Origin: Nostoc punctiforme PCC 73102
GTDB taxonomy: Bacteria > Cyanobacteriota > Cyanobacteriia > Cyanobacteriales > Nostocaceae
Assembly (NCBI RefSeq): GCF_000020025.1
Contig: NC_010628.1
Coordinates: 5,700,001-5,732,000, forward strand
Length of the DNA stretch: 32,000 nucleotides
Direction of reading: 5' to 3'
This document shows, one piece after another, positions 1 through 32,000 of the stretch. Position 1 is the stretch's first letter. Every line of letters starts with the position of its first letter. The notes beneath the pieces were generated by a model. The model saw only the letters and a list, made by a program, of their open reading frames with translations. It was not told the origin of the DNA and did not search any database. Both the position numbers and the translations under genes were made by a program.

Positions 1-610
1 GGCGAGATTGCTACTCATTGTTGCTTCCTTCATTTTCAAGCGCAAGGTTTCTGGACAGTCACCGACTTAGGATGCCTGCCAATTCCAGCTAAAAGATTGT
101 TATTCTAGGTTTAGAGAGGATCTGCATCAGTCTATCCAGCAACTACCACTGCCGATGTAGATCCAGGTATTTTTATTTCTCCTAAGATTATTTAACTATT
201 AATTCATATATAACTATGAAAGATATTAGTATTTATTTATGTTTTTCTGATACTCATGTTCAGGCACATTTCAGTTGAGTAGTAACAAAACTGATTTTGG
301 AATAGGCATTTTAACTCTCCTGAAACGATCGGATTCTTTAATACCAGAGTCATTGAAGAGACGAATAACATCGCTAGACGCGTGTTTGTTCTAATTTTGG
401 ATACAAATCATCCAGAGTTTTGCGGCGATTAAAGCAATATTGCGATCTTAATTTGAGAATAGCAGAGATTAATAAGAGCGATCGCTCAATTCAACCCTCC
501 AGCTTCTTGTGTTAAAGGTGGGTTATTCGCGATCGCCAGGTATACCTCTATACATGAGCGATCGCTCCGAGCAATATTGATATTTTCTCATCTCAATAAT
601 CCAAGCAATC

Positions 611-1030
611 TCATACTCCTGCAAATCTAATCACCACATGGGCAAGGCTAATCAAAAAATTCAAAACTTTATCTGCCTTAATTGCAGCATCAATATCTCG
701 TTTGATATTTTGCAGATCGGCAATAATTGTGTTGTGGTCTGGACGGATCAAAACTTGTGTGAACAGAGCTGCTGTCACTGTTCTGAGTGCATCCTGACAT
801 TGTTCGATAGCTTTAGAGAGGATATCCACAAGTTCCCAATCCTCATCATCTTCTGCTTGCAAAAGTGAAAATTGTAATCGGAAAAGGATATTTCTTAGGC
901 TTTTTTCTGCTTGTTGAAAAACTTGCGGTTCGATAGGTTTTCCAGGAGACAGATTTGCTATCGACTCAATGCTATCAATAATCTTTTTGATCTGTTCTTT
1001 AATTGTGTTGAGGCTAGTTGGTGTAATCAT
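611..1030 (-). CDS. hypothetical protein, likely all-helical, with no signal peptide or TM segment
   Basis: 139-aa ORF. It starts 14 nt after the stop of the upstream lipoprotein ORF (1045), which suggests co-transcription. It has an acidic patch AEDDEDWELV. I recognise no motif. Confidence 0.4.
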   Translation of the reverse strand: MITPTSLNTIKEQIKKIIDSIESIANLSPGKPIEPQVFQQAEKSLRNILFRLQFSLLQAEDDEDWELVDILSKAIEQCQDALRTVTAALFTQVLIRPDHNTIIADLQNIKRDIDAAIKADKVLNFLISLAHVVIRFAGV

Positions 1031-1044
1031 TGTAAATTATCTCC

Positions 1045-1992
1045 TTACGATGAACATTCGAGAGGTTGAGAATCAGAAGTTGCAGGAAGGAGATTCTGTC
1101 TTTGTTTGTTTAACATATCGTTCAGGATAGGATCTTCCTGAATTGCTGCTTGAATCTCTCTAGTTCTTACATTTACAGCAGTAATATCTGACCCAAAACT
1201 AGAGGCTATTCCTAAAATTGTGGTAATTTTTGCAACAACTTCATCAAAGCTGACATCGTTGTATTTTTCGATGAGTTGGGAAAGCTTTACTCCTGTATCG
1301 GCTGTCAGCAAAAGTTTAGCTCTAGCTTGGCAAATCATTGTTTTATCTTCTGCATTTATGCTGAGTAGCTCATCTAAAAGTTGCTCACCCTGATTGAATA
1401 TTTGTGTTTTATCTGCTTCAGAAGCCGCATTCTGAAATTGCGTTCTGAGCTTGCTAAACCTAAAAAGAATCACAACTCGGTCTGGGTTTTTCGGTGAGGG
1501 TGGATCTTGAGCAATCAGTTCAGCTAGAAGTAGCATTTTGACAGTTAATCGTCTAGAAGGTTCAGCCGCTCTAGCAACTGCACCGGCTTCAGTGCCTAAT
1601 AATCCTGCTTGTTCAATGTTGTTAAAAGTCTCGCCTGCTACGATATATTCTTGCTTGAGATCGTTGAGAACGTTATTAACAGGATTTGACCGGGTATTTG
1701 TCTGAAGTTGATTTTCAATTATATTCGATATTTGGTCTATATCTGCAAAGTCTATATTGCGATCGCTTAAGAGTCTTTTTATCAGTATTCGCCGCCGTTC
1801 ATCTGTTGAGCGTGGTAGAGGATTGAGTTGATAGATAGTTTTGACAGATTCAATCGCATCACTTGCCTGAGTTTTAAAGTTAAGTGCCGTTAGTCGCAGT
1901 ACTGCCCTCCTCTCTGGACTACAACCGCTTAGAGCGATACTCATTATCAAAAAAAGCAGGAAACTTTTTAATTGAACTGGATTTTTCATCAA
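1045..1992 (-). CDS. lipoprotein of unknown function
   Basis: 315-aa ORF. The N-terminus MMKNPVQLKSFLLFLIMSIALSGC has a hydrophobic core plus the lipobox LSGC (SPase II type). The rest is hydrophilic and helical with no domain I recognise. Confidence 0.6.
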   Translation of the reverse strand: MMKNPVQLKSFLLFLIMSIALSGCSPERRAVLRLTALNFKTQASDAIESVKTIYQLNPLPRSTDERRRILIKRLLSDRNIDFADIDQISNIIENQLQTNTRSNPVNNVLNDLKQEYIVAGETFNNIEQAGLLGTEAGAVARAAEPSRRLTVKMLLLAELIAQDPPSPKNPDRVVILFRFSKLRTQFQNAASEADKTQIFNQGEQLLDELLSINAEDKTMICQARAKLLLTADTGVKLSQLIEKYNDVSFDEVVAKITTILGIASSFGSDITAVNVRTREIQAAIQEDPILNDMLNKQRQNLLPATSDSQPLECSS

Positions 1993-2052
1993 GTAGTCCT
2001 AGAGAGTGTTTGAAAATTAAAAGTTACTCCAAAAACATTAACCGAAAAGTAT

Positions 2053-2082
2053 GGCGATGGCTACGCTCACCGCAGGCATCGC
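2053..2082. repeat. GC-rich ~30-nt REP-like quasi-palindromic repeat (copy 1 of pair A)
   Basis: The reverse complement of GGCGATGGCTACGCTCACCGCAGGCATCGC matches 26 of 29 positions of the copy at 3764-3793. It lies in the 115-bp gap between two genes of the minus-strand cluster. Confidence 0.6.
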
Positions 2083-2107
2083 ACTTTAATTTTTTAATGA
2101 GAATAAT

Positions 2108-2893
2108 CTATCTCCTAATCCATTGAATGCTGCCACCTTTTTTATCAGTGACGGTGAAATCTAGATCAACATCTTGAATTGTGGCAGAAGCGAACTTCAA
2201 ATCAATCTCAAAAGCTGGGTTGCTACCTAATCCAATTTTGTCAATCAATTTGACATTTTTAAGTTTACTAAGTTGAGTCGAACTCAAGTTTAGAGGCTGA
2301 AAGAGTTGATAACCACGATCTCCAAGTCTGGGAGTCGGAGGATCGGCTTGTGACGCGGCGTGCCAGTAATGTTTAAATTTTGTACCTGAAAATAATTGCT
2401 CGGCATTCAATCCATTTTTTGAGCCTACATATACTCCAGGCACATATCCAACATTGTTCACTTCATAAAACCACTGATTACAGAAGTCTTGAATATCATT
2501 TGGAGGTGAGGCAGAATCGACTTCTTCCAAATCTAAGAAAAGATTCATTCCAGAGGGAAACCCACAATTAGAGGCATAAATTGCAGCGTTTTTACCATAT
2601 TGCATCCCTTTTGCACCTGTTGCATCCCAACCTGCTCTGCTAACGTGTTGCACGAGAAATAGTGCAAGGCCCGAATCTAAAATATCATTTGCCTCTTCAA
2701 AAGTAATGTCACCACGACTAGCAGGTTGATTAACGTTTGGTTCTAACCTTGGAACGTAGCGGATACAGAATGAAAAACCCGATTGAAAAGCTTGTTTGGC
2801 TTGGTCAAGACTGATTGGATGGTTGACATCAAAACCAAGCGCACCATCTGGTGCAGATTCAATTACAACATTATCCAACTTTAGCAATTGCAT
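2108..2893 (-). CDS. glycoside-hydrolase-like protein (DUF1906 / Rv2525c-like, GH25-type fold), no signal peptide
   Basis: 261-aa ORF. The N-terminal pattern GFDVNHPISLDQAKQAFQSGFSFCIRYV ... LFLVQH ... NLFLDLE ... PGVYVG resembles the DUF1906 glycoside-hydrolase-like family. This is recognition by eye only. Confidence 0.5.
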   Translation of the reverse strand: MQLLKLDNVVIESAPDGALGFDVNHPISLDQAKQAFQSGFSFCIRYVPRLEPNVNQPASRGDITFEEANDILDSGLALFLVQHVSRAGWDATGAKGMQYGKNAAIYASNCGFPSGMNLFLDLEEVDSASPPNDIQDFCNQWFYEVNNVGYVPGVYVGSKNGLNAEQLFSGTKFKHYWHAASQADPPTPRLGDRGYQLFQPLNLSSTQLSKLKNVKLIDKIGLGSNPAFEIDLKFASATIQDVDLDFTVTDKKGGSIQWIRR

Positions 2894-2981
2894 ATTTTTT
2901 TCTACCTCAAAATTAAAGTGATTGAGAATGAGATTTGTATTTCTTTCTAGAGGAAGTTGAAACTAAAATAAATTAGAGATT

Positions 2982-3686
2982 TTAAAGCCCAAGTGCTTTT
3001 TTAGTTTTATCACCAACAATGCCATCAACAGGGTCTAAATCTTCTTGATCTTGAAATTTAATAACAGCATTAGCTGTTGCCTGTCCAAAAAAGCCATCTG
3101 CACCAGTTATACCCAGATCAAAACCCTTTCCAATTAATTTTTCCTGAACTACCTTGATATCATCTCCTTTCATCAAGGGAGTAGTTAAAAAAAGCAATCT
3201 AGGACTATTTACTGCCCTGATTCCAGGCTGGGTTAATCCGGTTAATTCTGATTGAATAATGGGAAATTTGTCTTTCCAAAGATTAGGATTGTGGAGATTT
3301 AAGCCATCATCAATATGCACTGGATCGCCAAAATCTCCCCCCCAACGTAAAACAGGATGGTTACGAATAGTCGTAATAAATGCTTTAATTGGTGGAGGTA
3401 GTGAATTAAAATCTCCAAGTTCATTACTAGTATATAGTTTTCCTCCTATTTGGATATTCATATCAATAGCATGACCAATTAAGTGATTAGACATTTTGGC
3501 AGGAGAAACGATTGCTCCCCCAACAGGAACACCCCAGGGACGAGCTGAACTAGTAACAAAAATTTTTAGTCCGTTGGTAGCTGCAAAGTCATTAATTTTT
3601 TCGAGATGAGGAATAAATTCGATATCTGCTAAGACAGGCTTACCGATAAATTGAGAGTCGGTAAAGGTTTTGAGTTCAGTTGCCAT
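2982..3686 (-). CDS. LAS-family zinc peptidase (Peptidase M15, VanY/endolysin-like) with a C-terminal PG_binding_1 domain
   Basis: SNHLIGHAID fits the SxHxxGxAxD zinc-ligand motif, and a second ligand sits in DPVHIDD. The C-terminal ~60 aa (DDIKVVQEKLIGKGFDLGITGADGFFGQATANAVIKFQ...GIVGDKTKKALGL) is a typical peptidoglycan-binding domain. There is no N-terminal signal peptide. Confidence 0.8.
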   Translation of the reverse strand: MATELKTFTDSQFIGKPVLADIEFIPHLEKINDFAATNGLKIFVTSSARPWGVPVGGAIVSPAKMSNHLIGHAIDMNIQIGGKLYTSNELGDFNSLPPPIKAFITTIRNHPVLRWGGDFGDPVHIDDGLNLHNPNLWKDKFPIIQSELTGLTQPGIRAVNSPRLLFLTTPLMKGDDIKVVQEKLIGKGFDLGITGADGFFGQATANAVIKFQDQEDLDPVDGIVGDKTKKALGL

Positions 3687-3763
3687 AATGAAAATTCTCC
3701 AGAGAATTAAATATTGTTTTTTATTAGCGATCGCTTGAAAATCAAGAAAGTCACGACAAGATA

Positions 3764-3793
3764 GGCGATGCCTGCGGCGGGCGTAGCGATCGC
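3764..3793. repeat. GC-rich ~30-nt REP-like repeat (copy 2 of pair A, inverted relative to 2053-2082)
   Basis: GGCGATGCCTGCGGCGGGCGTAGCGATCGC. It lies about 80 bp upstream of the M15 peptidase start and ends in a HIP1 octamer. Confidence 0.6.
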
Positions 3794-4224
3794 ACTAAAA
3801 TTTAGCTAGGGTAGGTTAGGGACAGGCTAGTTAAGTAAGATGATTATTTGAGCTTGCAAAATTTCTACTGCCAATACCAGCAAAGTTTACAATTTTAAGA
3901 AAAAAATTAAGGATTTCGCACTAGCAAATCCACAAAGCATTTCTCCATCTCGGTTCCAGTTACCGAAAATTTAAGTATTTCACAACCATTAGTTAACATC
4001 GTTCTTAACTTGGGGTTTTTTCCAAACTTAAGAACTATGCTTCTGTTTACCTTTTCTTGAGCAAACTCCAACTCCGAGGTGCATTCAGAATAAACTTTTT
4101 GAAATTACATCCTTAAGATTTGTAACTATACTGCATAAATTTGGAAACAGCATAAGTAATAACAGTATTCACCTACCCTGATAGGTAAATTTTTAGTACA
4201 TTTTTATATTTTTTTTGATTAAAA

Positions 4225-5700
4225 ATGCAATTACAATCGAAAAATCATTTACGGCGGCGGGGTGCGACTCTGACGGCTCAAGGCTCAAGGAAACTCAATC
4301 AGGCAAAAGCTCAGTTAGAAATTGAGCAAAACTTTAAGCGATACACTCTCGAAGACTTTAGTGAGAAGACAGGTTTAACCCCCAATACTCTCAGCAAGGT
4401 CTTTAATGGCTCAGTAGGGGTCGATAAGCGAACCTTGGAGTGCTGCTTTAATGCCTTTAATATGACCTTATTAAAAGACGATTATTTCTATCTGGAGCCT
4501 CATCAAGACAATCTTGCCGAGATTGGCTTAATGTCGTCGGCTGAAGCCTGCGATCGCATCGAACCAGTATGCGATTCTCGCAGCAATGTAGGGCAAATCC
4601 ACAAAATGGAACGAACGCCAGACGATCTATACCCTCGTCTCTTAACTACACCAGGAGGGCAGATGCCCCTGGATTCAGTCTTCTACATTGACCGTCCTAT
4701 TCTCGAATCCCTCTGTTACGAAGCCATCCAGCAACCCGGTGCGTCGATCAACATCCGCGCCCCCAAGCAAATGGGCAAAACTTCCCTAATGACTCGCATC
4801 CTGGCTTACGCTAACTCCCAGGGTCATCACGCCGTTTCTGTGAACTTGCAACTTGCTAACGACGAGATTTTACAGAACCTAGAACGCTTCTTAAAATGGT
4901 TCTGTGCCAGAGTCAGTAAGCAGTTAGACTTGCCAAATGAAATTGCTAGTTTTTGGCATAATTCCTTGGGCAGTAAATCAAATACCACTGATTATTTCCA
5001 GGATGTAATCTTAACCAACCTCGATCGCGGAGTCTCTTCAAGAGAGCATTGCCCCCTAGTCATTGCGATCAATGAACTCAACCAGCTTTTTGCTTACCCC
5101 GACGTTGCTCGTGAATTTCTCCTACTTTTACGAACATGGTCTGAGCAAGGCAAAGAAGCCGATGCAGACATTAATCCTTGGTACAAGCTGCGATTGGTGA
5201 CGGTTCATTCTACTGAAATTCTCATGCCTTCCTCCATCGATCCCTCTCTCTTGAATACTGGGCTGGTTATTGAGTTACCTGAGTTTACCCCTGCTCAGGT
5301 GCAGGATCTAGCATATAGGTGCGAACAGGATATAACCTCGTCACAAACCCAGCGCCTGATCGCTCTGTTGGGGGGGCATCCCTATCGGTTGCAGTTAGCA
5401 TTTTATTACCTACAGCAGCAGACAATAACCCTAGAAGAACTCTTAGAAAATTCTGCGATCGCTACCGTCATCTATGCAGACCACCTAGAACAACAATGGT
5501 GGAACCTGCAACGATATCCCGATTTATTGCCATTGTTTACAGAAATCGTCAGACAATCAAGTCCTGTAGATTGCGATGCTATGCAAGGTTCCCAGTTGCA
5601 CAAAATGGGGTTAGTGCATCTGTACGATCTGAGGGCAAGTCTCGTCTGTGAGTTATTTCGTCCGTTTTTCTGCGATCGCCTGCTGCAAATCAACAGTTAG
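4225..5700 (+). CDS. HTH-like N-domain plus AAA-like (AAA_35 / PF14516-type) P-loop NTPase
   Basis: 491-aa ORF. Residues ~35-65 (YTLEDFSEKTGLTPNTLSKVFNG) look like a helix-turn-helix. FYIDRPILESLCYEAIQQPGASINIRAPKQMGKTSL contains the Walker A sequence APKQMGKTS in the context typical of cyanobacterial AAA-like domain proteins. The Walker-B-like sequence LVIAINELN has Asn where Asp is usual. Confidence 0.7.
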   Translation: MQLQSKNHLRRRGATLTAQGSRKLNQAKAQLEIEQNFKRYTLEDFSEKTGLTPNTLSKVFNGSVGVDKRTLECCFNAFNMTLLKDDYFYLEPHQDNLAEIGLMSSAEACDRIEPVCDSRSNVGQIHKMERTPDDLYPRLLTTPGGQMPLDSVFYIDRPILESLCYEAIQQPGASINIRAPKQMGKTSLMTRILAYANSQGHHAVSVNLQLANDEILQNLERFLKWFCARVSKQLDLPNEIASFWHNSLGSKSNTTDYFQDVILTNLDRGVSSREHCPLVIAINELNQLFAYPDVAREFLLLLRTWSEQGKEADADINPWYKLRLVTVHSTEILMPSSIDPSLLNTGLVIELPEFTPAQVQDLAYRCEQDITSSQTQRLIALLGGHPYRLQLAFYYLQQQTITLEELLENSAIATVIYADHLEQQWWNLQRYPDLLPLFTEIVRQSSPVDCDAMQGSQLHKMGLVHLYDLRASLVCELFRPFFCDRLLQINS

Positions 5701-5903
5701 AGGTGCTAAGAACAGGTACACAAATTTTTAGTGGGACGTTGAAGGAAAATTTAACTTAATCTTATCCTTTTGTTGATTTGTTCTTAGTTGTACAAATACT
5801 TTTAATCCAATATAGTCTATTTAATAAATTATAAAATCTTCTATAAAAATTCTATTTAATCGTTTAAAAGCTTTGTTGGTGATAGCTTTGGTGATTTTAA
5901 TCA

Positions 5904-5952
5904 TTGACAATATCTAGAGCAGATTCTTAAGAATTCTATGTGATATTGTCAA
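5904..5952. promoter_or_regulatory. nested palindrome (candidate operator) overlapping a TTGACA hexamer upstream of the CBM20 fusion gene
   Basis: There are perfect 11-nt inverted arms: TTGACAATATC (5904-5914) and GATATTGTCAA (5942-5952). They enclose a perfect 12-nt palindrome ATTCTTAAGAAT (5923-5934). The structure lies 64-112 nt upstream of the ATG at 6016. Confidence 0.4.
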
Positions 5953-6015
5953 AGTAGATTTAAATATTTCAGCCTGACTGTTTGGTATCGTACTCACGAC
6001 AACAGGATAAACTCT

Positions 6016-8259
6016 ATGTATCGATTCCAGATCAGTGCATACACGCAAACAGGTGAATTCATCGGTCTGGTCGGTTCTACTCCAGAGTTGGGACTGTGGG
6101 AAATTAAAAAATGTATCCACCTACGTACAAGTGGCGATCGCTATCCTCTATGGTGGACAGATATTGAAATTCAAGAGTCAGGCGGTCAACACAGAGTTGA
6201 ATACAAGTACATCCGCTTCGATGCCAACGGCAATGCTCGATGGGAGAACTTACTAGATACAAACCGATGGATACTGATTGATTCTAAAGATCATTCCAGC
6301 ACAATTATTGTGGATGATGGTGCATTCGGTTATTTACAGCCTTACCCCTTTGGATACATTGAGAAGCCTGCTGTTAAAAAACCCCTGGATGAAGAGTCTA
6401 AAGGGTTAAAAATCGTAGTCATTGGCAGTTCCGTCGCATTAGGTCATAAAGCCTGGTTTTTGAAAGGTTGGGTCTGGTTGTTGGCACAGGCTTTAGAGCA
6501 AAAATATGGGCATCAACTGGTGAATGTATCGGAAGTGGGGGCCAATGTCAGCAGGACGATCGCTCGATTTCCCTGGTTTGTCACCCCAGAAAAACCAGAT
6601 ATTGTGATTATTGCCTTGTCTCTGGGCAACGAAGGGTTAGCCTACTGTTCCCCTCACGAACGGCGAGCAGTACAGCGACGGTTTGAAAGTGGCTTGCAGC
6701 AGTTGGTGAAAATGACGCGGGACATCGGAGCAATTCCGATTCTGGGAGGAGTCTATCCTAATGGCGACTATTCTCAGGAACATTACTGGCTGCTCCGAGA
6801 CACACACAACCGAATGCTAAGTTGGGATGTAGCTGTACTAGATTGGTTAGCAGCCGTGGATGATGGACAAGGACGATGGAAAGCGGGGACATCCTTCGAT
6901 CCGGCTCACCCGAACACAGTCGGTCATCGCCTTATGTATGAGCAGATCGACCAGCACTTATTCGACATCGACAAAGACGAATTGGCAAAAGAAAAACAAC
7001 GCTTCCAGCAACCGAATGAATTTGCCATCTACTTTGACAATGCTGGCTTTCATGTCTCTGTCTGTATCGAAGAGAAGCGTTTACGAATCGTTAATCCATC
7101 ACAATACAGTTACACGATCGCTCCCTATTGGCAAGAATTGCAGACTGCATTACAAAGTAGGGCTGGATTGATACCAGGTATCTACATTGCGAAGTCTGTC
7201 AAGCCAGGAACGCTCCCTTTCTTTGCCGTGCAAGAAGATGGTGCGATCGCAACTACAGTAAACATCCCCCCTGGCACAGACTTAGAATATAGCGCTGCCT
7301 TCAATCTCTTTTCGCCAAACAACTCACAAGTTTTGTTCTATGACGGGCATCTGGGGATTTTGCAAGCAGACGAACGCCACCTCTGGATAATCAACGAATC
7401 AGATAACGAGTACAATATCCAACCCATGTGGACAGAGGTTTGCAACGCCCTTAAAGCCATGCCATCGGGTGTTTATGAAGATCCGCTTCATCCCGACATT
7501 CCCTTTCGTACCATGATGATTGGCAAAGATGGGCTAGAAAGCCGGGTGAAAGCACCACCTAAGTCTGCGGTGTTTTTCCAATATAAATGTCAGTTATCGG
7601 ATATCAGCCGTGTGGCAATTCTTCCCCTTGGCGATCGCTGTGCCGTCCGTATGATGCTATATAAAATGGAGTACGATGGCCCCGCCTTTCCCTTTGATCT
7701 AACGCGCGCGACTAATATTGCAGATGTTGCAGATGCGATCGAAAACGGTTTTTATGATATGTGGAATCCTGCCTTGCTACACTACAGCCCCGATGCAGGG
7801 AGAATTTACCATAGTAAGTGGTCAGGTCTATCCTTTGCCCATGAAGTCGAGGAGGCAGACGATCCAAGCAACAATATGTCTCCCGTACATGAACGGATGC
7901 GGGTTCGATACACAGCACGTTCTGAAAGGTTTTGGTACGCATTGCAGCACTGCGATAAAGTACTTTTTGTTCGTACAGGAATTAGCGATCGCGGTGGTGT
8001 AATAGATTTAGTCAATAAGCTAGAAAAACAATGCCAGGGGAAGCCATTTCATCTCTTGCTTCTTTCTCCTCAAAGCGATGATGAGTTTTTAGACCTTCCC
8101 AATGTGCTGCACTACAATGTCGAGTTTAATCCCGATCGTATGTATGACGATTTGGGACACTGGATGTATTGCACAGAAGTCATGCGAGGAATTCTGGAAT
8201 CCCTTGGAGTGTCTAGTAAAAACCTCTTTTGGTGTCCGCCTAAAACACCGAAGGGGTGA
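6016..8259 (+). CDS. multidomain protein: CBM20 starch/glycogen-binding module, SGNH/GDSL hydrolase, duplicated unknown module, DUF1796 (putative papain-like cysteine peptidase)
   Basis: CBM20: GEFIGLVGSTPELGLWE...PLWW...VEYKYIRFDANGNARWE..NR. SGNH blocks: KIVVIGSSVALG, IALSLGNEG, DPAHPNTVGH. Internal duplication: LRIVNPSQYSYTIAPYWQELQTALQS versus LWIINESDNEYNIQPMWTEVCNALKA. DUF1796-like: ILPLGDRCAVRMMLYKMEYDGPAFPFDL. There is no signal peptide. Confidence 0.75.
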   Translation: MYRFQISAYTQTGEFIGLVGSTPELGLWEIKKCIHLRTSGDRYPLWWTDIEIQESGGQHRVEYKYIRFDANGNARWENLLDTNRWILIDSKDHSSTIIVDDGAFGYLQPYPFGYIEKPAVKKPLDEESKGLKIVVIGSSVALGHKAWFLKGWVWLLAQALEQKYGHQLVNVSEVGANVSRTIARFPWFVTPEKPDIVIIALSLGNEGLAYCSPHERRAVQRRFESGLQQLVKMTRDIGAIPILGGVYPNGDYSQEHYWLLRDTHNRMLSWDVAVLDWLAAVDDGQGRWKAGTSFDPAHPNTVGHRLMYEQIDQHLFDIDKDELAKEKQRFQQPNEFAIYFDNAGFHVSVCIEEKRLRIVNPSQYSYTIAPYWQELQTALQSRAGLIPGIYIAKSVKPGTLPFFAVQEDGAIATTVNIPPGTDLEYSAAFNLFSPNNSQVLFYDGHLGILQADERHLWIINESDNEYNIQPMWTEVCNALKAMPSGVYEDPLHPDIPFRTMMIGKDGLESRVKAPPKSAVFFQYKCQLSDISRVAILPLGDRCAVRMMLYKMEYDGPAFPFDLTRATNIADVADAIENGFYDMWNPALLHYSPDAGRIYHSKWSGLSFAHEVEEADDPSNNMSPVHERMRVRYTARSERFWYALQHCDKVLFVRTGISDRGGVIDLVNKLEKQCQGKPFHLLLLSPQSDDEFLDLPNVLHYNVEFNPDRMYDDLGHWMYCTEVMRGILESLGVSSKNLFWCPPKTPKG

Positions 8260-8278
8260 GAAATTAGAGAAAAGCGAT

Positions 8279-8488
8279 CGCATTTGTTACTTTGGCGTTC
8301 GCATTTGTTGATTTGGAGTTCGCATTTGTTGATTTAGCGATCGCATTTGTTGATTTAGCGATCGCATTTGTTGATTTGGCGATCGCATTTGTTGATTTGG
8401 CGATCGCATTTGTTGATTTGGCGATCGCATTTGTTGATTTAGCGTTCGCATTTGTTGATTTAGCGTTCGCATTTGCTATTTCGGCGAC
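8279..8488. repeat. tandem array of about 10 copies of a 21-bp unit (CGCATTTGTTGATTTGGCGAT), each central junction forming a HIP1 octamer
   Basis: Units start at 8279, 8300, 8321 ... 8468. Intact GCGATCGC occurs at 8337, 8358, 8379, 8400 and 8421, exactly 21 bp apart. Edge units carry GCGTTCGC or GAGTTCGC. The array fills the gap between two convergent genes. Confidence 0.95.
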
Positions 8489-8642
8489 TGGGTTGTTTGA
8501 GTGGCTGTGAAATGATCTGCCGATTACTTACAGCTTGTTTTTGTCGCAAATCATCACAAATTGCTTGTAAATCGTAGTTGAAAGCCTTTGCATGTTCTTC
8601 TCTTATTCTATAAATCTCTTCAAGAATTTCATCTTTCCACAT
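8460..8642 (-). CDS. small protein coupled to the PIN gene (putative antitoxin/partner)
   Basis: The ATG at 8642 lies 2 nt after the PIN gene stop (8645). The 60-aa product is MWKDEILEEIYRIREEHAKAFNYDLQAICDDLRQKQ.... Its last codons run into the 21-bp tandem array. The longer ORF-track version (start 8675) overlaps the PIN gene and seems unlikely. Confidence 0.45.
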   Translation of the reverse strand: MWKDEILEEIYRIREEHAKAFNYDLQAICDDLRQKQAVSNRQIISQPLKQPSRRNSKCER

Positions 8643-8644
8643 AT

Positions 8645-9118
8645 CTACTCTCCCATTAGTTCGTAGGGTGTACAAAGGGTTGGCAACTCGTATCCGGCAT
8701 CAAGACTGATTTGGGCTAGCTTCTTCTGAATTTGAGCATTGGCAATATGCTTACAGTTCCACGTTAACAGATAGTCCAATCCGTAAACTGTAGCCACCGC
8801 AATATGAAGCGCATCATCAGCAGCTTTCGGTGGAAGACTACTTTTTGCAAGAAATTGTGCTGCTAAATTTTGAACAGCTTCACTTACTTCAAGCAAAGGA
8901 AAATCACGTACTATTTCAAGTCGCTTCGTTGCTATCTCTGTATCGCCTCGTGCTACTTCATCCAAAACCACTTGAGAAATGTAGAGCATAAACTGATAGC
9001 GACGTGTGTCCCACCATTCCCGCGTAGCTTCTAAATTAGCCATCAGGATCAAGTTGTTACTCGGTCTAGCAGTCAAGTAGCCAACAATACTGGTTTCAAT
9101 GTAAACAGTTTCGCTCAT
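8645..9118 (-). CDS. PIN-domain (VapC-like) protein
   Basis: 157-aa ORF. Acidic and polar positions are spaced as in PIN domains (YIETSIV near the N-terminus, LDEVARGD, ADDALHIAVA, LLTWNCKHI). A small translationally coupled partner gene follows it. Confidence 0.6.
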   Translation of the reverse strand: MSETVYIETSIVGYLTARPSNNLILMANLEATREWWDTRRYQFMLYISQVVLDEVARGDTEIATKRLEIVRDFPLLEVSEAVQNLAAQFLAKSSLPPKAADDALHIAVATVYGLDYLLTWNCKHIANAQIQKKLAQISLDAGYELPTLCTPYELMGE

Positions 9119-9231
9119 CTGTTATTAAGCTGTTAACTTTCTCATGTTATCCGAAGAAATCACTGGGGATTCACTTAATTTTAGGGACTTACAAGGTTAA
9201 AAATTTTTAGGTTTAGTTCAGTGTTGATAAA

Positions 9232-10719
9232 CTATGCTCGAAATAGCTCAACCACCGTCGGCTTAGTAACTTTCCCCATAGCGTTGCGCGGTAATTCTTC
9301 AACTATCAAAATTTGGGTTGGCACTTTATAAACAGCCAATCGCTCTTTTGCCCAACTTCTGAAAGATTCTAATGTTAAAGGTTTTGATCCTTGCAATAAT
9401 ACTAATGCAGCACAAACCCGTTCGCCCCACTCTATATCTGCAACCCCGACTACTGCACATTCTTGAATATCTGGATGCGATCGCAATACTTCTTCAATTT
9501 CCAAAGCTGAAACTTTATAGCCTCCGGTTTTGATGATATCTACACTCATCCGTCCCAGAATGCGGTAATTCTCGTTCTCAACTACGGCGGTATCTCCAGT
9601 ACAAAACCAGCCATCTTGGAAGGCTTTGGCGGTTGCTTCAGGGTTTTGCCAATATTCAAGAAACACTCCGGGCCCTTTAACTTGGATCTCTCCTGGTGTT
9701 CCGGCTGAGACTAATCCCTTCTCATCTACTAATCTCACTTCAACTTTAGGCAGAGGCTTGCCGACATATCCAGCCAACCGTTCACCGTGTAAAGGGTTCG
9801 ATAGCGCCATACCAATTTCCGTCATTCCATATCGCTCAAGCAGAAAATGACCACTAATACTCTGCCACTTTTCTAAAACTTGAACTGGTAACGCTGCCGA
9901 GCCGGAAACCATCAGACGCATTTTAGCACAGCCTTCTGACATGGTTTTTTGACGTTCTTTAGAGGCATTTTCCCAAGCAGTAATCAGCTTTACATAAATC
10001 GTTGGTACTGCCATAAATAGGGTTAAGTCACCATCACAGATTCGCCTCCAAACGGTTTCAGTATCAAACTTGCTCAACAGATGACACTCCGCGCCAGCCC
10101 ATAAAGCACATGTCAGGACGTTAATAATTCCATGAATATGATGTAGTGGCAATATATGTAAAATGCGATCGCTAGATGTCCATTCCCAAGCGGTATTTAA
10201 GCTAGTCACTTGCGCTTGAATATTTTGATGGGTTGTAACTACACCCTTGGGTTTACCTGTTGTACCGCTAGTGTAGAGAATTAAGGCGCGTCTAGTGATA
10301 TCTACTTCTGGGAGAGGAGCAACATTAGATGGGAGGGTTTCTGAGGTGAGGATAAATCGCAAATTGTGTTCTTCGGCGAGCGAGCGCAGTATACTTTCAA
10401 AATTAGGATGAGCAACAATAATCGATGCTCCAGAATTAGTAATTACATACTCCAATTCTGGGCGGGGATGGGAAACACACAGAGGTACAGCTATGCCACC
10501 AGCACGCCAAATTCCCCATTGAGTAGCTACATACTCAAATCCAGGTGGGATGAGGAAGGCAACTCGCTTCTCTTGTAAATCTTTTGCATTCTGAAGAAGA
10601 CTTGTTGCTATTTGACTGGAAGTGTAGAGCAAATCTCGATAGGTAAATGATCCATCCGTTGTAACAATGGCTATTTTCTCGCTGTGTTCTTCAGCACGAA
10701 TAATCAATGGGAGATTCAC
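9232..10719 (-). CDS. AMP-dependent acyl-CoA synthetase/ligase (ACSF3/MatB-like)
   Basis: 495 aa. AMP-binding signature LYTSGTTGKPKGV, plus YGMTE, GDTA and GRMSVDIIKTGGYKVSALEIEE. It has a GTG start at 10719. Confidence 0.9.
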   Translation of the reverse strand: MNLPLIIRAEEHSEKIAIVTTDGSFTYRDLLYTSSQIATSLLQNAKDLQEKRVAFLIPPGFEYVATQWGIWRAGGIAVPLCVSHPRPELEYVITNSGASIIVAHPNFESILRSLAEEHNLRFILTSETLPSNVAPLPEVDITRRALILYTSGTTGKPKGVVTTHQNIQAQVTSLNTAWEWTSSDRILHILPLHHIHGIINVLTCALWAGAECHLLSKFDTETVWRRICDGDLTLFMAVPTIYVKLITAWENASKERQKTMSEGCAKMRLMVSGSAALPVQVLEKWQSISGHFLLERYGMTEIGMALSNPLHGERLAGYVGKPLPKVEVRLVDEKGLVSAGTPGEIQVKGPGVFLEYWQNPEATAKAFQDGWFCTGDTAVVENENYRILGRMSVDIIKTGGYKVSALEIEEVLRSHPDIQECAVVGVADIEWGERVCAALVLLQGSKPLTLESFRSWAKERLAVYKVPTQILIVEELPRNAMGKVTKPTVVELFRA

Positions 10720-10802
10720 GTTTATTTACCGATTTAGGGTTAATGCAGTCTACTTACTGAAAATATATATAGTAATCCTATTTGCTTTTCACCGACAGCC
10801 TC

Positions 10803-10835
10803 AGATCCCCGACTTCTTAAAGAAGTCGGGGATCT
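10803..10835. repeat. 33-nt perfect palindromic hairpin repeat AGATCCCCGACTTCTT-A-AAGAAGTCGGGGATCT (copy 1 of 3)
   Basis: It has a 16-nt perfect stem and lies 20 nt downstream of the corA stop. A TTTTT run follows on the plus strand. The same element occurs at 22550-22582 and 29154-29188. Confidence 0.9.
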
Positions 10836-10854
10836 TTTTATTCGTAACTTGATG

Positions 10855-11835
10855 CTACAACCAACGTTGTTTTTTAGCATAAGCAATACTACAAATCACA
10901 ATTAAGATCATTACGCCGATTACAGCAGGATAAGCCCAAGGTTGCTCTAATTCCGGCATATATTTGAAATTCATACCATAGAAACCAGACATAAAAGTAA
11001 TTGGTAAGAATACGGTCGAGAGGATAGTCAGGCGATTAATTCGTTCACCGGTTTTGCTAGCAATATTATCGCGTTGGATTTCCATTAATTCTGACATCCA
11101 GGCTCTCAAAGCTTGATATTCTTGCCATAATTTATCAACTTGATGAACCAATTCTTCTTTGAATAGTTCTTTCACTGGCTGGGTGATCCATTGAAAATCA
11201 TCGTAATCCATAATAGCCATAAGTGACTTAATACTTTGAAAATTACGCCGTCCTGAACGAGTAGATTGCCTCATGGTGGCAATTCTTTGGTACGTTGATT
11301 CATCACCAGAATCATCTAAAACTTCATCTTCTAAATCATCAAGCTTTCTAGAAATATAGTCAAAGACAATATGATAATTATTCAGAATCTCTTTAAAAAT
11401 GAGATAAAAAACATAGTCAATTCCCCATTTTTTAATATCTAGAGGGCGCTTTTGTAAATTATTAGCTAAAATACTTAAAACTTTTAATTCAGTAATTTCA
11501 AACGTAATTATAAAATTATTTCCAACTACAATATTGCCACGTGCAACTTCAAATTCATGATTTTTTATTTGAGCAGTTAGAATTTCATAGCTGTCAAACA
11601 AACAATCTTCTACGTCTTCATCAATTCCTAAAGGGGAATGGTTAAAAATCATGTTAACACGAGATGGGTCGAGTCCAAAGTGTTTGATAATTTTAGCTGT
11701 TCCAGTGCGATCGCGGAACTGAACACAGCGCAACCAAATATTCTGAGAAGCATCAATTCTTTTCAGTACCGTATCGACATCCCTATGAGTGAATATTTCC
11801 AAGTTATCTGGATAAAAAGTCAGGAGAATTAGCAT
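10855..11835 (-). CDS. corA: CorA-family magnesium/cobalt transporter
   Basis: 326 aa. It has two C-terminal TM helices with the signature FYGMNF (GMN motif). Confidence 0.85.
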   Translation of the reverse strand: MLILLTFYPDNLEIFTHRDVDTVLKRIDASQNIWLRCVQFRDRTGTAKIIKHFGLDPSRVNMIFNHSPLGIDEDVEDCLFDSYEILTAQIKNHEFEVARGNIVVGNNFIITFEITELKVLSILANNLQKRPLDIKKWGIDYVFYLIFKEILNNYHIVFDYISRKLDDLEDEVLDDSGDESTYQRIATMRQSTRSGRRNFQSIKSLMAIMDYDDFQWITQPVKELFKEELVHQVDKLWQEYQALRAWMSELMEIQRDNIASKTGERINRLTILSTVFLPITFMSGFYGMNFKYMPELEQPWAYPAVIGVMILIVICSIAYAKKQRWL

Positions 11836-12027
11836 ATAGCCATCCTAATTGAGTCGTGAGAAAATACGGTGACTCATGTTGAGCGATAATAGATTTAACT
11901 ACAACGATAGATAAAAGGTCAAAGTCTGCGATTTCTGATGTTAAATAGACATATTACAGTGATATTTTACCTCGGAAGCTCCCCCCAACTCACCTTAAAA
12001 GGCTTGCTCAAATTCCCTCCTTTTTAC

Positions 12028-12182
12028 CTACCGTGTACACACAAGTCTAATTACCCCCCTTAATCTCCTCAATGTTTTGGGGGGAAACAAGAAATCTAGT
12101 TCCCTCCCCTTTATAAGGGGAGGGTTAGGGTGGGGTAAAACTTTGTTTAATCAACTATTTTAAACTTGTGTGTATACCGTAG
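12028..12182. mobile_element. MITE-like 155-bp non-coding element with ~21-nt terminal inverted repeats
   Basis: The left end is CTACCGTGTACACACAAGTCT (12028-12048). The right end is AAACTTGTGTGTATACCGTAG (12162-12182), with 18 of 21 positions complementary. Inside is a perfect 10-bp hairpin CCCTCCCCTT-TAT-AAGGGGAGGG (12102-12124) and a C6...G6 pair (12054-12084). Confidence 0.55.
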
Positions 12183-12278
12183 CCTTTTTATGGAGAGTAA
12201 AGTAAACTCAAACAAATTGGGGCATATTGGGCTAATAGTATAAGATGGATCGTCATAACATAGGATGACGGTATTGAG

Positions 12279-14342
12279 TCATAGCTCAGTTTTTTCCATT
12301 TTCCCAGATTTGAGACGAGAAGCTTTCGCTGGTGCTGAATTATTTTGCAGAATTGCAATTTCTCTCTGTGCATCTTGATAACTATCTTTTTCGCCTTGCT
12401 GTTGGAATAGTTTTGCAGCTTTTTTGAAATCTGCGATCGCTCCCTGTTTATTTTTCTGCTTGGTGCGAATCACACCCCGATTATAGTAGGCTAAGGCATT
12501 GTTAGCATTAATTGCGATCGCTTGTGAATAATCTTGATTGGCAGATTTTTTATTTCCCAGTTCAAGATAAGCGTTACCACGATTGTTGTAAGCTGCTATA
12601 TTATTAGGATCTAGTTTCAGAGCTTCGCTGTAATCTTCAATAGCGCCTTTATAATCTCCGAAAGAAAAGCGGTGAATACCTCTGTGAATATAAGCGGCAA
12701 TAAATTTAGGGTCAATCTGTAAAATAGTATTGTAATCTTCAGTAGCTTCGATTTTATTTCCCAGATCGCTGAAAACATCACCTCGATTGAGATATGCTTC
12801 TATATATTTGGGATTAATGTTAATTGCATCTGTGTAATCTTTAAGGGCTGCATATTTTTGTTTATTAATAGATTGAGTTAAAGCCCTCTGATAATAAGCT
12901 TTGGCATCACTAGGATTAATTTTAATTACTGTATCAAAATCTTCGATTGCCCCTTGCTTGAGTCTGAGGCGACGGCGGATAATCCCACGCTGTAAGTAGG
13001 CTTCGGTATATTGAGGCTTGAGGGCGATCGCTTTACTAAAATCTCCAATTGCCCCTTTATTATCTTTCAATTGAACACGGGCTAACCCTCGTCCATAGTA
13101 AGCATAAGCATCATCAGAGTTTAACTTAATCGCTTGAGTATAGTCTGCGATCGCTTCTTTGTATTTGCCTAATTCCGAAAAAGCAAATCCTCGGTCAAAA
13201 TAGGCATTCCCATCTTGAGGATTGAGTAAAATGGCCTGACTAGAGTCTGCTTGTGCTTGCTCATAGTCTCCTAATCGATAATAAGTATCGCCTCGCTTAT
13301 TATAAGCTAAAGCATTTTTTGGATCTAATTCAATAACGTGATTGAAATCTTTAACTGCTCCTTCATAATTTCCTGCATCATATTTATCTAACCCTTCTTG
13401 ATATAATTCTTTTTGGGCATTATTTATAGGTTTTGGCAAATTTAAAAACCACACTCCTACACCAAGTATGATTAAGCCAGCTATCCCAGCCAAAACTATT
13501 AATAATTTTTTATCAGGCTGTTTTTGCGGAACTCCAACATTTGTTAACTTTTTCAGGTCATCTAAAACTTCGGTTGCATACTGGTAGCGCTTACGATAGT
13601 CCAAACGCACCATTTTATTAATAATTCTTACTAACTTTTTATTGATTTCTAGATTTTTGTTATACCAAAGTATTTCACCAGTCAGGCGATTTTTTTGATT
13701 TTGTAAATTAGATATTTCGTTTGCAGACAAACCTAAAAGTGCTGCGATCGCAACCATACCTAAAGCATATATATCACTGTTATATTTAACATTGCTCTTA
13801 ATTTGTTCTATAGGCATATATTCGAGATTTTCAGCATTATTAGTGATAGCTTCATTAAAATTACTAAAATCAACCAGAACTAATTTTTTATCTGACTCTC
13901 GGCGAATAATATTTGTTGGTTTAATATTCCGGTGAATGACACCTAAGCTATGTATAATCACCAAAATTTCTAATACTTCTGATAAAAGACTAATTACTTG
14001 GTTTTCCCTCAGAGGTTCTCTCTGGATAATTTCGTCAGTTAAAGGATTACCAGCAATGAATTCTTTAACTATATAAAATTCTTCATTTTCTTCAAAATAA
14101 GCAATTAGCTTTTGAATTTTATCGTGTTCCTGTCCTAATTTTTCTAAAGTTTCTGCTTTACTGGTAAACAAGCGACTGAGGATTGTTAAAGATTGAGGAT
14201 TACTACTATGAGGACTTAACTGCTTTATTATAAATTGGCTGCCAGGGAGATTAATATCTTCAACTAGATAGGTTTTTGCCTTATCACCATCATTGAGAAC
14301 TTTTAGTATTTGATAATGTCCATCTAGAAAATGACTATTCAT
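12279..14342 (-). CDS. Ser/Thr protein kinase with one TM helix and about 10 C-terminal TPR repeats
   Basis: 687 aa. Kinase subdomains: IIKQL (Lys), HRNIKPTNI catalytic loop, LVDFS (DFG-like), YMPIEQ. TM segment: LLIVLAGIAGLIILGVGVWFL. It ends with repeated AYxNRGxxYxxLGxYxxAIxDYxxAIxLxP units. Confidence 0.9.
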   Translation of the reverse strand: MNSHFLDGHYQILKVLNDGDKAKTYLVEDINLPGSQFIIKQLSPHSSNPQSLTILSRLFTSKAETLEKLGQEHDKIQKLIAYFEENEEFYIVKEFIAGNPLTDEIIQREPLRENQVISLLSEVLEILVIIHSLGVIHRNIKPTNIIRRESDKKLVLVDFSNFNEAITNNAENLEYMPIEQIKSNVKYNSDIYALGMVAIAALLGLSANEISNLQNQKNRLTGEILWYNKNLEINKKLVRIINKMVRLDYRKRYQYATEVLDDLKKLTNVGVPQKQPDKKLLIVLAGIAGLIILGVGVWFLNLPKPINNAQKELYQEGLDKYDAGNYEGAVKDFNHVIELDPKNALAYNKRGDTYYRLGDYEQAQADSSQAILLNPQDGNAYFDRGFAFSELGKYKEAIADYTQAIKLNSDDAYAYYGRGLARVQLKDNKGAIGDFSKAIALKPQYTEAYLQRGIIRRRLRLKQGAIEDFDTVIKINPSDAKAYYQRALTQSINKQKYAALKDYTDAININPKYIEAYLNRGDVFSDLGNKIEATEDYNTILQIDPKFIAAYIHRGIHRFSFGDYKGAIEDYSEALKLDPNNIAAYNNRGNAYLELGNKKSANQDYSQAIAINANNALAYYNRGVIRTKQKNKQGAIADFKKAAKLFQQQGEKDSYQDAQREIAILQNNSAPAKASRLKSGKMEKTEL

Positions 14343-14431
14343 TAATATAAATGTAAAATTATAAATTGTTTGATTATAGCTTAGGTGTTATTAATAGTGA
14401 TTTTAAAATGTAAATATTTATTTATTAACTT

Positions 14432-14459
14432 GTAGGGGCAATTCATGAATTGCTCCTAC
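14432..14459. other. near-perfect inverted repeat GTAGGGGCAATTC-AT-GAATTGCTCCTAC downstream of lysC
   Basis: The arms are 13 nt with one mismatch. It lies about 160 nt after the lysC stop on the minus strand, with no adjacent T-run. Its function is unknown. Confidence 0.35.
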
Positions 14460-14615
14460 CTGAATCTCACATAGAATTAGTATAAGCGGCTCCAGACCTA
14501 TTCTAAGGGCTAGAGCCGTTTACTACAAACCTTTAATTATTCACGCCTACTTACTTACCAAAACAGTAAATAGACAACGTAGCTAATTACGAATTACGAA
14601 TTATTCAGTCAGATT

Positions 14616-16472
14616 TTATGCTGGCACGACTACTTTCTCACTACCAGCTAGTCCAAAAGCGGCATGAATGGCTTGCAAAGCTTTAACACCTTGCTCTTGT
14701 GCTACGACACAACTAATTTTTATTTCTGAGGTGGCAATCATTTGAATATTAATTTGGTGCTGGGCTAGCGCTTCAAACATTTTGGCAGCAACACCTGGTT
14801 GTCCTACCATACCTGCACCAACAATACTCACTTTAGCGATCGCACTATCTAAAACAACTTCACCCCATCCTAACTCTGCCGCTACTTGAGTAAGCATTTT
14901 TTTTGCGCTTTCCGCGTCTATCCGCGAGACTGTAAAAGCAATATCTCGCCTAGGAACGCCATCAATCACCCGACAGCGCTGAGATTGAATAATCATGTCA
15001 ACGCTGATATTATGCTGCGCTAATAATCCAAATAACTTCGCCGCCATCCCCGGACGATCTGGTAATTGGCGAATAGCGAGACGCGCTTGATTCAAATCTA
15101 AAGCAACACCGCGAACGGGAGGACAATTGGGCAGGGGGGCGGAGGGGCAAAGGGGCGGAGGGGAATCTATACATGCACTCTCCCCTGCTCCCCTGCTCCC
15201 CTGCTCCCCTGCTTCTATTTCAAAGGCAGTGCGGAGTGCTAAAACGGCGTGATCGCATTCGGCAGCATCGACTACGCAACTTACTTTGACTTCGCTGGTG
15301 GAAATCATTTGAATATTCACGCCAGCTTCTGCTAAAGTGGCAAACATTTTTGCAGCCACACCGGGACGGCCAATCATTCCTGCGCCTGCGATGCTGACTT
15401 TGGCAATGTTATGTTCCAGCATTACCTCGGCTTCATCAGATTTGGGGTTAGATGGATTTCTCAGTGCTGGAGCGATCGCTGCGGCTACTGCTTCTGCCCG
15501 TTTTAAGATTGGGGTGGTGACAGTAAAAGCAATGTCATTACTGTTACCTTCATGAATTGACTGAATAATCAAATCTACATCTACTTTTTGTCGGGAAATT
15601 TCGCCAAATAACCTGGCTGCTACACCTGGTTTATCGGGTACGCGCAACAAAGCCACCTTTGCTTGGTCAGTGTCAAATTCTACAGCATCCACCGGACGGG
15701 CAATTTCTAGATTGATTAGCGATCGCCCTTGGGGTTTGGCTGATGTCACCCAAGTACCTGGTTGATCCGTCCAGCTAGACCTAACTACCAGGGGAACACC
15801 ATAGTTACGAGCAATTTCTACAGCACGGGGATGCAACACTTTTGCGCCCAAGCTAGCTAGTTCCAACATTTCATCGCAGGTGATGTCATCCATCAACTGG
15901 GCTTCGGCAACTAAACGGGGGTCTGTAGTTAGAATCCCTGGAACATCTGTATAAATTTCACAAAAGTTAGCTCTTAATGCGGCTGCGATCGCTACCGCAG
16001 AAGTGTCAGAACCACCGCGCCCCAAAGTTGTAATTTCCATTTCCCCGGTGCTGGATGTGCCTTGGAACCCTGCTACAACAACTACTTTACCTGCATTTAT
16101 GTGGCGACAGAGGCGAGTAGTGTCAATATGCAAAATCCGAGCGCGGCTGTGTTCAGCTTCGGTAACAATTCCTACCTGAGCGCCAGTCATAGAAATTGCT
16201 GGTTGTCCGAGTTCCTGCAAAGCCATGCTGAGTAAGGCGATGGTTACTTGTTCGCCAGTGGAAAGCAGCATATCCATTTCCCGGCGGTTTGGATTGGGAG
16301 AAATTTCATTAGCTAGTTTGACGAGTCCATCGGTGGTTTTGCCCATTGCTGAAACCACTACTACCAGAGAGTTTCCAGCTTGGACAGTTTTATAAACACG
16401 CTGTGCGACAGCTTGAATGCGTTCCACTGAACCGACAGATGTACCACCGTATTTCTGAACTATGAGCGCCAT
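14616..16472 (-). CDS. lysC: aspartate kinase, cyanobacterial long form with two tandem ACT-domain pairs
   Basis: MALIVQKYGGTSVG is the canonical aspartokinase N-terminus, so I prefer the ATG at 16472 to the upstream ATG at 16508. The regulatory region is duplicated: KVSIAGAGMIGRPGVAAKMFATLAEAGVNIQMISTSEVKVSCVV and KVSIVGAGMVGQPGVAAKMFEALAQHQINIQMIATSEIKISCVV. Confidence 0.95.
   Translation of the reverse strand: MALIVQKYGGTSVGSVERIQAVAQRVYKTVQAGNSLVVVVSAMGKTTDGLVKLANEISPNPNRREMDMLLSTGEQVTIALLSMALQELGQPAISMTGAQVGIVTEAEHSRARILHIDTTRLCRHINAGKVVVVAGFQGTSSTGEMEITTLGRGGSDTSAVAIAAALRANFCEIYTDVPGILTTDPRLVAEAQLMDDITCDEMLELASLGAKVLHPRAVEIARNYGVPLVVRSSWTDQPGTWVTSAKPQGRSLINLEIARPVDAVEFDTDQAKVALLRVPDKPGVAARLFGEISRQKVDVDLIIQSIHEGNSNDIAFTVTTPILKRAEAVAAAIAPALRNPSNPKSDEAEVMLEHNIAKVSIAGAGMIGRPGVAAKMFATLAEAGVNIQMISTSEVKVSCVVDAAECDHAVLALRTAFEIEAGEQGSRGAGESACIDSPPPLCPSAPLPNCPPVRGVALDLNQARLAIRQLPDRPGMAAKLFGLLAQHNISVDMIIQSQRCRVIDGVPRRDIAFTVSRIDAESAKKMLTQVAAELGWGEVVLDSAIAKVSIVGAGMVGQPGVAAKMFEALAQHQINIQMIATSEIKISCVVAQEQGVKALQAIHAAFGLAGSEKVVVPA
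15131..15212. repeat. low-complexity G-run/C-run insert inside the lysC inter-ACT linker, including 4 copies of the 8-nt unit TCCCCTGC
   Basis: TCCCCTGC repeats at 15181, 15189, 15197 and 15205. An opposing G-rich block GCAGGGGGGCGGAGGGGCAAAGGGGCGGAGGGG lies at 15131-15163. Together they encode GEQGSRGAGESACIDSPPPLCPSAPLPNCPP. Confidence 0.7.
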
Positions 16473-16594
16473 AACTTTTATGCAATCAATTGTGTCTGTT
16501 TTGCTCAATGCCTCCGCCGGGTTAGGAAGCCTTGAAGATATTAATAGATATTTAGTTTACTAAAAATTGTGTAGCATACCCAATCATGAGTTGA

Positions 16595-17164
16595 TTATTC
16601 AAAAACCACATCTTCGTAAAGTGATGCCATTGTTTCCTCAAAATCCACGCTGTTGAGTCGAAATGATTGATGTTCTGCTGTGTAGGATTGTAAAACCCAC
16701 AACCCTTGCTCATTGCGGCGAAAAGACTCGACTCGCTGACGTTTGGTATTAATTAAAACATATTCTTGCAGACTTTCCAGTGTTTGATAATCGGCAAATT
16801 TATCGCCCCGGTCAAAGGCTTCGGTAGAATTAGATAAAACTTCGACAATTAAACAGGGAAATCTTTTATAACCTGGCGTTTCTTGATCTCGTTGATCGCA
16901 AGTAACCATCACATCGGGATAATAAAAGCGATTCAGAGATTCAATTCGGGCTTTCATGTCAGCGATGTAAACACGACAACCAGAGCCGCGCACATGATTA
17001 CGGAGGAGAGATGCCAGGTTAAGAGCAATGGTAACGTGTGGATCAAGCGCTCCAGCCATTGCATAGATGTAGCCGTCGATATATTCATGCTTGATATTGC
17101 TCTGTTCCTCCATTTGGAGGTATTCTTCAGCAGTGAGGTAGTTTTGTTGGGGCGAGGCTATCAT
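16595..17164 (-). CDS. Uma2-family (DUF820) restriction-endonuclease-like protein
   Basis: 189 aa. LTAEEYLQMEEQSNIKHEYIDGYIYAMAG...PDVMV...LIVEVLS is the typical Uma2 pattern. Confidence 0.8.
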   Translation of the reverse strand: MIASPQQNYLTAEEYLQMEEQSNIKHEYIDGYIYAMAGALDPHVTIALNLASLLRNHVRGSGCRVYIADMKARIESLNRFYYPDVMVTCDQRDQETPGYKRFPCLIVEVLSNSTEAFDRGDKFADYQTLESLQEYVLINTKRQRVESFRRNEQGLWVLQSYTAEHQSFRLNSVDFEETMASLYEDVVFE

Positions 17165-17258
17165 ATTTTAAAGGTTTTATTGTGCCGATTTACTTGTGGC
17201 GATGCTTTAGGCGCAGTAGACTTTATAATCAGGTAAGGAACTTATGTAAGGAATCTGA

Positions 17259-17507
17259 ATGATGGCTAGTGCTACCATCAGCACTAAAGGACAAGTAACT
17301 ATTCCTAAAGAAATTAGAGATTATCTTAACCTTGATACAGGTAGTAAGGTTGATTTTGTCATTGATGAAAATGGAATAGTTAAATTAATTCCCTTGAATA
17401 TCTCTATCCAAAGTTTATCAGGGATTTTACACCGTCCGGGAATGAAAAGCGCAACTTTAGAAGAAATGGAAGCTGCAATTAAAGAAGGCTCAAGTGATTG
17501 GACTTGA
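17259..17507 (+). CDS. vapB: AbrB/MazE/SpoVT-type antitoxin (VapB-like)
   Basis: 82 aa. TISTKGQVTIPKEIRDYLNLDTGSKVDFVIDENG is a SpoVT-AbrB swapped-hairpin motif. It overlaps the start of a PIN remnant. Confidence 0.8.
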   Translation: MMASATISTKGQVTIPKEIRDYLNLDTGSKVDFVIDENGIVKLIPLNISIQSLSGILHRPGMKSATLEEMEAAIKEGSSDWT

Positions 17508-17610
17508 CACAAATATTTTAGTGCAATACTTGACAAAAGATGATGAAAAGCAGTGGGAGCAAGCTGCTAAAATTATCGACGGGGTAGAGCAATGTTTCAC
17601 AACCACATAA
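17494..17610 (+). pseudogene. vapC: truncated PIN-domain toxin (vapC remnant, 38 codons)
   Basis: A GTG at 17494 overlaps the vapB 3' end. The product VIGLDTNILVQYLTKDDEKQWEQAAKIIDGVEQCFTTT* has the PIN N-terminal signature (GLDTNILV.YL..DD). It stops after 38 aa, where a PIN domain needs about 130, and it stops exactly where the repeat flanking hicAB begins. Confidence 0.65.
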
Positions 17611-17662
17611 TAGCGTAGGCGTAGCCCGTCGTAGACATCGCTTGTCGATTTACGCTTTGTAG
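17596..17662. repeat. left copy of the direct repeat flanking hicAB (carries a 21-nt insertion)
   Basis: TTCACAACCACATAATAGCG[21-nt insert]ATCGCTTGTCGATTTACGCTTTGTAG aligns with 18147-18195 (TTCACAACTCATAATAGCGATCGCTTGTAGATTTACACTTATTTTCTAG). The insert splits the HIP1 octamer that is intact in the right copy (18163-18170). Confidence 0.75.
17613..17642. repeat. GC-rich 30-nt repeat (pair B, left arm)
   Basis: GCGTAGGCGTAGCCCGTCGTAGACATCGCT. The reverse complement of 18196-18225 matches 29 of 30 positions. Confidence 0.85.
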
Positions 17663-17857
17663 TTAAAAATTAGGTAATAAACCTGCTTGTTTACATATTT
17701 CATTAGCAGTAATACGATCAATGGTACGATGACGTTTTACAGGAAGAGTTTTTATCTCATTAGTATAAATTGAATGATTTCCTCCTTCCCTTAATAAATA
17801 AAAGCCATTTTGCTCTAAGTATTTAATTAGCTCTTTTCGCTTGACTGACACACTCAA
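17663..17857 (-). CDS. hicA: HicA-family mRNA interferase toxin
   Basis: 64 aa. KRKELIKYLEQNGFYLLREGGNHSIYTN is typical of HicA/YcfA. It overlaps the hicB stop by 4 nt. Confidence 0.85.
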   Translation of the reverse strand: MSVSVKRKELIKYLEQNGFYLLREGGNHSIYTNEIKTLPVKRHRTIDRITANEICKQAGLLPNF

Positions 17858-18072
17858 ACCTCTATAGGAATTTGTTCGAGCAAAGAACCGCCTGTGGGAA
17901 TTTCTTTATTTTGTTGACGATAGGCAAGAACCATTTCTTTGGTTGCATCTTGTAACATAGCTCTACATTCTTCTATGGTTTCTCCTTCTGTGATGACTTC
18001 TTGCCATTCAATAAGTTGTCCCATATATCCGCTATTAGTTTTTGTATATTTTGCAGTGTATGTAATTAACAT
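17854..18072 (-). CDS. hicB: HicB-family antitoxin (short form)
   Basis: I prefer the ATG at 18072 (MLITYTAKYTKTNSGYMGQLIEWQEVITEGETIEECRAMLQDATKEMV...). The 25 extra codons in the ORF track (start 18147) extend into the flanking repeat and look non-coding. Confidence 0.75.
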   Translation of the reverse strand: MLITYTAKYTKTNSGYMGQLIEWQEVITEGETIEECRAMLQDATKEMVLAYRQQNKEIPTGGSLLEQIPIEV

Positions 18073-18146
18073 TGCTATGTTTGTGAAGATAATTATATGA
18101 TTTATCGTAGCTGATTTTTTGTTGTGGGAGACATTGCTCTTCATCA

Positions 18147-18195
18147 TTCACAACTCATAATAGCGATCGCTTGTAGATTTACACTTATTTTCTAG
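18147..18195. repeat. right copy of the direct repeat flanking hicAB
   Basis: See 17596-17662. It contains an intact HIP1 at 18163-18170 and is followed immediately by the pair-B right arm. Confidence 0.75.
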
Positions 18196-18225
18196 AGCGA
18201 TGTCTCCGACGGGCTACGCCTACGC
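18196..18225. repeat. GC-rich 30-nt repeat (pair B, right arm, inverted)
   Basis: AGCGATGTCTCCGACGGGCTACGCCTACGC. It is complementary to 17613-17642 at 29 of 30 positions. Confidence 0.85.
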
Positions 18226-18294
18226 CAGCTTTTGGCCTAATAATATACCAAAATAAATGCGTAAATTACTAAAATGAGTAAGCAAACTGGGGTT

Positions 18295-18550
18295 TGAGAA
18301 AGAAAAGCTGCTTTTGCTTGCGTAAAACACTAAAATAAGAAACTAAAAGCTGCTTTTGTTTGTAGAAAACACTAAAATGCGAGATTAAAAGCTGCTTTTG
18401 AAGAAGTAAAAGCTGCTTTCGTTTGTGGAAAACACCAAAATGCGAGATTAAAAGCTGCTTTTGGAGAAGTGAAAGCTGCTTTCGTTTGTGGAAAACATTA
18501 AAATGCGAGATTAAAAGCTGCTTTTGAGAAAGTAAAAGCTGCTTTTGCAT
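18295..18550. repeat. tandem array with a 63-bp period built from 21-nt modules around the near-palindromic core AAAAGCTGCTTTT
   Basis: The core occurs at 18303, 18345, 18387, 18408, 18450, 18471, 18513 and 18534, giving spacings of 42, 42, 21, 42, 21, 42 and 21. The inter-core segments resemble one another. Confidence 0.9.
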
Positions 18551-18677
18551 AAGTAATCAGGCATTTTTACTTAACTCAATATGAATTTCAGTCTAGGCGA
18601 CACCTTTCATTTGGAACGGTACGCGATCGCGATCGCGCTTTTTAGTTTGATCGCGGTAAGCTTTGCACAAAACTAGC

Positions 18678-21149
18678 TTATTCTTGATTTGGGGGGAGGC
18701 GATCGCGAAGACTTGCCAAATTTCTACGCACACTAACAGTATTAGGATGATCTGCACCTAACCGAGGCTCTAAAATATCTAATGCCTGCATATACAACGG
18801 TTCGGCTTCGCTGTATCTGCCTTGGGAGTAGTAGAGATACGCTAGGTTGTTGAGACTTTGTGCGGCATCTGGATGTTCTTCACCCAGCAGCTTGCACCTG
18901 AGTGCCAAAGCTTGGATGTAAAGGGGTTCGGCTTCGCTGTATCTGCCTTGGGAACGGTAGAGTGCCGCTAGGTTGTTGAGACTAGTTGCGACATCTGGAT
19001 GTTCTTCACCCAGCAGCTTGCGCCAGAGTGCCAAAGCTTGGATGTAAAGGGGTTCGGCTTCGCTGTATCTGCCTTGGGAGCCGTAGAGTGCCGCTAGGTT
19101 GTTGAGACTAAGTGCGACATCTGGATGTTCTTCACCCAGCAGCTTGCGCCAGAGTGCCAAAGCTTGGATGTAAATGGGTTCGGCTTCGCTGTATCTGCCT
19201 TGGGAGTCGTAGAGATACGCTAGGTTGTTGAGACTAGTTGCGACATCTGGATGTTCTTCACCCAGCAGCTTGCGCCTGAGTGCCAAAGCTTGGATGTAAA
19301 TGGGTTCGGCTTCGCTGTATCTGCCTTGGGAGTCGTAGAGATACGCTAGGTTGTTGAGACTAGTTGCGACATCTGGATGTTCTTCACCCAGCAGCTTGCG
19401 CCTGAGTGCCAAAGCTTGGATGTAAATGGGTTCGGCTTCGCTGTATCTGCCTTGGGAGTCGTAGAGATACGCTAGGTTGTTGAGACTAGTTGCGACATCT
19501 GGATGTTCTTCACCCAGCAGCTTGCGCCTGAGTGCCAAAGCTTGGATGTAAATGGGTTCGGCTTCGCTGTATCTGCCTTGGGAGTAGTAGAGTCCCGCTA
19601 GGTTGTTGAGACTAAGTGCGACATCTGGATGTTCTTCACCCAGCAGCTTGCACCTGAGTGCCAAAGCTTGGATGTAAAGGGGTTCGGCTTCGCTGTATCT
19701 GCCTTGGGAACGGTAGAGTGCCGCTAGGTTGTTGAGACTAGTTGCGACATCTGGATGTTCTTCACCCAGCAGCTTGCGCCTGAGTGCCAAAGCTTGGATA
19801 CAAAGAGGTTCAGCTTCGCTGTATCTGCCTTGGGAGTAGTAGAGATACGCTAGGTTGTTGAGACTAGTTGCGACATCTGGATGTTCTTCACCCAAGCGCT
19901 TTTTAGTGACTTCTAAACACTGCTCATACCAAGGTAAAGCTTGGCTATATAAACCTTGACCATTATAAAATCTAGCGTTGCCGATGAAAGGCCCAACTAA
20001 ATCATCATCGCTGACGTATTGAATGAGATGATTCGCTACTTCAGCTATATGAGGAATAGTGGGAGAAACGGCAGTGATTTGCTCAAGGGTAGACGATTCA
20101 GGAATATCTTGGGCAACTGCTACCATTACCCGACAAAAAGAAAGCTTTAATTCCTCCCCCTTATCTAAACTTGTAAGCTTATATTGAAAAAACTCCCGTA
20201 GCAGTGGATGCAGTTGATAAATTCCCTCACCTTTGCGCTGAACTAAATGCAGATTCAAAAAGCATTCGTCTCTAATTTCTTCTAAATCTTCGGTATCTTC
20301 TTCTGGTAAACACTGTTCCACCAACTTCCAAGGTATAGGTGCTGTGGCAAATAAACTCAATAAACAACCCAGTTGCTTATCGCTGTCCTCTAATTCTTGC
20401 CAACTCAACTCAAAAGCTGCTAACACACCTCGCTGTGCTGTCATGTCGGTTTCCGACTTAGATTTAGAGAGTGAACGCTCATCTATTCCCTTGTTCTTCA
20501 ACCGCCGCAACATCTCTGTTAAAGATAAATCTTGTTTCCGCGCCAGATAGCGCCCGACTAATTCCACACCTAAAGGTAAATATCCCAGCCATTTACATAA
20601 CTGATTTGCTAAAGCTAATTCTCGCTCAATTCGCTCTGGTGTTTCTTTGAGTAAAGACTTTAATAACTCCAGCGCCGCTTCTGGTTGCAGCACATCCAAA
20701 GATAACTTTGCAATGCGTCCCAACTTCTGGCGCGTAGTCATCAACACTTTAAACCGAGAAGATGACGACGGTAGATAAGGCTTAACTTGCTCGTAGTTGC
20801 TGACATCATCCAGCACCAGCAGCACCTCACCCTCACGCCAATGCCGCCAACAGTATTGCACTTGCGCGAGTAAATCAAAATCTTCTGGCGGCTTTAAATC
20901 AAGCTGCGTTCTGGCAAACTGCACAACTTGAATGCCCACATCCCCAGTTTTTGCAAGCAACCAGCAAAGCCCACCGTTGTATGTGTTGCGGTGCTGGATG
21001 GCATATTGCAGGGCGAGTTCTGTTTTACCAACTCCACCCATGCCAGAAATAGCTGCGATCGCAACTGGTTTATTATCCTGCATAAGTTGGTGAAGATTTT
21101 GCAATTCTTCTTCACGTCCGACAAATTCCACCACCCCACTCAAGGGCAA
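18678..21149 (-). CDS. NB-ARC STAND NTPase with C-terminal TPR array (NLR-like); the 5' end is undefined, see the in-frame TGA finding
   Basis: Walker A GMGGVGKTELA, Walker B VLLVLDDV, KVLMTTR, GYLPLGVELVG (GLPLA-like), then nine LGEEHPD...42-aa TPR units. The only start offered is a TTG at 21149. The frame stays open upstream as far as a TGA at 21210-21212. Confidence 0.9.
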   Translation of the reverse strand: MPLSGVVEFVGREEELQNLHQLMQDNKPVAIAAISGMGGVGKTELALQYAIQHRNTYNGGLCWLLAKTGDVGIQVVQFARTQLDLKPPEDFDLLAQVQYCWRHWREGEVLLVLDDVSNYEQVKPYLPSSSSRFKVLMTTRQKLGRIAKLSLDVLQPEAALELLKSLLKETPERIERELALANQLCKWLGYLPLGVELVGRYLARKQDLSLTEMLRRLKNKGIDERSLSKSKSETDMTAQRGVLAAFELSWQELEDSDKQLGCLLSLFATAPIPWKLVEQCLPEEDTEDLEEIRDECFLNLHLVQRKGEGIYQLHPLLREFFQYKLTSLDKGEELKLSFCRVMVAVAQDIPESSTLEQITAVSPTIPHIAEVANHLIQYVSDDDLVGPFIGNARFYNGQGLYSQALPWYEQCLEVTKKRLGEEHPDVATSLNNLAYLYYSQGRYSEAEPLCIQALALRRKLLGEEHPDVATSLNNLAALYRSQGRYSEAEPLYIQALALRCKLLGEEHPDVALSLNNLAGLYYSQGRYSEAEPIYIQALALRRKLLGEEHPDVATSLNNLAYLYDSQGRYSEAEPIYIQALALRRKLLGEEHPDVATSLNNLAYLYDSQGRYSEAEPIYIQALALRRKLLGEEHPDVATSLNNLAYLYDSQGRYSEAEPIYIQALALWRKLLGEEHPDVALSLNNLAALYGSQGRYSEAEPLYIQALALWRKLLGEEHPDVATSLNNLAALYRSQGRYSEAEPLYIQALALRCKLLGEEHPDAAQSLNNLAYLYYSQGRYSEAEPLYMQALDILEPRLGADHPNTVSVRRNLASLRDRLPPNQE
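18762..19895 (-). repeat. nine tandem 126-bp (42-codon) near-identical TPR-coding units
   Basis: CATCTGGATGTTCTTCACCC recurs at 18866, 18992, 19118, 19244, 19370, 19496, 19622, 19748 and 19874, exactly 126 bp apart. The central units look identical at nucleotide level by eye. Confidence 0.95.
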
Positions 21150-21209
21150 ATTTGGCGGTATTTCAGTAGAGGGATTTGACTTTGCCCGTTCCCGTTCGAG
21201 CGACTGTAG

Positions 21210-21722
21210 TCAATCAGGAGAATTCTGATGGTAATTGATAGTAATTAGGCTATTGTCTACGCCTTGAAAGGTGGGAGCTTTACTATCAATACTTTGAAAA
21301 CCTTGGCCACCGTAAACATTCTGGACATTTTTACCTTGAACTTTGTCAATATTAATTTCCTGGTGAATTTCTTTAGCAAGGCTTTGAACTTCTTCGCCAA
21401 ATTGGGGATAGCTGTCCATTTCGACCTGTAGGTAAGCTGCAACAAAGTTTAAATCTTCCTTAGAACCTTGTTCAGCCTTTGTTAAGGCTTCTTGTACTTT
21501 CGGTTTACCCTTGAACTGATCCCAAATTTTTTGGCGTAGCAGTTTCAACTTGTCTAAAGTACTTTCGGTTATCTTCTCTACGGTTTTTTCTATAGCCTTA
21601 GTGATTACCAAAGTTGCGATCGCAGCTGCTGTCAGTGATACTGGCTCCATAACTTTGCCAAAATATAAGAGATTTTGTTTAGAGGATGTTTTAAAAGAAT
21701 CTTTTATACTCATAGTTAGCAA
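21210..21722 (-). CDS. helical N-terminal domain ORF in frame with the downstream NB-ARC ORF (candidate effector/adaptor domain)
   Basis: 170 aa. The likely true start is the ATG at 21650 (MEPVSLTAAAIATLVITKAIEKTVEKI). The tail is Q/N/G-rich (VQGKNVQNVYGGQGFQSIDSKAPTFQGVDNSLITINY). It ends at a TGA that is in frame with ORF 18678-21149. Confidence 0.6.
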   Translation of the reverse strand: MLTMSIKDSFKTSSKQNLLYFGKVMEPVSLTAAAIATLVITKAIEKTVEKITESTLDKLKLLRQKIWDQFKGKPKVQEALTKAEQGSKEDLNFVAAYLQVEMDSYPQFGEEVQSLAKEIHQEINIDKVQGKNVQNVYGGQGFQSIDSKAPTFQGVDNSLITINYHQNSPD

Positions 21723-21888
21723 CGTGAAACATCTCAGTATATGACTAAAGATTTTATTTTGCTGTTATCTATTTAACCCAGTGCATAATAGCAAAATTAT
21801 ATCTTTCAGGACTTCGAAAACATCCTCTTATGTTTTTTAAGTCTACAGTCTCTAAAAAGGTAATGGAGAACCAATAGTAGAAGAAATT

Positions 21889-21931
21889 ATAAAAAAATTA
21901 AGGGACGACTTCTATCGGTGAAATCGCCCCT
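21889..21931 (-). terminator. candidate rho-independent terminator of the Tudor-like gene
   Basis: On the minus strand, AGGGGCGA...TCGTCCCT forms a stem with 7 of 8 bases paired plus an inner TTC/GAA pairing. TAATTTTTTT follows. It begins 28 nt after the stop at 21959. Confidence 0.45.
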
Positions 21932-21958
21932 CTCAACTTATAAATAGTGAAATATACT

Positions 21959-22351
21959 CTATCTGCTTACTCTCGAAGGTTCAACCCACTCATCCCAAGA
22001 GCTATCATAGCCATCATAAGTAATTTTATAAAGATCGTTACTAACTTCTAAAACCTGCCCTTTATACCATTTACGTTTCCACAAAATTCTCACTGCATCT
22101 CCAACTTCAAATGATGCTCGGAAGCGTTCAGCACCAACCCATTCATTCCAAGAACTATCATAACCTTCATAAGTAATATAGCAATTATCATTATTATTAA
22201 CCTTAAGTACCGTTGCTGGATACCATTTTTCCTTCCAAAGAACCTCAGCCTTTTGTCCCACAGAACAGGGTGAAGCAGCTAAAGCACCGGGAATCAATGT
22301 CCCTACCCAAGTTGCCATGAAGATGGCACCAAACAATACTTTATTTTTCAT
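21959..22351 (-). CDS. secreted protein with two tandem Tudor/Agenet/SH3-like repeats
   Basis: 130 aa. Signal peptide: MKNKVLFGAIFMATWVGTLIPGALA. Two ~50-aa repeats follow: GQKAEVLWKEKWYPATVLKV..NCYITYEGYDSSWNEWVGAERF and GDAVRILWKRKWYKGQVLEV..LYKITYDGYDSSWDEWVEPSRV. Confidence 0.6.
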   Translation of the reverse strand: MKNKVLFGAIFMATWVGTLIPGALAASPCSVGQKAEVLWKEKWYPATVLKVNNNDNCYITYEGYDSSWNEWVGAERFRASFEVGDAVRILWKRKWYKGQVLEVSNDLYKITYDGYDSSWDEWVEPSRVSR

Positions 22352-22549
22352 GATTCTATCCTCAAACAGTAAAACGGAACTTTGATGATTTATAGAAATC
22401 TAATTCAAAACTTCCAACCACCTGTTACTATTTTGATGGAATTAAATTAGCGATCGCCTCAGCAAAAATTATGAATTTTCGTTGCTAGTTATGAAGATAT
22501 CGCATTTAAACTTAATAGCATTTATAAATTTTACTTAGTCGAAAGGCTC

Positions 22550-22582
22550 AGATCCCCGACTTCTTCAAGAAGTCGGGGATCT
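22550..22582. repeat. 33-nt perfect palindromic hairpin repeat (copy 2 of 3)
   Basis: AGATCCCCGACTTCTT-C-AAGAAGTCGGGGATCT. It lies 35 nt downstream of the stop of the MprF N-half gene (22617). Confidence 0.9.
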
Positions 22583-22616
22583 AATTAATTATTAGTATTC
22601 ATACTTAAACTGAATT

Positions 22617-23570
22617 TTACAGTTTGTTGATATTTTTAAAATTACGGGTTCTAAATCTAATTTCATAAATTCCTAGCAAACCCGATGCTACTAGCAAAGG
22701 TAAGAAATAGTAGACTCCCCGATAAGCTAACATTGACCCCAAAATTGCCGCGGCCGAAATTTGGGATGAGAGAATCAGCAAAATTATAGTTTCAAATACA
22801 CCCAAACCACCGGGTACATTACTAACAACACCTGCAAACATCGCTAACAAATAGATACCCAAAAAATCCAGATAAGACAAAGATATATTACTAGGAAGCA
22901 CAGCATAAAGAATTGCTGCTGCCAAAATCCAATCAAGACCAGAAATTGCTATCTGAATCAGGGATATCTTAAAATCAGGAAATCGAAATTCTTGCCCACG
23001 AATTATTAAAGGTTGTTTAATAAAAATACTTCCTAGCAAATAACCAGCGACTAATAGGAGAAAAATCACGCCGATGGGATGCACAGTCGCAAAAGGTAAA
23101 TGTAGCTGAGTAGGAATTTTGAGGGGATTGATGAGGAATAAGCAACCTGCAACCGCAAACATCCCCAGCCAAAAAGTAAAATTGGCGAAAGCAATTACTT
23201 GTGCGATCGCAACTGCTGACACTCCCCAACTAGCATAAAATCGATAACGGATAGCACTGCCAGTCAGCAAAGCAAAACCTATAGTATTACTAAACGCAGA
23301 GCTAATAAAACTGGTTAAAGCAATTTTGTTCCAGTTTAGGGAACGATTAATGTAACTAAAACCCAAAATATCGTACCCAATCATCACTAGATAGCCCAAG
23401 GCTGTCAGCCAAATCGCCCAGCTTAAGCGACTTTTGGGAATAGCAGCTAGAGAGTTGAGGATATCACGATAATTATACTCATGCAGTTCGTTAGCGATCG
23501 CCCACATGGAAAGCGCCAGCAGCGACAAGCCAAACAGTGTGCTGAAATTCAATTGCAGTTTTTTAAGCAT
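22617..23570 (-). CDS. polytopic membrane protein resembling the N-terminal (flippase-like, UPF0104/LPG_synthase_TM) half of MprF
   Basis: 317 aa with about 8 TM segments. The N-terminal pattern ANELHEYNYRDILNSLAAIPKSRLSWAIWLTALGYLVMIGYDILGFSYI and IGFALLTGSAIRYRFYASWGVS resemble the start of full-length MprF proteins. Confidence 0.65.
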   Translation of the reverse strand: MLKKLQLNFSTLFGLSLLALSMWAIANELHEYNYRDILNSLAAIPKSRLSWAIWLTALGYLVMIGYDILGFSYINRSLNWNKIALTSFISSAFSNTIGFALLTGSAIRYRFYASWGVSAVAIAQVIAFANFTFWLGMFAVAGCLFLINPLKIPTQLHLPFATVHPIGVIFLLLVAGYLLGSIFIKQPLIIRGQEFRFPDFKISLIQIAISGLDWILAAAILYAVLPSNISLSYLDFLGIYLLAMFAGVVSNVPGGLGVFETIILLILSSQISAAAILGSMLAYRGVYYFLPLLVASGLLGIYEIRFRTRNFKNINKL

Positions 23571-23707
23571 CGTGAAGAAACTTATCCTAACTTATGACTT
23601 TTAACTTACAACAAGTCGCAAAGTTTCCATCCTGTTGACACAACATTGACAACTTACTTCCGTAAACTTAATGGTTGCCAGCACAGACTGTCCAATGCCC
23701 TGCAAAG

Positions 23708-24673
23708 ATGAACTACAAACAACCAAAAATTCTCTTGCTAGTTTCAGTATTAACCCTAGTTAGCTGTAATTTATCCCAAAATGTCGTAGCAAAACCACCT
23801 CTACAGCAAGATTTAAAAACAACGCTTTCCGTTCTTCCAACCAAGTCTAATACTGGCGACTCAGCTACTCACTTAACCTACAAAATTGAAACCTACGATA
23901 GTCAATTAATGGGTGCAAATCGCACTTATGGCGTTTCTTTACCCCCTGGCTATGAACAAAACCCAAAACAAAGATATCCTGTAATCTTTCTCCTCCACGG
24001 TGGACATGGTAATCCCAGTGATTGGTTTATTCAAGGCAAGGGACAAGCTCTCAAGACTGTGGAACAACTTTATGCTACAGGTAAGCTACCACCTAGCATT
24101 ATTATCACACCAGATGGCAACGACAAACGTGGCTCTAGTCCCTACCGAGATCCCGAATATATTGATGGCCCTAACGGTAAAGTCTCCACAGCCGTGGGTG
24201 ATGAGTTAGTAAAAGTCGTGCAAAGTCGTTATCGTACAGTAACTAATCCAGATTTTTGGGCAATAGGTGGTTTATCTTCTGGTGCTTGGGGTGCAATGAA
24301 TGTCGGGTTACATAATGTGAATCATTTCTCAATTTTATTTAGTCATAGTGGTTATTTTAAAGATAAAAGCGGCCCAACAAATAGCCCGATAATTTATATC
24401 AAAAGCATTCCCACACCAACTACAAAAAGATTGCGAATTTACTTAGATTCAGGCAAAGCAGATATTGAAGAAATCGATGAAGCTAAAAATTTCTCTCAAG
24501 TACTAAATAACCTCAAAATTTATAATTTATTTCGTCAATTTCCTGGCAGCCACACTTGGCAATACTGGCGGGAACATTTAGCCGATTCTTTGACGTTTGT
24601 GGGCGAACAATTTAAATCTGCTGAAATGGCAAGTATGGCTCGTAATGTGGGTGTGAATAATAAAAACCCTTAG
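23708..24673 (+). CDS. exported esterase-family (PF00756-type alpha/beta hydrolase) lipoprotein, paralog 1
   Basis: MNYKQPKILLLVSVLTLVSC has the lipobox LVSC. Other motifs: YPVIFLLHGGHG, nucleophile elbow GGLSSGAWGA, and C-terminal FPGSHTW. The ORF track's TTG start at 23675 is an alternative. Confidence 0.8.
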   Translation: MNYKQPKILLLVSVLTLVSCNLSQNVVAKPPLQQDLKTTLSVLPTKSNTGDSATHLTYKIETYDSQLMGANRTYGVSLPPGYEQNPKQRYPVIFLLHGGHGNPSDWFIQGKGQALKTVEQLYATGKLPPSIIITPDGNDKRGSSPYRDPEYIDGPNGKVSTAVGDELVKVVQSRYRTVTNPDFWAIGGLSSGAWGAMNVGLHNVNHFSILFSHSGYFKDKSGPTNSPIIYIKSIPTPTTKRLRIYLDSGKADIEEIDEAKNFSQVLNNLKIYNLFRQFPGSHTWQYWREHLADSLTFVGEQFKSAEMASMARNVGVNNKNP

Positions 24674-24809
24674 CGATCGCCAGGATAAATAATACTATTT
24701 TGTAAATCCGTTGATATTTAAATATCACTGTGGAAAACTCTACTGCCATTCTTAAGCAGATTCACTATAGTAAGTTCGGACGGAGGTGATTTTTCTAACT
24801 ATAAAAAAT

Positions 24810-25718
24810 ATGAAAATTTCTAAATTGTTAATTAGTTTGCTAGGAGCGATCGCACTTCTCACTACTGCTGGTTATTATTATGTATTTATCTTAGGTGCGC
24901 CGCAACTAGACCCACCCCAAAGAGTGGCAAAGACTGGGCTAAAGTTTCAATTAGCAACCTTCAACTCGCAAGCGATGGGTGCAGTCCGCAAGTATGGCGT
25001 GATTTTGCCGCCTGATTATGATAAAAATCAGCAAAAGCGCTACCCGGTGATATTCTTATTGCACGGTGGTCATGATGATGCTCGTGCTTATGCTGATAAG
25101 TATGCAGTCTTAGATGTACTACATGAACTTTATCAAAATGGAAAATTACCACCATCAATTGTGATTACACCTGATGGTAATGATAATCGTGGTTCCAGTC
25201 CTTTTTACGATCCTGATTACTTTGATGGCCCGAATGGCAAAATAGGGACTTTAATTGGTTCTGAATTAGTGCAAGTTATCAAGTCTCGCTACCGCACTTT
25301 AGAAGAACCTCAGTTTTGGGCGCTGGGAGGTCTATCTTCTGGGGGATGGGGAGCATTTAATATAGGGTTACGCTATCTTAACAACTTCCACATTCTGTTT
25401 AGCCATAGCGGTTACTTTACCGATAATAGCGGTTCACAAAATAGTCCTCAACAAATTGTGCAACAGCTACCGCTTCAAGATAGGAAGCGATTGCATATTT
25501 ACTTGGATGCAGGTTTAAATGATACTAATTTATTGGCTTCTACCAAAGCCTTCAACGAAACCTTAAATAAATTAGGCATTGCTCACGTATTTTATGCGTT
25601 TCCAGGAGGTCACGGTTTGTCTGGTGCTGACATAGGCTGGAACTACTTCCACAAACACATTAAAGATTCGCTCTCGTATGTAGGGGAACAATTTAAAAAG
25701 TTAGGAGTTAAAAGTTAG
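24810..25718 (+). CDS. membrane-anchored/exported esterase-family protein, paralog 2
   Basis: MKISKLLISLLGAIALLTTAGYYYVFILG is an N-terminal anchor. Other motifs: YPVIFLLHGGHD, GGLSSGGWGA, FPGGHG. It is collinear with paralog 1 along its whole length. A GTG at 24786 is an alternative start. Confidence 0.8.
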   Translation: MKISKLLISLLGAIALLTTAGYYYVFILGAPQLDPPQRVAKTGLKFQLATFNSQAMGAVRKYGVILPPDYDKNQQKRYPVIFLLHGGHDDARAYADKYAVLDVLHELYQNGKLPPSIVITPDGNDNRGSSPFYDPDYFDGPNGKIGTLIGSELVQVIKSRYRTLEEPQFWALGGLSSGGWGAFNIGLRYLNNFHILFSHSGYFTDNSGSQNSPQQIVQQLPLQDRKRLHIYLDAGLNDTNLLASTKAFNETLNKLGIAHVFYAFPGGHGLSGADIGWNYFHKHIKDSLSYVGEQFKKLGVKS

Positions 25719-25752
25719 GAGTTAAGAGTTAAGAGTTTTAACACCAAAACTA

Positions 25753-25797
25753 ATGACAAATGACAAATGACAAATGACTAATAACAAATGACTAATA
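25753..25797. repeat. STRR-type heptamer array (ATGACAA and variants, about 6 units) spanning the start codon of the next gene
   Basis: ATGACAA ATGACAA ATGACAA ATGACTA ATAACAA ATGACTA ATAATTT. The ATG at 25788 belongs to one of the units. A second heptamer run (GAGTTAA-like) lies at about 25700-25740. Confidence 0.7.
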
Positions 25798-27458
25798 ATT
25801 TAAAAACTCAGATTGGACTTTGGAGTGCAGCTTTCCTGACTGGTTTAGTGGGAGTAGTGAATTTGTTGTCAGCAGTGACCCCTAACTTGTATGGGCGGAA
25901 TCACTGGTTAAAGGAATTTTTGCCATTTGAAATTCGTGCCACGGGTCATATATTTGCAGCGCTGACTGGGTTTGTTTTACTTGCACTTGCTACTAATTTA
26001 TTACGCAGAAAAAGAATTGCCTGGTTATTAACCATTGCTTTACTAGTAATTTCCATTTTCAGCCATTTGCTCAAGGGATTGGACTATGAAGAAAGTCTCC
26101 TCTCTGGAGTTTTACTGGTGCAATTAATCTTGATGCGCCATTTTTTCACGGCACAATCAGATCGTCCTTCAATTGCACGCGGAGTTAGAGTGCTGATAGG
26201 TGCTTTACTATTTACCCTGGCATACGGAACTATCGGATTTTACTTATTAGACGGCAAATTTTCTGAAAATTTTAATTGGGGTGAAGCTGTACTTCAGACT
26301 TTAGCGATGTTCTTCACTGAGGATAATTGGGGACTGCAACCAAAGAGCCGATTTGGAGAATTTTTTGCTAATTCGATCTATATTATTGCCGCAGTTACTA
26401 TTACCTATGCAATAGTAATGTTATTGCAACCTGTATTTTGGCGTAATCTAGCAACGCCAAAAGAGCGCCAAAGAGCTAAAGAAATTGTCGAGCAATATGG
26501 ACATTCTTCTTTAGCAGCGATCGCACTCTTAAATGACAAGAGTTATTATTTTAGCCCTACTGGTAATAGTGTAATAGCTTATGTTCCCAAAGGCAGGGGT
26601 GCGATCGCATTAGGAGATCCCATCGGCCCCATTGAAGACCGCCAAGAGACAATTGTTGCTTTCTGGCAGTTTTGCCAGCGCAATGACTGGTATCCGGGCT
26701 TTTACCAAACTTTGCCTGATGATGTTGAGCTTTACAAATCATTGGGATTTAAGGTACTCAAGATTGGAGAAGAAGCGATCGTTGACCTAAAAAGTTTTAC
26801 ATTACAAGGTAAAGCCGGTAAAAACTTTAGACCATCAATAAATCGTTTAACTAAACTGGGATACCAAATCGAGTTTTACCAACCACCCATTGCTGATACT
26901 TTGTTGCACCTCCTCAAACCTGTGAGTGATGAATGGCTAAAGATGGTACAAGGTTCAGAAAAACAATTTTCTTTGGGTTGGTTTGACGAAGCTTATCTGC
27001 GAGAGTGCGAGATTGCTGTGGTGCATACTCCCGAAGGTAACATCAGCGCCTTTGCCAACGTTCTCCGGGAATATCAACTTAACGAAGCAACTATTGACAT
27101 GATGCGACATCGCTCATCTCTTGAGAATGGGACGATGGACTTTCTATTTATTTCTCTGCTTCAGCATTTTAAAGAGTGTGGTTACGACAGCTTTAATTTC
27201 GGTCTTTCTGCCCTTGCGGGAGTTGGAGACAACCCAGAATCACGCCGCTTAGAGAGAGTCTTGCACTATCTTTACGAGCATTTGAATCGCTTCTACAACT
27301 TCAAGGGGCTACACGCCTACAAAGACAAGTTCCGCCCCAGTTGGGAACCGCGTTATTTGGTTTACCCCAGTTTAGCTGCCTTACCAGATGTAGTTGTAGC
27401 ATTGATTCGCGCAGATTCAGGCGATCGCCTTTTTGATTATTTCAAACCCGGAGCCTAA
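25788..27458 (+). CDS. mprF: MprF C-terminal half: about 6 TM segments plus an aminoacyl-phosphatidylglycerol synthase domain (DUF2156/LPG_synthase_C)
   Basis: 556 aa. The cytoplasmic domain shows GRGAIALGDPIGP, KVLKIGEEAIVDL, GKAGKNFRPSINR, EKQFSLGWFDEAYL, IDMMRH..., GTMDFLF and FNFGLSALAGVG, as in lysyl/alanyl-PG synthases. Confidence 0.85.
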   Translation: MTNNLKTQIGLWSAAFLTGLVGVVNLLSAVTPNLYGRNHWLKEFLPFEIRATGHIFAALTGFVLLALATNLLRRKRIAWLLTIALLVISIFSHLLKGLDYEESLLSGVLLVQLILMRHFFTAQSDRPSIARGVRVLIGALLFTLAYGTIGFYLLDGKFSENFNWGEAVLQTLAMFFTEDNWGLQPKSRFGEFFANSIYIIAAVTITYAIVMLLQPVFWRNLATPKERQRAKEIVEQYGHSSLAAIALLNDKSYYFSPTGNSVIAYVPKGRGAIALGDPIGPIEDRQETIVAFWQFCQRNDWYPGFYQTLPDDVELYKSLGFKVLKIGEEAIVDLKSFTLQGKAGKNFRPSINRLTKLGYQIEFYQPPIADTLLHLLKPVSDEWLKMVQGSEKQFSLGWFDEAYLRECEIAVVHTPEGNISAFANVLREYQLNEATIDMMRHRSSLENGTMDFLFISLLQHFKECGYDSFNFGLSALAGVGDNPESRRLERVLHYLYEHLNRFYNFKGLHAYKDKFRPSWEPRYLVYPSLAALPDVVVALIRADSGDRLFDYFKPGA

Positions 27459-27532
27459 AGGCATCTATTCTGGCATTAACCTCATAACACCTCATTCTAG
27501 GGCGATATCTACGATCGACTCGTCTGCACAAA

Positions 27533-27561
27533 TTGACATTTTTATGATACAATTGTACTAT
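27533..27561 (+). promoter_or_regulatory. candidate sigma-70-type promoter for the orphan gene
   Basis: TTGACA (27533-27538), a 17-nt spacer, then TACTAT (27556-27561). This would give a leader of about 250 nt before the ATG at 27818. Confidence 0.4.
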
Positions 27562-27817
27562 AAAAGAACGAATCTCCGGTGAGTATGTAACGTTAAGTCT
27601 GACAGGAAATGTCCAAAGTTTGTCATAACTGAATCCCCATAGTAGTTAGTACACTGAGGCCAAAATTTCCCTTACCTTGAACGAGGGGCAAAATCTCCTT
27701 GTCTTTATTTGACATCAATTTATTGTGTGTTTGTCCTTCAAGTTTTCACGGTTGGAAGAACTTATTAGAAACCGTGGCTTTAACAGACTTATTGACCTTT
27801 ATACGGAAGGTGAAAAT

Positions 27818-29132
27818 ATGAGAAATAGTCAAATTTCTCTGCCAGAACTCATCAAATTTTTTGCAGAATATCGCAACAATATCATCATTAATATCAAGCA
27901 TCTGCAAGAAAATTATCAAAGAACAGGTATCAAGCGGGTTAGAGGTGTGAGAGACGAAAAAGGGGAACTCTTACAACCTTGGTTGCAAACAGAATATATA
28001 GATAATGCTGAGTATGCTGGTATGGGCGAGTTTCAATTTAACCGCAATACCGCTACTATCAATATGCTTATCAAACGTAAAGTCAAACTTACCAAATCTG
28101 AAGATAAAACCCCTACTTTTGAGGTAGCAGGTTTGCTGGTAAATGACCTCAATAGCTTTAATAACTACACGATTGTAAGTGACGGTAAAATCAATATAAA
28201 GTCTTTACAAGTCAAAATTAGTAGTAAAAAAGCTTTTGATTGGCTTAAAGAAAAGGGTGTGTTAGATGCAGAAAATTTTGACTTTCATGCTGAATATACT
28301 ATCCAGCTAGATAACTTACCGCTTGTTTCTTCTGATAGTCGTTACAGTAGTAGTATTGATGGATTATTTAATCAAATTGCGGAAATTAAAGTACTATCTG
28401 TCCAAAAATACTTACATCAATTTCCCTACAACTAATGAATACACGAATATCCGGGAAGCTTTAGTTAATGGTACTCTTGATTCTAGATTGAGCTATAAAA
28501 TCGACATCGGCAGTCAAGATATTCTGAACTTGAGTAAGTTCCCTTCTGCCAATAAATTTCTGAATAGAATGTATCGTCTTTATGATAAAGAAACTGGAGA
28601 AATTATCATGAAGCCGAATTTTGAGATGGTATTTAATGAAAATCTCGCTGTTAGGCACAGGTTACTGTCATCACGTACCAAGATTACGAAAGTTGACGAG
28701 TTTATGAAACCTATTTTCGATGATTTTCTTGGACTTGATCAAAATGGCATAGTTGTAGATATTCTCAAGAAAGTTGGTGCTGATTGTTTGGCGCAGTTAT
28801 TTCACGAGAAACACACTGGTAAGCAAATCAGCAAAGAAGAAATGGTTGCAGCTTTGATGGCAGCGAATACCAAGCTAGAGAAATATGTAGAAAATATCTA
28901 CCAGGATAAGATTTCTCCTTTGGTATTTTACATTGGTTGTACTGGAGTATTGCCAGCTCAAATAAAAGCAAAAACCATGACTGCTGAAGAAGCTGCTGCT
29001 AAATATCCAAATTTGCAATTTTCTAAAAATGAGCAAGAAGGCACTTTTTTTGCAGTAGATGATAGTATTATCAGCATCTACGCTAAAACTGAATATTACA
29101 GCAAACTTATTTCTGTCGGTATAGACAATTAG
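27818..29132 (+). pseudogene. AT-rich orphan gene of unknown function, split into two frames at an A5 run (28404-28408)
   Basis: The ATG at 27818 is preceded by GGAAGGTG 5-12 nt upstream. Frame 2 looks protein-like up to ...IAEIKVLSVQK. Frame 0 looks protein-like from NTYINFPTTNEYTNIREALV onward. Deleting one A in CAAAAAT joins them into about 437 codons. I recognise no domain, and there is no HIP1 site. Confidence 0.55.
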
Positions 29133-29153
29133 ATTGCATATATCAATAACCCA

Positions 29154-29188
29154 AAGATCCCCGACTTCTCTAAGAAGTCGGGGATCTT
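29154..29188. repeat. palindromic hairpin repeat (copy 3 of 3)
   Basis: AAGATCCCCGACTTC-TCTAA-GAAGTCGGGGATCTT has a 15-bp perfect stem. It lies 21 nt after the orphan gene stop. Confidence 0.9.
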
Positions 29189-29332
29189 GTTTATGCACTT
29201 TTATTTAGGATTGCTATAGAAATTATAATTATGGGTTTCCCAAAATACAGCTAGAGTTTGGACGTATTGCGGAAGAAATTGGACTTGCAGACGAAGGGCT
29301 CATTACAATAGTGTTGCCTAAAAAGTTGCCGT

Positions 29333-29932
29333 CTACATGCTCAATGCTGACCGGATAAATAAATCAGCAATGCCACCAATTCCTCTCCCAAAACCTGGGA
29401 TTATGAACAGAAGCATCATGGCAAAGAGTCCAAATTGAGTATATTGCAATGGCTTTAGCTGAGGAAAAATCTCACTGAAAACATGAAAGCCATCCAGTGG
29501 TGGAATTGGCAGCAGATTAAATAGAAATAATGTAAAATTAATCCGAGCCGCTAGATAAAGAAATTCGACGCTCAACAGTCCTGAAACATTAAAAAGTTTG
29601 AGCAATACAGTAAATAGAATACCTAATGCCAGATTCGACAATGGGCCTGCTGCGGATACCAAAATATTGCCTAGTTTACCAGAGCGAAACTTAGAGGGGT
29701 TGACAGGCATTTGTCCCCAAGCTATACCCATGAGGCAGAGAAAGATGATTGATTCTTTACCCATGTGAACTACAGGATTAAGCGTAAGATGACCAGTTTG
29801 TTGGGGAGTGTTATCTCCCTGACTCATAGCAGCCCAACCGTGAGCAAGTTCATGTAAAGTGATAGAAAATATGACAATTACAACGATTCTGAAAAAATGA
29901 ATCGGCTCTGTGATGAGTGTTTGGATAAACAT
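29333..29932 (-). CDS. site-2 protease family (peptidase M50) membrane metalloprotease
   Basis: 199 aa. HELAHGWAA (HExxH) lies in the first TM region. The second motif is FNLLPIPPLDG (NxxPxxxLDG). It has multiple TM segments. Confidence 0.8.
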   Translation of the reverse strand: MFIQTLITEPIHFFRIVVIVIFSITLHELAHGWAAMSQGDNTPQQTGHLTLNPVVHMGKESIIFLCLMGIAWGQMPVNPSKFRSGKLGNILVSAAGPLSNLALGILFTVLLKLFNVSGLLSVEFLYLAARINFTLFLFNLLPIPPLDGFHVFSEIFPQLKPLQYTQFGLFAMMLLFIIPGFGRGIGGIADLFIRSALSM

Positions 29933-30457
29933 AATTTACTAAATTTTGGCAACGCACGTCTGCATAATAATAAGTCTCTAGTATAAATTTTAGTAAGGGA
30001 ATTACTTAAGTTGCTACGGTAATTTTTGGTATATTCTATAAATGAAAATTTACTAATTTTATTAATCTCAGTTGATTTGATAGCTTAAAAAATATCTCAT
30101 AACACTTCAAGAATTTTAAAACCTGGTAACAACTACGTATTTATTTTAATTTAGTATATAAAAAACTTACATATACCCAAAGCAAAAAACGATTGTATAA
30201 TAAAATACTTAAATTAAATAAATTTACAAATTACACATAGATTCAGCTTTACTTGTGTCTAACTGCATCTCATAGTTTTATGTGTCTCTGGCTCAAAACA
30301 TAGCCGCTATTGCCTTGTGATTTTGGTACCTCACTTTGCAAAGTTAATTTTATTACCTGAAATAGCAATAGATTTACTAATAATCTTTAAGAAAATTATG
30401 CATATATCAACTTCAATGAGACAATCTGACCTAATCTTCTCAACCTAAAGGAAGACA

Positions 30458-30733
30458 ATGAACGATCGCACAAAGGCTCTCCAGGCTATCGCGGCTGAAC
30501 GTTGGCGCGTATCCCTGATTCTCAGTGGAGCCATGATGTTTATTTACTTTGGCTTTATCTTGCTAATCGCATTCAATAAGCCCCTATTGGGGTCATTAGT
30601 AGCTCCTGGCCTAAGCCTGGGAATTTTACTAGGGGCGCTGGTAATTGTCTCAGCATGGGTATTAATTTTTATCTACGTGCGTTGGGCAAATAGCAGTTAC
30701 GACGATCAAATCGCCAGGCTGACACGCAAGTAA
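30458..30733 (+). CDS. DUF485 (YjcH-like) small inner-membrane protein
   Basis: 91 aa with two TM helices. It lies 53 nt upstream of actP, which is the conserved yjcH-actP arrangement. Confidence 0.75.
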   Translation: MNDRTKALQAIAAERWRVSLILSGAMMFIYFGFILLIAFNKPLLGSLVAPGLSLGILLGALVIVSAWVLIFIYVRWANSSYDDQIARLTRK

Positions 30734-30786
30734 ATTAGCTATTAGCAATTTCTAGTCCAAAATCCAAAATACTAAACCAAAAAAGC

Positions 30787-32000
30787 ATGAATAGTGTGTG
30801 GTTGGATCTGCCATTAGCGGCGGATATTACCAGTCTTGGTAAGTTTAACCCGTTGGCGATCGCTTTCTTCTTTCTCTTTGTTGTAAGTTCTCTAGGCATT
30901 ACCTATTGGGCGGCAAAGCTGACCAAAAATACCGCCCACTTCTATACAGCCGGCGGCAAAATCAGTGGTTTCCAAAATGGGCTAGCCCTAGCAGGAGACT
31001 TTATGAGTGCAGCTAGCTTTTTAGGTATTGCTGGACTGGTAGCACTCAACGGCTTTGACGGCTTAATTTATTCTATTGGCTTCCTGGTAGGCTGGCCAAT
31101 TGTGATGTTTTTGATTGCGGAACCACTACGTAACTTAGGCAAATACACCTTTGCCGATGTGGTGGCTTATCGCTTACAGCAAAAACCTGTACGCATCGCA
31201 TCTGCCATTGGAACGTTAGCAGTAATTAGCTTTTACTTAATTGCCCAGATGGTAGGGGCTGGGGAGCTAATTAAGCTACTGTTTGGCTTTGATTATGAGT
31301 TAGCCGTGGTCATCGTCGGTTGTGTAATGATGGCTTATGTGATTTTTGGTGGGATGATTGCCACCACTTGGGTGCAAATTATTAAAGCAGTTCTGTTGCT
31401 CGGCGGAACCATCTTGCTAGCTATTTTGGTATTGGCACGATTTGGTTTTAACCCACTTGCTCTTTTCGCTGCGGCCGCAGATAAATATACAGGTGTATTA
31501 GCTCCAGGTAAACAGGTTTCCGATCCCTTTGATGCCATCTCATTGGGAATGTCATTGATGTTCGGCACTGCCGGATTACCCCACATCCTGATGCGTTTTT
31601 ACACAGTACCGGACGCTAAAGCAGCACGGGTCTCTGTTACTTATGCTACGGCTATTATTGGCGTTTTTTATCTCCTTACCTTCATCCTGGGCTTTGGAGC
31701 GATGGTGCTAGTAGGGCAAGATGCCATCAAGCAAATTGGGACTGGTGGTAACATGGCTGCACCGATGTTGGCAGAATTTCTCGGTGGTGATGCTTTCTTA
31801 GGCTTTATTTCTGCTGTTTCCTTTGCAACGATTTTGGCGGTTGTAGCAGGTTTGACACTTTCAGGAGCGGCTGCACTGTCTCATGATTTGTGGGTGAATG
31901 TGGTGCGTTCTGGTCATGCTGACGAGTCAGAACAACTGAAGGTAGCTCGCGGTGCGACAATGATTTTGGGGTTAGTGGCGATATTTTTAGGTATCTTGTT
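30787..32000 (+). CDS. actP: cation/acetate symporter ActP (SSS family), 3'-truncated by the window edge
   Basis: The frame is open from the ATG at 30787 to the window end. The product MNSVWLDL...[33 protein letters not shown]...[19 protein letters not shown] matches ActP/SSS signatures. This ORF is absent from the ORF track because it has no stop codon. Confidence 0.9.

Follow-up and report, generated by a model that had tools for sequence, protein, structure and literature searches.

Toxin–antitoxin cassettes in a chromosomal island of Nostoc are separated by a short module bounded by two HIP1 sites and have probably been shuffled by recombination at this module. In the same reading, which we consider likely as a whole, a truncated vapC gene beside the cassettes is the scar of a deletion, and a 21-nt sequence lodged in the HIP1 sites is an insert of the SDR5 type. 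The window, that is, the whole stretch of 32,000 nucleotides that was analysed, comes from Nostoc punctiforme PCC 73102 (NC_010628.1, positions 5,700,001 to 5,732,000), and positions given below are those of the window. The first-pass annotation of this DNA described a hicAB cassette bracketed by direct repeats of about 50 bp and by a 30-nt inverted pair, at a place where vapC is truncated. All of the sequence features that it described were recovered at the same positions, namely the open reading frames, the repeats, the HIP1 at 18163–18170, the split HIP1 and the inverted pair (Table 1).

Table 1. Features of the cassette region, in window coordinates
Feature	Position	Strand	Basis
Uma2-family gene; conserved right border, aspartate kinase next	16595..17164	-	Pfam Uma2 E 2e-42; synteny
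vapB, intact AbrB/MazE-type antitoxin, 82 aa, evidently now orphaned	17259..17507	+	Pfam MazE_antitoxin E 1e-10
vapC', PIN toxin gene remnant, 38-codon ORF (MIGLDTNILVQYL...)	17494..17610	+	PIN profile positions 3-34 of 120 only
Truncated start of second junction block (minus strand TATTATGTGGTTGTGaa), fused to vapC codon 35; evident deletion junction	17596..17612	-	Block complete in L047 (cgctattatgtggttgtaaatgatggtgttgtcaaagcgatcgc)
Left module, core AAGCGTAAATCGACAA plus HIP1 split by 21-nt insert; abuts hicA stop; without upstream HIP1	17613..17662	-	nhmmer E 5e-6
21-nt SDR5-like element TAGGCGTAGCCCGTCGTAGAC, between bases 3 and 4 of HIP1	17616..17636	+	Split HIP1 (GCG, 21 nt, ATCGC) at 17613-17641
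hicA toxin, 64 aa from TTG or 62 aa from GTG at 17851	17663..17857	-	Pfam HicA_toxin E 9e-14
hicB antitoxin, 72 aa	17854..18072	-	Pfam UPF0150 E 1e-6
hicBA leader	18073..18162	-	Conserved in all syntenic loci, with or without module upstream
Right module: HIP1 18163-18170, 26-nt spacer 18171-18196, split HIP1 18197-18201 and 18223-18225, insert 18202-18222	18163..18225	-	nhmmer E 4e-8
Second 21-nt SDR5-like copy, one mismatch, opposite orientation	18202..18222	-	Sequence comparison
Conserved left flank of cassette array (..TTTGGTATATTATTAGGCCAAAAGCT), ahead of first module	18226..18300	-	Cross-genome comparison
NB-ARC/TPR STAND NTPase gene; conserved left border	18678..21149	-	Pfam NB-ARC E 3e-17 plus TPR repeats; synteny

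The cassette island

Comparison with other genomes indicates that the window region is evidently a small version of a variable gene-cassette island that occurs in Nostoc. This island is common to dozens of Nostoc genomes and is limited, by synteny, by an NB-ARC/TPR gene on one side and by Uma2 and aspartate kinase on the other. A paralogous island also exists, and one paralogous array (L037) terminates at mraY, without Uma2. Because of this array, a link between Uma2 and the cassettes is not required, and a candidate role for Uma2 as a nuclease working on the array was rejected.

Cassettes are approximately 0.5–1.3 kb long and form short arrays of one to six, separated by a module that always lies on one strand. 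Most are type II toxin–antitoxin pairs, which by Pfam assignment include hicBA, vapBC, DUF433/DUF5615, PIN/72-aa, a second hicAB type and parDE. Downstream of the module, the sequences group into classes of cassette that recur, each starting right after the second HIP1. Between modules, the DUF433a/DUF5615a cassette has a length of exactly 779 nt in each of three genomes, and the vapBC cassette in L066 has one of 799 nt. Cassette order is permuted: DUF433a lies ahead of hicBA in four loci and behind it in three, and the second hicAB type lies ahead of hicBA in seven loci and behind it in three. Orientation relative to the module is nevertheless invariant for each cassette type, including hicBA (23 of 23), vapC (22 of 22), the second hicAB type (20 of 20) and DUF433a (9 of 9). 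The cassettes hold two-gene operons in both gene orientations. The module precedes the hicBA and PIN146 operons and lies downstream of other operons, where it directly follows the stop codons of leftward toxin genes such as vapC and DUF5615a; its orientation is fixed to the array and not to the genes. Many cassette remnants end raggedly inside genes.

The first-pass annotation noted no integrase or transposase nearby, and a domain search of open reading frames of at least 90 aa likewise detected no integrase, transposase or RAYT in the 32-kb window. No recombinase is present among the genes called in ten syntenic loci (L011–L020). Contigs of near-identical strains carry one arrangement throughout, with no alternative found, and therefore give no sign of very recent turnover. 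The case for recombination rests on comparative evidence throughout, no event having been directly observed.

An exact-pattern scan of 185,579 species genomes detected the module core in 49 stretches, all from Nostoc or Desmonostoc, and none in 72,556 plasmids; the pattern was that of the window locus, and diverged family members elsewhere in genomes would therefore have been missed. Most of these stretches carry NB-ARC, Uma2/aspartate kinase, hicBA or vapBC markers of the island or its paralogue. The remainder have cassette genes or a left flank in common with them; the sole exception is L067, whose copy is in a phage-like region. In total there are 77 module copies, one to three per genome, and the 18 loci with at least two copies always have them in direct orientation. 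Some cassette junctions have no recognisable module; those in L012 and L013 are made up either of one HIP1 carrying small nested inserts or of another kind of HIP1-bounded spacer.

The junction module

Read on the window's minus strand, the module is GCGATCGC - TCTAnnnnAn AAGTGTAAATCnACAA - GCGATCGC, that is, a HIP1 site, 26 nt, and another HIP1 site. It is often followed by a second, semi-conserved block (..ATGnGGTTGTGAATGATGG...), which also forms the leader of hicBA cassettes. In all cassette classes, the cassette types diverge directly after the last base of the second HIP1. HIP1 itself is ubiquitous, with 46 copies in the window, and the island-confined part of the module is the 26-nt spacer between the two sites. 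The module core is only about 40 nt long, which is short for efficient RecA exchange.

Searching the 32-kb window with an nhmmer profile built from 47 module copies in other genomes returned exactly two significant matches, at 18166–18195 (minus strand, E 4e-8) and 17637–17667 (minus strand, E 5e-6). A degenerate third copy upstream of Uma2 (about 17183–17215) was unsupported by this search. The two direct repeats are thus evidently modules on either side of the hicBA cassette. Together, the genome scan and the profile search tie the repeat to cassette boundaries, as the first-pass annotation had proposed, and set it apart from a generic intergenic repeat. The same module also flanks vapBC, DUF433/DUF5615 and other cassettes.

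The ungapped 26-nt core of the direct repeat is 85% identical between the two copies, as identified by a repeat search of the window. In a manual alignment, the segment 17596–17662, less its 21-nt insert, matches 18147–18195 at approximately 37 of 41 positions. The additional similarity of about 16 nt is the start of the second block: the right copy runs into the hicBA leader, whose distal 16 nt (18147–18162, minus strand TATTATGAGTTGTGAA) are the part held in common, and the left copy is cut and fused to vapC codon 35. Two other readings of the 14–16 nt past the left module, as filler templated from the right copy or as the leader of a second hicBA copy since deleted, were dropped as unnecessary, because in several cassette classes this block comes after the module, and in L047 it occurs by itself.

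Copies differ among loci. The window, L015 and L018 have the right module upstream of hicB, and L012, L014, L016 and L017 lack it (GCCGAAAGCT/ATTATG). In single-stranded DNA, an intact module folds into a hairpin with a 10-bp stem (-12.3 kcal/mol, z = -6.0), and the 21-nt insert interrupts this stem in both window copies. Among the module copies compared, the second HIP1 remains intact but the first has often degenerated, so the stem is not kept by compensating changes. No T-run follows the module, which a terminator scan does not detect, and an Rfam search gave no credible match.

hicBA and the remnant of vapC

The window cassette is a type II hicBA system, with a HicA toxin (called as 62 aa in syntenic loci) and a UPF0150-fold HicB antitoxin whose genes overlap by 4 nt. 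An identical HicB protein occurs at the same locus in at least eight NCBI Nostoc assemblies, and third-codon identity to the window is 0.894 for hicBA and 0.879 for the flanking Uma2 gene. On both grounds, hicBA is, as far as sequence divergence can date it, an old resident of the locus, having diverged at third codons much like Uma2. A recent transfer of hicBA, prompted by its nucleotide identity being above that of aspartate kinase or Uma2, was rejected; since third-codon identity is the same as for Uma2, the higher nucleotide identity reflects purifying selection.

The truncation of vapC was correctly recognised in the first-pass annotation, as orthologous loci hold an intact 129-aa PIN gene at the same position (intact in L016, L018 and L012). 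Codons 1–35 of the remnant (17494–17598) are homologous to the 129-codon vapC, with residues 1–35 of the L016 protein aligning to the window at 86% (tblastn), and the last codons and the stop (17608–17610) run into repeat sequence. Alignment against the intact gene of L016 and L018 indicates that about 290 nt are missing, and the 3′ part of vapC was found neither beyond the right repeat copy nor elsewhere in the window. A type II vapBC system comprises an antitoxin and a complete PIN toxin; here the antitoxin is intact and the toxin keeps codons 1–35 of 129. An identical VapB with the same truncated neighbour recurs in more than 20 sequencing runs. The same vapC′ junction is also found in L022, with a DUF433a/DUF5615a cassette between the junction and hicA. 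The fusion is evidently the scar of a deletion of about 290 nt or more, shared with L022, which destroyed the toxin and orphaned vapB. Other genomes carry other vapC stubs, retaining residues 1–45, 1–54, 60–129, 95–129, 99–129 or 105–129. For annotation, the 38-codon PIN reading frame would best be treated as a pseudogene stub and vapB as an orphan antitoxin.

A 10-nt inverted match between AGAGCAATGT in the hicB leader and ACATTGCTCT in vapC was considered as a template-switch signal and rejected; it was given no weight because each sequence belongs natively to its own cassette in every genome.

A 21-nt element in HIP1 sites

The arms of the inverted pair (17613–17642 and 18196–18225) are complementary at 29 of 30 positions, where shuffled sequences give an expectation of 0 matches. 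In the first-pass annotation this pair bracketed the cassette, but it proves to be unrelated to the cassette ends and consists of a dispersed 21-nt element within HIP1 sites. The right arm is a HIP1 split at the same position as the left, with GCGAT before the insert and CGC after it, a point that the first-pass annotation does not mention. Among 45 distinct copies of the 21-mer in 480 kb, 33 have the exact split-HIP1 flanks GCG and ATCGC, and 39 have them within one mismatch. Copies are scattered through loci outside the island and occur at 21 places on 13 plasmids, all from Nostoc. The arrangement AAGCT GGCG-element-ATCGC TCTAGAAAAG-module is seen again in more than ten other genomes.

Filled and empty sites in otherwise conserved sequence are a signature of mobility, and the 21-nt element displays it. 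The left spacer sits without the insert between hicA and intact vapC in L016 and L018, where its HIP1 is empty, and the window has the insert in that HIP1. In the module upstream of hicB, the window and L015 carry the insert in the distal HIP1, and L018 carries it in the proximal one.

SDR5 is a small dispersed repeat of the Nostocaceae (Elhai et al. 2008), as described in PMC4390886 and PMC5861425, and the former reports its insertion between the third and fourth bases of HIP1. The 21-nt element resembles it in being dispersed over Nostoc chromosomes and plasmids, in its exact position in HIP1, in occurring in either orientation and in having filled and empty sites. Nothing contradicts its putative membership of SDR5, for which the likeness is one of described behaviour. 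Such membership would account for the 30-nt inverted pair only, and not for the cassette repeats. The pair is thus evidently two separate SDR5-type insertions, one HIP1 being occupied in each module. The element also breaks short-read assemblies; ten of ten Logan contigs break at 17637–17640.

Competing explanations

Several explanations of the region can be weighed against shuffling at the module. The first-pass annotation took hicAB to be a mobile cassette that had inserted into vapC or replaced its 3′ part, with the direct repeats of about 50 bp as attL/attR or a long target duplication and the 30-nt pair as its ends. It is true that hicBA lies between the repeats, that one of them adjoins the hicA stop, and that the truncation of vapC falls exactly at the repeat. 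However, L016 and L018 keep the same hicBA beside an intact vapC with the same hicA–vapC spacer, and hicBA is still there in the four loci that lack the right copy, the latter arguing against attachment sites or a target duplication made by hicAB. Unrelated cassettes are flanked by the same module, the vapC′ junction of L022 is separated from hicA by another cassette, and the far side of hicBA holds no 3′ fragment of vapC. Third-codon divergence equal to that of the flank and the dispersal of the 30-mer, which reaches 13 plasmids, point the same way, and mobility of hicAB is extremely improbable as the origin of this arrangement. The module might instead be a selected cis element at operon ends, such as a terminator, an insulator or a protein-binding site, with island variability arising from differential loss only. 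Its hairpin potential and its position right after the stop codons of leftward toxin genes would suit such a role. Against this, its orientation follows the array and it lies upstream of some operons and downstream of others, there is no T-run or terminator call, some genomes lack it upstream of hicB with the leader unchanged, and permuted order cannot come from loss alone. This explanation is very unlikely.

Closer to shuffling at the module is the proposal that the module or its HIP1 ends form a dedicated site-specific recombination site, similar to an integron attC or an Xer dif site, with the recombinase or nuclease encoded elsewhere and cassettes excised as one-module circles and re-inserted. 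A boundary that is sharp in every class of cassette, falling at the last base of HIP1, the invariant polarity despite permuted order, the discrete cassettes of constant length between modules, the hairpin of the intact module and the module-present and module-absent alleles upstream of hicB are all consistent with such a site. There is also literature precedent for site-specific recombination linked to HIP1, evidence for which is cited in PMC4390886. All of these supporting features are, however, also expected from homologous exchange between direct repeats. No recombinase is present in the window or among the annotated syntenic loci, the ragged ends of remnants inside genes are atypical of clean exchange, the first HIP1 is often degenerate with no compensating changes in the stem, and the 21-nt insert breaks that stem in both window copies. 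A dedicated site-specific system is thus unlikely, if less so than the two preceding explanations.

Under the favoured reading, shuffling by recombination at the module, cassettes would be gained, lost and reordered through recombination between module copies. Exchange could take place in cis, by deletion, duplication, or excision and re-insertion, or with incoming DNA. RecA-type exchange would be the most likely route, aided by the HIP1 sites, and occasional illegitimate deletions would leave gene stubs. A Chi-like role has been proposed for HIP1 (bioRxiv 10.1101/2024.09.10.611283).

Relationship to known systems

The island resembles integrons and CALINs, which are clusters of attC sites without an integrase, in several respects. 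It is a variable array of small cassettes, many of them toxin–antitoxin pairs as in Vibrio superintegrons, and each cassette is followed by a short, directly repeated site that can form a hairpin. Content varies, and order is shuffled between strains with polarity fixed. In contrast to integrons, the island lacks intI, with no recombinase domain in window reading frames of at least 90 aa or in loci L011–L020. Its cassettes are two-gene operons in both gene orientations, and its arrays are short, at one to six cassettes. By inspection, the module also appears to differ from attC: its centre is conserved and its ends are palindromic HIP1 sites, whereas attC sites have conserved ends and a variable centre, and no GTTRRRY core is visible in it by inspection.

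Xer-dependent dif modules are defined by 28-nt XerC-6-XerD sites in alternating orientation. On Acinetobacter plasmids, such modules are small, often encode toxin–antitoxin systems, are bounded by short repeated sites and are shuffled between replicons (PMC6449649, PMC13141974). The Nostoc island is similar in having small toxin–antitoxin modules between short repeated sites, with no recombinase gene inside or beside them. It differs in that all 77 module copies are direct and not alternating, no XerC-spacer-XerD dyad is evident in the module by inspection, and the island is chromosomal, with the module confined to it and its paralogue. As with MITEs and REPINs, the module is short and hairpin-capable, has palindromic ends, and occurs as presence and absence alleles at one site. 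Unlike them, it is limited to one to three copies per genome in one island and its paralogue, in one orientation, with no target duplication and no RAYT or transposase partner seen. The known sequence that the module does share is HIP1, a proposed recombination-promoting motif, which bounds it and marks the exact points at which cassettes diverge.

Implications for HIP1 and Nostoc genomes

Integrons are rare among cyanobacteria, and the island would represent an integron-like organisation of toxin–antitoxin and defence genes in this phylum. No prior description of such a cassette organisation was found in the papers searched. No octamer is more over-represented in cyanobacterial genomes than HIP1, whose function has been under debate for approximately 30 years (PMC5861425). 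Pairs of HIP1 sites mark the exact points at which toxin–antitoxin cassettes appear to have been exchanged and reordered across dozens of Nostoc species, making the island a natural setting in which the idea of HIP1 as a promoter of recombination could be tested.

A bolder proposal, possible though doubtful, is that the HIP1-bounded module is the recombination site of an unrecognised, integrase-free system that stockpiles and reorders toxin–antitoxin and defence cassettes downstream of NLR-like NB-ARC genes. The enzyme would then be encoded elsewhere, or the work would be done by a HIP1-directed nuclease or methylation-dependent machinery. If true, such a system would provide natural evidence for HIP1 as a recombination signal.

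Gene content and repeats at the locus

HIP1 (GCGATCGC) occurs 46 times in the 32-kb window, against 0.2 expected, and the source is a HIP1-rich cyanobacterium. All of the features described in the first-pass annotation (vapB, a short PIN ORF, hicA and hicB, a pair of inverted arms, and a direct repeat) were recovered where it had placed them, and are listed below. Handles of the form L011 denote loci from other Nostoc or Desmonostoc genomes; L011 to L020 are syntenic loci.

Coordinates of features in the window and, where a handle is given, at loci of other genomes
Feature	Coordinates	Strand	Details
vapB	17259-17507		MazE/AbrB-type, E 1e-10
Truncated vapC (vapC') ORF	17494-17610		38 codons; PIN profile positions 3-34 only, of 120
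hicA	17663-17857	minus
hicB	17854-18072	minus
30-nt inverted arms	17613-17642 and 18196-18225		29/30 complementary; 0 expected by shuffling
Direct repeat	17596-17662 (minus 21 nt, 17616-17636) and 18147-18195		~90% identity in alignment
Tandem repeats	18303-18556		period 63 (also 42, 21), around near-palindrome AAAAGCTGCTTTT
Terminator-like hairpin	18622-18637		two overlapping HIP1 sites (CGCGATCGCGATCGCG), then CTTTTT
TPR repeats in NB-ARC/TPR gene	18799-19894		8.7 copies of 126-nt (42-aa TPR) unit, 94% nucleotide identity
HIP1-unit array	8274-8487		10 tandem copies of 21-nt unit GCGATCGCATTTGTTGATTTG, 92% matches; HIP1 opens each unit
PIN-domain protein	8645-9118		157 aa
HTH + AAA_35 ATPase	4225-5700		491 aa
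Single module copy	L067:7526-7546
~70-nt hairpin element	L017:3609-3690		22-nt arms AAGACGCGATAAATCGCCGTCT ... AGACGGCGATTTATCGCGTCT; also L028, L029, L034, L045, L065
Shortened hicA	L054:2788-2940 and L018:1487-1639		50 codons
Elements nested in 21-nt element	L011:5900-6000, L012:7290-7430, L051:6750-6790
21-nt element within ORF	L037:67-549		160-aa ORF, translated ..MSTTGYAYA..

Several further features surround the locus. The period-63 tandem repeats, which separate the NB-ARC gene from the first junction module, give a spurious 93-aa ORF and differ in copy number and sequence among syntenic Nostoc loci. The high identity among the TPR units suggests recent expansion or homogenisation of the sensor repeats of the NB-ARC/TPR gene. 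The hairpin, the sole terminator-like one near the island, lies just past the 3' end of that gene, on the opposite strand. The HIP1-unit array is downstream of a 747-aa CBM20/GDSL-lipase gene. The PIN-domain protein and the ATPase represent two more conflict-type genes, the latter being 38% identical to an AAA-type ATPase that adjoins cassettes in the islands of other genomes.

The junction module

Sequence comparison identifies the direct repeat as a cassette-junction module. Its conserved unit is GCGATCGC-TCTAnnnnAn-AAGTGTAAATCnACAA-GCGATCGC, and information content drops sharply directly past the second HIP1, after which the sequence falls into recurrent classes, each class being a cassette. 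In 23 of 71 distinct contexts, compared with 0.3% of random 45-mers, the module is followed by a second, semi-conserved block (GTT[GT][TA]GA..TGA, e.g. TATTATGTGGTTGTGAATGATGG), and at L047 module and block form a tandem unit. Each copy of the repeat comprises the module and ~16 nt from the start of the second block, which explains its full extent. In the right copy the block runs on as the hicBA leader; in the left it is truncated and joined to vapC.

The module is restricted to one kind of island, a cassette region between an NB-ARC/TPR gene and Uma2-aspartate kinase. An exact scan for AAGTGTAAATCNACARGCGAT, using one genome per species (185,579 species), returned 49 stretches, all from Nostoc or Desmonostoc. 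According to tblastn with island marker proteins, the majority represent this island or a paralogous one beside a 52-54%-identical NB-ARC gene. All of the others except L067 share the island's cassette genes or left flank. Adding the HicB-identified syntenic loci brings the total to 77 copies at 55 loci, and the 18 loci with at least two copies always have them on one strand. A profile built from 47 copies of other genomes matches the window only at the two described copies (E 4e-8 and 5e-6), and the module was not found in 72,556 plasmids.

At L067, the single copy is in or adjoins an apparent phage-like region (a 911-aa repetitive protein and structural-looking ORFs), and island marker genes were not found near it. 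Six genomes have the ~70-nt hairpin element in the interval from the last junction module to Uma2; it is not in the window.

Syntenic loci and the vapC scar

At least eight NCBI Nostoc assemblies encode exactly this 72-aa HicB at the corresponding position, with the gene order NB-ARC/TPR gene ... hicB hicA ... Uma2, aspartate kinase, protein kinase, CorA. What lies between hicA and Uma2 is variable: nothing (L013, L020), a stub of a 72-aa gene (L011, L014, L017, L019), an intact 129-aa vapC with vapB (L016, L018), an additional DUF433/DUF5615 pair (L012), or another vapC stub, 47 aa long (L015).

DNA alignment of these loci bears directly on the origin of the repeats. In L016 and L018, the spacer from the hicA stop to the vapC stop is already CTACAAAGTGTAAATCAATAAGCGATTGCT, so the core of the left copy is native there. 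The window spacer has a 21-nt insert and then runs through TATTATGTGGTTGTGaa directly into vapC codon 35, with ~290 nt of vapC gone; no further vapC fragment was found in the window. The vapC truncation thus aligned is demonstrably a deletion scar. Upstream of hicB, the window, L015 and L018 share a ~41-nt block (in addition to the 21-mer) that makes up the right copy; L012, L014, L016 and L017 lack it, their flank being GCCGAAAGCT|ATTATG. At third codon positions, mean identity to the window is 0.894 for hicBA (18 loci) versus 0.879 for Uma2, so hicBA has been at this locus for as long as the flanking sequence.

The first-pass annotation had proposed that hicAB landed in vapC, and had likened the repeats to att sites or to a duplicated target. 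The landing is refuted by hicBA lying beside an intact vapC in L016 and L018, by its age and by the lack of any other vapC fragment, and the att or duplication reading fails since four loci keep hicBA without the right copy.

The vapC' junction of the window is also found in L022 (module, 21-mer, ..TATATGGTTGTGAAACATTGCTC), where a stub of the 72-aa gene, a module and a DUF433a cassette separate it from hicA. In the window, the sequence to the left of the left module resembles L016/L018 and the sequence to its right resembles L022, as would be expected from exchange at the module.

Cassette content, polarity and order

Based on Pfam matches, most cassettes are toxin-antitoxin pairs: hicBA, vapBC, DUF433 with DUF5615/Mut7-C (two kinds), PIN with a 72-aa partner, a second HicA-like and UPF0150 pair, and parDE. 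The few others encode an NAD-binding dehydrogenase, a 290-aa protein without a Pfam match, and an AAA-type ATPase. Module-to-module length is exactly 779 nt for the DUF433a/DUF5615a cassette in L022, L028 and L034, and 799 nt for vapBC in L066.

Each cassette type has one orientation relative to the module (hicBA 23/23, vapC 22/22, second hicAB type 20/20, DUF433a 9/9), and the order varies by genome. DUF433a precedes hicBA in four loci and follows it in three; the corresponding counts are seven and three for the second hicAB type, and one and eight for vapBC. Because order is permuted, differential loss from a single ancestral order could not have produced these arrangements.

Gene stubs are frequent in the island. 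Those of vapC comprise residues 1-35, 1-37, 1-45, 1-54, 60-129, 95-129, 99-129 and 105-129, and a C-terminal stub of the 72-aa gene follows hicA in ~15 loci. In the two genomes with a shortened hicA, hicB is intact; toxin decay with the antitoxin kept is thus not confined to vapC.

A dispersed 21-nt element in HIP1

Both 30-mers of the inverted pair consist of GCG, 21 nt and ATCGC, the right arm likewise being a HIP1 split after its third base, a point that had been overlooked. At up to three mismatches, the 21-mer has 45 copies in 480 kb of Nostoc DNA, with split-HIP1 flanks that are exact in 33 and within one mismatch in 39. Segment 17594-18230 matches Nostoc plasmids only in two 30-35-nt pieces bearing the 21-mer (21 places, 13 plasmids), ten independent short-read contigs with identical vapB all end at 17637-17640, the edge of the 21-mer, and the HIP1 sites it fills in the window are empty in other genomes. 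Given this spread, these flanks and the empty sites, the arms are two separate insertions of a dispersed element and not cassette ends. The pair had been tied to the cassette; it is instead an ordinary known element, as the 21-mer behaves like SDR5, whose published habit is insertion between the third and fourth bases of HIP1 (PMC4390886), a likeness judged by behaviour.

Small elements are nested within some copies: a ~22-nt insert in L011 and L019 (GTCTACGACGG|TCACTGAGCGCAGCCGAAGTGC|GGGCTACGCCTA), a longer one in L012 and L068, and a partial tandem duplication in L051. The copy read in the L037 ORF places the element within apparent coding sequence as well.

Possible routes of reorganisation

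We infer that recombination between module copies drives cassette gain, loss and reordering. Homologous exchange assisted by HIP1 is the favoured route, since HIP1 is reported to affect recombination in a Chi-like manner in Synechococcus PCC 7002 (bioRxiv 10.1101/2024.09.10.611283), no recombinase gene was found in the window or annotated relatives, and the gene stubs, being ragged, point to imprecise events. Less likely is a dedicated site-specific system acting at the module, which would suit both the sharp boundary at HIP1 and the predicted fold of the intact module, a hairpin with a 10-bp stem (-12.3 kcal/mol, z = -6.0). However, the first HIP1 has often degenerated while the second shows no change to compensate, and the 21-mer breaks the stem in both window copies. 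A purely regulatory role does not fit, as module polarity follows the array and not the genes, and a terminator scan did not detect the module.

In integron cassette arrays and Acinetobacter dif modules, too, short repeated sites separate small cassettes, many of them toxin-antitoxin pairs, that are shuffled between strains. Nevertheless, the Nostoc array falls short of both: it has no intI and no alternating Xer sites, and by inspection neither attC-type architecture nor a dif-like dyad is apparent. A MITE or REPIN is ruled out by the module's low copy number, single locus and single orientation. The literature searched yielded no account of an array of this kind in Nostoc.

Of the earlier proposal that toxin-antitoxin genes here move by a small-repeat-dependent route, the insertion of hicAB falls away; what holds up, on evidence that is comparative throughout, is that a specific small repeat delimits the cassettes and that they are reorganised through it. 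The interest of these module-bounded cassettes is that they would tie HIP1 to natural recombination junctions.

Follow-up and report, generated by a model that had tools for sequence, protein, structure and literature searches.

One long reading frame on the minus strand of Nostoc punctiforme PCC 73102 is interrupted by a single stop codon, and the question which that arrangement raises is whether the stop divides two genes, disables one, or participates in the production of two proteins from one message. The window—by which we mean the whole stretch of 32,000 nucleotides analysed (NC_010628.1:5700001–5732000)—contains, from 21722 down to 18678, a single frame with one internal TGA (21212–21210) and a C at 21209. 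After the TGA the same frame stays open for 843 codons through an NB-ARC/TPR protein, the first 20 codons past the stop being LQSLERERAKSNPSTEIPPN, and the sole canonical start of that downstream ORF is the TTG at 21149. A preliminary description of this DNA had given the same layout, which agrees with the sequence, save that the first ATG of the downstream frame lies 13 codons ahead of the P-loop instead of 12. The 170-aa upstream ORF of that description does exist from the TTG at 21722, but as a mechanical ORF only: because the homologs begin with MEP, the real start is the ATG at 21650, so that the small protein (Npun_R4604), which ends at the TGA, has 146 aa, and a putative readthrough product would have 146 + 1 + 843 = 990 aa. 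Between the two ORFs no promoter-like or terminator-like site was found on the coding strand. The features of the locus are the following:

21336–21650, minus strand: predicted Bell-type all-helical effector domain, aa 1 to about 105 of the 146-aa Npun_R4604, starting MEPVSLTAAAIATLVITKAIE, with a hydrophobic first helix
21213–21335, minus strand: Q/N/G-rich C-terminal tail, candidate amyloid signalling (BASS-like) motif, …GKNVQNVYGGQGFQSIDSKAPTFQGVDNSLITINYHQNSPD (family alignment and AF2)
21210–21212, minus strand: conserved in-frame UGA stop, candidate recoding site, with the +4 base C at 21209 (67 of 81 loci)
21202–21209, minus strand: 8-nt spacer CUACAGUC from the stop to the pseudoknot (alignments A2 and A3)
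21171–21201, minus strand: compact H-type pseudoknot (covariation and covariance model)
21126–21209, minus strand: 28-codon linker LQSLERERAKSNPSTEIPPNLPLSGVVE, open in frame 0, with the (E/G)IPQNLP motif (linker comparison)
21125–21114, minus strand: conserved FVGR motif
20439–21095, minus strand: NB-ARC NTPase domain (Pfam PF00931, E 2.7e-17)
21044–21021, minus strand: P-loop GMGGVGKT
18750–19973, minus strand: TPR sensor array (Pfam TPR_10 and TPR_12, Tandem Repeats Finder)
18678–18680, minus strand: TAA stop of the long frame

The small protein and the NB-ARC/TPR frame

All 84 homologs of the small protein retrieved in a word-index search are stand-alone proteins of 92–167 aa; those aligned in A1 begin with MEP, with M1, E2, and P3 near-invariant (30 homologs). 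The family profile aligns with RCJ33357.1—which protein is that of locus L074 and the Nostoc Bell-domain example in Fig. S1 of Dyrka et al. (2020; bioRxiv 10.1101/2020.01.06.895854)—at an HHalign probability of 98.3% and an E of 1.4e-14. Bell effectors are described as short proteins (~120–140 aa) whose N-terminal helix is hydrophobic and whose residue 2 or 3 is acidic (the "MEPIS" motif), and their fold as an all-alpha bundle of four or five helices cupping helix 1 (Dyrka et al., 2020; Ibarlosa et al., 2024); Npun_R4604, with its 146 aa, its start MEPVSLTAAAIATLVITKAIE, and MEPVS as a "MEPIS"-type motif, fits that description in length and N-terminus. In the AF2 model residues 8–111 are all-helical, with a pLDDT of about 88 over residues 30–100, and the C-terminal tail GKNVQNVYGGQGFQSIDSKAPTFQGVDNSLITINY, which is conserved in the family alignment, is predicted to be disordered (pLDDT <50). 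The Q/N/G-rich motif of about 25 aa expected at the effector C-terminus in BASS pairs is present in Npun_R4604, and BASS motifs occupy the same place in Bell proteins as this tail (Dyrka et al., 2020); the tail itself does not occur in the BASS-literature supplements examined, and the published motif logos are figures, so that it is not assigned to any of BASS1–10. These comparisons support the assignment of Npun_R4604 as a Bell-type effector, of predicted membrane-targeting and cell-death activity, and make its tail a candidate amyloid signalling motif. An earlier guess that the N-domain was HeLo/Bell-like is supported by the homology to a published Bell protein and by the MEPVS start. PADLOC-DB 2.0 gave no match for the small protein.

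The frame past the stop has an NB-ARC domain at residues 39–257 of its 843 codons, with the P-loop GMGGVGKT, and then about 10 TPR_10/TPR_12 repeats (Pfam 1.5e-154 and 1.8e-138, respectively), which order—nucleotide-binding domain, then repeat sensor domain—is that of an NLR-like STAND NTPase. According to Tandem Repeats Finder, the array includes a 126-nt unit repeated in tandem 8.7 times at 94% matches (18799–19894). At the start of the NLR frame, which reads LQSLERERAKSNPSTEIPPNLPLSGVVEFVGR after the TGA, a second copy of the amyloid motif is absent. No named defence system was recognised with PADLOC-DB 2.0, the NLR matching generic TPR or candidate models only. The TPR protein of the FxSxx-COOH system (NCBIfam NF040586) reached 348 bits against a cut-off of 300, yet not at full length; since the best-scoring stretch (residues 415–664 against model positions 482–731) covers the TPR repeats only, that score is repeat-driven and no evidence of membership.

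Conservation of the stop, its context, and the linker

With similarity to the small protein as the sole criterion, 81 related loci were selected; 67 of them carry a TGA in frame—counted as such when at least 90 open codons come after—and in 66 of those 67 the next base is C, whereas TGAC is the rarest stop context in the same DNA (6 of 324 long ORFs, 1.9%); the recurrence of the in-frame TGA-C is far beyond chance. Over genomes, plasmids, and metagenomes the in-frame TGA occurs, with conserved context and structure, at at least 125 distinct sites, with CUA or CUG after the UGA in 117 of 125, which counts overstate the independent events because many of the sequences are closely related. Both UGA-C and UGA-CUA are leaky stop contexts (PMC7026636). 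The residue before the stop varies among 13 amino acids, and the stop, the +4 C, and the frame are kept across Nostocales, Acaryochloris, and other cyanobacteria, even between paralogous subfamilies only 35% identical. No homolog has a sense codon at the TGA position, and no protein spanning the junction was found among 5.8 billion clusters; the one apparent "W" fusion, P0093, proved to be a gene predicted under genetic code 4, with a real TGA at that position. One exception, L055, has TAA in place of TGA.

This conservation across taxa and subfamilies refutes one of the three readings offered in the preliminary description, that of a freshly inactivated all-in-one NLR; and a second one, a snapshot of fission into an effector gene and a sensor gene, is not supported as a transient state, since the arrangement is stable and under selection. 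The third, a read-through-controlled protein of cell death or defence, is the one favoured by the comparative data and strengthened by the pseudoknot that lies 8 nt past the stop, a feature absent from that description.

Between the TGA and FVGR, none of the 94 linkers is interrupted by a stop in frame 0, as against 87 in frame +1 and 76 in frame +2, and the linker length classes (23, 24, 25, 28, 30, 31, 34, and 40 codons) are whole codons throughout. Ahead of FVGR, 43 of the 94 linkers have no ATG, GTG, or TTG, and the other 51 have a GTG or TTG, which could support separate initiation; within the first 12 linker codons a canonical start is found in 2 of 62. Linker codon 21, which in the window is the TTG at 21149, is TTG in 24 of 40 orthologs, TTA in 11, and some other codon in 5, and is thus conserved as Leu and not as a start. 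Initiation there would also cut the conserved (E/G)IPQNLP motif, and GIPQNLP lies inside the translated N-terminus of the classical NLR relatives. Third-position variability is seen in the linker after the pseudoknot, upstream of any start. In the plasmids pCC7120gamma of Nostoc PCC 7120 and pREB8 of Acaryochloris, the PGAP annotation falls back on ATT or ATC. It had been reasoned beforehand that a single-frame reading would fail if the orthologs consistently encoded two genes with a proper start for the second: the outcome is divided, in that the stop is indeed consistently kept but the proper start is absent.

The pseudoknot behind the stop

In the window stem S1 pairs 21201–21197 (GCUCG) with 21188–21184 (CGGGC), stem S2 pairs 21193–21190 (GGGA, within the S1 loop) with 21174–21171 (UCCC), and loop L3 (21183–21175) is A-rich. 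The spacer between the TGA and stem 1, with the consensus CU[A/G]NAGUC, contains no indel in 121 aligned rows (A2 and A3). In A2, 92% of the cells are paired, compensatory changes occur in 6 of the 9 base pairs, and the cells with double changes number 28 versus 9.5 in shuffles (0 of 500); in A3, S1 is 100% paired (CG30/UA25; CG36/UG9/GC5/UA5) and the S2 pair 26–48 is GC37/GU6/CG5/AU2. Some of the compensatory changes alter amino acids (Pro/Ala to Ser/Thr), others couple a silent change with Arg-to-Gln, and in the pseudoknot region the third codon positions are less variable than the first and second. A covariance model of the pseudoknot matches these junctions only, in 898 kb, and Rfam at E ≤ 10 returned only an irrelevant match to the lncRNA H19_3 on the opposite strand (E 8.1).

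The pseudoknot is absent in 13 of 13 relatives with a TAG or TAA stop not in frame. Seven loci of one subfamily (L061, L063, L065, L071, L073, L074, and L078, including RCJ33357.1) keep the in-frame TGA-C and have no canonical pseudoknot; these may use a different hairpin. The canonical form is likewise missing from L052 and L079. The structure is small (5 + 4 bp), and in the window copy one S1 pair is U-G and the single-sequence folding energy is unexceptional (z −0.9). A DNA-pattern scan gave 66 further metagenome copies, which sites were selected by a pattern that fixes TGAC and part of S1. The cassette links several Bell subfamilies as well as alpha/beta-hydrolase effectors to NB-ARC-TPR, NACHT, and NB-ARC-phycobilisome-domain proteins.

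The proposed readthrough, its alternatives, and its relation to known systems

A stop and a leaky context that are conserved while their flanks diverge, a downstream frame conserved as coding without an independent start in 43 of the 94 linkers, and a conserved RNA structure that keeps a constant short spacing from the stop point to programmed UGA readthrough, by which, as we consider likely, one transcription unit would give two proteins; we found no description of this readthrough in the literature. As to its efficiency and the amino acid inserted, we infer that most ribosomes would stop at UGA-C and release the 146-aa Bell-type effector with its Q/N/G-rich amyloid-type tail, and that a fraction would decode the UGA—probably through near-cognate tRNA-Trp, with assistance from the weak UGA-C context and from the pseudoknot, which at 8 nt past the stop would lie at the ribosome's mRNA entry channel—and go on in frame to a 990-aa Bell-tail-linker-NB-ARC-TPR protein. 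Given readthrough, the sensor's own N-terminus would be an exact copy of the effector with its signalling motif. With regard to amyloid templating and a defence function, we infer that ligand-induced oligomerisation of the NB-ARC/TPR part might cluster the N-terminal tails; that the clustered tails might nucleate an amyloid fold; and that this fold might template the free effector pool and free the hydrophobic first helix into the membrane, an insertion that would lead to cell death (abortive infection). The abundance of the sensor may depend on termination efficiency (RF2 activity) and hence on the translational state of the cell.

Two proteins could also be made by translational coupling, with a restart or de novo start in the linker (the TTG at 21149 here; GTG, TTG, ATT, or ATC elsewhere) and a pseudoknot that tethers or pauses the ribosome, no fusion being formed. 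Cyanobacterial genes frequently lack Shine–Dalgarno sequences, which speaks for such a start, as do the GTG or TTG before FVGR in 51 of the 94 linkers and the two genes given by the annotation pipelines. Bell and NLR genes are, moreover, usually separate, often overlapping or abutting (Dyrka et al., 2020). Nevertheless, in the remaining 43 linkers FVGR is not preceded by any canonical start, the first 12 codons include one in just 2 of 62, the TTG codon is not kept as a start, and upstream of any start GIPQNLP is conserved and third positions are variable; an open frame 0 in 94 of 94 linkers and whole-codon indels are not required by a restart at a variable downstream codon; and an NLR so made would be without an amyloid motif for addressing the effector. 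We regard coupling as unlikely.

Quite improbable, in our estimation, is that the pseudoknot acts as a processing, stability, or attenuation signal setting the ratio of effector to sensor mRNA, the NLR frame being a relic of an ancestral fusion. The conservation of the element as RNA and the want of a promoter-like or terminator-like site between the ORFs on the coding strand would suit such a role, but the invariant TGA-C, the fixed 8-nt distance, the missing start codons, and the whole-codon indels without any frame-0 stop in a linker of 23–40 codons would be left unexplained, and no U-tract follows the hairpin. An in-frame UGA with a conserved RNA structure close behind might also suggest selenocysteine, with that structure as the SECIS element; the structure is, however, an H-type pseudoknot and not a SECIS-like hairpin, Rfam gave no SECIS match, the site lies within a disordered linker and not at a redox centre, and no homolog has Cys or another sense codon there, so that we give selenocysteine very little credence. 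The surveyed cyanobacteria with selD have been described as not Sec-decoding (PMC1273633). Finally, a recent pseudogene or a sequencing error at 21210–21212, though a nonsense mutation typically shows itself as just such a lone in-frame stop in an otherwise intact frame, here of 3 kb, is refuted to near certainty by the comparative data, the same stop recurring at at least 125 distinct sites in independent genomes, plasmids, and metagenomes.

Viruses and eukaryotes provide well-documented cases of programmed readthrough, which is rare in cellular bacterial genes; we know of no pseudoknot-dependent instance in such genes, nor, to our knowledge, has pseudoknot-stimulated readthrough been demonstrated on bacterial ribosomes. 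We lean towards the view that UGA-C plus a compact pseudoknot constitutes a widespread, modular cyanobacterial readthrough signal—a universal joint between interchangeable effector modules (Bell, alpha/beta-hydrolase) and sensors (NB-ARC-TPR, NACHT)—which would provide a free effector and an effector-bearing NLR from one message and would be the first case of stop-codon readthrough in cellular bacterial genes to depend on a pseudoknot. If true, this would represent a new class of bacterial recoding signal; would explain how NLRs could control the many cyanobacterial Bell and other effector genes whose adjoining NLR has no matching amyloid motif; would set a third type of arrangement between "two genes, two motif copies" and "all-in-one"; and would put right how considerably more than a hundred NLR genes are annotated, which now have arbitrary TTG, ATT, or ATC starts or truncated N-termini. 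The 45-nt cassette would then serve as a compact tool to set two-product ratios in bacteria. The hypothesis is testable in tractable strains, namely N. punctiforme PCC 73102 and, for the plasmid gamma, Anabaena/Nostoc PCC 7120.

Closest to this arrangement stand, on the one hand, the Bell/BASS-NLR amyloid signalling pairs that Dyrka et al. (2020) describe from filamentous bacteria and, on the other, Bab/Agp of E. coli (Ibarlosa et al., 2024; bioRxiv 10.1101/2024.11.07.622273). As in the Bell/BASS pairs, a small helical effector with a MEP-type hydrophobic N-terminal helix and a Q/N/G-rich C-terminal tail directly precedes, in collinear order, an NB-ARC/TPR NLR; unlike in those pairs, the Nostoc NLR frame has neither its own start nor a second motif copy and is in frame across UGA-C and a pseudoknot. 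The relatives with TAG or TAA are classical two-gene pairs, whose NLR starts at an ATG of its own and carries a separate copy of the motif, which second copy is seen at the NLR N-terminus in L049, L053, L056, and L059; under readthrough, the need for matching motifs would be satisfied by the same effector copy. The texts of Dyrka et al. (2020) and Ibarlosa et al. (2024) consulted here make no mention of stop codons or readthrough.

The all-in-one NLRs with an N-terminal Bell/"MEPIS" domain (Avs2/Avast2 and the cyanobacterial Bell-NB-ARC-TPR proteins) have the same architecture as the predicted readthrough product, and the existence of P0204 and P0209, which are uninterrupted Bell-motif-NB-ARC-TPR relatives, indicates that such a fusion is viable. 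In contrast to those NLRs, the fusion would here be a minor product, with the effector also made alone; and the all-in-one relatives do not possess the ERERxKLNPP linker, which encodes the pseudoknot.

In the readthrough signal of murine leukaemia virus (MuLV) a pseudoknot follows after an 8-nt spacer (PMC7026636); MuLV gag-pol and the present locus have in common a leaky stop, an 8-nt spacer, an H-type pseudoknot, and, given readthrough, two nested products of one frame. The differences are a bacterial chromosomal or plasmid gene instead of a eukaryotic virus, UGA in place of UAG, far shorter stems, and the lack of sequence similarity or of an Rfam match. The small viral H-type pseudoknots of the luteovirus type resemble the structure, with a GC-rich S1 of 5 bp, a short L1, an S2 of 4 bp, and an A-rich L3. 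Bacterial recoding for two products is represented by the UGA readthrough of Q-beta coat/A1, the tau/gamma frameshifting of dnaX, and the +1 frameshift of prfB at CUU UGA C, with which the proposed readthrough would share a weak UGA(-C) context and the production of two proteins at a defined ratio; downstream structures are used by dnaX and IS elements. Q-beta, however, lacks a pseudoknot, the reading frame is shifted in dnaX and prfB, and none of these involves immune sensors. The proposed logic is, lastly, like that of HET-S/NWD2 in Podospora anserina, in which an NLR N-terminus templates the amyloid fold of a pore-forming effector; but whereas HET-S/NWD2 employs two genes and two motif copies, one copy would here be shared through recoding.

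Layout of the locus and identity of the small protein

On the minus strand a single reading frame runs from 21722 to 18678 with one internal stop, the TGA at 21212-21210, followed by C; the layout given in the preliminary description was therefore right, and the observation of an in-frame UGA is confirmed. The 170-aa ORF placed ahead of that stop in the same description held as a frame but not in its start: because all the homologs begin with MEP..., the true start is the ATG at 21650, which gives a protein of 146 aa (Npun_R4604), and the predicted read-through product has a length of 990 aa. The stretch 3' of the TGA reads LQSLERERAKSNPSTEIPPN and leads into an 823-aa ORF, whose only canonical start is the TTG at 21149. 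In Pfam the long part of the frame gave NB-ARC (E 2.7e-17) and about ten TPR_10/TPR_12 repeats, the TPR array consisting of a 126-nt unit in 8.7 tandem copies of 94% identity; an NCBIfam match of the NLR to FxSxx_TPR was set aside, since it covers the repeats only. For the small protein Pfam, NCBIfam, and PADLOC returned only noise.

Judged from its sequence, the small protein belongs among the Bell-type effectors. The family profile aligned with RCJ33357.1—the protein of locus L074 and the Nostoc Bell-domain example shown by Dyrka et al. (2020)—at an HHalign probability of 98.3%, and the N-terminus reads MEPVS, followed by a hydrophobic helix, which start corresponds to the "MEPIS" signature common to Bell, Bab, and Avast2 and of importance for function (Ibarlosa et al., 2024). 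AlphaFold predicted helices across residues 8-111 and a disordered tail; comparison with solved structures gave no significant match, so that any fold-level kinship to HeLo/MLKL is putative. The tail (residues ~105-146) is, by composition and position, a candidate BASS-like motif. The locus was not found in the supplements of Dyrka et al. (2020), nor was any homolog of the small protein found in phage genomes. In two proteins, P0087 and P0114, the same Bell domain plus a NIQNIYGGQGFQ-type motif is fused, with no NLR, to a TIR domain, either directly or via a long uncharacterised region, which fusions show a further shuffling of the effector/motif module.

A strong terminator-like hairpin (minus strand, 21900-21932; 13 pairs and a T-run) lies 3' of the upstream Tudor/Agenet-like gene (21959-22351), so that transcription of the Bell-NLR unit is probably driven by a separate promoter located between 21900 and 21650. 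Directly 3' of the NLR gene, at 18622-18637, are two overlapping HIP1 palindromes (CGCGATCGCGATCGCG), scored by the scan as a terminator-like hairpin on the plus strand only. Just 3' of the NLR stop, at 18269-18556, a 63-nt tandem repeat (2.3 copies, 92% matches, AAAAGCTGCTTTT-type units) encodes a repetitive 93-aa ORF (QKQLLISHF...; minus strand, 18269-18550); in another of the compared loci, L062, the Bell gene is interrupted and truncated by a similar repeat (SSFYFLKS...), which suggests a dispersed Nostoc repeat able to disrupt Bell-NLR loci. The window contained no tRNA genes, and a cluster of small toxin-antitoxin-type genes (16595-18147) adjoins the NLR:

16595-17164, Uma2-family endonuclease
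17259-17507, plus strand, MazE/AbrB-type antitoxin
17663-17857, HicA toxin
17854-18147, UPF0150/HicB-like gene

Conservation of the stop and reading of the linker

A search with the 146-aa sequence against 5.8 billion protein clusters yielded 84 homologs, every one of them stand-alone and of 92-167 aa, from Nostoc, Nodularia, Anabaena, Calothrix, Tolypothrix, Scytonema, Gloeotrichia, Brasilonema, Kastovskya, Dapis, Myxosarcina, and others. We fetched 80 genomic loci by similarity to the small protein alone and read each, together with the window (n=81), across the stop: in 67 of the 81 the small gene ended in TGA with the same frame open for at least 90 codons, and the base after the TGA was C in 66 of those 67, which counts overstate the independent events inasmuch as many of the compared sequences are closely related. 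The in-frame TGA-C spans paralogous subfamilies that are only about 35% identical and whose C-terminal Q/N/G motifs differ considerably. Among 324 long ORFs of the same DNA the stops were TAA in 189, TAG in 73, and TGA in 62, the rarest context being TGAC with 6 cases (1.9%). A sense-codon version of the stop was found neither among the homologs nor in a profile search of 1.84 billion representatives—which gave 650 family clusters, mostly of 120-155 aa—nor with a junction-spanning query, which had no match covering both sides.

One apparent Trp-containing fusion, P0093, was rejected: this ENA metagenome gene call translates a genuine in-frame TGA-C (L081, 917-919) as Trp, the contig having apparently been called with genetic code 4, and such calls can mimic true fusions in protein databases. 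Two loci carry decayed copies: in L043 (Nostoc sp. C117; 6001-6400) the Bell gene stops short at 71 aa and passes directly, in another frame, into TPR repeats in what looks like a large deletion, and in L022 (6001-6250) it is truncated at 82 aa.

For the codons between the TGA and the FVGR motif of the sensor (the linker), we pooled 125 distinct sites, in 94 of which the FVGR motif could be recognised. At 118 of the 125 the stop was followed by at least 100 open codons, or the frame ran off the contig. Within the 94 linkers, stops were present in 87 in the +1 frame, in 76 in the +2 frame, and in none in the frame of the small gene, and linker length (23, 24, 25, 28, 30, 31, 34, or 40 codons) always varied by whole codons. 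Beyond the conserved RNA element that follows the stop, third codon positions are again the most variable. No ATG, GTG, or TTG precedes FVGR in 43 of the 94, and in these the Met codon within the P-loop is the first ATG. At the position of the window's TTG, 40 orthologs have TTG (24), TTA (11), or another codon (5), and what is conserved is therefore the leucine rather than a start codon; the TTG lies, moreover, centrally within (E/G)IPQNLP, a motif that in classical NLR relatives is inside the translated N-terminus. These comparisons constitute evidence for a linker translated in frame with the effector. A frameshift of -1 or +1 was rejected, since stops close the +1 and +2 frames of most linkers and, the upstream codons being variable, no slippery sequence is conserved ahead of the stop.

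Termination followed by reinitiation at weak starts would yield a separate sensor, but would leave unexplained the 43 start-less linkers, the open frame, and the whole-codon indels, and a sensor made in this way would have no means of addressing the effector; we regard that alternative as unlikely.

A conserved pseudoknot and the spread of the cassette

Conservation 3' of the stop exceeds the needs of a linker peptide, the consensus being TGA CTR CAG TCG CCC GAA NGG GAA CGG GYA AAG TTA AAT CCC. This stretch fits an H-type pseudoknot of 31 nt that starts exactly 8 nt 3' of the stop, with an L1 of 3 nt, a junction of 1 nt, and an A-rich L3 of 9 nt:

21201-21197 with 21188-21184, minus strand, stem S1 (consensus GCCCG with CGGGC)
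21193-21190 with 21174-21171, minus strand, stem S2 (GGGA, within the S1 loop, with UCCC)

Over 66 distinct sequences 92% of the cells were paired, with both-side changes in 6 of the 9 pairs; double-change cells numbered 28 versus 9.5 in shuffles, none of 500 shuffles reaching the observed value, and pairing fell to 21-56% when the partners were slid by 1-3 columns. Some compensatory changes alter the protein (CCC/GCA, Pro..Ala, to TCC/ACA, Ser..Thr), others couple a silent change with Arg to Gln, and in the pseudoknot codons the third positions are less variable than the first and second, the reverse of a coding signature. The protein-altering compensation and the constrained third positions thus point to a selection acting on the RNA. 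A role of the structure purely at the RNA level would leave the invariant stop context and the conservation of the frame unexplained, and we consider it improbable, more so than reinitiation.

The support for the pseudoknot is entirely comparative. In S1 of the window copy one pair is U-G; the copy did not fold significantly as a single sequence (z -0.9), by a method that cannot represent pseudoknots, and Rfam (evalue mode) gave no relevant or matching family across the junction. A covariance model of the element matched 68 times in 898 kb, always at TGA-linker junctions; neither that scan nor one with a fuzzy consensus found further copies at other places in the window or the loci. The pseudoknot was present in none of the 13 relatives whose TAG or TAA stop is not in frame, and the structure is absent from L052 and L079; L055 retains it with a TAA. 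L055 (~6385; TAA-C) and L060 (~6391; TGA-G, then GTG directly) belong to a different STAND family, with a GVVAAGGFGKS-type P-loop and the same joint, but the stems have other sequences and there is a shift of 1 nt. In one subfamily of seven loci that includes RCJ33357.1 (L061, L063, L065, L071, L073, L074, L078; junction at about 6376-6440, or 1254-1316 in L078) the in-frame TGA-C is kept and a 9-nt deletion removes the canonical pseudoknot; RNAalifold suggested a bulged hairpin (GUCGCCC-CAAG-GGG-AAU-CGAU) there, in sequences too similar for covariation, and this subfamily may use that alternative structure.

A single scan of metagenome contigs from JGI for the pattern TGACYNNAGNCRYYNGNNNNGGAACNGRYAAAG matched 66 contigs. 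All but one, the degenerate copy L138, have a sizeable ORF that ends at the TGA, and the same frame is open downstream in nearly all. All the S1 cells were paired (100%; TGAC and part of S1 were fixed by the pattern), with CG30/UA25 at one pair and CG36/UG9/GC5/UA5 at another; the variable pair of S2, whose 3' arm was free of the pattern, had GC37/GU6/CG5/AU2. Upstream modules include, besides alpha/beta-hydrolase effectors (Abhydrolase_6/DUF676/PGAP1), numerous Bell subfamilies whose N-termini read MEP...AIA... and whose C-terminal motifs are of at least nine types; the downstream modules include NB-ARC-TPR proteins of several types, NACHT proteins, and one NB-ARC protein ending in a phycobilisome-protein domain. 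In this last (L119, 4669-6654, minus strand), NB-ARC and DUF7779 are followed by that C-terminal domain (PF00502, E 1.9e-36) in place of the TPR repeats, which may be an unusual sensor or decoy module. The cassette was also found on the conjugative plasmids pCC7120gamma of Nostoc/Anabaena sp. PCC 7120 and pREB8 of Acaryochloris marina, where NCBI (RefSeq/PGAP) starts the NLR at ATT (L148, 4361-4427) and ATC (L149, 4343-4496), respectively, which looks like a symptom of the missing start codon. The annotated Acaryochloris start lies only 8 residues before the P-loop; the PCC 7120 copy (proteins WP_044520337.1 / WP_044520336.1) has an apparently shifted S2 (GGAGA with UUUCC) and a longer L3. On these sequences, the cassette is modular and widespread.

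The predicted read-through product and its relatives

The preliminary description had offered three readings of the locus, among which a read-through-controlled protein is supported by the conserved weak stop, the pseudoknot, and the translated frame lacking its own start. Comparative analysis establishes a weak stop, a pseudoknot at entry-channel distance, a translated start-less frame, and homologous systems of two motif copies or of fused form, and the fusion protein is the predicted product. Most ribosomes would terminate at the UGA and release free effector, while a minority would insert an amino acid—most likely Trp, as at UGA in E. coli and Salmonella (PMC7918605)—giving an effector-sensor fusion with the junction peptide APTFQGVDNSLITINYHQNSPD-X-LQSLER, in which X is expected to be Trp. 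Upon ligand recognition the NB-ARC/TPR part would oligomerise and cluster the N-terminal tails, which might then seed the amyloid conversion of the free effector pool and so free the membrane-active helix; speculatively, the level of sensor may depend on RF2 activity. That the UGA encodes selenocysteine is very improbable: the structure is not SECIS-like, no homolog has Cys, the site is in a linker, and those cyanobacteria that carry selD do not, by published description, decode Sec. A recent pseudogene and a sequencing error are both excluded, and the two other readings offered—a freshly inactivated NLR and a snapshot of gene fission—are not supported.

Relatives provide natural controls. Where the small gene ends in TAG or TAA (L049, L053, L056, L057, L059, L068), the loci are textbook Bell/BASS-NLR pairs, the NLR lying in any frame with its own ATG and its own copy of the effector's C-terminal motif (for example ...MTQINYGGTNYQTRTG...*, then MSQINYDGTNYQVNPG...); these have two motif copies and two genes, whereas in the UGA-pseudoknot systems the NLR frame has no start of its own. 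Two proteins, P0204 and P0209, are uninterrupted Bell-motif-NB-ARC-TPR proteins, but without the ERERxKLNPP segment that encodes the pseudoknot in the UGA systems; the fusion architecture of the predicted product is thus known to be viable. With two-gene pairs and uninterrupted fusions among the relatives, the in-frame UGA-pseudoknot would therefore be a third solution among homologous systems.

In the literature searched, neither readthrough nor in-frame stops nor a pseudoknot was described for Bell/NLR systems or for cyanobacterial NLRs; the two key papers on Bell/NLR systems do not discuss the topic, and a general survey of prokaryotic in-frame stops (PMC7918605) mentions neither cyanobacteria, nor NTPases, nor pseudoknots. 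A combination of programmed readthrough with amyloid-signalling NLR pairs, each kind being already known, would be new. Stops in the contexts UGA-C and UGA-CUA are known to be leaky, and in MuLV the signal consists of an 8-nt spacer and then a pseudoknot (PMC7026636), an arrangement that the cyanobacterial cassette shares.

Follow-up and report, generated by a model that had tools for sequence, protein, structure and literature searches.

On the minus strand of the Nostoc punctiforme PCC 73102 chromosome, a gene contains a series of nearly identical 126-bp units that encode TPRs and differ from each other in only a few codons. What kind of protein carries this array, how are its units kept alike, and why do the differences fall where they do? 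We addressed these questions in a window of 32,000 nucleotides (contig NC_010628.1, forward-strand positions 5,700,001 to 5,732,000), to which all coordinates below refer. The best explanation of the locus as a whole, to which we assign a probability of roughly 0.75, is a sensor array with selection at its groove and reshuffling of its units, with a putative link by readthrough to an upstream Bell-like effector.

The array is the sensor domain of an NB-ARC/TPR protein

The array is located inside a single minus-strand open reading frame with the following parts:

18678..21149, minus strand: NB-ARC/TPR (NLR-like STAND) open reading frame, 823 aa from the first TTG (ACC82962.1/WP_012410922.1)
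20439..21095, minus strand: NB-ARC nucleotide-binding domain, aa 19-237 (Pfam PF00931, E 2.6e-17), including the Walker motifs A (GMGGVGKT) and B (LLVLDDV)
20022..20438, minus strand: helical region linking NB-ARC to the repeats, aa 238-376 (model confidence low to about aa 330)
19896..20021, minus strand: N-terminal cap, a diverged TPR unit (aa 377-418; unit HMM match at aa 377)
18888..19895, minus strand: array units 1-8, each of 126 bp / 42 aa (87-100% pairwise identity; hypervariable codons 10, 17, 20, 39)
18762..18887, minus strand: unit 9, two thirds like the other units, last third diverged
18681..18761, minus strand: C-terminal capping half-repeat of 27 residues, LGADHPNTVSVRRNLASLRDRLPPNQE, kept in orthologues

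The annotated form of the protein has 818 aa with a GTG start at 21134, and an alternative RefSeq model has 801 aa. Both Walker motifs are invariant across 48 homologues. The same protein that carries the NB-ARC domain also matches TPR_10 (Pfam, E 1e-154, 10 stretches in total), which confirms the NLR-like context that had been proposed for the repeats from the DNA alone. In the AF2 model the repeats form an alpha-solenoid with a pLDDT above 90 across the entire array. The repeat period is exactly 42 aa, with helices of 16 and 19 residues that span unit positions 6-21 (helix A) and 25-43 (helix B). The 42PR is defined by its period of 42 residues and by the greater length of helices A and B (PMC5642895). 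The best solved relative is the TPR domain of KLC1/KLC2 (PDB 7AI4, 6FUZ, 3ZFW), which matches in the 42-residue register with E 3e-61. The 42PR crystal structures from Podospora (4Y6C/4Y6W, Marold et al. 2015) are matched with E 1e-27 (4Y6C alone with E 4e-27). The units are kinesin-light-chain-type TPRs ('42PR'), and together they make up the ligand-sensor domain at the C-terminus of an NB-ARC/TPR STAND protein. KLC itself differs from the Nostoc protein in being a eukaryotic cargo adaptor with six diverged units, no NTPase and no internal conservation.

The tripartite arrangement of effector, NTPase and repeat sensor is shared with the antiviral STAND NTPases (Avs, bNACHT), in some of which N-terminal helices of the 'MEPIS' type have been reported. 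The Nostoc NTPase is however an NB-ARC rather than a NACHT, and PADLOC returned only generic TPR matches for the protein and no match to an Avs or bNACHT model. The TPR protein of the FxSxx-COOH system (NF040586) was rejected as an assignment: the score of 348 exceeded the cut-off of 300, but only the TPR units were matched (profile positions 482-731 of 830), and no radical-SAM or FxsA-like neighbour was detected in the window.

Differences between the units are confined to a few codons

Read on the reverse complement, the segment 18762-19895 consists of exactly 9 × 126 nt in the frame of the gene, with each unit opening on LGEEHPD. Tandem Repeats Finder places the array at 18799-19894 with a period of 126, 8.7 copies, 94% matches and a score of 1898. 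There are no DNA differences between units 4 and 5, from which unit 6 is a single nucleotide apart, and units 2 and 8 are likewise identical, as DNA as well as peptides. Among units 1-8 amino-acid variants occur only at positions 10 (T/L), 17 (Y/A/G), 20 (Y/R/D/G), 31 (L/I), 32 (C/Y), 39 (R/W) and 40 (R/C). Unit 9 matches the other units over its first two thirds, while its last third is diverged (26-32 differences) and is followed by the C-terminal cap. The original prediction had described the periodicity, the DNA identity of units 4 and 5, the common peptide of units 2 and 8, the variable positions with their residues and the divergence of unit 9 and the terminal cap, and all of this was reproduced; the diverged N-terminal capping unit had been missed.

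Synonymous differences are confined to unit 1 (nt 1, 84 and 90). In units 2-8 we found 11 variable nucleotides, of which 11/11 are nonsynonymous and which lie in 6 codons. In a test of clustering, 11 random sites would fall into at most 6 codons with P = 6.5e-5. Several of the codon differences between units are swaps of 2-3 nt, e.g. TAT/GCA/GGA.

This pattern bears on a possible diversity-generating retroelement (DGR) or similar system, in which targeted mutagenesis would write the variation in place of recombination and selection. A few variable codons in otherwise identical DNA superficially resemble the variable regions of DGRs. The variable bases are however not adenine-specific (A/C, C/T, T/G, A/C/G and others), the open reading frames of the window include neither a reverse transcriptase nor a template repeat, and it is the tandem units that differ from one another rather than a target from its template. 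We consider targeted mutagenesis to have a negligible probability.

Reliability of the assembled array

An array of this kind had been predicted to be an assembly hazard, and this proved to be the case. Of 80 related genome loci, 22 have a contig that terminates within the array, and one further locus (L006) has a gap of Ns there. In short-read assemblies of PCC 73102 itself that carry the neighbouring gene, all contigs are shorter than 5 kb and break at the array (75/75); those of the 75 that were read stop at about aa 422, i.e. at the array start. The full-length protein is present on one contig only, that of the reference chromosome, and the count of nine units rests on this one assembly. 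Unit number and order could be the product of collapse or expansion, such that nine units with 4 identical to 5 and 2 identical to 8 would not represent the true genome. This is also suggested by an exact 308-bp repeat at offset 126 (starting at 19152), which is longer than short reads. Several points argue against such an artefact and make it, in our view, quite improbable. The reference chromosome (8,234,322 bp), which we take to be Sanger-based, is finished, and Sanger reads can span the roughly 434 bp over which the periodicity is perfect. Furthermore, the open reading frame is intact and in frame, has both an N-terminal and a C-terminal cap, and contains a number of units (10 with caps) within the range of 2-17 found in complete relatives.

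Amino-acid change is concentrated at positions of a putative binding groove

To quantify selection we used the rates of nonsynonymous (pN) and synonymous (pS) differences between units of the same array. For 57 related arrays, pN at codons 10, 17 and 20 was 0.542 compared to a pS of 0.329 and a pN of 0.125 at the other 39 codons; at these three hypervariable (hv) codons pN exceeded pS in 52 of the 57 arrays. For the array in the window the corresponding values were 0.520 for pN(hv), 0.062 for pS and 0.019 for pN of the remaining codons, which gives a pN(hv)/pS ratio of 8.4. Calculated per site against the global pS, pN/pS was 1.91 at position 10, 1.80 at position 17, 1.47 at position 20 and 1.34 at position 39, where all ratios are pairwise Nei-Gojobori counts among recombining units of phylogenetically related arrays rather than estimates from a formal recombination-aware site model. 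The per-position comparison across units that had been proposed as a check of diversifying selection hence gave values above 1 at all four sites. Variability per site in the 57 arrays was highest at positions 10, 17 and 20 (0.73-0.78), followed by 39 and 32. Amino-acid change is concentrated, with pN above pS, at positions 10, 17 and 20 in helix A and at position 39 at the end of helix B.

In the register of Pfam TPR_1, unit positions 10, 17 and 20 are the canonical TPR positions 2, 9 and 12, which are located on the concave face (PMC1261162). An ungapped alignment with KLC1 pairs positions 10, 17, 20 and 39 with K340, V305/L347, R266 and R327, respectively, all of which are listed contacts of the cargo peptide (PMC6214655). 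In the same alignment unit positions 13 and 14 correspond to Asn pairs of KLC1, which belong to the LNNLA motif and bind the backbone of the peptide within the concave groove (PMC6214655); in the Nostoc array Asn13-Asn14 is invariant in every unit. Positions 10, 17, 20 and 39 would be expected to line the concave groove and to read ligand side chains, while the Asn13-Asn14 pair would hold the peptide backbone. The placement on the concave face follows from the sequence register and the published KLC1 contacts rather than from measured geometry. The proposal that the variable sites form one binding face is in this sense supported for positions 10, 17, 20 and 39. Position 32, like the fairly variable positions 7, 41 and 37, is outside the list of KLC1 contacts, and the variation of positions 31 and 40 in the window is not matched by hypervariability across the family.

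Could the array alternatively be a young, neutral tandem amplification, in which the likeness of the units reflects recent duplication, their differences reflect drift, and there is no recognition function? Units 4, 5 and 6 differ by 0-1 nt and stem from a very recent triplication, no difference separates units 2 and 8, and the synonymous divergence of the array is tiny (pS 0.062). Drift would however not be expected to yield exclusively nonsynonymous changes that are clustered in 6 codons and partly occur as 2-3-nt swaps, nor to make positions 10, 17, 20 and 39 the most variable ones across 57 independent arrays with pN above pS in 52. Moreover, since arrays are present throughout the Nostocales, the repeat is old but homogenised. 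A neutral origin appears very improbable to us.

Concerted evolution of the array

The mean DNA identity of internal units within the array (0.944) is higher than the identity to any orthologous array (at most 0.902). In a comparison of 12 arrays, identity within the array was above identity between arrays for most of them. The closest orthologue (L004) has 94-99% DNA identity in the flanks and 88.8% in the array, and it has no hypervariable triplet in common with the array in the window. The number of units is 6-12 in syntenic orthologues and 2-17 across the family. Units are near-identical within arrays, while orthologous arrays differ in unit number and sequence; this bears out the predicted concerted evolution. 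The polymorphic copy number that had also been predicted was observed at syntenic loci across species, rather than between strains as originally suggested.

With a unit identity of 0.944 and two identical pairs, the array belongs to the highly internally conserved (HIC) NLR repeats, for which a unit identity above approximately 85% is characteristic. It is a new bacterial counterpart of the HIC repeats known from fungi. In fungal HIC TPR NLRs (2014, PMC4986451), too, the NB-ARC precedes KLC-type TPR units of 42 residues, whose internal identity is about 90%. Their repeat number is polymorphic (2 to more than 14 repeats in Podospora, similar to the range in the Nostoc family), and a handful of positively selected sites was mapped to the concave side (PMC4986451). 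The Nostoc case differs in that it is cyanobacterial, in that the polymorphism is seen between species at a syntenic locus and not between isolates of one species, and in that site 39 of helix B is also selected. A further likeness exists to the WD40 HIC repeats of Podospora HET-E/HET-D/HET-R (Paoletti 2007; Chevanne 2010, cited in PMC4986451), which also evolve in concert through unit reshuffling, with diversifying selection acting on a few positions at the surface of the NLR sensor. These proteins have a beta-propeller instead of an alpha-solenoid, a NACHT instead of an NB-ARC, and a known function in allorecognition.

Units would be duplicated, deleted and reshuffled by unequal crossing-over and by gene conversion among them, processes that may have produced the identical pairs 4/5 and 2/8 as well as the mosaic unit 7. 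New groove residues would then be kept by diversifying selection, such that new binding specificities could arise quickly. A ligand in the groove would release the NB-ARC switch, leading to oligomerisation and to activation of an N-terminal death effector.

A Bell-like gene is located upstream in the same frame

The annotated NLR open reading frame opens with the NTPase itself. Ahead of it, in frame but separated by one UGA, the sequence encodes a Bell-like domain:

21213..21650, minus strand: small Bell-like protein Npun_R4604 (146 aa, counted from a conserved MEPVS start), consisting of a helical bundle at aa 1-106 and a C-terminal motif at aa 102-146 that is disordered and rich in G/N/Q (NVQNVYGGQGFQSIDSKAPTFQGVDNSLITINY)
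21210..21212, minus strand: in-frame UGA stop, followed by C, between the Bell-like and NB-ARC open reading frames (from the sequence of the locus and its relatives)
21150..21209, minus strand: 20-codon in-frame linker without canonical start, whose 3' part (..STEIPPN) runs into the conserved LPLSGVVEFVGRE
21177..21212, minus strand: conserved RNA structure with an inner 5-bp hairpin (21201-21197 with 21188-21184) and an 8-nt purine-rich loop, 8 nt after the UGA
21900..21932, minus strand: terminator-like hairpin 3' of the upstream Tudor-like gene

The N-terminal MEPVSLTAAAIATLV of Npun_R4604 is kept in 50 homologues, and the protein sequence was exact in 9/9 Logan contigs of the strain among the matches listed (23 carrying contigs were read). 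For Npun_R4604 we obtained no match to Pfam, NCBIfam or PADLOC models, and a fold search was uninformative. AF2 predicts the helical bundle, whereas the C-terminal 45 residues have a pLDDT below 50; they are G/N/Q-rich and contain a [GT]FQ[SG][IV]D pseudo-repeat. The protein fits the description of Bell domains: a helical domain of about 100 aa with a hydrophobic first helix and an acidic residue at position 2-3 (MEP..).

Such proteins are known from the Bell/BASS pairs (Dyrka et al. 2020, 10.1101/2020.01.06.895854) and from E. coli Bab/Agp (10.1101/2024.11.07.622273). Size (about 145 aa), the hydrophobic 'MEP..' helix, the bundle of about 100 residues and the disordered G/N/Q-rich C-terminal motif are shared, as is the gene order, in which Npun_R4604 directly precedes the NB-ARC/TPR gene of a filamentous cyanobacterium. 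Unlike in these pairs, the NLR has no second copy of the motif: no BASS-like motif was found in LQSLERERAKSNPSTEIPPNLPLSGVVEFVGRE, the sequence 3' of the stop, while paralogues with an ATG start carry one. Instead, one frame runs across a conserved UGA-C and hairpin. This also distinguishes the Nostoc gene from the fungal proteins with a fused sesB/PFD domain, since its N-terminal module is an open reading frame behind an in-frame stop. We infer, with moderate support, that the upstream Bell-like protein is the N-terminal death effector of the NLR.

Putative stop-codon readthrough at the junction

The junction stop is TGA in 51/51 related Nostocales loci and TGA-C in 50/51, where the invariance of the TGA is not independent evidence as the entire junction is conserved. 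In Myxosarcina sp. GI1 the corresponding stop is TAG-C, and the same hairpin is present. The frame is kept with linkers of 18, 19 or 21 codons and with 25-41 codons from the stop to the conserved FVGR motif (linker plus leader), and in five distant loci examined the other two frames are closed. Regarding the hairpin, 99% of the cells are paired with 2 compensatory pairs, and 0/500 shuffles were as good. A covariance model matches the junction only, including lineages outside its training set. The single-sequence thermodynamics of the hairpin are weak (5 bp, not MFE, z = -0.78). In addition, an outer helix is predicted between UGACU (21212-21208) and AGUCA (21181-21177). A conserved start codon was not found at the junction. 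The conserved in-frame TGA-C, the covarying hairpin 8 nt 3' of it and the lack of a conserved start codon suggest programmed readthrough of the stop codon.

Alternatively, Bell and NLR could form a plain two-gene operon in which the UGA terminates and the NLR is produced by coupling or re-initiation at a nearby GTG or TTG or at a non-canonical codon. The role of the hairpin and of the nucleotide conservation would then be in coupling, in processing of the mRNA or in recombination by which Bell cassettes are exchanged. In agreement with this, annotators call two genes, Bell and NLR are separate proteins in the described pairs, Bell types are swapped at the junction between syntenic loci, and the purine-rich hairpin loop is SD-like. 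Most loci offer a TTG or GTG 3-8 codons before FVGR. The start codon however varies in position and kind and has no SD upstream, and 4 loci have no canonical start before FVGR at all. In Kastovskya and Iningainema, gene callers start 45 and 70 codons past the stop, i.e. downstream of where conserved coding begins. The first 14 linker codons, with a pN/pS of about 1.1, are without protein-level constraint, as an operon would have it; purifying selection on codons before the first possible start speaks against it. For codons 15-25 after the stop, pN/pS was 0.24, and it was 0.36 in the 20 loci without a canonical start before them. That the frame survives all length changes and that the NLR has no motif of its own, unlike in canonical pairs and ATG-bearing paralogues, is likewise not expected for an operon, which we consider rather unlikely.

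Readthrough at UGA is known from the A1 protein of phage Q-beta, and RNA viruses have 'type II' UGA-CUA contexts as well as signals made of a stop, an 8-nt spacer and a structure. Like these, the Nostoc junction has a C after the UGA (in most cases as CUA/CUG), a conserved stem-loop that follows a spacer of 8 nt, and an in-frame open reading frame without start. It differs in being part of a chromosomal bacterial gene, in its very short stem and in that readthrough is predicted from sequence. A literature search returned no case of readthrough for NLR or Bell genes and no mention of the locus tags of the junction. A selenoprotein was considered and rejected: the UGA is not obligatory, given the TAG of Myxosarcina, and there is no Rfam match.

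Readthrough of this kind could define a widespread cyanobacterial family of immune genes of the NLR type, in which a Bell-like putative pore-forming effector is followed by UGA-C (UAG-C in Pleurocapsales), a hairpin 8 nt on and the NB-ARC/TPR sensor. Occasional readthrough would yield a few sensor molecules as Bell-motif-NLR fusions beside abundant free Bell protein with the same amyloid-like C-terminal motif. Upon ligand binding in the groove and oligomerisation through the NTPase, the rare fusions would seed nucleation of the motif and serve as templates for the free effector. We put this scheme forward tentatively, at slightly less than even odds. If true, receptor, adaptor motif, executioner and their stoichiometry would all be provided by one recoded gene. 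The terminator-like hairpin at 21900..21932 likely marks the 5' limit of the Bell-NLR transcription unit.

Anatomy of the repeat array

A single strong array was detected by Tandem Repeats Finder at 18799-19894 (period 126, 8.7 copies, 94% matches, score 1898). It lies on the minus strand within an ORF at 18678-21149, which encodes 823 aa from the first TTG. The original prediction had placed 126-bp units at 18762-19895, and the reverse complement of this segment consists of exactly nine in-frame 126-nt units with LGEEHPD at each start. Units 4 and 5 were confirmed to be identical at the DNA level, while units 2 and 8, for which only identical peptides had been claimed, turned out to be identical as DNA too. 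Unit 6 differs from units 4 and 5 by one base. As predicted, the amino-acid differences among units 1-8 are confined to unit positions 10, 17, 20, 31, 32, 39 and 40 (residue numbers within the 42-aa unit). Unit 9 and the terminal cap are more diverged, with unit 9 departing in its last third before a 27-residue C-cap; a diverged N-cap unit (aa 377-418) stands ahead of the array. The repeat observation is thus confirmed.

Synonymous differences among units 1-8 occur at nt 1, 84 and 90 only, all of them in unit 1. Units 2-8 contain 11 variable nucleotides, which are all nonsynonymous and fall in 6 codons; the chance of 11 random sites falling in at most 6 codons is P = 6.5e-5. Whole codons are swapped among these units (TAT/GCA/GGA, TAC/CGT/GAC/GGC and ACT/CTT). 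A diversity-generating retroelement (DGR) was excluded, since the variation is not adenine-specific and the window holds no reverse transcriptase.

In Pfam, the protein carrying the array (ACC82962.1/WP_012410922.1) matches NB-ARC at aa 19-237 with E 2.6e-17 and, C-terminal to it, TPR_10 in ten stretches (E 1e-154), in agreement with the NLR-like context proposed for the repeats. Public annotations place its start at a GTG at 21134, which gives 818 aa, at an ATG 17 codons downstream of it (801 aa, second RefSeq model) or at TTG 21149 (823 aa, MetaClust). The NCBIfam model NF040586 (FxSxx-COOH TPR protein) was rejected as an artefact, because its cut-off was passed through the repeated TPR units alone. 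Among solved sequences, TPR domains of kinesin light chain come nearest (E 3e-61), and the Podospora '42PR' proteins 4Y6C/4Y6W match as well (E 1e-27). AlphaFold2, run with 48 homologues, modelled the entire array as an alpha-solenoid with pLDDT >90, in which helix A comprises unit positions 6-21 and helix B positions 25-43; the NB-ARC part was modelled poorly. Elsewhere in the window, a 687-aa ORF (12279-14342, minus strand) with a putative kinase-like N-terminal sequence carries about ten ordinary diverged 34-residue TPRs, against which the near-identity of the 42-residue NLR units stands out.

Copy number and concerted evolution

With the NB-ARC half as query, more than 1,700 relatives were found, mainly in Nostocales, plus 80 loci in species-representative genomes. 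A syntenic set was defined by the flanking genes (aspartokinase, Uma2-like, HicB-like, Tudor-like, membrane protein, esterase), and all arrays were parsed with an HMM made from the window's units.

Complete arrays among the relatives contain 2-17 units. The expected variability in copy number was found between species, with 6-12 units in syntenic orthologues compared to 10 with caps in the window. Concerted evolution was likewise borne out: identity among the internal units of the window is 94.4%, whereas comparison with the units of orthologous arrays gave no value above 90.2%, and an excess of within-array identity was also seen in most of the 12 arrays compared. Relative to the related locus L002, NB-ARC DNA is 89% identical but the units only 76%. 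The closest orthologous locus, L004 (Nostoc sp. LEGE 12447), shows 90.9% identity in the NB-ARC and 88.8% in the array, and shares no position-10/17/20 triplet with the window. The locus forms a divergence island between flanks that are 94-99% identical in DNA.

Diversifying selection and the location of the variable residues

Amino-acid diversity within arrays, averaged over 57 arrays, is highest at positions 10, 17 and 20 (0.73-0.78), followed by position 39 (0.67) and position 32 (0.60), with most others below 0.3. The corresponding mean pN was 0.542 at the hypervariable codons 10/17/20 and 0.125 elsewhere, with a pS of 0.329; for the window array these values were 0.520, 0.019 and 0.062, respectively. 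At the hypervariable codons pN exceeded pS in 52 of the 57 arrays. Per-site pN/pS (global), which represents pairwise counts over recombining units and not a formal site model, amounted to 1.91 at position 10, 1.80 at 17, 1.47 at 20 and 1.34 at 39. These data uphold the proposed diversifying selection at few sites, namely three helix-A positions and one helix-B position.

The variable residues were placed by sequence register to TPR_1 and KLC1. In the Pfam TPR_1 alignment canonical TPR position 1 corresponds to unit position 9, such that unit positions 10, 17 and 20 are TPR positions 2, 9 and 12. The most variable TPR positions of the concave face are 2, 5, 9, 12, 13, 33 and 34, and HOP contacts its ligand through positions 2, 5, 6, 9, 12 and 13 (Magliery and Regan, PMC1261162). 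The HMMER alignment to KLC1 extends over 207 residues without a gap and allows to transfer the cargo contacts seen in KLC1-JIP1/TorsinA structures (PMC6214655).

Cargo contacts of KLC1 and the aligned unit positions (KLC1 alignment register)
R266: unit position 20
N259: unit position 13
N301/N302: unit positions 13/14
V305: unit position 17
K309: unit position 21
Y313: unit position 25
R327: unit position 39
K340: unit position 10
N343/N344: unit positions 13/14
L347: unit position 17
L348: unit position 18
N351: unit position 21
N386: unit position 14

In this register all four positions with pN/pS >1.3 (10, 17, 20 and 39) fall on cargo-contacting residues of KLC1, which would fit their predicted location on the binding face. 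Position 32 is not a listed contact, and positions 31 and 40 are variable in the window but not hypervariable across the family. Positions 7, 37 and 41 are, like 32, moderately variable and absent from the KLC1 contact list. Asn13-Asn14, invariant in every unit, align with the KLC1 Asn pairs that hydrogen-bond the peptide backbone. Such a pattern would suit a groove that clamps the peptide backbone with constant residues and reads the side chains with variable ones. The selected residues represent concrete targets for mutation or grafting in a search for the ligand.

The overall pattern is that of the 'high internal conservation' repeats of fungal NLRs, which include 42-residue TPRs of polymorphic number (2 to >14) with positive selection at three sites of the concave face, as modelled on KLC2 (PMC4986451). 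WD and TPR repeats of such kind have been noted in bacterial NLRs too (Dyrka et al. 2020), and a 2020 preprint only suggested that bacterial NLR repeats may evolve by the fungal-type regime. The array is a bacterial case, now quantified, of the repeat type known from fungal NLRs, and a clean counterpart of their rapidly diversifying repeat sensors. Our data support the view that it serves a cyanobacterial NLR-like protein as a recognition domain that recombines and evolves fast. Diversifying selection in the 57 arrays together with the divergence island suggests that this model symbiotic cyanobacterium has a receptor of the arms-race type.

Effect of the array on genome assembly

The array holds a 308-bp exact repeat at offset 126, and the assembly hazard foreseen for it is real. 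Of the 80 related genome loci, 22 have a contig that stops within the array, and at another related locus (L006) a run of Ns within the array breaks the ORF. All 75 Logan short-read assemblies carrying the upstream gene Npun_R4604 have it on contigs <5 kb; in the Logan contigs read, the NLR is cut at about aa 422, i.e. at the first near-identical unit. The full-length protein is found on one contig only, the reference chromosome, and its count of nine units is plausible. Essentially all short-read assemblies are broken by such arrays, and the NLR repertoires derived from cyanobacterial MAGs are thus systematically truncated.

A Bell-like gene upstream of the NLR

Npun_R4604 (21213-21650, minus strand) encodes 146 aa and ends with a TGA at 21212-21210. 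Its protein starts with MEPVSLTAAAIATLV and was modelled as a helical bundle (aa 1-106), then 45 disordered G/N/Q-rich residues. Published Bell domains, which are small helical domains of the death-effector type, have a 'MEPIS' helix 1, about 100 residues and a C-terminal amyloid motif. Judged by its start and its model, the protein looks like a Bell domain; Pfam, NCBIfam and PADLOC contain no curated model for it, and a fold match was not obtained either. A literature search for the locus tags returned no mention. Canonical Bell/NLR pairs carry a second motif at the NLR N-terminus, whereas the window NLR lacks it. The ATG-started NLR paralogues P0263, P0275, P0246 and P0287 have an N-terminal motif QINQGNAKGFQALVTGGIANIGIHL similar to the one at the C-terminus of the Bell-like protein, i.e. 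the canonical NLR-side arrangement of the amyloid motif.

At the orthologous locus closely related NB-ARC modules are combined with differing Bell/C-terminal motif types (..NVQNVYGGQGFQS..; ..NWQGINIKGGTNTISGNTFNF; ..NYGGNVGNV..NQTFNF; ..IKNVFQGNTFTGTNIF). The Bell ORF aligns with L004 5572-5937 over its first 68 nt only, amid flanks that are 94-99% identical, which indicates that Bell cassettes have probably been swapped at the junction between syntenic loci. The adjoining upstream gene (21959-22351, minus strand) is kept in synteny and followed by a terminator-like hairpin at 21932-21900; its 130-aa product starts with a hydrophobic stretch resembling a signal peptide and contains two Tudor-knot/Agenet-like repeats.

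A conserved in-frame stop between the Bell-like and NLR ORFs

Npun_R4604 and the NLR ORF share the same frame and are 20 codons apart. Among the 80 related loci (L001-L080), 51 have an upstream ORF of >100 codons in frame with the NLR and one stop in between. This stop is TGA in all 51, with C as next base in 50 (mainly CTA or CTG), and at least four different Bell/motif types occur at it. The Bell-like protein was exact in 9/9 Logan contigs among the matches listed (23 carrying contigs read), so that the TGA is not a sequencing error. More distant junctions read TGA-CTA in Kastovskya and Iningainema, the latter with a different NTPase downstream, TGA-CTC in Dapis and TAG-CTG in Myxosarcina. 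The TAG lineage excludes selenocysteine. From the stop to FVGR, a conserved motif near the start of the NLR coding sequence, five distant loci have 25, 25, 28, 32 and 41 codons with the frame always kept and the other two frames closed by stops; linker variants of 18 and 19 codons in Nostoc are also in frame.

We consider the junction a candidate for programmed stop-codon readthrough, to which we assign somewhat less than even odds (about 0.45). The main rival, which we regard as somewhat less likely, is termination at the UGA with subsequent coupling or re-initiation of NLR translation. However, the NLR start codon is not conserved: counted from FVGR, the first ATG, GTG or TTG is found at codon -8, -6, -3, +7 or +14, in four loci none precedes the motif, and no SD-like sequence was found ahead of the starts. 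Gene-caller starts lie 45 (Kastovskya) and 70 (Iningainema) codons past the stop, well inside conserved coding sequence. Codons 15-25 after the stop are constrained (pN/pS 0.24), even in the 20 loci without prior start codon (0.36), which also speaks against re-initiation; Leu21 is encoded by TTG, TTA, CTT and CTG. Over the whole 20-codon linker pN/pS was 0.90 and a simple coding test failed, the constraint on the 3' half becoming visible once the linker was split. For codons 1-14 pN/pS was about 1.1 with a low pS (0.18 vs 0.47), which indicates that constraint acts here at the nucleotide level.

These codons coincide with a hairpin of 5 bp, in which 21201-21197 pairs with 21188-21184, and an 8-nt purine-rich loop, beginning 8 nt past the stop. 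In the alignment pairing holds in 99% of cells, compensatory changes occur at two pairs (C-G / U-A / G-C, with U.G intermediates), none of 500 shuffles equalled the score, and sliding the partners lowered pairing to at most 38%. RNAalifold likewise predicted this hairpin, together with an outer helix involving the stop codon. A covariance model matched the junction only, once per locus, and outside its training lineages it matched Kastovskya (5e-16), Iningainema (1e-10) and Myxosarcina (0.013). Against a readthrough structure, the stem is short, single-sequence folding did not recover it as MFE (z = -0.78), and Rfam found no known RNA in the window.

In a search for a natural fused form only P0231 (L096 4001-5287, metagenome) was found. 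It has a Bell-like domain, CAC instead of the stop and a continuous ORF into a degenerate NB-ARC, in which the P-loop is lost and a hydrophobic C-terminus replaces the TPR; its support for a fused form is weak. The literature searched contains no mention of stop-codon readthrough at a Bell/NLR junction. The arrangement of a Bell-like ORF, a conserved in-frame stop with its covarying hairpin, and the sensor is a previously undescribed Bell/NLR variant. If the stop is read through, this would be among the few instances of programmed readthrough in a bacterial chromosomal gene and would explain how NLRs without their own signalling motif reach Bell-type death effectors.

Other features of the window

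Small genes of toxin-antitoxin type, the last two putatively so, are found around the NLR locus:
17259-17507, plus strand: MazE/AbrB-like gene (PF04014)
17854-18147, minus strand: UPF0150/HicB-like gene (PF21748)
16595-17164, minus strand: further small ORF
8645-9118, minus strand: further small ORF

The first three recur at syntenic loci. Another NTPase-type ORF (491 aa, 4225-5700, plus strand) matches AAA_35 'AAA-like domain' with E 1e-125.

Close to the 3' end of the NLR gene and downstream of it, 18303-18556 holds tandem repeats of 21/42/63 nt with a unit of about CTCAAAAGCAGCTTTTACTTT; syntenic loci carry at this site either the CTCAAAAGCAGCTTTTACTTT family or an unrelated 21-22-nt family (AACTCGGCCTTTCATGTTCTG). 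A 93-aa ORF in this segment looks like a translation artefact of the repeat. Ten tandem 21-bp units, each with the cyanobacterial HIP1 palindrome GCGATCGC, lie in the gap between a 747-aa ORF and the ORFs at 8460-9118 (8274-8487). At 25696-25796 two heptamer repeat runs (AGTTAAG and AATGACA, 7/14-nt periods) straddle the end of an esterase ORF (24786-25718) and the start of a lysyl-phosphatidylglycerol-synthase-like ORF (25788-27458), reminiscent of the STRR repeats of Nostocales.
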